Made by a program: the position numbers and the translations under genes. From an uncultured virus (IMG/VR IMGVR_UViG_3300025922_000001) (lineage: Duplodnaviria; Heunggongvirae; Uroviricota; Caudoviricetes), in IMG/VR virus record IMGVR_UViG_3300025922_000001: a DNA stretch of 32,433 nt; one strand, written 5' to 3'. Positions 1 to 32,433 of this stretch are shown here, piece after piece. Each line of letters starts with the position of its first letter. Within the stretch, counting starts at the first letter, position 1. Below the pieces are notes generated by a model. The model had not been told where the DNA came from. It saw nothing but the letters and a program-made list of their open reading frames with translations, and did not search any database.

Positions 1-492
1 AGTCAGTACGACCCACTAGACATTCGCATCCTTGATGTTGGCGCTGGGCAGGGTAAGTATCGAGTGCTTCTTGCCGATTACCCACAGATGGATGCCATCG
101 AGATTTTCGAGCCATACATCGAAGAACATAGGCTTCATGAATTGTATGACACTGTGTACATCGGTGATGCCGCGTATGTTGTCACGCAATTCCCCGATGG
201 CACGCACTGGGATGTGGTCATTTTTGGCGATGTGCTTGAGCACTTGGATCTCGAGCGCGCACAGCAGATGCTGCTTGATTTTGAGCGTGTGTGCACTGAA
301 TACTACGTGATCGTTCCCTATGATTATCCTCAGGGTGAGGAAGACGGGAACATCCATCAGCGTCACTTGCAGGATACTCTGACCCCTGCGAAGATGGTGT
401 TTCAGTACCCCCAGCTCTCGCTGGTGGCAGTAGAGTCTACCGTTGATGGAACGCCGTTCAAGGGGCTGTACAAGAGGAGGACTAACTCGTGA
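1..492 (+). CDS. Class I SAM-dependent methyltransferase (5'-partial)
   Basis: Frame 1 is open from base 1, upstream of the ORF-track start at 64, and reads ...IRILDVGAGQGKY (SAM-binding motif I). Then AIEIF (motif II), YIGDA, WDVVIFGDVLEHL. Confidence 0.85.
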   Translation, partial: SQYDPLDIRILDVGAGQGKYRVLLADYPQMDAIEIFEPYIEEHRLHELYDTVYIGDAAYVVTQFPDGTHWDVVIFGDVLEHLDLERAQQMLLDFERVCTEYYVIVPYDYPQGEEDGNIHQRHLQDTLTPAKMVFQYPQLSLVAVESTVDGTPFKGLYKRRTNS

Positions 493-1703
493 GTGCGGTC
501 AGCTGGGTGGGACTTGGTAAGTTGGGGCTGCCGTGCGCATGGGCCTTGAACGTGTATGGCGGGCATGATGTTCTCGGCTACGATATCAATGGTGGTGCGA
601 CTGAAGAGGGAAAGTTTGTGTCACGAACTAATTCCCTTGACGATGTTGTCAAGCACACTGATGATGTCGTGTACGTCGCTGTCCAGACGCCGCATGCCGC
701 TGATTTTGGTGGCGAAATCGCGATGGATGATGACTTCGTACCTGAAGATTTCGAGTATGGCTATCTCATCAACGCGGTGCGTGCGATCGCTAAGACGGCA
801 GGTGATCTTGGCAAGACCATCACGATTGTCATCGTCTCGACTGTGCTTCCCGGTACGGTCGACCGTGACATTCGTCCGTTGCTCAATGTGCACACACGAC
901 TTGTGTACCACCCGTTTTTCATCGCCATGGGCACCGTGATCGATGACTTCACCAACCCAGAATTCGTGCTGCTCGGTGTGGACACTCCGGGTGACGAACA
1001 GCGGGTCCTTGATCTCTATGATGGCATGCATTCTTCGCCGCCTTGCGTGGTCTCGATTGCGTCGGCTGAACTTACGAAGGTGGCCTACAACACCTTCATC
1101 ACTATGAAGATTGTGTTCGCCAACACGATGGCGGAAATGTGCGACAACACTGGCGCTGACGTCGATGAGGTGACGACCGCCCTCGGCTATGGTACTGACC
1201 GCATCATCTCGACGAAGTACCTCACCGCTGGAATGGGTGATGGCGGAGCGTGCCACCCGCGTGACAACATTGCCATGTCAGCGCTTGCGGTCAAGCACAA
1301 CATGTCGGTCGACTTGATGGGATATCTCGTCTCGGCACGGCAGGCGCATGCGTCGTGGCAGGCAAGTCTCATTGTGAAGTGGCAGCGCCTCACTGGACTG
1401 CCAATCACCATCTTCGGTATGACATATAAGCCGGGTGTCGATTCTACTGCAGGCTCTCCCGCGATGCTACTCGCTGATCTTCTCGCAGGTGCAGGCATCA
1501 AGTTCTTGCACACTGACTTCATCGTTGAGGGCAAGGACCCGTACATGTCCACCTCGTCTTTCACAGCACGCATTTTCTTCATCGCGACGAAGCACCCTGA
1601 ATACGCCAACATCACGTTCCCGAGCGGTAGCGTCGTGATTGATCCGTTTGGTTACATTCCTGCGGCTTCGCACATCACGCTTGTTACGCCCGGTCGTAAG
1701 TAG
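489..1703 (+). CDS. UDP-glucose/GDP-mannose dehydrogenase family nucleotide-sugar dehydrogenase
   Basis: Rossmann VGLGKLGLP, VAVQTP, VSTVLPGT, AELTKVAYN (catalytic Lys), GGACHPRD (catalytic Cys), GMTYKP. GTGA overlap with the upstream gene. Confidence 0.9.
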   Translation: MSAVSWVGLGKLGLPCAWALNVYGGHDVLGYDINGGATEEGKFVSRTNSLDDVVKHTDDVVYVAVQTPHAADFGGEIAMDDDFVPEDFEYGYLINAVRAIAKTAGDLGKTITIVIVSTVLPGTVDRDIRPLLNVHTRLVYHPFFIAMGTVIDDFTNPEFVLLGVDTPGDEQRVLDLYDGMHSSPPCVVSIASAELTKVAYNTFITMKIVFANTMAEMCDNTGADVDEVTTALGYGTDRIISTKYLTAGMGDGGACHPRDNIAMSALAVKHNMSVDLMGYLVSARQAHASWQASLIVKWQRLTGLPITIFGMTYKPGVDSTAGSPAMLLADLLAGAGIKFLHTDFIVEGKDPYMSTSSFTARIFFIATKHPEYANITFPSGSVVIDPFGYIPAASHITLVTPGRK

Positions 1704-1711
1704 GAGGTCCA

Positions 1712-2404
1712 GTGGTGACTCGCGGAATCGACGTCTCACGTTATCAGGGATATCTGAACTGGGAAGCGATGCCTGACTGGGTCGAGTTTGCCTACATCGG
1801 TTTGATGGATTGGCGAAACAACTGCGTCGATAAAATGGCACGAACGAATGCTATCAACGCGAGTCGTACTCGAGTTACTGGCGGGTACTATCGGGTTGAT
1901 GCTGTGAAGCGTTCGCCGTATGCTGAAGCGATGGACATGCTCGGTGTCATTGATGCACTTGGCCTCATGCTTCCTGGTAATCTCTTTCCGGCTGTTGACA
2001 TCGAGCCGACAACCGACGTCGCTGGCAACGCTAAGGTTGACTGGGCCCAATGGAGTCAGGACTTTTCTAGTTCGTGGTACGTACTTAGTGGAGGCATTCC
2101 ACTGATGATGTACAGCTCGGGCAGCTTTCTTCGTGACAAGATCAGGGCGTCGAATGATGCTGATGATTGGGATTCACGCACACGCTTCTGGGTTGGGCAT
2201 ACTGCAAAGTGGGCTAAGCCAGCAGGTCAAACCGCGGAGGAATTCGCGGGCAAGACCGATTTCACGTTCGGTGGTCGGACTGTGATTCATCAGTTTGACT
2301 TGGAGACCATCATTCCCGGTGCCCCAGGTGGAATTCGGTTTGACCGCAATCAGCTGATGGCTGGTGTCACGCTTAGCGACATCACCATTTCGATGGTAGT
2401 GTAA
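1712..2404 (+). CDS. GH25-family lysozyme/muramidase (endolysin catalytic domain only)
   Basis: N-terminal GIDVSRYQG, GGYY, PAVDIE (DxE), PLMMYS, FWV, IHQF, DRN. SD AGGAGG before the GTG. Confidence 0.85.
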   Translation: MVTRGIDVSRYQGYLNWEAMPDWVEFAYIGLMDWRNNCVDKMARTNAINASRTRVTGGYYRVDAVKRSPYAEAMDMLGVIDALGLMLPGNLFPAVDIEPTTDVAGNAKVDWAQWSQDFSSSWYVLSGGIPLMMYSSGSFLRDKIRASNDADDWDSRTRFWVGHTAKWAKPAGQTAEEFAGKTDFTFGGRTVIHQFDLETIIPGAPGGIRFDRNQLMAGVTLSDITISMVV

Positions 2405-2412
2405 GGGGAGTT

Positions 2413-3360
2413 ATGGTCAAATCACAGTGGTTGCCCGGGTGGGCGAAGAATCCGCTCGGTGGTGATGTACGCGGCAAGCTTTACCAATTTGTGGAAAATC
2501 CCAAGTGCTGCCTGCACACGACCGAGGGTACGTCCATCGCAGGTGCGGTTAATGCATACGCACCTTATCCGCCTCACGGCATTTATGACTGGCGGACGAG
2601 GGAAGCTAAGCAGCACATCCCACTGGACCTTGCATCGTACTCCGCGATGGACGGCAATGACGACGACTTCATGGTCCAGATTGAGCTGGTTGGTTTCGCG
2701 CACGACACACGCAACTGGCCCGACATCGCGTACCGCAACATCGCAGCCGACGTCATTGGGCCGATTGCCGATGCATTCGGTGTGCCGCCTGAGAGCATCG
2801 AGAAGCAGTGGCTTGATGACACTGATGGTGTCACGATCGCATCACCGAACTCGCCGCTTCGCATCACGCCTGCGCAGCTTCGTGACTTCTCTGGTTGGCT
2901 TGGGCATCAGCACCTGCCCGCGCCTGACTCGCACTGGGACCCCGGTGCACTCGACATCGCACGACTCATTCGGTACGGATACAACAATGAGGAGAACGAC
3001 ATGACCCCTGATGAAGCGGCTCTACTCGCCAACGTTGCGCACAACGTCGAGCGCATCAACGCGTTCCTGTCCATCACGGCTGACGCGCCGGTGAACCCGG
3101 CTGACGGCGAGCGCGAGACCCTGTTCGACGCCACGTGGCAGGCTGCCGCTGAGGCCAAGGCGCGTGATGCCGCCGAGCTCAAGGCGATGACGGACAGTTT
3201 CGCCGCAATGCAAAGTGTTCTCTCCGCCATTTCGGGCAAGCTCGACAAGATGGGTTCCGGCATTGGCGGAAATGTCACGAAGGCCGACGTGCAGGAAATG
3301 CTTGACAAGTCGCTGGCTCGACTCGACATGATCCTCAAGCCGTCGGCTCAGCCGCTGTAG
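2413..3360 (+). CDS. Endolysin, Zn-dependent N-acetylmuramoyl-L-alanine amidase-like, with C-terminal helical region
   Basis: LHTTEG, PH, VQIELVG, WLGHQHLP..SHWDPG match amidase_2-type Zn-ligand motifs of actinophage lysins. SD GGGGAG. Confidence 0.8.
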   Translation: MVKSQWLPGWAKNPLGGDVRGKLYQFVENPKCCLHTTEGTSIAGAVNAYAPYPPHGIYDWRTREAKQHIPLDLASYSAMDGNDDDFMVQIELVGFAHDTRNWPDIAYRNIAADVIGPIADAFGVPPESIEKQWLDDTDGVTIASPNSPLRITPAQLRDFSGWLGHQHLPAPDSHWDPGALDIARLIRYGYNNEENDMTPDEAALLANVAHNVERINAFLSITADAPVNPADGERETLFDATWQAAAEAKARDAAELKAMTDSFAAMQSVLSAISGKLDKMGSGIGGNVTKADVQEMLDKSLARLDMILKPSAQPL

Positions 3361-3365
3361 CACCT

Positions 3366-3399
3366 GGCTGCGCAGTCATTTTCTCGTGGCTGCGCAGCC
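3366..3399 (+). terminator. Hairpin, putative intrinsic terminator after the lysis genes
   Basis: GGCTGCGCAGTCA-N8-TGGCTGCGCAGCC inverted repeat directly after the endolysin stop, with only a weak pyrimidine tail. Confidence 0.55.
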
Positions 3400-3427
3400 T
3401 CTCGTTCGTGTAAGGCAACGTCACTGT

Positions 3428-3437
3428 TGCTAAGATA
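3428..3437 (+). promoter_or_regulatory. Putative extended -10 promoter giving a leaderless terL transcript
   Basis: TGC-TAAGAT followed 6 nt later by the ATG at 3443; no SD present. Confidence 0.45.
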
Positions 3438-3442
3438 GCGCA

Positions 3443-4804
3443 ATGACCGCCGGTGGAATGACGCGCAGCGAAGTCGCTGGCGCTTCTGCACGCGCTTTGA
3501 TGAGTTATCTCGAGCGCCCGCCGGGTTGGAACCCCCGCCCTCACCAGATTCCACCAGCTGGAAACTGGTATGGCTGGCTTTTGAACGCGGGTCGTGGTTC
3601 TGGAAAAACCCGCACGTGTGCGCAATACGTGATCGATCATGTGAAGGGCCCGCCGTGTCTACCCGGCAGCACACCTCACTGGATTGGTATCATTGGTCCG
3701 ACGCTTGGAGACGCTGTCCAGGCGTGTTTTGCGGGGCCGGCGGGGATTGGACCGAACGACCCGACCTCTCGTATTGCGGGAGGTCTAGGCGGCACTGTCA
3801 TCAAGTGGAGTAACGGCTCGCAAGCGAAGCTATTCGGGGCTTCCACGCCTGATGATATCGAACGTCTACGCGCAGGCGGTAACACATGCCTAGTATGGGC
3901 TGAAGAACTCGCGGCTTGGCGTCATCTCGACAAATGCTATGAGCAGATGCGGTTTGGTCTTCGTACCGGTAAGACACCTCGCTGGATCGCGAGTACGACG
4001 CCTAAGCCAAAGTTGCTCATCAAGAAGCTTGTTAAGAACACGCCGCACAACGTCATTGTCACGCACGCAACGACTCACGATAATCCCTACCTTGAGCAGC
4101 ACGTTCGAGACGAACTTTTTGCGGACTATGAAGGCACGCAAATTGGTCGACAGGAACTGTACGCCGAGGTCATGGATCAGGATGAAAACGCGTTGTGGCG
4201 ACGCGATGACATCGATCACTTCCGTGTTAAGGAAGCTCCTGAGCTTGTACGCGTCACGGTCGGTGTTGACCCATCGGGTGGTGCTGGTGAACAAGGTATC
4301 GTCGTCGCGGGTAAGTTCATCATCGATGAGATCGTCAAGGAGCGTAAGCAAAAGCGCTTTGAAGGTTTCGTTCTTTCCGATATGACGTGTCGTCTCGGCC
4401 CTGCCGGATGGGGTCGTCGGGCAGTCCAGGCGGCGATTGACTGGGAAGCCGACGACATCGTTGTCGAGACGAACTACGGCGGTGAAATGGCCGTTGTCAC
4501 AATCCGAGACGCGGCGCTTTCAATGGGTATCACCATTCCCGTGAAAATGGTCGTGGCAACACGTGGTAAGCGTGTTCGTGCCGAGCCTGTTGCAGCACTT
4601 TCCACTCGTGGTCAGTGGCATCACGTTGGTACTTTCCCAGAGCTTGAGGATCAGTTGTGCACCTGGACTCCTGAGCTCGATTACTCACCCGACCGACTTG
4701 ACGCTATGGTGTGGACTGCTTGGCATAACAAGATCGTAGCCACGCGTCCTCGCGGTATGGGTTCATTCGCAGGTGGAGGTTCCATGTCCCGCTCGATCGG
4801 ATAG
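3443..4804 (+). CDS. terL: Terminase large subunit
   Basis: PHQ motif, Walker A AGRGSGKTR, Walker B VWAEE, STTPKP, DNPYL, GRQEL, nuclease VGVDP, VETNYGG, PDRLDAMVW. Confidence 0.95.
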   Translation: MTAGGMTRSEVAGASARALMSYLERPPGWNPRPHQIPPAGNWYGWLLNAGRGSGKTRTCAQYVIDHVKGPPCLPGSTPHWIGIIGPTLGDAVQACFAGPAGIGPNDPTSRIAGGLGGTVIKWSNGSQAKLFGASTPDDIERLRAGGNTCLVWAEELAAWRHLDKCYEQMRFGLRTGKTPRWIASTTPKPKLLIKKLVKNTPHNVIVTHATTHDNPYLEQHVRDELFADYEGTQIGRQELYAEVMDQDENALWRRDDIDHFRVKEAPELVRVTVGVDPSGGAGEQGIVVAGKFIIDEIVKERKQKRFEGFVLSDMTCRLGPAGWGRRAVQAAIDWEADDIVVETNYGGEMAVVTIRDAALSMGITIPVKMVVATRGKRVRAEPVAALSTRGQWHHVGTFPELEDQLCTWTPELDYSPDRLDAMVWTAWHNKIVATRPRGMGSFAGGGSMSRSIG

Positions 4805-4810
4805 CTGTTA

Positions 4811-4820
4811 TGATACGTTA
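4811..4820 (+). promoter_or_regulatory. Putative extended -10 promoter
   Basis: TGA-TACGTT-A in the intergenic gap; same pattern as 3428, 12310 and 14348. Confidence 0.4.
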
Positions 4821-4844
4821 ATGGAATCCGAGAGAGGTGACGAA

Positions 4845-5087
4845 GTGGCTTCGGGCTCAGTTGAGATTGGTGTAAAAGAAATATACGACATTCTGATGAT
4901 TCTTGACGGTAAGATGGATGCGTACATGCGGGCACAGGAGCCGCAAATGGCGTTGTTCAATCACCGTCTTACGCAGGTAGAAACGAAGATGGATAAGACT
5001 GCCGATCGAAGTTGGTTGCTCTACCTCACACTTATCGCATCGGTTGTATCACTGATCGGTACATTTGCACCGATCATCGCGAAGTAA
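4845..5087 (+). CDS. Small coiled-coil protein with a C-terminal transmembrane helix (possibly holin-like)
   Basis: GTG at 4845 after SD GAGGTGA, in frame with ORF 4773..5087. RLTQVETKMDK coiled segment, then hydrophobic WLLYLTLIASVVSLIGTFAPII. Confidence 0.6.
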   Translation: MASGSVEIGVKEIYDILMILDGKMDAYMRAQEPQMALFNHRLTQVETKMDKTADRSWLLYLTLIASVVSLIGTFAPIIAK

Positions 5088-5097
5088 GGATGTGACA

Positions 5098-5436
5098 ATG
5101 TCAACCGAGGTACTCTTGGTGCTGATGACTTTGGTCACATACCGCACCGCAAAACTTCTCACGGAGGATGACTTTCCGCCACTACTCTGGCTTCGTAAGA
5201 AGCTGACCGATCCATACGCGACTTTGCCTGGTGATCCTATCCGGAGAACGACAAAGGTACCTTACTGGCTTGCCTACCTCTGGACCTGCATGTGGTGCAT
5301 GCCAGTCTGGACTTCGGCCGTTGTAACGAGCTTGACCGCATTGACCATCGGTGTTCCGGCGCCACTACTCGTCTGGCTCGCGATCGCGGCAGGTGCAAGT
5401 TTGATCTCGCACCTTGAGGAATTCTTGACTCGATAG
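5098..5436 (+). CDS. DUF1360-like membrane protein
   Basis: ATG at 5098 after AAGGA. YR..KLLTED..P..WLR and LWTCMWC.PVW (CxWC) with hydrophobic helices; position between terminase and portal is typical in actinophages. Confidence 0.7.
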   Translation: MSTEVLLVLMTLVTYRTAKLLTEDDFPPLLWLRKKLTDPYATLPGDPIRRTTKVPYWLAYLWTCMWCMPVWTSAVVTSLTALTIGVPAPLLVWLAIAAGASLISHLEEFLTR

Positions 5437-5449
5437 GGGATGTAAAGCG

Positions 5450-7351
5450 ATGGTATGGTGGGATCGCCGTAAGAAGAGCAAGCATGCGGCAGTTGACACC
5501 CGTCTCGTTGTGCCATCGCGTGATGAACGTGTTTTGACCGCCGCTGCTCAGACGGTCAACACAATCGCACGGGGTCGCACGCGCATAACGCCAAAGTATG
5601 ATGGTTGGCAGCGTGAGCTGTGGGATTACTACGACACGCTCGGTGAATTCAACATCTCCGTGACGTGGCGTTCATACATGATCTCGCGCGTGCGGCTTCG
5701 TGCTGCAAGGTTGAAGCCCGGTTCAGATGAGCCTGAGATTGTCGATGTAGGTCCAGCGGCTGACTTTGTGAATGAACTTTGTCGTGGCACCGCCGGACAG
5801 ACCGAAATGCTCGGTTCGCTCTCTGTGTACCTTGATGTGCCCGCTGAGGGCTGGCTTGTTGGTGAGACAACGGGTAACCGGCAGAAGTGGCGTGTCATCT
5901 CGAGTGACGAAATTCGACGTCGTGGACGCGAGTATGAAGTCATCTCTGATGAATCAACGGAATCCGATGTCATTTGGCGTACGCTTCCCGTTGCCACTTC
6001 ATACGTGACACGCATTTGGCGTCCACACAAGCGTCTTCATTATCTACCGTACTCGTCCGCGTACTCCGCGCGTAGCGCGATGCGTGAACTTGAGTTGGTC
6101 AACCGACACATTCAGGCACAGTACCTATCACGTCTTGCGTCAGCCGGTCTCATCATTTTCCCCGATGAGATTACTTTTCCTGTGCGTCCTGAATTTATGA
6201 ATGAGCCTGACCCGTTCATTCGTGAATGGATTGAGACTGCTGCTGAAGCCATCAAGAATCCTGGCTCAGCATCATCGCTGATCCCGCTTCCAATTCGCGT
6301 GCCTGCTGAGTACGTGGAGAAGGTAAAGCACATTGACTTCACGCTTAAGATGGATGATAACATCATCGCAAAGCGTGACTCGGCTCGGAATCGTTTGGCT
6401 TCACAAATTAACGTCCCAGCCGACCTGCTCTTCCAGGCAGGTGACGTCAATCACTGGGGATTGTGGCAGCTTGAAGAAGGTGCCATTCGTACCTACATCA
6501 CGCCCGATGTTGAGATCATTACTCATGGTCTCACCACCGGATACTTGCATCCGCGTATGCGTGCTGCTGGCATCGAAGATTACGATGACTGGGTTGTTTG
6601 GTATGACGCATCTGAATTGATGGTGCGGCCAGACAAGTCGGACAATGCCAAGGATGTGTACGACCGCTTCGAGTTGTCGGGTACTGCTCTTCGTCGTGAA
6701 ACTGGCTTTGACGAGGATGATGCGCCTGACGACACTGAGCTCGCTAACATGATCCTTAAGAAGCTGGCAACAAACCCGACTCTTGCCATTCAGGCATTGC
6801 AGGAACTCACTGGCATCAAGCTTGAAGAGCCAGCGAATCAGGCAGCTGTTTCTACCGAAGGTCCAGTGGTGACTGGCTCTGAGTCTGATGGCGATAGTGG
6901 TGCATCAAACGATGGGCCACCGAACACTGGAAACGATGAACCACCTGCGCCTGCCGCATTGGCTGCTGAGCTTGAGCGTATTGCAATTGAAAGCGTGTTG
7001 CCTAAGCCCGCTGGTTCATTGATTCCAAGTCCTGTGCCATTCGAATCACTCTCGTCTGAAAACCGTGCGTTTGCAATCATGCAGGCTGGCATGCGTCACG
7101 TGATGGAATTCACGATTGACAGCTGGCGGCTTAAGCATCCACTTATTTGCATGGAGAAGCAATTCTCCTGCCCGTTCACGCATGCCAGTTATGAAGGTGT
7201 GCGATTCCGCCCTGGGACAAAGGGTGATTACGAGTGCTTCCTCACTGACCGCGGCGAGTTGTCCATCGGGCAGCGACTCATCAATCACGACGATACACGA
7301 CTTGTCGCGAATCCGAGGAAGGTAATCAATGGTACACGTCTCGGGTCCTAG
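5450..7351 (+). CDS. Portal protein with C-terminal extension
   Basis: WQRELWDYYDTLGE, SRVRL, RIWRPH, SRLASAGL, NHWGLWQLEE, VWYDASEL.VRPD, ALRRETGF resemble cluster-B-like actinophage portals; follows terL. Confidence 0.85.
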   Translation: MVWWDRRKKSKHAAVDTRLVVPSRDERVLTAAAQTVNTIARGRTRITPKYDGWQRELWDYYDTLGEFNISVTWRSYMISRVRLRAARLKPGSDEPEIVDVGPAADFVNELCRGTAGQTEMLGSLSVYLDVPAEGWLVGETTGNRQKWRVISSDEIRRRGREYEVISDESTESDVIWRTLPVATSYVTRIWRPHKRLHYLPYSSAYSARSAMRELELVNRHIQAQYLSRLASAGLIIFPDEITFPVRPEFMNEPDPFIREWIETAAEAIKNPGSASSLIPLPIRVPAEYVEKVKHIDFTLKMDDNIIAKRDSARNRLASQINVPADLLFQAGDVNHWGLWQLEEGAIRTYITPDVEIITHGLTTGYLHPRMRAAGIEDYDDWVVWYDASELMVRPDKSDNAKDVYDRFELSGTALRRETGFDEDDAPDDTELANMILKKLATNPTLAIQALQELTGIKLEEPANQAAVSTEGPVVTGSESDGDSGASNDGPPNTGNDEPPAPAALAAELERIAIESVLPKPAGSLIPSPVPFESLSSENRAFAIMQAGMRHVMEFTIDSWRLKHPLICMEKQFSCPFTHASYEGVRFRPGTKGDYECFLTDRGELSIGQRLINHDDTRLVANPRKVINGTRLGS

Positions 7352-10300
7352 TCTTGATCAGCTTGATGATCGTGGTGATCGATTCGCTGCTGATATTAGG
7401 CGCACGATTGCTAGGATCGTCAATATCACTATGCCTAAGGTGGGAGACATCAATGATCTCGCGATCATTCGAACCCACTGGACTTCTGCTGTCAACGACG
7501 CGCTGATTGAACACCTCCGTAACGCGTGGGTTGACTCGGCTGACGACACCTACGGGAAGTTGACTCAAGCAGTTGCTCGAGTGACTCAGGCCCAACCACA
7601 GCAGTCTCAGCCAGTTGCGCTCACTGCTGCGTTTCTTGTGCCGAAGGTTGTTAGTCGTCTTGCTGAGTTGTTTCTTGAGAATGCGATTAACCGACTTGTC
7701 TCTATCGGTGATCTCGTGTGGAACGTCGCACGCCAGCAGATGCTGATTGGTATGCAAGCCGGTGAAAGCATTACTATGATTCGTCACCGTCTCATGAAGA
7801 CAACTGAACTTGCTTCACCACGTGCTGAGGTCATTGCACGCACCGAGGTGATTGGTGCGAGCAATGCCGGTTCATACGCTGAAATGAAGGCTACCGGACT
7901 TAATGCGACGAAGGAATGGATTGCGACGACCGACAGTCGCACGCGTCCTTCGCACGAACACATCGATGGTGAAGAAGTTGGCATCGACGATAAGTTCATC
8001 GTTGGTGGGTATGCTATGTCGTATCCTCACGACCCCACTGGACCGCCGCAAGAAACCATCTCTTGTCGCTGCACGCTAGGTTGGGACATTCCCGATGAGG
8101 AGTTCTTGATGATTGACGGTGAACCACTAGCGGCGGCAGCGACTGCGTTTCACTTGCGTGGTAGGCACGATCAGAAGGATCATGGTCGTAAGGGTCTTCG
8201 TGGTCTTAATGCTGGCAAGTCTCTTAAGATTACACATGGTCTTGTGCATAAGAAGCAGGCTGACGGCTCGATTATCGCTGTCACAAAGGACGGCAAGAAG
8301 CACATCCTGTGGGAAGGCAACAAGTATCACCTTCGTGAGAAAGATGACAATGGTCTGTGGCAGACCAAGAAGACGGTCATCAAGTCAAAGGCATACAAGG
8401 AAATCAGTGATTTTGCTTCTGACTGGCACGAGCCAGATCAGGAAAAGCCTGGTGACAAGAAGACAGATGATGGTGACAAGAAGGTCACCACTGATAAGAA
8501 GACTACACCTATTCCAGCAGCCGCACCGACACCAGTCGCTACTGACACAGCATCTGGCGCACCGCTTAAGATCACGCACGGGCTTATTCACAAGAAGCAC
8601 GCTGATGGCACGACGATTGCTGTCAATAAGAATGGTGATAAGAAGGTCACCTGGAATGGCAAGTCATACGATCTCGATAAGAAGCAGGCCGATGGGTCAT
8701 GGAAGACCGAGAAGACGGCCATTAAGTCGAAAGCCTACAAGGAAGTTAACGACTTTGACTCGGCGTGGCATGAGCCGGTAGCCAAGGGTGATGACACCGA
8801 ACTTCCTTCTACACGGAAGACACCTGCACCAGCAGTGAAGTCCGTTAAGTCTGCAGCAACGACTTTGCCGAACGATGTCAAATATATCAAGCCAGGCAAG
8901 CAAATCAATCTTGATCAGCAGTATCTTGATACACATGAGTTTCCTGACGATTCGGTCATTGCCATTTCTACGTTCGGCACCAAAAAGATTACTGCACATG
9001 GTGATAAGATTTCTTTTCACCACATGGACGCGAAAAATAAGTGGGTAAAGAATAACGAAACATCAATGAGTGATGCACAGGCTGCGATCGATAAAGCGGA
9101 TGCTTATTGGCATGAGCCTGTCGCTGTGTCTGTTGGTACGCCGAAGAGTGATAAGAAGTCACCAGTTCCAGCGGTTACGCCTAAGACGACGCCCATTCCG
9201 ATGGAAAAGGAGTTGATTGAGGCAGATAAGCCTCTTAAGATCATAGATGCATTGTCTGGTGATGTGCCAGAGTATTCGACAATTGCTGTGACAAAGGACG
9301 GCAACTATCGAGTCGTTTCACTCAATGGTAAGTACTTTGAAGTTCAGAAGAACAAGAAGGTCGGTGGTTGGGGACCTCTAACATCGTTTGAAAAGGGAGA
9401 TGAGTACAGCGACATTGTGTCGCTCAACAAGGAGTGGTACACACCTAAGCTAGCAACACAAAAGACCAAGACTGTTCCGAGCACATCGCCAATGACTGCT
9501 GGCGAGCCGATCGACATTACACAAGATATGTTTAAGGACGTTAACTTCCCGCCTAAAACAGTGTTGGCAGTTAACGAAGATGGTACGAAGCGTATCATGA
9601 GATCTTGGAATGACACGATTGCAGTCCAAGAGTGGAATGCAGAATTTGGAGTTTGGACCGGATCACAGTGGCTTACTGATGGCAAAGAAGCCGAAGAAGT
9701 CTCAAAGCTTAACATTAAGTGGCATGCGCCTGTCGAGACAGGATCAAAGGCAACTGCACCAAGTGCACCAGGCGCGCCAAATGTAAGTACACCAAAATCA
9801 ACGCCTACGGCACCATCTAAGACGATTGATAAGTACGCGCCTGTGGAACCAGGCAGACCCATTACGCTAGCGCAAGAATTCTTTTTTCAAAATTACCCGG
9901 CAAATAGCACAATCGCAGTTACACCTGATGGCAAGACAAAAATTGCCTGGGGTAATAATGGTAAGTATGAAATTCTTGAACTTGATGAAAAAAGTGGCAC
10001 TTGGTTCGTTACCGAGAATGCCAATCAGTATGGTGCACTCGCAATGGCGCAAAACTTTTCTATTGAGTGGCATGAGCCAGAAAACGCTAGTCCGTCTAGC
10101 ATAAACACACCGGGTAATTCATCTACTTCAACTAAGTCGGCTAATAAACTAAAGCATGTGTATATGGGCAACAAGGCGTTGCTCGACCAGCCGGTCACTC
10201 TTACACAGGCAACGTTTGAAGATTCATATCCGTCTGGTTCTGTAATTGCGATGAATGCTTTTGGCACGTATCAGCTTACACGTGAAGGAGGAAAGTTCAA

Positions 10301-11375
10301 GATACGTGCTAATGATGGTAAAGGTAACTGGATCGTCGTCCAGGAGAGTGATAAAGACGGCGCGTTTAAGATGGCAGATAGCTTTGCCGCAGACTGGTGG
10401 TCAGTGAAAACTGATGTCAACTCAGTCACGGAAAATTATCCTGTGTCTGCTCCATCTGCTCCATCTGCTCCAAGTGGACCAAAGACGTTTACACCTTTTC
10501 AGAAGGCGTATGTCCAGTCGATTTTCGGCAGTAACGGTGTGAAATGGCACACTGACACGAAGAAGATTTACGATGCTGCACTTGAAGTGTCGAAGAAGGA
10601 TTCTTCGTTGTCGATGGCCGATGCACTCGACATCATGGATCAGTCACTTCTAAAGAAGACTGATAATCCATTTGCCACAAAGATGAACAAGTTCCTGAGC
10701 ACCAAGGCAGGAATGAAGTACGCGCAGGAGAAGGGTGGCTCTGCGCCGGTTGGCTCAGTCACACCAAGCGTAGCTGCTGCATCAAAGTCTTCAGTCAATA
10801 TCCCAAAGTCAAATTTGCCGGCAAAAAATCTTACGAAGGCATCGGCGACTAATATGCAGCAAAGGATGGATCTACTTAGCCCACCCCCCTGGACTGCCAC
10901 ACAGCGGGCTGCACTTAAGAACTACACCGGTGGCTCGTACACTGAAATCAATAAGTGTGCGCGCGGAACTGGTGCATGCTCACCGGCCACAATCGCTAAG
11001 ATCAAGCAGATTAAAGCAGCGATGAAGCCGAGCACTGAGAACATCAAGCTCTATCGCAAGACCAATTTGGCTACGTTTGGCGTTACTTCAAACGAGCAAC
11101 TTGAAGCTCTCGCTGGTAAGACAATTCGTGATGATGGTGTCATTAGCACGAGCATTGTCGAGGGTACGTGGTCAGGACAAGTTCATCTCAAGATTGAAGC
11201 GCCAGCAGGATCCAAGATGGCGTGGGTCCAGCCGATCAGTCACTACCCGAATGAGAATGAATTCGTTCTCGCGCCGGGCACTGAGTTTGAAGTGATCAGT
11301 GTAGAACCCCACTGGTCTGAGCCAAATCAGCGAGTCATGAAGGTTCGCATCGTACCAGGGAGTGGCACGCCGTGA
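7329..11375 (+). CDS. MuF (SPP1 gp7-like) minor head protein fused to seven repeats and a C-terminal ADP-ribosyltransferase
   Basis: RAEVIARTE, KEWIATTDSRTRPSH..IDG, F.VGG..MSYPHDP, ETISCRC (MuF). C-terminal ALKNYTG.SY..IN, LYR, ISTS, NENEFVL..GTEFEV (VIP2/Alt-like ART). Confidence 0.9.
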   Translation: MVHVSGPSLDQLDDRGDRFAADIRRTIARIVNITMPKVGDINDLAIIRTHWTSAVNDALIEHLRNAWVDSADDTYGKLTQAVARVTQAQPQQSQPVALTAAFLVPKVVSRLAELFLENAINRLVSIGDLVWNVARQQMLIGMQAGESITMIRHRLMKTTELASPRAEVIARTEVIGASNAGSYAEMKATGLNATKEWIATTDSRTRPSHEHIDGEEVGIDDKFIVGGYAMSYPHDPTGPPQETISCRCTLGWDIPDEEFLMIDGEPLAAAATAFHLRGRHDQKDHGRKGLRGLNAGKSLKITHGLVHKKQADGSIIAVTKDGKKHILWEGNKYHLREKDDNGLWQTKKTVIKSKAYKEISDFASDWHEPDQEKPGDKKTDDGDKKVTTDKKTTPIPAAAPTPVATDTASGAPLKITHGLIHKKHADGTTIAVNKNGDKKVTWNGKSYDLDKKQADGSWKTEKTAIKSKAYKEVNDFDSAWHEPVAKGDDTELPSTRKTPAPAVKSVKSAATTLPNDVKYIKPGKQINLDQQYLDTHEFPDDSVIAISTFGTKKITAHGDKISFHHMDAKNKWVKNNETSMSDAQAAIDKADAYWHEPVAVSVGTPKSDKKSPVPAVTPKTTPIPMEKELIEADKPLKIIDALSGDVPEYSTIAVTKDGNYRVVSLNGKYFEVQKNKKVGGWGPLTSFEKGDEYSDIVSLNKEWYTPKLATQKTKTVPSTSPMTAGEPIDITQDMFKDVNFPPKTVLAVNEDGTKRIMRSWNDTIAVQEWNAEFGVWTGSQWLTDGKEAEEVSKLNIKWHAPVETGSKATAPSAPGAPNVSTPKSTPTAPSKTIDKYAPVEPGRPITLAQEFFFQNYPANSTIAVTPDGKTKIAWGNNGKYEILELDEKSGTWFVTENANQYGALAMAQNFSIEWHEPENASPSSINTPGNSSTSTKSANKLKHVYMGNKALLDQPVTLTQATFEDSYPSGSVIAMNAFGTYQLTREGGKFKIRANDGKGNWIVVQESDKDGAFKMADSFAADWWSVKTDVNSVTENYPVSAPSAPSAPSGPKTFTPFQKAYVQSIFGSNGVKWHTDTKKIYDAALEVSKKDSSLSMADALDIMDQSLLKKTDNPFATKMNKFLSTKAGMKYAQEKGGSAPVGSVTPSVAAASKSSVNIPKSNLPAKNLTKASATNMQQRMDLLSPPPWTATQRAALKNYTGGSYTEINKCARGTGACSPATIAKIKQIKAAMKPSTENIKLYRKTNLATFGVTSNEQLEALAGKTIRDDGVISTSIVEGTWSGQVHLKIEAPAGSKMAWVQPISHYPNENEFVLAPGTEFEVISVEPHWSEPNQRVMKVRIVPGSGTP
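8214..10406 (+). repeat. Seven divergent ~75-aa protein repeats within the MuF-ART gene
   Basis: Units G.P[LI].[IL]...[ST][TIV]IA[VM]..[DF]G...W...W[HY][ETA]P, separated by P/T/S/K/A-rich linkers. Units 1 and 2 are the most similar (LKITHGL.HKK.ADG, IKSKAYKE..DF...WHEP). Confidence 0.85.
10446..10472 (+). repeat. 9-bp tandem repeat x3 (TCTGCTCCA; Ser-Ala-Pro)
   Basis: Three perfect copies in the linker after the seventh repeat. Confidence 0.9.
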
Positions 11376-12259
11376 CGACACCTGAAAAGCCGCCAACTTC
11401 ACTTGAAGACCCTGATGCGCAATCGTTCTATGTTGTTGAGAATGATGATCAGGGCTTCACCGACGAGCAAATTGCAAAGTGGCTCAATGGTGAACCACTT
11501 GATGCTGTCACGGCGGCCGCAAACGAAGATAAATTCACGGGTGGAATGATTGCGCTCATTCCTACTGATGCTGACATCACTCGTCTTGCACTGGACGGTG
11601 AAGAGCCACCTGAGGATTTGCATCTCACGCTATGGTATTTGGGCGATGAGGAAATCAACATCGCGCAGCGGCTGCGTATTCTTCACGGTGTTGTGCATGC
11701 CACAGAGGGTATGCCTGTCATTCGTGGAAATGCATTTGGTGCAGCACATTGGAATCCAGAGGGTAAGTCACCCGCATGGGTTCTTAATGTGGGAGACGCA
11801 GAAGATAATTACGTGTGGAATCTTGCACACGCTCGTGGATTGATCGTTTCAAACATCGTAGGCTTTGATATGCCTGAACAGCACACCCCATGGCAACCTC
11901 ATATTTGCATCGCCTACTCAAGCGCTGATTTGCTTGATGAAATCAGCGAGCGTGTTGGTCCGGTGACGTTTGACCGAGTGCGAATCGCGTTTGGCCACGA
12001 GATCACTGACATCAGGCTGCATGATGATTTGGTGGTCACTGCAGCAGGTGGTAAGTCCGGTGATAAGAACAACCTTAAGGATTACTGGACGAAGGACCCA
12101 AGAGGACTTGCTAAGTGGGTTGACCACCCGCATCCATGGACGGCGCTTTATGGCCACCTCAAGAAGTACATGCCTGACGAGATGGCTAAGCGTGTCACGT
12201 CAGAATGGTATCACGAAGTAAAGGGGCACTGGCCGAATGAAGGCAAGAAAGGTAAATGA
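11372..12259 (+). CDS. 2H phosphoesterase (2'-5' RNA ligase/LigT-like) domain protein in the head module
   Basis: MIALIP, DLHLTLWYLG (HxT no. 1), QHTPWQPHICIAY (second motif, HxC), FDRVRIAFG. Acidic N-terminus and an extra C-terminal W/H-rich domain; GTGA overlap with MuF-ART. Confidence 0.8.
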   Translation: MTTPEKPPTSLEDPDAQSFYVVENDDQGFTDEQIAKWLNGEPLDAVTAAANEDKFTGGMIALIPTDADITRLALDGEEPPEDLHLTLWYLGDEEINIAQRLRILHGVVHATEGMPVIRGNAFGAAHWNPEGKSPAWVLNVGDAEDNYVWNLAHARGLIVSNIVGFDMPEQHTPWQPHICIAYSSADLLDEISERVGPVTFDRVRIAFGHEITDIRLHDDLVVTAAGGKSGDKNNLKDYWTKDPRGLAKWVDHPHPWTALYGHLKKYMPDEMAKRVTSEWYHEVKGHWPNEGKKGK

Positions 12260-12309
12260 GTAATTAAAGATCTCGCTGTAACGTGGAATCCAGAATGGTA
12301 ACCACTCGT

Positions 12310-12319
12310 TGATATACTA
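12310..12319 (+). promoter_or_regulatory. Putative extended -10 promoter upstream of the maturation protease
   Basis: TGA-TATACT-A, then SD AGGAGGT and GTG at 12344. Confidence 0.5.
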
Positions 12320-12343
12320 ACATCATCATCAGGAGGTGGACCC

Positions 12344-14170
12344 GTGCCGTGGCACATTGTTGAGAACAGCACTGAGTGCGAGAATGGCGAGCCATTCGCA
12401 GTCGTGCAGGACGACACCGATGAAGTAATGGGGTGCCACGACACCGAGGCGTCCGCGCAGGAGCACATTGCCGAAATGGCTGCCGCAGAAGGCATGCCAG
12501 AATCGTCCGGTGGATACAGTGCGCAGCAGATGGCTTTCGCCAACTCGAGCATCATTCCTGATGGTCATGTCCGTGTTGGTGATGGTTCACTGATGACGCA
12601 AGCTGAATTTGAGGCTGCACGACGGTGGCGTGGTACGCTTGTGGTGGAAGGCGTCACCACGGGAGATGGCCGTGAGTTCTCGCCTGAAGCACTCCAGTGG
12701 GTTGACACACCGCTCATTCGGTGGCAGAAGGAAACTGCACATGGCGGACAGCATGATGTCACTGTCACGGTGGGTCGCGCTGACAATGTGTGGCGCGACG
12801 GTGCAAACATCGAGGGTGAGGGCATCCTTGATATCGTAAGTCCAGATGGCTTCGAGATCTATCGCCGTATGAAGGAAGGCTTTGCTGGCGGCATCTCCAT
12901 CGACGCTGATGACATCGGTGACGCTGATGTCGAAATGGTGTGGCCTTCTGATGTAGAAGATGCCGGCAACTCACTCAAGATGCTCTTGCAGGGCAAGCCG
13001 GAAAAGATGATTTTTCATGGCGGTCGTGTTCGCGCGGCTACCATCGTTGACATTCCTGCATTCGTCGAGGCGAAGATTTCACTTATCGGAAATGACACCG
13101 TGGCGCTTGCTGCCGCTGCTGGCATGCCGGTCACTGGCATGCCGATGAAGAAGCCGACGTACGCACTCGTTCAGCACACCACGGCGTTGTCTGATGCCCC
13201 CTGGACCTCGCCTCGTCAGACTGGCATGAAGCGTACCGCACCGCTTGGTGCGTATGCTTGGGGCCGCGGTGACATCGCGTTGCTGCTGCATCACGAGTTG
13301 TTCGATGATGGCACCGTAGGCGCAGCCAACATCACCGCTTGTTCATCCGCTATTGCGGAGCTGGCCAACTCGCGGGGTCTGATTCCAGAGACCGATGAAC
13401 GCATCGTCTACGAGCATCTGGCTGGCCATCTCCGTGAAGCTGGCTTGACGCCTCCACCGTTCCCGCGTCTTGACGCACTTTCGGCATCGGCTGCGTCACT
13501 TGATGATAGGCGACCGCCGAAGGAATGGTTCGAGAACCCGGGACTTAAGGTTCCTGTCGGAATCACCATCACTGACGAAGGTCGCATCTACGGCCACGCC
13601 GCGCAATGGGATTCGTGCCACATCGGTTTTGATGACATGTGCGTGCAGCCTCCCGTTGAGAACTCGCACCCATACTTCATGACCGGTGAAGTGATCACCA
13701 GCGATGGCACTCGTGTTCCGGTTGGCCAGATCACTGTTGCGACCGGACATGCGCCGTTGACTATGCGTGCGTCAAAGGCTGCTGAACACTACGACCACAC
13801 GGGTAGCGCGATTGCTGATGTCGCGGTCGGTAATGATGACATCGGCATTTGGGTCGCAGGCGCGATTCGTCCTCATGCTGAAATGGCACGTGTGCATGAT
13901 CTTCGTGCATCGGGTCGTGTAAGTGGTGACTGGCGTCGCATCGGCGGTGAACTCCGCATGGTCGGCTTGCTTGGCGTGAATGTGCCAGGCTTCGCACTTC
14001 AGACTCGTGCGCGTGTTGCGTCGGGAGTTCCACAGTCACTCGTTGCTGCCGGACTCACGACCATCGGAAATGTTGCTGTGTCTGTCCCGGACGATGAAGA
14101 CCAGGACTCTGCGGCAATGAAGCGTGTCCTTGTAATGCTTAAGACTCGAGTGCATGGTGGGGGTGAATGA
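12344..14170 (+). CDS. Capsid maturation protease (multidomain)
   Basis: WRGTLVVEGVTTGDGR, GISID.D, AT.VDIPAF, PPKEWFENP, GRIYGH.A.W..CHIG, HYD, GIWVAG, SGDWR, VNVPGF resemble cluster-B-like maturation proteases; lies just upstream of the major capsid gene. Confidence 0.8.
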   Translation: MPWHIVENSTECENGEPFAVVQDDTDEVMGCHDTEASAQEHIAEMAAAEGMPESSGGYSAQQMAFANSSIIPDGHVRVGDGSLMTQAEFEAARRWRGTLVVEGVTTGDGREFSPEALQWVDTPLIRWQKETAHGGQHDVTVTVGRADNVWRDGANIEGEGILDIVSPDGFEIYRRMKEGFAGGISIDADDIGDADVEMVWPSDVEDAGNSLKMLLQGKPEKMIFHGGRVRAATIVDIPAFVEAKISLIGNDTVALAAAAGMPVTGMPMKKPTYALVQHTTALSDAPWTSPRQTGMKRTAPLGAYAWGRGDIALLLHHELFDDGTVGAANITACSSAIAELANSRGLIPETDERIVYEHLAGHLREAGLTPPPFPRLDALSASAASLDDRRPPKEWFENPGLKVPVGITITDEGRIYGHAAQWDSCHIGFDDMCVQPPVENSHPYFMTGEVITSDGTRVPVGQITVATGHAPLTMRASKAAEHYDHTGSAIADVAVGNDDIGIWVAGAIRPHAEMARVHDLRASGRVSGDWRRIGGELRMVGLLGVNVPGFALQTRARVASGVPQSLVAAGLTTIGNVAVSVPDDEDQDSAAMKRVLVMLKTRVHGGGE

Positions 14171-14171
14171 T

Positions 14172-14270
14172 ATGTGTAATTGCCGCAAGAACAAGAAGAT
14201 CATTGTTCAGCCGACTGAAGAGCAGGTCCCTGCACCCGCTCCGCAGCCTGTTCCTCAGCCCACGGTCTAG
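14172..14270 (+). CDS. 32-aa CxC micropeptide (MCNCRKNKKIIVQPTEEQVPAPAPQPVPQPTV), not in the ORF track
   Basis: ATG one base after the protease stop, preceded by GGGGGTGA; ends TAG at 14268-14270. Confidence 0.6.
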   Translation: MCNCRKNKKIIVQPTEEQVPAPAPQPVPQPTV

Positions 14271-14347
14271 AACTTTCAGATCATTCTTCGCGATGGGGAC
14301 GCCTATTGTTCCCATCGCGAAGAAAATGTTGCACGACGGTACTACTT

Positions 14348-14357
14348 TGATACGCTA
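14348..14357 (+). promoter_or_regulatory. Putative promoter for the major capsid gene
   Basis: TGA-TACGCT-A with TTGCAC (14329-14334) 16 nt upstream of the hexamer; strong SD GAGGAGG before ATG 14406. Confidence 0.5.
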
Positions 14358-14405
14358 CGGAGAGAAAGCGCGCGGACGTCCGCTCGCCCTCAAGAGGAGG
14401 CTTGA

Positions 14406-16175
14406 ATGTCAGGGAAGCCTGAGGAGCTTGTGAACGTTCCGCAGGATCTCACGCTCATCACCGATGACTCGGAGCTCTCGGCTCTTCAGGTCCAGGTGGT
14501 GGCTGAGTTCGATCGCGTTCAGGGGCTCGACAGCGTCACTCCGGAATCGCTTCAGTACGCGATGAAGCTCACCGATGGTCTCGATCGCATTCGTGCCGAG
14601 CTCGCCGTTCGTGAATCTCGCGCGGAGACGCTGGCCAACATCGAGAAGACCAAGATGCTCGCCACGGCCGACACGCTTGCGGCTCGTGTGCATGGCAACA
14701 AGGGTCCTGACGGCAAGCCTCTTGAGGCACAGCAGCCGATGGACGCTGACAGCATCGCTGCGGCGGCGTCTCGCGGTACCACGCAGGCTCTCATCCAGGT
14801 GATGGGTGAGCGCATCGGTGGACGAGGCAACCTCGTTGCCGCTGGTCGCGGTGGTGCACTCGGTGACGCGCAGAAGTTCGCGCCGGCCGGCTCGACTCCG
14901 CCCAAGGCGAAGCTCGCGATCACCGCAAGCGTCGACATTCCGGGTGTGGCACGCGGTGACAGTGTGAGCAACCTCGACGGCCTCGTCGATGTCTTCACGC
15001 GCAAGGCGAAGAGCATGCCGGTCACGTCCGGTAATGCGAATCAGCAGCTCGTCGCGACGGTGCGAAACGAATTCGAGCACACCGTCGATGACCGCACCAA
15101 CCCGGGTCAGATCGAAGAGCTCTTCCGTCATCTCACCTCGGATGACAAGAAGGATGCGCTCGTCGCTGCTGGCGGTTGGTGCGCGCCGTCTGAGGTTCGC
15201 TACGACTTCTTCAACGTCGCCTGTGAGGCTGGTCTCATCGACTTGCCCACGTTCGGTGTTTCTCGCGGTGGCATCCGATTCCCGACTTCGCCGTCGCTGG
15301 CTGACGTGTTCGGTGGCGCATTCGGTGGCTTCTCCACCGGCTTCAGCGTCACGTCGAACCCGTGGCTCTGGACCGAGGATTCGGACATCGCGGCTGTCAC
15401 CGGTTCGCCGGAGAAGCCCTGCATCCGGGTCCCCTGCCCGTCGTTCAACGAGGCTCGCCTCGAGTGCTACGGTGTCTGTCTCACGGCTGGCAACCTGACC
15501 GACGATGCATACCCGGAAGCGACGTCCAACTTCCTGCGCCTGCTCATGTCGGCCCACGCGCACGCCATGAATGGCCGTTACCTTCAGCTCATGTCGGCTG
15601 CCTCGACGGCTGCGGTGTCGACTGGCTCGTATGCGGTCACTGGTCAGCCGGTTTACCAGCAGGTCTACGGTGGCATCGCACTTGCCGCGACCGACTACCG
15701 TGCGCGCTACGGCATGTGTGAAGAGGACATCCTTGAGGTCATCGTACCCTACTGGGTGCGGGCTGAAATTCGGGCCGACCTCGCGTGGCGCACTGGTGTC
15801 ATGCCGGAGCAGGTCTCGAACGCTGAGATCGACGCGCACTTCAACGTCATCGGCGTTCGGGTCCAGTGGGTCAACGACTTCCAGGTACGCGGTGCCGGGC
15901 AGTTCGGAAACGCCACTGCGATGACCGCATGGCCCACGTCAGCAACGATCATGGTGTACGCGGCCGGGACGTTCCTGCTTGGCAACGGTCTTTCCCTGGA
16001 CCTGGGTGTTGTCCGTGACTCCGTGCTCAACGAGACGAACGACCACACCGCTGCCTGGTCGGAGGAGTGCCACCTGATCGCGAAGGTTGGTCACGAATCC
16101 CGCCGCTACACGATCACCTTCGCTGTCAACGGCCGTACCGGCTCGGCCAACGGCACGGGCGCGACCAACCTGTAG
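14406..16175 (+). CDS. Major capsid (hexamer) protein with N-terminal scaffold-like region
   Basis: Helical N-terminus, ALVAAGGWCAPSEVRYDF, LPTFGVSRGGIRF, KPC.RVPCP.F.E.RL, GNL...AYPE, LDLGVVRDSVLNETND. Strongly C/G-ending codons suggest high expression. Confidence 0.9.
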   Translation: MSGKPEELVNVPQDLTLITDDSELSALQVQVVAEFDRVQGLDSVTPESLQYAMKLTDGLDRIRAELAVRESRAETLANIEKTKMLATADTLAARVHGNKGPDGKPLEAQQPMDADSIAAAASRGTTQALIQVMGERIGGRGNLVAAGRGGALGDAQKFAPAGSTPPKAKLAITASVDIPGVARGDSVSNLDGLVDVFTRKAKSMPVTSGNANQQLVATVRNEFEHTVDDRTNPGQIEELFRHLTSDDKKDALVAAGGWCAPSEVRYDFFNVACEAGLIDLPTFGVSRGGIRFPTSPSLADVFGGAFGGFSTGFSVTSNPWLWTEDSDIAAVTGSPEKPCIRVPCPSFNEARLECYGVCLTAGNLTDDAYPEATSNFLRLLMSAHAHAMNGRYLQLMSAASTAAVSTGSYAVTGQPVYQQVYGGIALAATDYRARYGMCEEDILEVIVPYWVRAEIRADLAWRTGVMPEQVSNAEIDAHFNVIGVRVQWVNDFQVRGAGQFGNATAMTAWPTSATIMVYAAGTFLLGNGLSLDLGVVRDSVLNETNDHTAAWSEECHLIAKVGHESRRYTITFAVNGRTGSANGTGATNL

Positions 16176-16227
16176 GTTCGGCTGATCGCATCCACTAACG
16201 CACAATCTCGGAGGAAGGTGAACGCAG

Positions 16228-17121
16228 GTGGCTGGACCTCGCCTGGATGTTGAGCCACCTGTGTTCACCCCACAACCGTATGGCCTAATGAGTGTTGTTC
16301 AGCTTGTGTCGGATAGCACTCCACACTGGCAGAACGGCATCACCTGGGAATCGCGCTGCATGGATCCCATGGGTGCGTCGACATATGACGAGTGCATCGC
16401 TGTCACGGGCATTGAGGGGTCTCCGCCTGAGCCGAGTGCGAAGACTGAAAATGTCCAGTTGATCGACCGTGGTGCAACACCGTTCACGCCATACGTCAAG
16501 TTTGAGTGCTCGCCCGTAGGCGTCTCTGATGCGCAGAAGATTGCTACCGATGCGCTGGCCAGGAGCGAGACTTGGCAGGTTGAGCGAGCGTTCTGGACCG
16601 GTCTAGTGGACGGTAAAACCATCGCGTTCCCGCATCTTGCAGCGAACGCTGAAGTTGATGATGCACAAGGCATCATGCTTCAGTCAGCTGCCACAATCGT
16701 CACAGGTTCACCGGTTGACATCGCCACCGGCTTGGGTTTGCTTGAACAGCAACTCGCCAACTGCTATAACGGTGTTGGCATCATTCACGTGACCGTCGCT
16801 GCACTACCGACCCTTGACGCATGGGGTCTTGTGAAGGCAACGAACGGTATTCTTAAGACGCAAAACGGAAACCTCGTCGCTGTGGGAGCTGGGTACACCG
16901 GCTCTTCGCCTGCAGGCGTGACAGCACCCACGGGGCAGTCGTGGATGTACGCCACTGGCGCCATCATGATGCGACGTGGTGAAGTAAAGATCAACCCCCT
17001 CCGTGACTCGATTGACCGGGCAAACAACACGGTTGAGATGATTGCCGAGCGCACGTACGTACTTGGCTGGGATTGCTGTCACGCAGCGGTCCTGGTCGAT
17101 ATCGGCGTTTCCATTACCTAG
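16228..17121 (+). CDS. Second capsid protein (capsid pentamer-type)
   Basis: P...PYGL.SV, HWQNGITW, PFTPY..FECS, E...VERAFW, GLGLLE, G.IH, T.NGNLV.VGAGY, WMYATG, N...MIAERTYV; directly follows the MCP. Confidence 0.7.
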   Translation: MAGPRLDVEPPVFTPQPYGLMSVVQLVSDSTPHWQNGITWESRCMDPMGASTYDECIAVTGIEGSPPEPSAKTENVQLIDRGATPFTPYVKFECSPVGVSDAQKIATDALARSETWQVERAFWTGLVDGKTIAFPHLAANAEVDDAQGIMLQSAATIVTGSPVDIATGLGLLEQQLANCYNGVGIIHVTVAALPTLDAWGLVKATNGILKTQNGNLVAVGAGYTGSSPAGVTAPTGQSWMYATGAIMMRRGEVKINPLRDSIDRANNTVEMIAERTYVLGWDCCHAAVLVDIGVSIT

Positions 17122-17131
17122 GAGTAACGAC

Positions 17132-17809
17132 ATGGCTGGAATTTGCGCAGCTCCTATCAAGGGAACGCACCTGCGCCTCGTCAAGACTGACGACTGTGGT
17201 ATCCCTGTTACGGGTGCATCATCTCTCGTCATCGTCACCAAGGGTTTCGTCCAGGTTGAGATGGAACCCGACTACGAAGAGGGCGAAGAGTTCTTCGAGC
17301 GCAATGCTGATGGTGAAGCATGCGTGAATCAGAAGGACAAGCCCACGCTCAAGCGTCTTGGCCTTACGGTTGACTTCTGTGAGGTTGACCCAGTCGCAGC
17401 ATCAATGGTGCTTTCGGCACGCCTGCTGGACACTGCGGCAGTTCCTGTCACAGGTACTGGTTTTGCGCTCGCTGAGGGTGAGCCTGAGAATCGTTTCTCC
17501 ATGGAAGTTTGGCAGCGTGTTGCTGGCTCTGGTGCATGTGATGCATCTGGTGTCCAGAGGTACATCTACAACGCGTGGCCGAACGTCGGCAACGTGATGC
17601 TGAACACGTACACGATCGAGAACGCTCGATCCACTCTCTCGTTCACCGCAGAGACGCAGGCTGCCTCAACGCTATGGGGTAATGGTCCTGGCACTGGTGC
17701 GAGTTGGCTACCTGTCGGTGAAGTTGTGGAAGACTTTGAACACTGGTTGTGGAACATCACCACTGTGGCCCTGCCGACAGCTGCATGTGGGCCGCTCACT
17801 CTAACGTAG
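17132..17809 (+). CDS. Major tail (tube) protein
   Basis: ATG at 17132 after SD AGGAG (track start 17042 overlaps the previous gene). KGTHLRLVKTDDCG.P, GFVQVE, EEGEE...NADG..CV, FCEVDP, FSMEVW, IENA...F. Confidence 0.8.
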   Translation: MAGICAAPIKGTHLRLVKTDDCGIPVTGASSLVIVTKGFVQVEMEPDYEEGEEFFERNADGEACVNQKDKPTLKRLGLTVDFCEVDPVAASMVLSARLLDTAAVPVTGTGFALAEGEPENRFSMEVWQRVAGSGACDASGVQRYIYNAWPNVGNVMLNTYTIENARSTLSFTAETQAASTLWGNGPGTGASWLPVGEVVEDFEHWLWNITTVALPTAACGPLTLT

Positions 17810-17866
17810 TATTCATGCGAGAGGTGTGTGATGTTGCGTAAGACTAGCACATCTTACGAAGCATGG

Positions 17867-17914
17867 AGCTATCAAACAGGCGCACTGTTCGCGGTGCGCC
17901 TGTTTGTCATAGCT
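17867..17914 (+). terminator. Long UUCG-capped hairpin after the major tail gene
   Basis: AGCTAT-CAAACAGGCGCACTG-TTCG-CGGTGCGCCTGTTTG-TC-ATAGCT: 15-bp stem (one G-U) plus a 6-bp extension. Confidence 0.65.
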
Positions 17915-17935
17915 AATCAGAGCAAGGAGTAGCCC

Positions 17936-18373
17936 ATGTCCGGCTTCGACGATGCAACCGAGCGCGCGATCCTCAACCACGTGTTCACTGACCCGGCGTG
18001 GGTCCCGGCGTCCACCCTCTACCTCGGCTTGTCTTCGACCACGCCTACCGACGCCGGAGCAAACTTTACTGAGCCGGCGTCAGGTTCATACGCGCGGGTC
18101 TCGACCGCAGCGGCGGATTGGGGCGCGGCAACGGGAACCGCCCCGGCCACGAAGTCGAACACCGCGGTGAAGACATTCCCCACCGCCACGGGTGACTGGC
18201 TCTCTGGTGTCAATCTTACATTCTTTGGATTGTTCGAGGCATTGAGCGGTGGAACTCCTATTGTCTTTGGCGCGCTAACGGTGCCTAAGGTTGTGCTCTC
18301 TGGTGACACTGCACAATTTGCCGCAGGCGCACTCGTCATCCGACTTGGTGATCCTGGCGACACCTACAGCTAA
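17936..18373 (+). CDS. Small virion structural protein (fiber/decoration-associated)
   Basis: E.AILNH.F, LYLGL.ST.P, E..SGSYAR, N....FPTATGDW, FGLFEA.SGG, GD...F.AG.L: a pattern I recognise from small proteins beside phage fiber genes. SD AAGGAG. Confidence 0.6.
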   Translation: MSGFDDATERAILNHVFTDPAWVPASTLYLGLSSTTPTDAGANFTEPASGSYARVSTAAADWGAATGTAPATKSNTAVKTFPTATGDWLSGVNLTFFGLFEALSGGTPIVFGALTVPKVVLSGDTAQFAAGALVIRLGDPGDTYS

Positions 18374-18408
18374 TCGAGGAAGTGAACGACTAGTGGGGAG
18401 GAGATGAC

Positions 18409-20034
18409 GTGGTAACTGTCGTTGAAGAACTACACGGTAGCGGTTACACTGACATCATCCTCACCACTGACGGTGTCACCACGCAAATCGGACAATGGCT
18501 TGTCGCAGTTCAAGGCTGTGATTTTTATAACGCATCCGACTTGGTGTCACCTAGTCCGGGTACGTGGACATTGCTTGCGGGTGATGGCAATCTCTCATCT
18601 GGACATCCACACGTTAAGATTTGGACGCGGCAAGTTACCGTCGCAGGTGCTAATGCTGTCACGTTCGACCAAGCACTTGACTCGGGCAATCATGCGCATC
18701 TTCGTGTCCTATCCGGAGTGGATAGCTTTGATGTTGGCGCTGGTTCATTCGGCCCGTCATCAGTGTCGCATGTGTGTCCATCGCTTGTCACAACAGCAAA
18801 TGGTGATTACCTACTTAACGCCAGCATTGGTCTCACTAGTGGCGGTGCGGCGTTTGACTACACGGCGCCGTCGAACATGGTGGAGACTGATGTTTCCACA
18901 TTTTCCACCATGGGTTCTCATAATGAGATTCTTGGTGCTGCTGGAGCAACGGGCACACGCACGCATACTGCATCATCTGCTTGTGAATACGCATCAGCAA
19001 GTGTTGCCTTCAAAGCATCTACTGGCGCGACTGTTGATTTTGAAGGAACAAGTAACGCTGCTGCCAATGCCGGTGGTGCTGTTGCGATTGAGAGGGCATT
19101 CACTGGTACTGCGAACTCTGCTGCCAATGCTAGCGGTGACATTACGGTAAGTAGAGCACTCGCTGGTGCTGCGAACTCTGCTGGCCAGGCGTCTGGAACA
19201 TTGACGCTTCAAGGAGAGGGAGGGACCGTGACTGCCCCGCTTACGACCGAATACGGTCCCTGCGAGCCGTGGCCTGTTCGCTGGACCTGCGATGTCTCAA
19301 CGGTGTCGCCAATCATTACTGGGCAAGCTGTCCAGTTTGCGACTGAAGTCATTTGGGCGCTATCAGGACGACAGTTCGGTCTGTGCACTGTTACGCTTCG
19401 ACCATGTCGACGTGAATGTTTTGATGGTGCGTGGAGTGCATCATATAGTCAGTTCGCAGGGAGTGGTGGCTTCGTTTCACCTGCACTTATTGGTGGACGT
19501 TGGTTTAACATCATATGCGGTGGTTGCGGTGATGGGTGTTCATGCAGTCGTGTGTCTGAGGTTGTGCTGCCAGCACCTGTAAACAACATCGTTGAGGTTA
19601 AGATTGATGGAGCGCCTCTCGCAACGGGTGCATATCGACTTGACAACGCACGCCTACTTGTGCGCACTGATGGTGGAGAATGGCCCATCTGTAACAACCT
19701 CTCGTTGAATGACACTGAGGAGGGAACGTGGTCAATTACCGCAGAGTTTGGTACCCACGTACCCGAAGGTGGCGCATGGGCAGTTGGCGAACTAGCGTGC
19801 GAGCTCATTTCTGCGATTGGTGGAAATGATTGCCGGTTGCCTCGTAACATCACGCAGCTTGCTCGTCAAGGTGTGACGATCAGTTTCCCAAGTGTGGTAG
19901 AGCTGTTTAAGGAACGAGCCACTGGACTCTACCTCGTCGATCTCTTCATTGCGACATGGAATCCCAATCGTCTCACAAATCGCTCTGGTGTATATAGCGT
20001 TGACGGAGCGATCGCACGACGGGCGGGTACATAA
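18409..20034 (+). CDS. Head-to-tail adaptor fused to an N-terminal beta-rich accessory domain
   Basis: C-terminal half CEPWPV..C, ATEVIWALSGRQFGLCTVTLRPC, EVKIDG, YRLDN..LLVRTDG..WP.C, GELACE, CRLP...Q..RQGV, TGL..VD.FI...NP (adaptor). N-terminal half is Thr/Ser/Gly-rich. Confidence 0.75.
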   Translation: MVTVVEELHGSGYTDIILTTDGVTTQIGQWLVAVQGCDFYNASDLVSPSPGTWTLLAGDGNLSSGHPHVKIWTRQVTVAGANAVTFDQALDSGNHAHLRVLSGVDSFDVGAGSFGPSSVSHVCPSLVTTANGDYLLNASIGLTSGGAAFDYTAPSNMVETDVSTFSTMGSHNEILGAAGATGTRTHTASSACEYASASVAFKASTGATVDFEGTSNAAANAGGAVAIERAFTGTANSAANASGDITVSRALAGAANSAGQASGTLTLQGEGGTVTAPLTTEYGPCEPWPVRWTCDVSTVSPIITGQAVQFATEVIWALSGRQFGLCTVTLRPCRRECFDGAWSASYSQFAGSGGFVSPALIGGRWFNIICGGCGDGCSCSRVSEVVLPAPVNNIVEVKIDGAPLATGAYRLDNARLLVRTDGGEWPICNNLSLNDTEEGTWSITAEFGTHVPEGGAWAVGELACELISAIGGNDCRLPRNITQLARQGVTISFPSVVELFKERATGLYLVDLFIATWNPNRLTNRSGVYSVDGAIARRAGT

Positions 20035-20552
20035 TGGCAACACCGCAAGAATTGTCATTTTACACCATTCCTAACATTCTGCTGACTGACATCGCTGCTG
20101 CACTGGCCACAACTCCTGGTGGCCCGGTTGAGCGTGCCTGTGTTGTTCCAGCAGCGATCGCATGGGATCACTGTGATTGTGGTGCACTTTACATCGCGGT
20201 AAATAAGTGGTTTCTCTCTGAGACATTCCCAATTAATGCGCAGGGCGCTGACCCACGCACCACGCCGTGCGAGCTTCCATGGCTTGTTGGTGACATTGTC
20301 ATTCAGGTGATGAGATGCGCGCCACAGCCTATTGGGCGTGAGATCGCACCAACATGCGCAGCACTAGACAACGCAGTGATGATCTTGGCAGTTGACGCAT
20401 ATGTCACTCTTCACACGGCACTATCAACACTGTGCGGATTGAAGGAAGACGACATCATCATCGATTTTAGTTTCGGTGAACAAACTGCATCAGGTCCAGA
20501 GGGTGCTTGTGCTGGTTCTGAGATTCACGCATTTGTTGCGATCCCGAGGTGA
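20034..20552 (+). CDS. Head-tail connector / tail terminator-type protein
   Basis: VPAAIAWDHCDCG.LY, VMRCAP, GPEGACAG; position after the adaptor. Confidence 0.6.
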   Translation: MATPQELSFYTIPNILLTDIAAALATTPGGPVERACVVPAAIAWDHCDCGALYIAVNKWFLSETFPINAQGADPRTTPCELPWLVGDIVIQVMRCAPQPIGREIAPTCAALDNAVMILAVDAYVTLHTALSTLCGLKEDDIIIDFSFGEQTASGPEGACAGSEIHAFVAIPR

Positions 20553-20555
20553 CGC

Positions 20556-20966
20556 ATGAGCGTCATCGTAAAAATCGATGTTAAGCAAATCAACATTCGT
20601 AAGATGTTTGCGGATCCTAAAGGTCCAGTGGCTCGTGGTGTGTTGCGTATGTCAAAGAAGGTTGAGCGCAAAGCCAAAAGGCTTGCTCCCGTCGACAAGG
20701 GTCAACTCCGCGCATCTATCACGTCACAAGTTGTTTTTCGCGGTGGTCTTCCCATCGGACGTGTTGGCACAAATGTGAAACACGCGATGTGGGTACACGA
20801 AGGTACAGGCATTTATGGTCCTCGTGGCATGCCTATTAGGCCTAAGAATGGTAAGGTCTTGGTTTTTAGACCAAAGGGTGCTGCGAAGAATGTGTATGTG
20901 AAGTCGGTAAAGGGCATGAAGGGAAGACCATTCCTCAGAGATGCTCTCAAGGTGCTTGCAGCGTAG
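20556..20966 (+). CDS. HK97 gp10-like neck/tail-completion protein
   Basis: AKRLAPVDKGQLRASI, VGTNVKHA.WVHEGTG, G.KGRPFL.DAL. Confidence 0.85.
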   Translation: MSVIVKIDVKQINIRKMFADPKGPVARGVLRMSKKVERKAKRLAPVDKGQLRASITSQVVFRGGLPIGRVGTNVKHAMWVHEGTGIYGPRGMPIRPKNGKVLVFRPKGAAKNVYVKSVKGMKGRPFLRDALKVLAA

Positions 20967-21169
20967 ACCAGAAGTAACTACAGAATGTGTAGTTGATATG
21001 TCGAGGGGATGATACAGATGCCTCTGAGTACTCTCTGAGCACCCTAGAGTCGGGCTGCCGGATAGTCTACCTGGTCGATTTCGATTGGCTTTGTTAAGAC
21101 ACTAATTCAATATGGCAGTTGGCGCGCAATACAGTAACAAGGAAAGGCTTTACACCCTCGGAGGATTGA

Positions 21170-21592
21170 ATGAGTGCACAAGTGACTCCCGATGATGACA
21201 TCATGGATTTCACACCGACGCGAAAGGTACCTCGTTTTCGTATTGGTGAAGACATTTTCACCGGTGTGCTGGAAATTCCCGCTGAACTTGCGCTTGAGTT
21301 CAGCCAGAAGGCATCGGTAATGAATGCCGAAAATCAGACGCCTGCCGAGCGCATTGCTCTCGTGCGTGATCTGATGGAAATTGTCCTCGTTCCCGAATCG
21401 GCGAAGCTCTTCAATCATCGACTCGGTGATCCCAACAACCCCATCGGCATGAGTTCATTTAGTGCGGTTATCCCGTGGCTTTTCAAGAAGTACACGGGAA
21501 CCCCTACGACGCCGGACTCGGACTCCTCCTCTGGGCCCGGCAACCAGGAGTCTGGCACGAGCTCGACGGAGAGCACCTCGGGCGAGGAGTAG
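21170..21592 (+). CDS. Tail assembly chaperone (gpG-like)
   Basis: Sits upstream of the tape measure gene with SD GGAGG and a Ser/Thr-rich low-complexity tail, overlapped by a -1 frame ORF. Confidence 0.75.
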   Translation: MSAQVTPDDDIMDFTPTRKVPRFRIGEDIFTGVLEIPAELALEFSQKASVMNAENQTPAERIALVRDLMEIVLVPESAKLFNHRLGDPNNPIGMSSFSAVIPWLFKKYTGTPTTPDSDSSSGPGNQESGTSSTESTSGEE

Positions 21593-21852
21593 ACCTACTT
21601 AAACTCCCACTGTCTCGGTTTCTCAACGTCCTGTACTATGCTTCAACACAGAGGCTTCGTTACGACGAGAAGAACCCAAGTGCACCACGTGAGCGACTTG
21701 ATAAGAGGCTCAAAGTCGCAGAATGGGAATTGCCGGGAGGTAGGTATGTGGCGCCAGTGCACACCGCTGGACGGCCGCCTGCTTGGTGGGATGATGATGA
21801 AGAGGCTTCACAGTCTTTTCTCGCGAGTGTAGGGGTGATGAACCTTGGCTGA
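21496..21852 (+). CDS. Tail assembly chaperone frameshift extension (gpT-like, -1 frame)
   Basis: Open frame 21475..21852 is -1 relative to 21170..21592 and ends overlapping the TMP start; PPAWWDDDEEASQS C-terminus. Candidate slip region GGGAACCCCTAC at 21496-21507. Confidence 0.65.
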   Translation, partial: GNPYDAGLGLLLWARQPGVWHELDGEHLGRGVDLLKLPLSRFLNVLYYASTQRLRYDEKNPSAPRERLDKRLKVAEWELPGGRYVAPVHTAGRPPAWWDDDEEASQSFLASVGVMNLG

Positions 21853-24559
21853 CGTGCTTGGTGAGGCTGTAGTCGAGATCATTCCCGATGTTAAGAACTT
21901 CGGGAAAGATCTCGACAAGCAGCTGCGTGGCGCCACAGACAACATCAGCAAGTCAGTCAAGGACATCGACAAAGAGTTTGCGACGATCAGCGGCAGTCTT
22001 GAGAGTTCGTTCAAGGAAGCCACTGCCGCAATCGATAAAGACTTTGCTGAGATGTCAGCACATATCGACAAGCACGGCTCGCTTGCCGCAGCGAGTCAAA
22101 AGAAGTCGGCTGAAGACACTGAGACAAGTTGGCGCATTGCAGGCAAGGGCATCGAAGGTATCTTCGGTGATGTGCTGTCGGCAGGTAATAAGTCTGCGAA
22201 AGATGTGGAGAAGGAATTCGCACGCGCGGCTAAGGCCACCGAGAAGGCGCTGAAGGACTCGGCAAAGATGGCCGAGAAGGAATACAACGACATCGCAAAG
22301 GCCGCTAAAAAGGCGGCTGACGAGCAGGAAAGAGCTGCGAGGAAGACAGCTGAATCGTCACGCGATGCCGATTCGTCGCTAAGCGGACTTGGCTCAAAGG
22401 TGAGTAGCCTCACTGGACTTTTTGCTAAGTTGGGCAGCGCAGGCGCGTCAATCGGTGGCATCCTTCCCATTGCAGCGGCACTTGTTTCAGCACTTGAGGC
22501 TGCGGCAGGCGCAGCACTTATTCTTCCTGGCGCACTTGCCTCGATTGGCATCGCAGGTGCGACGCTTAAGGTGGCGTTCACAGGCATTGGTGAAGCGCTA
22601 TCAGCAGACAACGCCAAAGAGCTCGATAAGGCCATGCAGAATCTTCCGCCGACGGCGCAAGAGTTCGTCAAGGCTCTTCGCAATGTCAAGGATGAATTTG
22701 AAGGTGTTCGTCGTGGTGTCCAGTCGGCATTTTTCTCAGGTCTCGATGCAAAAATTGACCAGCTTGGTTCGGCACTGCTGCCGGTCGTCACGCGCGGCTT
22801 GGTAGGCATCGCACAAGAATTGAACACCACCGCCAAGAGCTTTGCCGATATGCTCTTGGAAGGCGAAAACGTCAAAGCACTTGACTCGATCTTTGACGCG
22901 ACGAGAACGACGGTGCATAATCTTGGTGAGGCACTTGCGCCAATCGGTCAGGCTCTCCTGGACATCGTACAGGTTGGCGCCGAGGCATTTGCTGACTTGA
23001 CCGAAGGTGCTGGCAACGCTGCACAGAAGTTTGCCGACTTCATTCGTGAAATGAAGGAATCGGGCAAGCTACGTGATATCATCGATGATGGTATTCAGGC
23101 GTTCAAGATTTTGGGCGGATTGCTTAGCGACATCGCTGCCATCGTTAAGAACATCTTTGGACCACTCATTGAGGGTGCTGGCGCGCTAGGCACTCCTCTT
23201 AACGCAGTGCTTGATACATTCCGTGAATTCACGTCGCAGCAGCAATTCGTTGATATGATGCGTGATCTCGGTAAAATCATGGGTGATCTCGCTGGAGCCG
23301 TTGGTGATGTACTTGGCACTGCATTGAAATCAGTGCTGCCATTTGTCGAAAAGCTCATTTCGTTGCTTAGTGATCACCTTCAAAAAGTCTTGCCGATCAT
23401 CGTACCTCTGTTCCAAAAGCTTTCTGAGTTCCTCGGCAATCTTCTCACAGCACTTGAACCACTCATTGAGCCATTTTTCACGCTGGTCCAGAAGTTGCTC
23501 CCGCCGATGGCGGATCTTTTGACCCGCATCATCGACAGTATCGATCTCGAGAAGGTGTCGCAATTTGCGACGACGGTTGGTGAATCGCTTTCTAACGCGA
23601 TCACGAATCTCATGCCGCATATCATTGAATTTGCTGACAAACTTGGTGATTTGTTCGTGAAGATGGGTCCGACAATCGACACGTTCCTTGACTTTGCCAC
23701 TAATGTCCTACCGATTGTGGTGGCTGGTCTTGGTTGGCTTGGTGGATTTATTCTTGACTTCATTACGTTTTTCCTTGATCCACTTATTACTGCGTGGCAA
23801 GGCGTAGGCTTTATTGTCACAGAGGTGTGGCAGGCAATTAAGGACTGGATTGTTCTTAAGGTTGGTGAGATTCTCGCCGGACTTGAGATCATTGGAAGCT
23901 TGCCAGGCAAGTTTGGTGAGTGGTTTGGCAACATGCGGCAAGCAGCGATTGATAAGCTCGCTGAGCTTGTGAATAATATCCGTGAAATTCCGGGTAGGAT
24001 TCTTGATGCCTTGGGCAATCTTGGTAGCCTGCTATGGGATGCAGGCGCAAGAGTGATTGGCGGCTTCATCGACGGACTTAAGTCGAGGATCTCTGAGATT
24101 GGTGCCATCCTTGGCGGTATCACGTCATCGATCCCGATGTTGAAGGGTCCCCCTGTCGTCGACAAGAAGCTGTTGACTCCAAGCGGGCAGATGGTTATGG
24201 ATGGCTTGGTTGCGGGCTTTGTCAAGGGTGAGAGGGACGTTACAAAGCATCTGAATGCGTTGACTAAGGACATCGCGAACCAGATGAACATGTCGCAGGG
24301 TGCAAGTAACGCTGCGCGCTCAGTGAATAGCATGACATCGAACATGGGTCCAGGGGGTGCCATCACGCAGGCTGCCATCGCCGAAGGAGCTGCCACGCGT
24401 GCTGCCATCGCTCTTACGCGTGAAACTGGCGACCAAAACGTTGATGTCACTGTGGTGATGGGTGATGAAGTGCTTGACTCGATGGTCACCAATGTAATCG
24501 TGAAGCGCGATAAGCGTACGAAGCGGGCTGTCACCGCTGGTGGAAGGCGGACTCCGTGA
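21845..24559 (+). CDS. Tape measure protein
   Basis: MADVLGEAVVEIIPD..F start, long Ala/Leu-rich helical sequence, KGPP..D..LL...GQ..MDGL..G near the C-terminus; follows the chaperones. Confidence 0.9.
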   Translation: MADVLGEAVVEIIPDVKNFGKDLDKQLRGATDNISKSVKDIDKEFATISGSLESSFKEATAAIDKDFAEMSAHIDKHGSLAAASQKKSAEDTETSWRIAGKGIEGIFGDVLSAGNKSAKDVEKEFARAAKATEKALKDSAKMAEKEYNDIAKAAKKAADEQERAARKTAESSRDADSSLSGLGSKVSSLTGLFAKLGSAGASIGGILPIAAALVSALEAAAGAALILPGALASIGIAGATLKVAFTGIGEALSADNAKELDKAMQNLPPTAQEFVKALRNVKDEFEGVRRGVQSAFFSGLDAKIDQLGSALLPVVTRGLVGIAQELNTTAKSFADMLLEGENVKALDSIFDATRTTVHNLGEALAPIGQALLDIVQVGAEAFADLTEGAGNAAQKFADFIREMKESGKLRDIIDDGIQAFKILGGLLSDIAAIVKNIFGPLIEGAGALGTPLNAVLDTFREFTSQQQFVDMMRDLGKIMGDLAGAVGDVLGTALKSVLPFVEKLISLLSDHLQKVLPIIVPLFQKLSEFLGNLLTALEPLIEPFFTLVQKLLPPMADLLTRIIDSIDLEKVSQFATTVGESLSNAITNLMPHIIEFADKLGDLFVKMGPTIDTFLDFATNVLPIVVAGLGWLGGFILDFITFFLDPLITAWQGVGFIVTEVWQAIKDWIVLKVGEILAGLEIIGSLPGKFGEWFGNMRQAAIDKLAELVNNIREIPGRILDALGNLGSLLWDAGARVIGGFIDGLKSRISEIGAILGGITSSIPMLKGPPVVDKKLLTPSGQMVMDGLVAGFVKGERDVTKHLNALTKDIANQMNMSQGASNAARSVNSMTSNMGPGGAITQAAIAEGAATRAAIALTRETGDQNVDVTVVMGDEVLDSMVTNVIVKRDKRTKRAVTAGGRRTP

Positions 24560-25980
24560 CCACGACACTTACGTATGATGGTACGCTATCAAGTGTGCAT
24601 ATCGCTGTGACAGGCTTGAACGTCATCGCTGATCGTGCAACAGTTGAACGATCCACTAATCAGGTAACGTGGAGCTTCGTGCGTGGTGGCGACAACATCA
24701 TCCCCACTTCGCAATCGTTTACACTGGACGATTATGAGTTCTCGCCGAATGTGTTGAATTACTACCGAGTGCGTGCCTATGATACTGCACCAACGACATT
24801 TGTCACAGGCATGCCAGGCACCGCAGGCAACAACGCATCGGTAGTGCCAATGACGCCGTCTGGTCAGCAGGCCGGCGACCTTATGCTCATTGAGGCGAGT
24901 ATTCGCAACAGTCCCACCGGACAGCCTGTGGTGCCGGCAGGGTATACCACTGTTCTCGATGCTGTGAACTTGAAGCTCTTTGGCCGTATCATCACAGGCG
25001 CTGAATCGATGCCAACAATCACATTCACGGGCGGTGTCGCTAATGCGACGACACTCGCCATGCCAGCTTTGTTCAGAAACGCGTCACTCATTGTGGGTAA
25101 CTCTTCTAATCAGTTGAACGAATCACAACAGAATATTCCGCGCGCGCCACTTAGCGTGCCTGAAGATAATATGCTTATCATCTTTGCTGGTTGGAAACAG
25201 GACGACTGGACAACCTGTACGCCCGGACCGATTCCATTCTTGCCCACAGTTGATAATGGTGTCAGTTCGACGCTCGGTGATGACGCAGCAATGATTATGT
25301 CGTGGCAGGTCCAGACAACGAAGTTTGACTTTGGACCCACCACTGCAGGCGTCACAGGTGGTGCTGCGGCCATTTCACGGTGGGGTGCGGCTGCGTTCTA
25401 TCATCAGGATCTCTTGACGGACGACTCGATCGCATCGATCACACCTACTATTGACAGTGTGTGGATGAAGGACATCGGGCGGCCTTTCCTGAACCGTCCC
25501 TTGGATTGTATTCCGAACATGTCGTCCATCACTCGACGTGCGCGAAATGGTATCTTCCCCATCGTGGGTCGAAGCTATCCTATCGCAGTGACTGATCTTC
25601 GTATGTCGCGTGAATTTACGATTGAGATCATTACGCAGACGACGACCGAGAGGGAAGAATTCGACATCGTCCTCGCATCAGGTGATGTGTATTTCTTCCA
25701 ATCACCACCTGGTGATCCCATGCCTACAATGTATGCAGCAGTTGGCGACACTGACGAGCGACGACCACTACGTAATCGAACGTGCGGAAATGACTGGCGC
25801 GTATTCACGTTGCCACTCACTGAGATCGCTGCACCGACATCGGCCATCGTAGGTAACGTGGGTACGTGGCAGACGGTGGTTAACACGTATGCCACATGGG
25901 CAGATGTTATGGCAGCACACGCTGACTGGGCAAGTTTGCTTACTCTCGTTGGCACCATTGACGATATCATCGTTCCATAA
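24556..25980 (+). CDS. Minor tail protein (distal-tail-like) with inserted domain
   Basis: First gene after the TMP. VRGG, DDYEF......YRV, then a ~200-aa insert, then VWMK..GRPFLN, PIVGRSYPIAVTD.R and TWQTV..TYATWADV. Confidence 0.7.
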   Translation: MTTTLTYDGTLSSVHIAVTGLNVIADRATVERSTNQVTWSFVRGGDNIIPTSQSFTLDDYEFSPNVLNYYRVRAYDTAPTTFVTGMPGTAGNNASVVPMTPSGQQAGDLMLIEASIRNSPTGQPVVPAGYTTVLDAVNLKLFGRIITGAESMPTITFTGGVANATTLAMPALFRNASLIVGNSSNQLNESQQNIPRAPLSVPEDNMLIIFAGWKQDDWTTCTPGPIPFLPTVDNGVSSTLGDDAAMIMSWQVQTTKFDFGPTTAGVTGGAAAISRWGAAAFYHQDLLTDDSIASITPTIDSVWMKDIGRPFLNRPLDCIPNMSSITRRARNGIFPIVGRSYPIAVTDLRMSREFTIEIITQTTTEREEFDIVLASGDVYFFQSPPGDPMPTMYAAVGDTDERRPLRNRTCGNDWRVFTLPLTEIAAPTSAIVGNVGTWQTVVNTYATWADVMAAHADWASLLTLVGTIDDIIVP

Positions 25981-25992
25981 GGAGGTGAAGAA

Positions 25993-27108
25993 ATGCGACC
26001 CGTCAGCACAAGATATTTGGAAGCACTTCGCGGTAGTCATAAGATGGTGGCTGACGCGCGCATTCTTACTACGTTTCAAACGGGTGTTGATCCGGATGGG
26101 ACAGAAATTCCTATCTTTGCTGGAGATGTTTCGTCAGACGCTAGTGCGTCAATTAGGTCCACGCTTGAGCTTGAAACTGACGGCACGCGTATGTGGTCGA
26201 CGATGCCTAGCGGATTGCTCACACCGTATGGTAATGAAATCTTCATTAGGCGTGGGATTGATTTTGGTGACGGCACACGTGAGTGGGTTAGTCAGGGATA
26301 TTTTCGTATCACTGACACTGATCAGAAGTCCAACGTCAATAATAAGATCAGCATTACTGCGTATGATCGTATGTCTAACATCGTCGATGCACGCCTTACC
26401 ACACCGCAGCAATTTCCCGCTGGCGTGCTTATTGGCGACATTATGCTTGAACTCATCACTGAAGTGTATCCTGACGCTGTCATCGAGTGGGATGATAGCA
26501 CCGATAGTGAGGTTCTTCGTAGGCCACTGATTGCTGAGGAAGACCGGTACGAATTTCTCAATGATCTCGTTATTTCGTACGGTAAGATCTGGTACTGGGA
26601 TTATCGTGGTGTTCTTATCATTAAAGACCCGCCGGATCCACTTAGCATTGTGTATGATGTTAATGCTGGTGAAGGAGGTGTGCTCGTTAATTTTGATCGT
26701 TCACTTAGTCGTGAAGGCGTGTATAACGCGGTTGTCGTTAATGGTGAAGGTGCCGACACCATTCCACCAGTTCACGTTGTCGTTGTTGATGGTAATCCAC
26801 AGAGTCCCACGTATTGGGATGGCCGTTTCGGCAAGGTGCCGAAATTTTTTACATCATCATTCATTACGACAACAGACCAAGCCGTCACCGCAGGCGAAAG
26901 CATGCTGCTTCAATCAAAAGGCTTGCCATACAACATTGATTTCGACACTGTGCCCAATGCGGCTCTTGAGCCACTGGACCCTGTAGGCGTCACTACGTCT
27001 GACGGGCAGGAAATTCACGTGATTGAAACACTTAATACACCACTCGTTGCAACCGATGTCCAGACTGCCACCACACGTGAGCAGACGATCCTGGCTCCGG
27101 TGGTGTAG
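25993..27108 (+). CDS. Minor tail / baseplate hub protein (DUF5047-like)
   Basis: MRPVS.RYL..LRGSH, IRSTL.L, LTPYGNEIFIRRG, EWV..GYFRI, SREGVYNAVVV.GE, SPTYWDGRFGKVPKFF.S, PNAALEP.D. Confidence 0.8.
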   Translation: MRPVSTRYLEALRGSHKMVADARILTTFQTGVDPDGTEIPIFAGDVSSDASASIRSTLELETDGTRMWSTMPSGLLTPYGNEIFIRRGIDFGDGTREWVSQGYFRITDTDQKSNVNNKISITAYDRMSNIVDARLTTPQQFPAGVLIGDIMLELITEVYPDAVIEWDDSTDSEVLRRPLIAEEDRYEFLNDLVISYGKIWYWDYRGVLIIKDPPDPLSIVYDVNAGEGGVLVNFDRSLSREGVYNAVVVNGEGADTIPPVHVVVVDGNPQSPTYWDGRFGKVPKFFTSSFITTTDQAVTAGESMLLQSKGLPYNIDFDTVPNAALEPLDPVGVTTSDGQEIHVIETLNTPLVATDVQTATTREQTILAPVV

Positions 27109-27110
27109 CG

Positions 27111-27806
27111 ATGACCGTTGACCGTACGTCTGATCTTACACCGAACCTTCAGCAACGGCTGAATACTGACATTGGTTATCACCAAGGTATCATTTCAAAG
27201 TGGGATGCGCAAACCGGTTCGAACATTATTGATATGGCGGGTACGCCACTTATTGACTTGCCGATGTTGAACATCACTGAGGCACTCGTTTTGAAGCCTG
27301 GCATGGTTGTCGGTCTACTGCGTTTCAAGCAGACTTACTTCATTCTCGGTCGCATTGTTGTGCCAAACCAACCTGATTTCTTTTCAGGTGTTATGCCTAA
27401 CATGACAACAACGTTGTGGCCTATTAACTCAGACGCAGCGACGCAAAACAACACTGTTGACTCAAAGTGGTACCCCAAGTGGGTGGGTGGCTTTGTCGTA
27501 AATCACCCTTCTCTTGCATTTGGTGCATCAAATGACATGAGTTCTGCTGGAGTGACTGGTAACTGGCGACTTCAGTGGTATCCAAATCGTGTTAATAATC
27601 AACCTGATCAATCAGGTGGAACACTCATCTTTGAGTCTGATGTTCTCACAGGTTCGCTTCTTTACGAAACAGGTGAATACGTCTGGCCAGTGGGTTTGCG
27701 AGGTAATCTTGTTTACCTATCTTTTGAAGTTCGTCTTACAGCAGCAGCGATTCCGGGCACTGACTGGATCGCCGTTCTACCCGCGTACCTCTTTGGTCAC
27801 GGATAA
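27111..27806 (+). CDS. Minor tail protein
   Basis: GYHQG.I..WD..TG.N.I...G....LP.L, L.PGMVV.LL......FILGRI N-terminal module; tail-tip position. Confidence 0.65.
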   Translation: MTVDRTSDLTPNLQQRLNTDIGYHQGIISKWDAQTGSNIIDMAGTPLIDLPMLNITEALVLKPGMVVGLLRFKQTYFILGRIVVPNQPDFFSGVMPNMTTTLWPINSDAATQNNTVDSKWYPKWVGGFVVNHPSLAFGASNDMSSAGVTGNWRLQWYPNRVNNQPDQSGGTLIFESDVLTGSLLYETGEYVWPVGLRGNLVYLSFEVRLTAAAIPGTDWIAVLPAYLFGHG

Positions 27807-27815
27807 GGAGTCATC

Positions 27816-28514
27816 ATGCCAGTTACTCCCACATATAACTTTCCCTATCCGGCACTAAGCGATTCGCCTAACGGACCTGCGCAAATCGGTGCACTTGCTC
27901 TCGCTGTGGAAGATGAGCTCGAGCGCATTGATAATGCGATCCTGCCGCAGGTTCCATGGGTAAGTTCGCTCGCCAGCATTGTAAATCCCATTTCTGGCAT
28001 GGTGGCATACCTCACGACGACAAGGAATTTTTACCGGTATGTGGGGTCTGCAACGTGGGTGCTTCTTGGCACCATTGGTGGTCGACTCCTCACAGGTGCA
28101 GGATTTGTTCATACAACTTCCGGCACCACTGAGCTGAATCTCACGAAGCTTGCACTTGAGAACACGCGTACCGAGAGCGGCACTTGGTACACGCTCAACT
28201 TGAACCTGTATTACAACAATGCCACGGTTGCGGCAGGCGATTCGTTCTTGATTCGTATCCGTAAAGACACTGCGCTGTCGGGTACCGTCATCGCTGAGTT
28301 TGTCGTGCGCCCTGAAAGTCCAGACACGTTTGATGGTTCAAGGACATTTGCGCAGCCGTGGTTTTCTGGTGCGCAGGACTTGGATGCTGACTTTTACGTG
28401 TCAGCACAGCGACAGGCGGGTACTGGTACGCTTGCGTTTTATGGTGGAAGTCGAACCGCATTTTGGATCGACGAGAAGACCGCTGACGGCGCGGTATGGT
28501 TCACCGTGGCGTAG
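27816..28514 (+). CDS. Tail fiber / minor tail protein
   Basis: MPVTPTYNFPYP..SD.PNG..QI.ALA.AV N-terminus, P.SGMVAYL.......RY.G..W motif, beta-rich C-terminus; SD AAGGAG. Confidence 0.65.
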   Translation: MPVTPTYNFPYPALSDSPNGPAQIGALALAVEDELERIDNAILPQVPWVSSLASIVNPISGMVAYLTTTRNFYRYVGSATWVLLGTIGGRLLTGAGFVHTTSGTTELNLTKLALENTRTESGTWYTLNLNLYYNNATVAAGDSFLIRIRKDTALSGTVIAEFVVRPESPDTFDGSRTFAQPWFSGAQDLDADFYVSAQRQAGTGTLAFYGGSRTAFWIDEKTADGAVWFTVA

Positions 28515-28556
28515 TACGATAGATCGTTCGAGGACGACTGCTGAGAGGACACCAGA

Positions 28557-28784
28557 ATGTCGAGCATGGACGGCCTGCGTAGTCAACTGGCTGAGGTTCG
28601 AGAGACGCTCAGGGATGTGGTAGGGCGCCTGGATGCTCTCGAGAGGAATGCTGTGACGGCAGAGGTCAAGCTGGCTGCGCTGGTTGAGACCAAGCCGCCG
28701 TTGAACGTTGAGACCAAGCAGCCGATGAACGTCGCAGGCAAGCCTCCGGTGGGCACCGGTGGTGTGGTGACGCGCAAGTCATGA
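28557..28784 (+). CDS. Hypothetical coiled-coil protein
   Basis: SD GAGGA, heptad-like LAEVRETLRDVVGRLDALE, ATGA overlap with the next gene. Confidence 0.55.
   Translation: MSSMDGLRSQLAEVRETLRDVVGRLDALERNAVTAEVKLAALVETKPPLNVETKQPMNVAGKPPVGTGGVVTRKS
28683..28730 (+). repeat. 24-bp tandem duplication (VETKPPLN/VETKQPMN)
   Basis: GTTGAGACCAAGCCGCCGTTGAAC then GTTGAGACCAAGCAGCCGATGAAC (2 mismatches). Confidence 0.85.
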
Positions 28785-29884
28785 AGGTTCACGTCTACCC
28801 CGGTGATCAGTGGGGTTGTGGTTTTCACCGGATGATTTGGCCCGCGCAATACCTCATTGCGCAGGGTCGTGACATCGACATCATTGAGCAGCAAAAGCGT
28901 CGCCTGATGATGGAGGTGGACGACCAGCACAATGTGCGTGACATCGAAATTCCTGGCGGTGTTGATGTCGTCGTGTTCCAACGAACCACGCATCGTTACC
29001 TCGCGCAGGCGGTGAAGATTCTTCGTAAGAAGGGCATCACCGTCGTCATCGATGTGGATGATGATCTTAGCACGATTCATCCAAGCAACCCCGCATGGAT
29101 GGAGCTCCATCCACGTCGCTCGAAGACCATGGGTCCAGATGGTCAACCGCACATGCATTCTTGGGCGAACATGGAAGCCGCGTGTCGTGAGGCTTCCTTC
29201 ATCACCGCAACGACACCCGCGCTCCTCAAGAAGTACGCACCCCATGGACGTGGTGCTGTGGTGCCGAACTACCTGGCACATCACTACTATGAGCACTCGC
29301 ACTTTGACTCAGACGTGATTGGCTGGCCCGCCTCATTGGGCTCTCACCCGAACGACCCCGATGCGGTGGGCAACGCCATCTCTCGTCTCGTCGATGAAGG
29401 TGCACACTTTCACGTTGTGAGCATTTCACCCGGTGTGGGTAAGGCATTCGGACTGTCCAGTGAGGATGACCTCACGCAACTTCGCACGCCGATCGCACTG
29501 AATAACTGGCCACGCGTGTTGGCTGATCAGCTTGGCATCGGCATCGCTCCACTCGCTGACACCAAGTTCAATGCAAGCAAGTCGTGGCTTAAGCCACTTG
29601 AGATGTCGGCCGTTGGCGTGCCTTGGGTCGCATCCCCTCGTGAGGACTACAGCCGTTTGCACAAGCTCGGTGCTGGCTGGCTCGCGGAGAAACCGAGCGA
29701 CTGGTACAGGAAGCTACGCGCCTTGCGAGGGAGTGCTGAGCTTCGAGCTGACTTGGCCGGTAAGGGTCGGGAAGTTGCCGAGACGTTGAAGCTGGAAGAC
29801 AACGCGTGGCGGTGGTGGGAATCATGGCGCACAGCTATTACGAGCGACATGAGCTACGACTACCGTCCGATCGCCATTCTCTAG
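28781..29884 (+). CDS. Glycosyltransferase (GT-B fold, GT4-like)
   Basis: GCGFHRM.WP, DVVVFQR, VIDVDDD, TTPAL, VVPNY, IGW, GIGIAPL.DT.FN.SKS.LK.LE.SA.GVP.VASP. Confidence 0.85.
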   Translation: MKVHVYPGDQWGCGFHRMIWPAQYLIAQGRDIDIIEQQKRRLMMEVDDQHNVRDIEIPGGVDVVVFQRTTHRYLAQAVKILRKKGITVVIDVDDDLSTIHPSNPAWMELHPRRSKTMGPDGQPHMHSWANMEAACREASFITATTPALLKKYAPHGRGAVVPNYLAHHYYEHSHFDSDVIGWPASLGSHPNDPDAVGNAISRLVDEGAHFHVVSISPGVGKAFGLSSEDDLTQLRTPIALNNWPRVLADQLGIGIAPLADTKFNASKSWLKPLEMSAVGVPWVASPREDYSRLHKLGAGWLAEKPSDWYRKLRALRGSAELRADLAGKGREVAETLKLEDNAWRWWESWRTAITSDMSYDYRPIAIL

Positions 29885-29972
29885 CCCTAGATGGGTCTGA
29901 GACTCTCGTCAGACAGAACAGACTGCCTGCGAGCCGAGAACTACGGCTACGCAGGCAGCTCTGTTTCTAGGG
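29885..29972. terminator. Structured convergence region / probable bidirectional terminator
   Basis: Long bulged hairpin GAACAGA-CTGCCTGCG-AGCCG...CGGCT-A-CGCAGGCAG-C-TCTGTTT (29916-29966) between convergent genes. Confidence 0.65.
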
Positions 29973-30434
29973 TGTTCTGGGGACATCACAACCGTGTCGA
30001 TGCATCCACTGACGAGTTGTCTCAACACCGCAAACCGGACACGGAATACGCGGCATCTTGTATCCCGATCTCCGTGACTTAGGCGAGGGTTTTTCCATTT
30101 CAACTCGCTTATGCCAAAATGGCAAGGGATCGTGTTGATTTTTGATGGCTATCTTAAGCATGTACTCTCTCGCCGCTGCGATATCGACGAAGATGAGGTT
30201 GCTCTTATAGCTATTGCACAAATGACAAGAGGCCACCCAATTGGCATCGTCATTGCTTTCGCAATAAGTGAACGGGATAAAGTGATCCCATTGCAACTCA
30301 AGCCATTGCCAATCATTGTTTCTGCGAACGACCAAATCTCCGAAGAGATGTCCACAGTAGAGACAACGATTATCTTGCTCTTCGAGCACGGCGGCTTGGA
30401 CGGCACCTGATGGGCGGCCTCTTGACACTACCAC
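29967..30434 (-). CDS. HNH endonuclease
   Basis: Q..RCLYCG, WDHFIP......DDANWVASCHLCN..KSN (HNH with CxxC pairs); extra C-terminal CPVCG. Confidence 0.85.
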   Translation of the reverse strand: MVVSRGRPSGAVQAAVLEEQDNRCLYCGHLFGDLVVRRNNDWQWLELQWDHFIPFTYCESNDDANWVASCHLCNSYKSNLIFVDIAAAREYMLKIAIKNQHDPLPFWHKRVEMEKPSPKSRRSGYKMPRIPCPVCGVETTRQWMHRHGCDVPRTP

Positions 30435-30437
30435 GTA

Positions 30438-31190
30438 TTATCCCCTGATCGCCTTGGTCTGCTTCAAACCGCGCTCGCCGGTGTTCGCCTTCTTGCCAGC
30501 AGCGTAGCCTGCCTGGCTCGCTTCCCAGCCGCCACCGGACATCTTGACCGACTTGCCCGGGGTGAGATTGAACTGCACGTTCGCCCAGTCATCCACGAGC
30601 TGACGACGATCGCGCAGAACGAGCTCGGTGCCGGGCTCGCTGGACTGCGTGTCAGCGATGATCACCCGACGAGACTCGGCGATGCGGGTCGCGGCGCCTC
30701 GTCCGAATCCCATGATGAAGGTGCGACGTGCCTTGAACTTCTGCATCGCGGTGTGACCGGTGGCATCGTACGTCTTCCACCACGTGGAGAGCGCCGACAT
30801 CAGCTGGAGCTGAAGTGAGGTGACGAGCACCTTCATCTGCTCGACGTCGCTCTCGTAACCCACGATCCAGAGAATCGCCTCATCCTTGGTCGACGCGTCG
30901 ATCGTCTTCGTTGTCTTAAACGCGTCAGCGATGTCGGCCATCGCGATGAAGACGGCCTTGCGGTACACGCCGGTGTAGACGATCTCGACCTTCATCATTC
31001 GCTCGTCCGACGCGTGGCTCTTGCCCGCGCGCTTCGCGTTAATCACGGCCTGCTCGATGCCGTACTTGAGCATCAGCTTCTCGGCGTGCTCGGTGAGTGC
31101 TTCAGCCTCGGCCGGAGTGGTCTTCTCGGCCTTCGCGAGCAGCTTCGCGATGCGGTCCTCGATCTTGGAGGTGTCCGGCTCAGTCATCAT
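30438..31190 (-). CDS. DUF2786-like domain protein
   Basis: RIAKLLAKAE.T...EAEA....AEKLMLKYGI N-terminus, IVGYESD, RRTFIMGF, ELVL, GY.AG; SD AGGAG. Confidence 0.75.
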   Translation of the reverse strand: MMTEPDTSKIEDRIAKLLAKAEKTTPAEAEALTEHAEKLMLKYGIEQAVINAKRAGKSHASDERMMKVEIVYTGVYRKAVFIAMADIADAFKTTKTIDASTKDEAILWIVGYESDVEQMKVLVTSLQLQLMSALSTWWKTYDATGHTAMQKFKARRTFIMGFGRGAATRIAESRRVIIADTQSSEPGTELVLRDRRQLVDDWANVQFNLTPGKSVKMSGGGWEASQAGYAAGKKANTGERGLKQTKAIRG

Positions 31191-31196
31191 GCTCTC

Positions 31197-31442
31197 CTAG
31201 GTTCCTTTTGGTGCAACGGGACTGACTTTATCACGGTGGTACTTCACATGTAAATAGGCAGCACGCATGCATCTGTCCCAGGCATGAACTGCGAAGTACT
31301 CGCTTGCCCATAGTGGATAGTAACGAGACGTGCGAGCCGGTCGACGAAACGCACGACCCTGACGATTCGTCCACGCGCGATCACACACTGGACAATACCA
31401 CTCCCAGAGGTTCTTGCTTCGCTTTCGTACGCGAATCTTCAC
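31197..31442 (-). CDS. Hypothetical basic protein with CxxC
   Basis: 81-aa ORF co-oriented with its neighbours and filling the gap; WYCPVC and HVKYH. Confidence 0.5.
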   Translation of the reverse strand: MKIRVRKRSKNLWEWYCPVCDRAWTNRQGRAFRRPARTSRYYPLWASEYFAVHAWDRCMRAAYLHVKYHRDKVSPVAPKGT

Positions 31443-31443
31443 G

Positions 31444-31521
31444 TACCCCTCGCAAGATTCGAACTTGCCATCTCGACGAGATCTTGACCGAAGGTCATCG
31501 AAAAGTCACCAAGAGAGGGGC
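31444..31521 (-). ncRNA. tRNA-like element without a canonical D arm or anticodon loop
   Basis: Minus strand: GCCCCTC/GAGGGGT 7-bp acceptor stem plus discriminator A, and a perfect T arm GCAAG-TTCGAAT-CTTGC. The interior has short hairpins TGACC-TTC-GGTCA and ATCTC-GTC-GAGAT. Confidence 0.6.
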
Positions 31522-31547
31522 TCACTGCGCTTTCGCGCAGCTCCTTG

Positions 31548-32054
31548 CTACGCGCCGCCGAGAAGCGGGACGTTGACCGCGGTCATCGGCTTTTCGCTGA
31601 CGATGTAGTCGAACGTCGTCTCGATCATGTTGCCGTCGGCGAGGAAGAAGAAAATCCCCGGATCCCCGTCACCGTAGGAACCGTCGTCCTGCGCTCCATC
31701 CACCACCGCCTGGGAGCACTGGTAGTTCCCGGAGGTGCCGCCGCAGTCCCAGATGATGTCCTGTGTAGGCGTACGCTGCGACCCGCTGGAAGAGATCTTG
31801 CCCTTGGCCACGTAGTAGCCCATAGGCTGACCGAAGTTGTACAGGTAGATGTACCGAACGGCGCTGCCGTTCTCCTCGCGCTTGCGCTTCTCCTCGAGGT
31901 TTTTCTTCTCGAGCGTGTCGCCCTGTGCCTTTTGGGCCTGTTGCTGGCTGCGGGCGATTGATTCTTCCGTCTGGCCAGTGCATGCCGTGAGGCCTAGTAC
32001 GCCGACGATCGAGAATAGTGCTGCGAACTTCTTCCAGTTCTTGAGCATGATCAC
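31548..32054 (-). CDS. Putative lipoprotein
   Basis: KNWKK, hydrophobic stretch, lipobox LTAC; YIYL..FG....YY..KGKISS..SQ.TP, DDGSYG....GIFF. Confidence 0.75.
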   Translation of the reverse strand: MIMLKNWKKFAALFSIVGVLGLTACTGQTEESIARSQQQAQKAQGDTLEKKNLEEKRKREENGSAVRYIYLYNFGQPMGYYVAKGKISSSGSQRTPTQDIIWDCGGTSGNYQCSQAVVDGAQDDGSYGDGDPGIFFFLADGNMIETTFDYIVSEKPMTAVNVPLLGGA

Positions 32055-32433
32055 TCCTTGCAGTCGGTTTCAGACTTGGTGGTGTCGATGACATCGGGCA
32101 GATCGGCGTCCTTGAAGTCCTTCTGCGAGAACTTGCGAGCCGCAGCGTTGTACGCACCCACCGCGTCGTTACAGATCATCTTCTGTCCGGTCAGCTCGGT
32201 CTTGAGCTTGACGCTGTCGGGCTGACCCTTAAGCGCTTCCGCCGTGAGAGTCAGGTTCTTGTCGGCCGTGAGGACCGCGTTCCACATGCCCTCGAAGCCC
32301 TCTTGTGCTCGGATACGATTGCGAGCATCGTTCTTGATGACCTCGGCGTCACCTCGACCCTTGATGTCGCTGGTGCCGACACCGAAGCCCCAGTGCGCGA
32401 TGCCGATGCTGCCGAAGACGACGATCACCACGA
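32051..32433 (-). CDS. Membrane-anchored protein (5'-partial)
   Basis: Hydrophobic N-terminal segment running off the window edge, helical body, C...V..YNA.ARK......D.DLP..ID....C; ATGA overlap with the lipoprotein gene. Confidence 0.6.
   Translation of the reverse strand, partial: VVIVVFGSIGIAHWGFGVGTSDIKGRGDAEVIKNDARNRIRAQEGFEGMWNAVLTADKNLTLTAEALKGQPDSVKLKTELTGQKMICNDAVGAYNAAARKFSQKDFKDADLPDVIDTTKSETDCKE

Follow-up and report, generated by a model that had tools for sequence, protein, structure and literature searches.

A conserved short motif at module borders of the head proteins of an uncultured siphovirus-type phage, a predicted recognition site for head maturation

Introduction

A precedent for processing of phage head proteins at a single short sequence comes from phage T4, where, according to PMC9026906, the prohead protease gp21 cuts at L/I-X-E and Alt, an ADP-ribosyltransferase that is packaged and ejected, is processed at both ends. 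The prohead proteases of phiKZ (gp175), 201phi2-1 and SPN3US (gp245) are described as acting on many head and ejection proteins through one short motif, the propeptides holding redundant copies of the site. A related enzyme class is found in the herpesviruses: according to PMC4498786, pseudorabies assemblin recognizes two sequences, the R-site YLQA-T and the M-site VQA-S, and cutting at the latter detaches the scaffold from the capsid protein by removing the 37 residues at the C-terminus. Finally, Jamet et al. 2017 (PMC5576092) described MuF polymorphic toxins in which a MuF domain is N-terminal and a toxin domain C-terminal; ADP-ribosyltransferases made up 14% of 191, and the authors hypothesized that the toxins are loaded into the head and delivered with the DNA. 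The word stem "cleav" does not occur in that article.

The window analyzed here, a stretch of 32,433 nucleotides, belongs to a siphovirus-type phage that is related to actinophages and known from sequence. As in T4, one short motif is common to many of its head proteins, and several further parallels are predicted: removal of a capsid-protein propeptide, cutting of core proteins into several pieces, C-terminal processing of the protease itself and, by inference, carriage of an ADP-ribosyltransferase in the head. In place of the Glu of T4, however, the motif has an invariant Ala; its cuts are predicted, and the cargo appears as passenger domains on the MuF or protease protein rather than being brought in by a short N-terminal targeting peptide. 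The phiKZ, 201phi2-1 and SPN3US enzymes likewise cut after Glu; these are giant myoviruses whose sites were located by mass spectrometry, whereas the window's cuts are predictions. In its composition, a hydrophobic residue, any residue and Ala followed by a small residue, the motif instead resembles the assemblin sites.

Results

The motif [LVI]-[TVAS]-A-[AS] occurs 13 times within the portal, the MuF-ADP-ribosyltransferase (MuF-ART) fusion, the 2H phosphoesterase protein, the protease protein and the major capsid protein (MCP) (Table 1). Every instance listed in the initial annotation is present, at most 3 nt from where it had been placed, and the window scan added one more, at residue 1148 of MuF-ART (10770). 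Composition predicts 3.76 instances in these five proteins; none of 5000 per-protein shuffles gave 13 or more (Poisson 1.5e-4), whereas the remaining 22 ORFs of the window hold 6 against 8.16 expected. The Ala-rich tape measure, which the initial annotation had singled out for comparison, stays at expectation (2 instances against 1.74). These counts are to be read knowing that the motif was defined post hoc from the same data and is degenerate, with about 4 of the 13 instances expected by chance. An unbiased scan of exact k-mers in the window alone did not single it out. Repeats internal to MuF-ART dominate the output of that scan, in which LVAA was seen three times against 0.19 expected.

Table 1. 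Features of the head module and instances of the motif; a slash marks a predicted cut.
Feature	Position	Strand	Basis or remark
Portal protein, 633 aa	5450..7351	+	phrog_776 portal, E 1.5e-111
Portal site L29-T-A-A32	5534..5545	+	predicted cut A31/A32
MuF - repeats - ADP-ribosyltransferase fusion, 1348 aa	7329..11375	+	Pfam and repeats
MuF site L98-T-A-A101	7620..7631	+	N-terminal to MuF domain
MuF site L267-A-A-A270	8127..8138	+	MuF domain C-terminal border; predicted cut A269/A270
F-HLRGRH-x-Q-x-x-HG module	8151..8192	+	begins 5 residues past predicted MuF cut
MuF-ART instance V1148-A-A-A	10770..10781	+	probably chance
ADP-ribosyltransferase domain, aa1180-1335	10866..11333	+	ADPrib_exo_Tox PF03496, E 9.3e-21; phrog_3895
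2H phosphoesterase protein, 295 aa	11372..12259	+	2H domain ~aa50-221; C-terminal module aa225-295
2H site V46-T-A-A49	11507..11518	+	2H domain N-terminal border
2H site V222-T-A-A225	12035..12046	+	2H domain C-terminal border
Protease protein, 608 aa	12344..14170	+	AlphaFold2 model, mean pLDDT 80.3
D1, gp21/assemblin-fold protease domain	12590..13093	+	VIA-align on AlphaFold2 model
Protease-protein site L255-A-A-A258	13106..13117	+	D1/D2 linker, disordered 251-270
Protease-protein site L379-S-A-S382	13478..13489	+	D2/D3 linker, disordered 376-385
D3, second conserved beta-rich domain, candidate protease	13499..13984	+	tblastn, Atlas leads, PHROG
Protease-protein site L566-V-A-A569	14039..14050	+	39 residues from C-terminus, disordered 553-582
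MCP, 589 aa	14406..16175	+	phrog_777, E 5.7e-125; AlphaFold2 model
MCP instance I117-A-A-A120	14754..14765	+	ambiguous
MCP instance L143-V-A-A146	14832..14843	+	probably chance or lineage-specific
MCP site I172-T-A-S175	14919..14930	+	consensus LAVTA/SVDIPG
MCP site L252-V-A-A255	15159..15170	+	consensus ALVA/[AG]GGWCAPSE; predicted mature N-terminus

The enrichment recurs in relatives, where tests were run on sequences less than 95% identical. In 171 head-protein relatives there are 493 instances against 179 expected (2.76x), while 310 non-head proteins have 157 against 163 (0.96x) and tape-measure relatives 84 against 71.5. Residue order matters: among the 24 permutations of the four residue classes, the order originally proposed is the most enriched in head proteins and the reversed order reaches 1.29x, the range in non-head proteins being 0.85-1.32x. 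For row-by-row conservation we used a broad motif, [LVIM][TVAS]A[ASG]; two copies nearly identical to the window are among the rows for the protease protein, and one is among those for the MCP. By this measure, with up to 55 relatives compared (46-91% identity), seven sites are retained in most relatives, three in a third to half and two are not kept, several of the sites being embedded in linkers that are variable elsewhere. The refined consensus is [AS]-[LVI]-[TV]-A-[ASG]. When the alignments were scanned without bias for conserved islands against a variable background, the portal site and protease-protein residue 566 each came out at the top of its own alignment.

At the portal site the broad motif is kept in 26 of 33 relatives (24 for the strict form) in an otherwise hypervariable N-terminus, with a core identity of 0.93 against 0.31 in the flanks. 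An equivalent site lies at residue 24 in the Mycobacterium phages Casbah and Phipps, residue 7 in Geonosis and residue 13 in Pepe25.

The MuF-ART fusion has the domain order of the MuF polymorphic toxins, and differs from them as described in that a conserved candidate cleavage site parts MuF from its passenger, with some 880 residues of repeats between the two, in units of ~105 aa recognizable both in the translation and in the k-mer scan. Its Phage_Mu_F match (Pfam) covers aa136-250 (E 3.7e-18), so that the instance at residue 267 does fall just past the MuF domain, as had been claimed. Conservation is seen here in a small sample of ten aligned relatives: five carry the motif at residue 98 and four at residue 267, among them a 1422-aa MuF-ART protein (L014) and a MuF-protease fusion with TLVAAGG at its aa267 (L071). 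The HLRGRH module that follows the predicted cut forms the extreme N-terminus of stand-alone 2H/cargo proteins in relatives, at residue 7 in L051, L052 and L070, residue 11 in L027 and residue 13 in L043. The instance at residue 1148 is not conserved; none of the ART-bearing relatives has the motif before the ART domain, and it is probably a chance occurrence.

The 2H protein carries the His motifs H84-L-T-L and H177-I-C-I, both of which align in a profile match to the 2'-5' RNA ligase 1iuh in the PDB (E 0.0032). Its family matches PF13563 2_5_RNA_ligase2 in 21 of 25 members (best E 2.7e-6) and LigT_PEase in 13 of 25, and its C-terminal module matches phrog_6439. The two motif instances do bracket the 2H domain, as initially noted. 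The site at residue 222 is kept in 18 of 28 relatives, and in fused 2H-protease proteins it stands precisely at the junction of the modules. That at residue 46 is kept in 13 of 28, most of the others beginning there or having the HLRGRH module instead.

The protease protein is modeled as D0 (aa1-50), D1 (aa83-250), D2 (aa272-365), D3 (aa386-547) and a C-terminal helix (aa584-603). Residues with pLDDT below 50 (79 of 608) fall in segments 52-58, 251-270, 376-385, 548-551, 553-582 and 606-608, and the three main stretches (251-270, 376-385 and 548-582) each hold one of the three motif sites, bearing out the proposal that the motif separates the domains of this protein. The site at residue 379 is kept in 41 of 44 rows with A381 invariant in a linker that is otherwise variable and gapped, and that at residue 566, next to the C-terminal helix, in 42 of 44 (core 0.95, flank 0.50). 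The site at residue 255 is retained in 33 of 44 (strict 9), mostly as VVAGG. Conservation at the same borders in homologues, an expectation of the initial annotation, is seen, including at MCP residue 252 (below).

D1 matches T4 gp21 (5jbl_B, Z 10.2, 127 residues aligned, rmsd 3.7) and the varicella-zoster virus protease 1vzv (Z 8.6), and more than 30 herpesvirus protease entries follow at Z 5.5-8.3, many of them from HCMV, KSHV, EBV, HSV and PRV. This places it structurally in the gp21/herpesvirus class, at 7-13% sequence identity to the herpesvirus members. Pfam Peptidase_S77 gives weak matches in 10 of 41 family members (best E 8.8e-4), and 7 of 7 inspected map to D1. In the family alignment S185 is invariant and H133 and H225 nearly so, a candidate Ser-His-His triad. 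By tblastn, D1 was found in three of five cultured relatives and D3 in all five, each with the motif after D3. In D3, H426 and H469 are kept in 6 of 6 sequences and S527 in 5 of 6; PHROG 18402, labelled head maturation protease, spans aa393-578, and Atlas matches, which are leads only, point to an S78 prohead protease (TM 0.53) and to S77/S80/DUF2213 clusters (0.91-0.93). A profile comparison of D1 with D3 gave no mutual similarity. Within the 12344-14170 product the match to a protease fold is firm for aa83-250; the PHROG-labelled aa393-578, a second domain conserved throughout, is a candidate protease. Like assemblin (pUL26/VP24), D1 lies on the N-terminal side of a longer protein from which cuts are predicted to release it; unlike assemblin, that protein has the extra parts D0, D2 and D3, and the MCP carries its own delta region.

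The MCP has a delta/scaffold-like region (aa1-254) followed by an HK97 fold, its model matching HK97 prohead I (8fqk_A) at Z 13.6 and the mature head (1ohg) at Z 12.6, with residue 265 aligned to HK97 residue 121. Of the four motifs proposed in this protein, those at residues 172 and 252 are conserved, each in 53 of 55 rows. The former, with its invariant A174, stands at the end of the disordered segment 107-170 and has counterparts in Geonosis (EITASVDVPG) and Pepe25 (SIVAAANIPG). At the latter A254, G256, G257 and W258 are invariant; this strongest MCP site opens the disordered segment 254-270, ~7 residues from the equivalent of HK97 Ser104 and thus about where HK97 removes its delta domain. 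Counterparts exist in Casbah, Phipps, Fireball, Pepe25 and Geonosis, and for many MCP homologues in the database, including those of cluster B phages, the match begins no earlier than aa 249-256. The other two fare differently. Near the instance at residue 117, 47 of 55 rows carry a motif no more than 8 columns away, but this instance lies within a predicted helix (115-129) in a low-confidence region (107-170). That at residue 143, present in 2 of 55 rows, is probably due to chance or specific to a lineage. A further match to the broad motif, MVAGS at residue 359, lies inside the HK97 fold, is kept in 55 of 55 rows and is almost certainly structural. Conservation by itself is no proof of cleavage.

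The pattern extends to cultured phages of Mycobacterium (cluster B), Gordonia (Fireball), Microbacterium (Pepe25) and Streptomyces (Geonosis), in which gene order and homologous proteins match and the motif stands at the same places; the window phage differs in being uncultured, and MCP identity is about 30-35%. Fireball has separate genes for MuF-ART, protease, a 2H "RNA ligase" and MCP. Our literature searches turned up no account of a cleavage motif in these cultured relatives, nor, in what is searchable, a neo-N-terminus or fragment for any relative; the virion mass-spectrometry tables for the Mycobacterium phage Rosebush give coverage at the protein level only.

Discussion

The comparison suggests, at a probability that we put at roughly 70%, that the phage's own head-maturation serine protease, encoded by the 12344-14170 gene, recognizes this motif as its site. 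The initial annotation had proposed that the motif is a cleavage site, and predictive support for this comes from its conservation, from its placement in predicted disordered linkers, from where it falls with respect to the HK97 fold and from a domain of gp21/assemblin fold encoded in the same module. The bond cut probably follows the invariant Ala (P1 Ala, small P1'), by analogy with the herpesvirus sites. Either D1, on its fold match, or D3, which is universal, may be the enzyme, and both remain candidates.

According to this interpretation, the portal would lose ~31 N-terminal residues to the protease inside the assembled procapsid, the MuF carrier would be parted from the repeat-ART passenger at A269/A270, and the 2H phosphoesterase would be trimmed at both of its borders. 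The protease protein would cut itself into modules and lose its last 39 residues with the C-terminal helix, a removal that corresponds in position to cutting of the herpesvirus M-site, by which scaffold and capsid protein are separated (39 residues here, 37 in pseudorabies virus). In herpesviruses the terminal segment past the M-site binds the capsid protein, and a similar role for the window's helix could be suggested by analogy. The 254-residue delta/scaffold-like region would be cut off the MCP and into pieces, at least at A174/S175 and A254/A255, leaving a mature protein that starts at [AG]GGWCAPSE; residues 175-254, which are conserved and modeled by AlphaFold2 as a small folded unit, are assumed to be released as a fragment. 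We infer that the repeat-ART and 2H fragments may be retained in the capsid and then reach the host together with the DNA. Such packaging, release and ejection would fit the module borders as well as the precedents of T4 Alt and the MuF toxins.

The conservation of the motif, its position in linkers and its enrichment in head proteins would suit a targeting peptide as well, and the T4 targeting sequences are short N-terminal peptides (PMC9026906). An uncut docking or linker element, for instance a short strand that binds protease, scaffold or portal for recruitment to the procapsid, is nonetheless an unlikely explanation. Such an element has no need to stand at every module border or at both ends of the 2H domain, nor to coincide with the point of HK97-type delta-domain loss, and the T4 targeting peptides are themselves removed at protease sites. 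We favor cleavage over docking because the motif resembles the assemblin cleavage sites and a gp21/assemblin-fold domain is present.

Cutting by a host enzyme, such as a signal-peptidase-like or other Ala-specific protease, would also account for the residues involved, as some bacterial peptidases typically act where the bond to be cut is surrounded by small residues. The substrates, however, are cytoplasmic head proteins, the motif is confined to a head module that encodes its own gp21/assemblin-fold domain, and its conservation spans phages that infect Mycobacterium, Gordonia, Microbacterium and Streptomyces, which fits a specificity borne by the phage; we consider a host protease very improbable. 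Just as improbable is a functionless by-product of Ala-rich flexible linkers combined with a degenerate, post hoc definition, despite the ~3.8 chance instances in the five proteins, the two unconserved instances and the unremarkable exact k-mers of the window. This reading is largely refuted by the tape measures, which are Ala-rich without excess, by the dependence on residue order, by the retention of motif residues where flanks vary, as in the portal, and by the recurrence of the same sites in phages of four host genera at ~30% protein identity.

If cleavage at the motif is correct, a linker carrying it would render the modules portable. Relatives combine the 2H, MuF and protease modules into fusions of varying order with the motif between them, and 2H-protease fusions of 836-1189 aa have it at each border of the 2H domain as well as between additional modules.

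Motif enrichment in head proteins

The four-residue motif [LVI]-[TVAS]-A-[AS] is probably a cleavage code for the head proteins of this virus, a reading to which we give a probability of about 0.7. All twelve instances listed in the initial annotation, which had proposed the motif as a prohead-protease cut site, were recovered within 3 nt of their assigned positions, and a thirteenth was found at residue 1148 of the MuF-ART protein. After correction for composition, the five head proteins (portal, MuF-ART, 2H protein, protease protein and major capsid protein [MCP]) hold 13 instances against 3.76 expected, a count reached in 0 of 5000 shuffles, and the other 22 ORFs of the window hold 6 against 8.16, so that the head-specific enrichment anticipated in the initial annotation is present. 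One alternative is that the motif simply tracks alanine, in which case it should be equally frequent in Ala-rich tail proteins. The tape measure of the window has 2 instances where its composition predicts 1.74, and this alternative is therefore not favored.

The motif was defined post hoc, after inspection of the window sequence. When exact k-mers were scanned in the window by itself, the MuF-ART repeats dominated the result and the motif did not stand out. The case for the motif is carried by independent sequences. Searching viral contigs with the capsid protein gave 70 loci whose MCPs are 46-100% identical to that of the window, many with 10 kb flanks spanning the head module; ORFs called in these relatives were assigned to window proteins by BLAST, and those more than 95% identical were removed. 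The closest record is merely a fragment of 100% identity, which adds no independent information. Among 171 head-protein relatives we counted 493 instances against 179 expected (2.76-fold), compared with 157 against 163 (0.96-fold) for 310 other proteins of the relatives and 84 against 71.5 for tape-measure relatives. When the same four residue classes were arranged in all 24 orders, the original order was the most enriched in the relatives, and the orders at ranks 2-4 represent a single longer motif read in other registers. Reversal of the order gave 1.29-fold in head-protein relatives, and the 24 orders spanned 0.85-1.32-fold in non-head proteins. One short motif is therefore common to several head proteins and over-represented there, as in a system of the T4 gp21 type; gp21 cuts at L/I-X-E sites and also processes Alt, as described in PMC9026906.

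Conservation of individual sites

The head genes form part of a siphovirus-type structural module (table). To score the conservation of each site, we counted the alignment rows in which the corresponding position holds the broad motif [LVIM][TVAS]A[ASG]; two near-identical copies of the window are counted among the protease-protein rows and one among the MCP rows.

Genes of the structural module and motif sites in their products (aa, residue of the product)
Feature	Position	Strand	Family	Rows with broad motif
Large terminase	3443-4804	+		
Portal	5450-7351	+	phrog_776	
Portal site	aa29			26/33
MuF-repeat-ADP-ribosyltransferase fusion (MuF-ART), 1348 residues	7329-11375	+		
MuF site	aa98			5/10
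MuF site	aa267			4/10
MuF site	aa1148			missing in relatives having the ART domain
2H-phosphoesterase protein, 295 residues	11372-12259	+		
2H site	aa46			13/28
2H site	aa222			18/28
"Protease" protein, 608 residues	12344-14170	+		
Protease-protein site	aa255			33/44
Protease-protein site	aa379			41/44
Protease-protein site	aa566			42/44
Small ORF	between protease-protein and MCP genes	+		
MCP, 589 residues	14406-16175	+	phrog_777	
MCP site	aa117			47/55 (within 8 columns)
MCP site	aa143			2/55
MCP site	aa172			53/55
MCP site	aa252			53/55
Tail genes, including a 904-residue tape measure		+		

The expectation that homologues would keep the motif at the same borders held for most sites and failed for MCP residue 143 and MuF-ART residue 1148. 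The latter had been considered as the point of ART release and was dropped for lack of conservation. The portal site and protease-protein sites 379 and 255 are short conserved islands amid variable, gapped sequence. An island scan blind to the motif put two sites at the top of their respective alignments: the portal site, with an identity of 0.93 in the core and 0.31 in the flanks, and site 566 of the protease protein. The pooled logo of six conserved sites reads [AS]-[LVI]-[TV]-A-[ASG], its central Ala being fixed by the way the instances were collected; independently of that selection, the alignment columns of MCP A174, MCP A254 and protease-protein A381 are invariant. With its predicted scissile bond, this logo (A/S, L/V/I, T/V, A, A/S/G) may be set beside the (V/L/I)-x-A↓S of herpesvirus assemblin.

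Conservation may also reflect the demands of a fold. The broad-motif instance M-V-A-G at MCP residues 359-362 (15480-15491), present in all 55 rows, falls within the HK97 fold and is probably structural; conservation alone is therefore no proof of a cut site.

The protease protein

An AlphaFold2 model of the protease protein, built on a 41-row alignment (mean pLDDT 80), has folded units at residues 1-50 (D0), ~75-250 (holding D1), 272-365 (D2) and 386-547 (D3) and a terminal helix at 584-603. Values of pLDDT below 50 fall at 52-58, 251-270, 376-385, 548-551, 553-582 and 606-608. The earlier suggestion that the three sites separate its domains agrees well with this model, since one lies in each of the three main disordered stretches and pLDDT drops below 50 in only 79 of the 608 residues.

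Structural alignment of the modeled D1 (residues 83-250; 12590-13093) matched T4 gp21 (5jbl_B; Z 10.2, 127 aligned, rmsd 3.7), the VZV protease (1vzv; Z 8.6) and more than 30 herpesvirus protease entries. Pfam Peptidase_S77 is weakly matched by 10 of 41 relatives, and all seven of the matches inspected fall on D1. Judging from the model, the head module encodes a predicted protease domain of the gp21/assemblin fold, with S185 invariant and H133 and H225 nearly invariant in the alignment as putative catalytic residues. D3 (aa386-547; 13499-13984) keeps H426 and H469 in six of six sequences and S527 in five; it occurs in all five cultured relatives, and D1 was found by tblastn in three of them. 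The PHROG label of head maturation protease covers the D3 region, and in the model both domains are beta-rich with a like order of strands and helices. The protease fold of D3 is suggested by Atlas leads only (S78, TM 0.53; S77/S80/DUF2213 clusters, 0.91-0.93). We consider both domains candidate enzymes, D1 by its firm fold match and D3 by its universal presence. The idea that they are paralogues recognizable by sequence was dropped because hhalign found no profile similarity between them (probability 0.15% local, 0.04% global). Foldseek with the whole 608-residue model gave weak E-values only (at least 0.03), a wider structural search of the PDB returned nothing for D2 or D3, parts that a whole-protein query barely probes, and the alignment profile drew only a spurious low-complexity match from PDB sequences.

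Site 566 lies 39 residues before the C-terminus and is followed by the helix at 584-603. Assemblin is cut at an R site (YLQA-T) and an M site (VQA-S), the M-site cut taking off 37 C-terminal residues, according to PMC4498786. Site 566 fits the assemblin M site and tail by position, and capsid binding by the modeled helix is putative.

D0 (12344-12493), which opens the protein, is a small beta-plus-helix module with the pattern PWH..C..PWAVV..GCH; it recurs directly after the motif in fused proteins of relatives (residues 275-327 in relative L071), and its Cys/His pattern hints at metal binding. Read-through joining the in-frame 2H and protease ORFs was rejected because two stop codons separate them.

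The capsid protein and the kin of the window

The AlphaFold2 model of the MCP (mean pLDDT 69) has long helices at 21-39 and 46-96, disorder at 107-170, a small unit at 170-254 and further disorder at 254-270. Model residues 188-572 align with HK97 prohead I (8fqk_A) at Z 13.6, and the model reaches Z of at least 8 against 531 structure chains; as modeled, then, the MCP is an HK97 fold preceded by a predicted N-terminal helical region. A phmmer search of PDB sequences with the MCP gave no match. The invariant site at 252-255 adjoins the start of the HK97 fold, where a cut ending a propeptide is predicted. MCP residue 265 aligns to HK97 residue 121, roughly where the HK97-fold alignment starts. 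The HK97 maturation site, which we take to be Ser104, would therefore fall near MCP residue 248, and the bond predicted to be cut, A254↓A255, is seven residues away.

By tblastn, 877 phage records match the MCP, almost all of them actinophages (including 496 Mycobacterium, 198 Gordonia and 131 Microbacterium), and many of these matches start only at query residues 249-256. At the nucleotide level, the head module had no megablast match in the phage collection. The gene order is that of the cluster B mycobacteriophages Casbah and Phipps and of Gordonia phage Fireball. In Fireball, MuF-ART, protease, 2H "RNA ligase" and capsid are separate genes.

The motif is also present in these cultured phages. 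Casbah and Phipps carry LTAAS at portal residue 24, L[TI]AAGGWCAPSE at the capsid border and further sites before and after D3. The capsid border site is kept in Fireball, Pepe25 and Geonosis, and motif instances number 12 in the Fireball protease (1.3 expected), 16 in the Pepe25 protease (2.6 expected) and 16 in the Geonosis MuF-protease (4.1 expected). In a full-text search of non-subscription literature, neither this motif nor the processing of capsids in phages of the cluster B type was found to be described, and a search with the MCP border peptide returned unrelated primer strings only. The main text of Podgorski 2020 (PMC7150772) contains neither "cleav" nor "protease", and the Rosebush virion proteomics in its supplement are given as protein-level coverage only. 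There, gp13 is covered to 11.4% by 17 spectra in band 3 and to 1.47% by 2 spectra in band 1, values that could be compatible with a fragment and decide nothing.

Cargo proteins and modularity

The MuF-ART protein matches Phage_Mu_F (PF04233; aa136-250, E 3.7e-18) and, clearly, the ART family ADPrib_exo_Tox (PF03496; aa1180-1335, E 9.3e-21), and thus has the layout of a MuF polymorphic toxin, with an N-terminal MuF and a C-terminal toxin domain. Delivery of MuF toxins is put forward as a hypothesis in PMC5576092, which does not mention cleavage. The stretch between the two domains (aa ~290-1080; ~8200-10570) holds roughly eight tandem ~105-residue repeats, every one of which closes with W-[HYW]-x-P, and the motif does not occur between them.

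The 2H protein has a canonical first motif (H84-L-T-L) and a second (H177-I-C-I) in which Cys replaces Thr/Ser. Its own match to PF13563 is below the Pfam cut-off (E 0.014), and 21 of 25 relatives match that family (best 2.7e-6). A 2H profile matched a 2'-5' RNA ligase in the PDB (1iuh, E 0.0032) with both His motifs aligned. The 2H assignment, weaker for the window protein itself, is thus suggested by its relatives and by the 1iuh match. Faint Acb1 matches in two of 25 2H relatives (E 0.07) are a lead only. After the second 2H border site, aa225-295 (12044-12256) matches phrog_6439 (E 6e-13), an 82-residue stand-alone family.

In relatives these parts are differently joined. Proteins of 836-1189 residues place a 2H domain ahead of the protease-protein modules, with the motif marking each border of the 2H domain as well as the joints among several additional small modules. 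In one relative MuF is joined directly to protease modules, and TLVAAGG stands where its MuF domain ends. In the window a basic module, F-HLRGRH-x-Q-x-x-HG (8151-8192), starts five residues past the predicted MuF cut; in the relatives L051, L052, L070, L027 and L043, stand-alone 2H/cargo proteins have this module as their natural N-terminus. The module is also His-rich and may be a targeting or DNA-binding element. Such shuffling, with the motif at the joints, is the behavior that would be expected of a portable, cleavable linker.

Several fusions (relatives L029, L033, L026 and others; residues ~200-490) also carry 4-6 extra modules of ~50-110 residues between 2H and protease modules. The motif delimits every one of these modules, in forms such as EALTAAAI, AEVTASIQ and MILAASAD, and one such module has a weak HerA_C match. 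In Fireball the separate 2H "RNA ligase", gp18 (L074 6616-7209), begins M-T-A-A-G, so that a gene boundary coincides with the putative cut-site motif of the fused relatives.

A possible processing pathway

From this anatomy we infer each cleavage, the scissile bond, the C-terminal tether and the ejection in the following scheme. The procapsid would assemble from capsid protein, portal and protease protein, the capsid protein bringing its own helical delta region, the portal carrying MuF with its passenger and the protease protein possibly being tethered through its C-terminal helix. The protease would then cut after the invariant Ala of the motif, thereby removing the portal leader, breaking up and releasing the delta region, separating the protease modules and detaching the repeat-ART fragment and the 2H enzyme. 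Both cargo products would stay in the head and exit with the DNA, an ejection that we consider plausible.

That phages process their head proteins at a single protease motif is already well known. Four aspects are new here: the predicted specificity, which resembles that of assemblins in having Ala at the conserved position; the lineage, which is large and has many members in culture; the presence of two protease-like domains in a single protein; and the mix-and-match cargo architecture. If the cleavage code is real, it predicts the mature ends of portal, capsid protein, protease and cargo proteins in hundreds of cultured phages without a described processing map, among them cluster B mycobacteriophages and Gordonia, Microbacterium and Streptomyces phages. 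It would also link phage and herpesvirus capsid proteases by substrate preference besides fold, account for the swapping of enzyme cargo (ADP-ribosyltransferase, 2H phosphoesterase) among carrier proteins and provide a simple annotation rule for spotting packaged, probably injected proteins.

A broader reading, doubtful when taken as a whole, would join an ancient hydrophobic-x-Ala↓small code of assemblin-fold proteases, common to herpesviruses and this large actinophage lineage, with injected cargo. The portal-to-capsid gene block would then be a mix-and-match polyprotein system in which linker-flanked enzyme modules (ART, 2H and small others) enter the procapsid on MuF or the protease protein, are cut free and are injected as first-strike host-takeover or anti-defence enzymes. 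Within that broader reading, degradation of cyclic-nucleotide immune signals or the repair of damaged tRNA could be the task of the 2H enzyme, and the two different protease-fold domains, D1 and D3, may divide the work.

Other features of the window

Upstream of the terminase (489-3360) lie a UDP-glucose/GDP-mannose dehydrogenase-like gene, a GH25 muramidase-like gene and a weak amidase_2 match. The 541-residue product of 18409-20034 has a head-tail adaptor match (phrog_783) confined to aa284-534, so that an N-terminal extension of ~280 residues lies outside the match. The gene after the MCP gene (16228-17121; phrog_779) is homologous to Casbah gp14, annotated as "major capsid pentamer protein" (E 2e-7), and has further homologues in Fireball (gp21, E 9e-26) and Geonosis (gene 14, E 9e-19); in the relatives of its product the motif is scarcer than expected, with 17 instances observed against 28.

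Follow-up and report, generated by a model that had tools for sequence, protein, structure and literature searches.

The window, i.e., the whole stretch of 32,433 nucleotides of uncultured-virus DNA that was analyzed, harbors on its minus strand a 78-nt tRNA-like element, positioned within the 105-nt gap separating two same-strand genes. The acceptor stem and the T arm of the element are intact far beyond chance, an anticodon arm is lacking, and the homology in relatives of the phage breaks exactly at the element borders. Since related phages carry different tRNA look-alikes at the same site, the element is more likely to be a putative cutting mark or small RNA than debris. Among the roles that an earlier note on this DNA had offered, namely, a processing signal, a translational switch, and a decoy RNA, the processing signal would rank first, and there is about an even chance that the element is tRNA-derived, non-decoding, and excised by RNase P and 3' tRNA-processing enzymes in the manner of a t-element. 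The element is an instance of a little-described kind, set apart by the replacement of the cassette at a fixed site and by the abutment of a start codon. The positions of the element and its neighbors are listed in Table 1.

Table 1. The tRNA-like element and neighboring features in the window, and tRNA or tRNA-like genes read in contig G004 (L003 and L006 are the corresponding sites in the relatives G003 and G002).
Feature	Position	Strand	Basis or remark
Upstream gene P0002, 168 aa	31548..32054	minus	stop TAG 31550-31548
AAGGAG directly 5' of the hairpin	31541..31546	minus	same in window, L006, L003
GNRA-capped hairpin CTGCGC-GAAA-GCGCAG	31525..31540	minus	sequence, fold
78-nt tRNA-like element	31444..31521	minus	sequence, folds, script scan
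5' acceptor strand GCCCCTC	31515..31521	minus	pairs with 31445-31451
T arm GCAAG-TTCGAAT-CTTGC	31452..31468	minus	sequence, folds
3' acceptor strand GAGGGGT, includes SD-like GAGG	31445..31451	minus	sequence
Discriminator A73; C; GTG	31444; 31443; 31442-31440	minus	sequence
Downstream gene P0001, 81 aa	31197..31442	minus	GTG start 31442-31440
Next operon gene, 250 aa, DUF2786 / phrog_421	30438..31190	minus	profile match
HNH endonuclease-like gene, last of minus-strand block	29967..30434	minus	phrog_2118, E = 1.3e-10
G004 cluster: 70-nt element			ARAGORN tRNA-???, two-base 'anticodon'; RF00005 43 bits
G004 cluster: tRNA-Met			72.6 bits
G004 cluster: tRNA-Glu			61.4 bits
G004 cluster: 60-nt look-alike			11.2 bits
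G004 elsewhere: tRNA-Arg			62.4 bits
G004 elsewhere: 88-nt look-alike			23.2 bits
G004 elsewhere: 66-nt look-alike			pattern script only

The layout drawn in the earlier note, comprising the GAAA-capped hairpin, the length of 78 nt, the 7-bp acceptor stem, the perfect T arm, a stemless D-like region, and a 3' end at which CCA is not encoded, was confirmed in the sequence. The acceptor stem consists of a G1-U72 pair and six Watson-Crick pairs, with C3-G70 at pair 3-70; the T loop TTCGAAT fits the tRNA T-loop consensus TTCRANY, and 12 of 12 acceptor and T-stem pairs are intact. In the D-like region, TTGGTG is present and the D stem is absent, and the folds contained no anticodon stem with a 7-nt loop. 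The two hairpins with 3-nt loops that had been described in place of the anticodon arm (TGACC-TTC-GGTCA and ATCTC-GTC-GAGAT) can both be drawn as an alternative fold of the 46-nt interior, but the minimum-energy fold, a 9-bp helix with three G-U pairs, keeps the first of them only (UGACC-UUC-GGUCA) and pairs the second with the D-like region. The fold of the whole element had a z of -2.78, with 1 of 200 shuffles folding equally well, and that of the GAAA hairpin, which occurs once in the window and lies 3 nt (TGA) 5' of the element, had a z of -2.88, with 2 of 200 shuffles as stable, whereas the interior alone showed no excess stability (z = -0.62; 51/200 shuffles equally stable). It is therefore the acceptor stem, the T arm, and the GAAA hairpin that carry the statistical signal and not the interior hairpins. 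A reading of the latter as a designed feature was rejected, the interior z giving it no statistical support.

ARAGORN returned 0 genes on the whole window and Rfam no match for the element at the gathering score, as the earlier note had expected, and an ordinary tRNA, which it had named as the competing outcome, is excluded by the two programs. Likewise, tRNA-clan matches were absent at E<=10 in 31200-31800 and at E<=5 across the whole window, and RF00005 at E<=1 gave no match at this site in G004 or G005, two contigs carrying the same sequence there. Compared with canonical phage tRNAs (RF00005, family cut-off 29 bits), the element has the 7-bp acceptor stem, the 5-bp T stem with the 7-nt loop TTCGAAT, the length of 78 nt, and A73, and it has in common with them the strand of the tRNA cluster and an N73-C74 end without CCA; it differs in having neither the D stem nor the 7-nt anticodon loop and in obtaining neither an RF00005 match nor an ARAGORN call. 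A strict pattern (five Watson-Crick T-stem pairs, loop TTCRANY, seven acceptor pairs with <=1 G-U, length 65-95) gave one hit in the window, and none of 1000 windows simulated with a first-order Markov model had any; a looser rule, allowing G-U anywhere and a length of 55-100 nt, matched in 31 of 300 simulations. A source copy or paralogue of the element was not detected by pattern scan or blastn-short in the window, G002, G003, or G004, and the search for further copies proposed earlier thus yielded no paralogue, although other look-alikes were encountered in the same phage.

The window forms part of a ~93-kb actinophage-like siphovirus, and its plus-strand genes include those for the large terminase, a MuF-like head protein, the tape-measure protein, and tail proteins. 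The minus-strand block spans 32431 to 29967, and the element lies within the early operon on this strand. Four IMG/VR contigs make up the phage group: G004 and G005 have the window's sequence at the site, and G003 and G002 (93,054 nt; estimated 98% complete) are relatives. G004 is 100% identical to the window across 2534 nt, the nearest record (G001) is without the element region, and the same sequence is present in the rhizosphere metagenome runs X5 and X8; among the sequencing runs listed for this DNA, none is recorded as RNA. With 30400-32433 as the query, Megablast found no match among cultured phages, and a distant search matched the upstream gene only. The DUF2786 protein encoded 3' of the element has relatives in 222 Microbacterium phage records, at an identity of about 40%.

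In the product of the upstream gene P0002, a hydrophobic segment at the N terminus precedes LTAC, which suggests a lipoprotein-like protein. The DNA relatives of this gene lie in Arthrobacter and Microbacterium phages, where the annotation is hypothetical or membrane protein. The downstream gene P0001 encodes a basic protein with CxxC and His/Cys residues. A protein search and tblastn against phages revealed no family or homologue of P0001 outside the phage group, and its best score in Atlas (0.87) was under the usable level. The gene differs from its counterpart at L003 by 4 synonymous and 0 non-synonymous codons and from that at L006 by 11 and 7, and, going by these counts, it is a real conserved gene under purifying selection. 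Its GTG start codon is positioned 1 nt after the discriminator A73, with C74 between. No promoter-like or terminator-like site adjoining the element was found on the minus strand.

A tRNA cluster is located ~2 kb upstream of the element on the same strand, just past the window end, and was read in G004. The phage has three tRNAs with a readable anticodon (Met, Glu, and Arg) as against at least five non-decoding look-alikes including the window element, i.e., at least four look-alikes without an anticodon besides it. Folding showed that a short capped hairpin replaces the anticodon loop in several of these, for example, the stub UCUCG-ACAA-CGGGA in the 70-nt element and GGGGUA-AUCG-UACCCC in the 66-nt element. 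In all nine tRNA or tRNA-like genes read, window element included, a C comes after N73 and CCA is missing, and this common gene end suggests one processing route. A full-length RtcB ligase is also encoded (383.7 bits in G004 and 384.9 bits in G002). Annotated tRNAs of cultured phages were matched by the cluster's canonical Met and Glu tRNAs and by no look-alike.

Comparison across the relatives showed the 66-nt element to be identical at 64/66 and 65/66 positions, as against 103/155 in one flank, and the 70-nt element at 69/70. The 88/95-nt element has diverged (66/95 identical); its acceptor stem is TACACGG/CCGTGTA in G004 and TGCGTAG/CTACGCA in G002, a difference of four compensatory pairs with pairing kept. 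These comparisons argue for structural selection on the look-alike class, the window variant itself being without informative variation (invariant in 3/3 other contigs carrying it). Evidence of covariation comes from the 88/95-nt look-alike and not from the window variant. Cassettes are also gained and lost: G002 lacks precisely the 60-nt element, the records differ in their Met cassette, which is replaced, and the 70-nt element is missing from its usual site in G003. Such gain and loss fits dispensability as well as exchange.

At the site itself, the homology of G003 to the window resumes at 31444, with 94% identity over 992 nt and 146/150 positions identical downstream of the element, and that of G002 extends as far as 31518 and begins again at 31443. 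The G003 site (L003) contains a 67-nt element with G3-U70 and the same A-C-GTG junction as the window; it scored 46.4 bits with RF00005 and 27.4 bits with the tmRNA model (under the 47-bit cut-off) and was called a 68-nt tRNA-Tyr by ARAGORN. The G002 site (L006) contains a 70-nt element that folds into a cloverleaf with a CCAC-UUCG-GUGG stub and is called by neither ARAGORN nor Rfam, and a 17-nt spacer and a small hydrophobic ORF with its own SD lie between this element and the conserved gene. A fourth state, known by length only, was found in a 95-kb contig of run X9, in which 31442-31543 is replaced by 76 nt. A 151-nt contig of X16 covers 31390-31540 with 7 substitutions and 0 gaps, the one position listed being outside the element. 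The hairpin loop is GAAA in the window, GAGA in L006, and GUAA in L003, and hence GNRA in all three variants; AAGGAG is kept in L003 despite a different upstream gene there. Searches of viral contigs with the hairpin pattern, P0001, and P0003 returned only contigs of one set of four, and a metagenome scan added L023, identical to the L003 type, and an unrelated weak match, L024. Since the replacements at the site are also tRNA-like, the tRNA shape is what persists there.

No similarity was found between the window element and the tRNA-like element of G003, and the window element is therefore not that G003 gene decayed in place. On inspection by eye, the window and L006 elements agreed in the 5' bases of the first four acceptor pairs, in the central CUUCGG, and in three of five T-stem pairs, and four stem pairs were changed on both sides. 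BLAST gave no alignment between the two, which may be diverged homologues.

In the favored mechanism, the element would be transcribed inside the polycistronic RNA of the minus-strand operon. Host RNase P would cut between 31522 and 31521, the 5' end of the element, and the upstream mRNA would be left with the GNRA hairpin as its 3' end, which would protect that end. RNase Z or another 3' tRNA-processing route would cut after A73 (31444), leaving the 81-codon mRNA with a leader of about one nucleotide ahead of its GTG and so possibly affecting its translation. After the addition of CCA, the excised ~78-nt piece would remain as a small RNA with the shape of a tRNA, and the element would be a member of a set of anticodon-less look-alikes kept and exchanged as cassettes by the phage lineage. 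The tRNA features that are read by the processing machinery, i.e., the 12-bp acceptor/T-stem stack, the T loop, A73-C74, and the absence of CCA, are retained. RNase P and the 3' tRNA-processing enzymes require, at a minimum, an acceptor/T-stem stack; as this substrate is intact and lies in an operon without an adjoining promoter-like or terminator-like site, excision from the transcript is to be expected. Leaderless mRNAs are common in Actinobacteria, and an mRNA with a leader of about one nucleotide should be translatable there.

Some observations run counter to excision. A 1-nt leader is not strictly leaderless, and the predicted RNase P site is atypical both in its A at -1 and in its G1-U72 top pair. 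The abutment of the start codon is not general, as L006 has its spacer and the 60-nt look-alike is 44 nt away from its next gene. The same picture could also arise without selection, from one internal rearrangement in a tRNA gene that still worked.

In plant mitochondria, t-elements guide RNase P and RNase Z to the mRNA ends that these enzymes cut, and an excised t-element gains non-encoded C/A in Arabidopsis mitochondria, where the ends were mapped experimentally (PMC1920247, Forner et al., 2007). The t-elements resemble the window element in the tRNA-like fold, the T-arm motif, the acceptor-like stem, the absence of decoding, and the location beside mRNAs; here, a tRNA-like fold with the T-arm core GTTCGAATC was found between two same-strand ORFs. 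The window element differs in belonging to a phage operon known from sequence, and its T-arm motif matches the core GTTCGAATC only and not the flanking GG/CC of that description.

The main alternative, less probable than excision but with a fair chance, is a young tRNA pseudogene, in which an internal rearrangement or deletion affected the D/anticodon region and the remnant has not yet been lost, any cleavage being an unselected leftover. The absence of an ARAGORN or Rfam call and the lack of significant structure in the interior are consistent with such a pseudogene, and its identical sequence in 3/3 other contigs means that it may be recent. Moreover, tRNA cassettes turn over in this lineage, as the 60-nt, Met, and 70-nt cases show, and the syntenic G003 element still scores as a tRNA. 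However, neutral decay would not spare 12 of 12 stem pairs and a consensus T loop beside an unrecognizable interior, with the caveat that a single rearrangement could spare both. The pseudogene reading is also opposed by the four or more other look-alikes in the same phage, some of which are conserved above their flanks or covary, and by the lack of similarity to the tRNA-like element of G003. In addition, useless DNA is usually lost quickly from phage genomes. A real tRNA-derived RNA element is backed by the cluster, the cassettes at the site, the look-alikes, and RtcB; a decayed tRNA, which the earlier note had named as a refuting outcome, is retained as a less probable reading.

A broader and rather improbable proposal is that the look-alikes with a closed or replaced anticodon loop, at least five per genome and swapped as exact cassettes at fixed sites with near-identical flanks, form a lineage repertoire that, in the company of RtcB, would serve as a fast-evolving set for counter-defence or host takeover. 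With a similarly small probability, the targets of the repertoire would be factors recognizing the tRNA body or 3' end, and the window element would be an allele of a hypervariable locus.

It is still less probable that the released RNA is itself the product, acting as a decoy or sponge for binders of the tRNA body or 3' end or as a non-decoding amino-acid carrier, with the operon position incidental; candidate targets would be tRNA-targeting defence toxins, the CCA-adding enzyme, EF-Tu, and SmpB. A conflict over tRNA is suggested by the phage RtcB, a member of a tRNA-repair family (Pfam 'tRNA-splicing ligase RtcB'), and the non-decoding look-alikes (five, in G004 and the window) outnumber the three tRNAs with readable anticodons. 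The site is also hypervariable, with three to four cassettes between near-identical flanks, as expected in an arms race. On the other hand, most known tRNA-directed defence nucleases recognize the anticodon loop, which the element lacks. PMC10264068 may be compared on this point. A precedent for a decoy is provided by mycobacteriophage DS6A, whose TLD-only tmRNA was proposed to titrate SmpB (PMC4131195, Hudson et al., 2014). The DS6A RNA resembles the window element as an actinophage RNA with little beyond acceptor and T arms and no anticodon arm; the DS6A/tmRNA TLD has G3-U70 and matches the tmRNA model, whereas the window element has C3-G70 and no RF00023 match. The G003 variant, with its G3-U70 and tmRNA-model match, favors a decoy, but the C3-G70 of the window variant is not the alanine mark. 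The DS6A-type decoy precedent fits the G003 variant better than the window element.

A translational switch without cleavage, in which the acceptor stem would hide the SD-like GAGG of the 81-codon gene until opened, for instance by a factor or by ribosomes, is very improbable. The GAGG does lie 5 nt before the GTG and within a 7-bp G+C-rich stem, and the earlier note had taken GAGGGG as the SD sequence of this gene. That assignment was weakened by the relatives: in the G003 variant, the same A-C-GTG junction follows an acceptor strand without any SD-like sequence, and the G002 gene has its own AGGTGGA, separated from the element. Besides, an intact acceptor/T minihelix would be expected to be cut by RNase P, removing the SD.

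The least credible reading is that there is no RNA element at all, and either a 28-codon ORF (GTG 31523 to TGA 31441-31439) or an att remnant derived from a host tRNA is seen. An open frame whose stop overlaps the next start (GTGA), with AAGGAG upstream, speaks for the former, and tRNA 3' halves are common as att cores; both were rejected on the hairpin-buried start, the variable frame, and the missing host match, given that the GTG falls inside the hairpin stem or at its base with AAGGAG 15 nt away, that the frame has 28 codons here and 21 in L006 and, in L003, runs on in phase into the next gene, that the 23-nt T-arm-plus-acceptor string was absent from 185,579 species genomes (among which the host may be absent) and its 19-nt version had three matches, none a tRNA, that the two acceptor strands occur together, more than an att core requires, and that no integrase was found among the 16 window ORFs scanned. 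The att remnant named in the earlier note as a competing explanation is accordingly disfavored.

Small, non-decoding RNAs with tRNA-like ends exist in phage T4, where the species 1 and 2 RNAs (rnaC/rnaD) are encoded in the tRNA cluster and matured by tRNA-processing enzymes. The T4 stable RNAs lie inside the tRNA cluster, whereas the window element is located ~2 kb downstream of the cluster between protein genes. The ends of YrlA RNA form a Ro-binding stem and not an acceptor stem. In this they differ from the ends of the window element, which do form an acceptor stem; the element had no Rfam Y RNA match, and no match to the TROVE/Ro60 family was found among 58 G002 ORFs scanned, of 123 listed. 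Similar to the element, the YrlA Y RNAs (PMC4201824) and the tRNA-Other of Bacillus cereus (PMC3399842) are tRNA-shaped and non-decoding. A literature search covering sources other than older T4 papers and supplements found no paper on families of anticodon-less tRNA look-alikes in phages.

Should the predicted cuts take place, the punctuation of mRNAs by tRNA-like structures, as in mitochondria, would also operate in a bacteriophage operon, and the near-leaderless mRNA produced would represent a simple phage route to set mRNA ends via host enzymes. If the excised RNA is the product, it would add to the little-described class of phage look-alikes that includes the T4 stable RNAs and the DS6A TLD-only tmRNA, the functions of which have been open for decades. 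The site, where nearly identical flanks enclose three to four alternative cassettes, is a tractable natural experiment.

Turnover of individual cassettes was evident in the tRNA cluster that lies upstream of the tRNA-like element of the window, as seen by comparing G004, a contig identical to the window at the element site, with the relatives G002 and G003. The 60-nt look-alike of the G004 cluster is absent from G002, and the absence is precise. The tRNA-Met cassette of G004 differs from the version in G002 and G003. The G004 cluster opens with a 70-nt "tRNA-???" that is missing there in G003. At the site corresponding to that of the window's element, G003 carries an element resembling this 70-nt "tRNA-???", the first 14 bases being identical.

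Further tRNA look-alikes were found elsewhere in the phage group. The 88/95-nt RNA, which neighbors a tRNA-Arg and lies ∼2.5 kb from the RtcB gene, has acceptor, D, and T arms, with the anticodon arm replaced by a long helix. Comparison of G004 with G002 shows four acceptor pairs in which both bases differ, and the distal loop region retains a GUGGUGG stretch. The 66-nt look-alike consists of a GGGGUA-AUCG-UACCCC hairpin, a T arm, and an acceptor stem, and its identity among relatives is 64/66 and 65/66; it received no ARAGORN call and no RF00005 match at E ≤ 1. The RtcB ligase scored 384.9 bits in G002 and 383.7 bits in G004.

Coordinates of features in the window and related contigs (L handles denote stretches of G004 or G002)
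Feature	Location	Strand
tRNA cluster with cassette turnover	L018:1100-1800 = G004 4380-5080	-
88/95-nt tRNA-like RNA	L031:3932-4019 = G004 24019-23932; L026:16759-16853 = G002 36853-36759	-
66-nt anticodon-less look-alike	L030:6259-6324 = G004 6324-6259; G002 18373-18308	-
RtcB RNA ligase gene, full-length	L036 = G004 26459-27568; L037 = G002 39294-40403	-
81-aa protein gene	window 31197-31442	-
Small ORF, ∼39 codons	L006:1371-1490 in G002	+
MuF-like head protein, 1348 aa	window 7329-11375	+
Sugar-metabolism genes	window 489-1703, 28781-29884	+
Sugar-metabolism genes	G002 L028:13606-16603	
745-aa ORF with LAGLIDADG_3 domain	L025:11176-13413 in G002	+

In every variant, the 81-aa gene lies downstream of the tRNA-like cassette. 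Its product may be a zinc-binding, nucleic-acid-binding protein owing to the strongly basic N-terminus and the CxxC and His/Cys residues beyond it. In G002, the small ORF, absent from the window, is placed between the cassette and this conserved gene; by visual inspection, its product is hydrophobic and has Cys-rich N-terminal residues.

Among the other phage genes, the LAGLIDADG_3 domain (residues 500–552) lies in the middle of the 745-aa G002 ORF and may represent either an intein or a homing endonuclease insertion. The MuF-like protein matched PF04233 (E = 3.7e-18) and PF03496 (E = 9.3e-21), the latter an ADP-ribosyltransferase domain at the C-terminal end; this head protein is probably ejected, carrying an enzymatic cargo. 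The presence of an NAD-dependent epimerase, glycosyltransferases, and UDP-glucose dehydrogenase suggests modification of the cell surface or of DNA.
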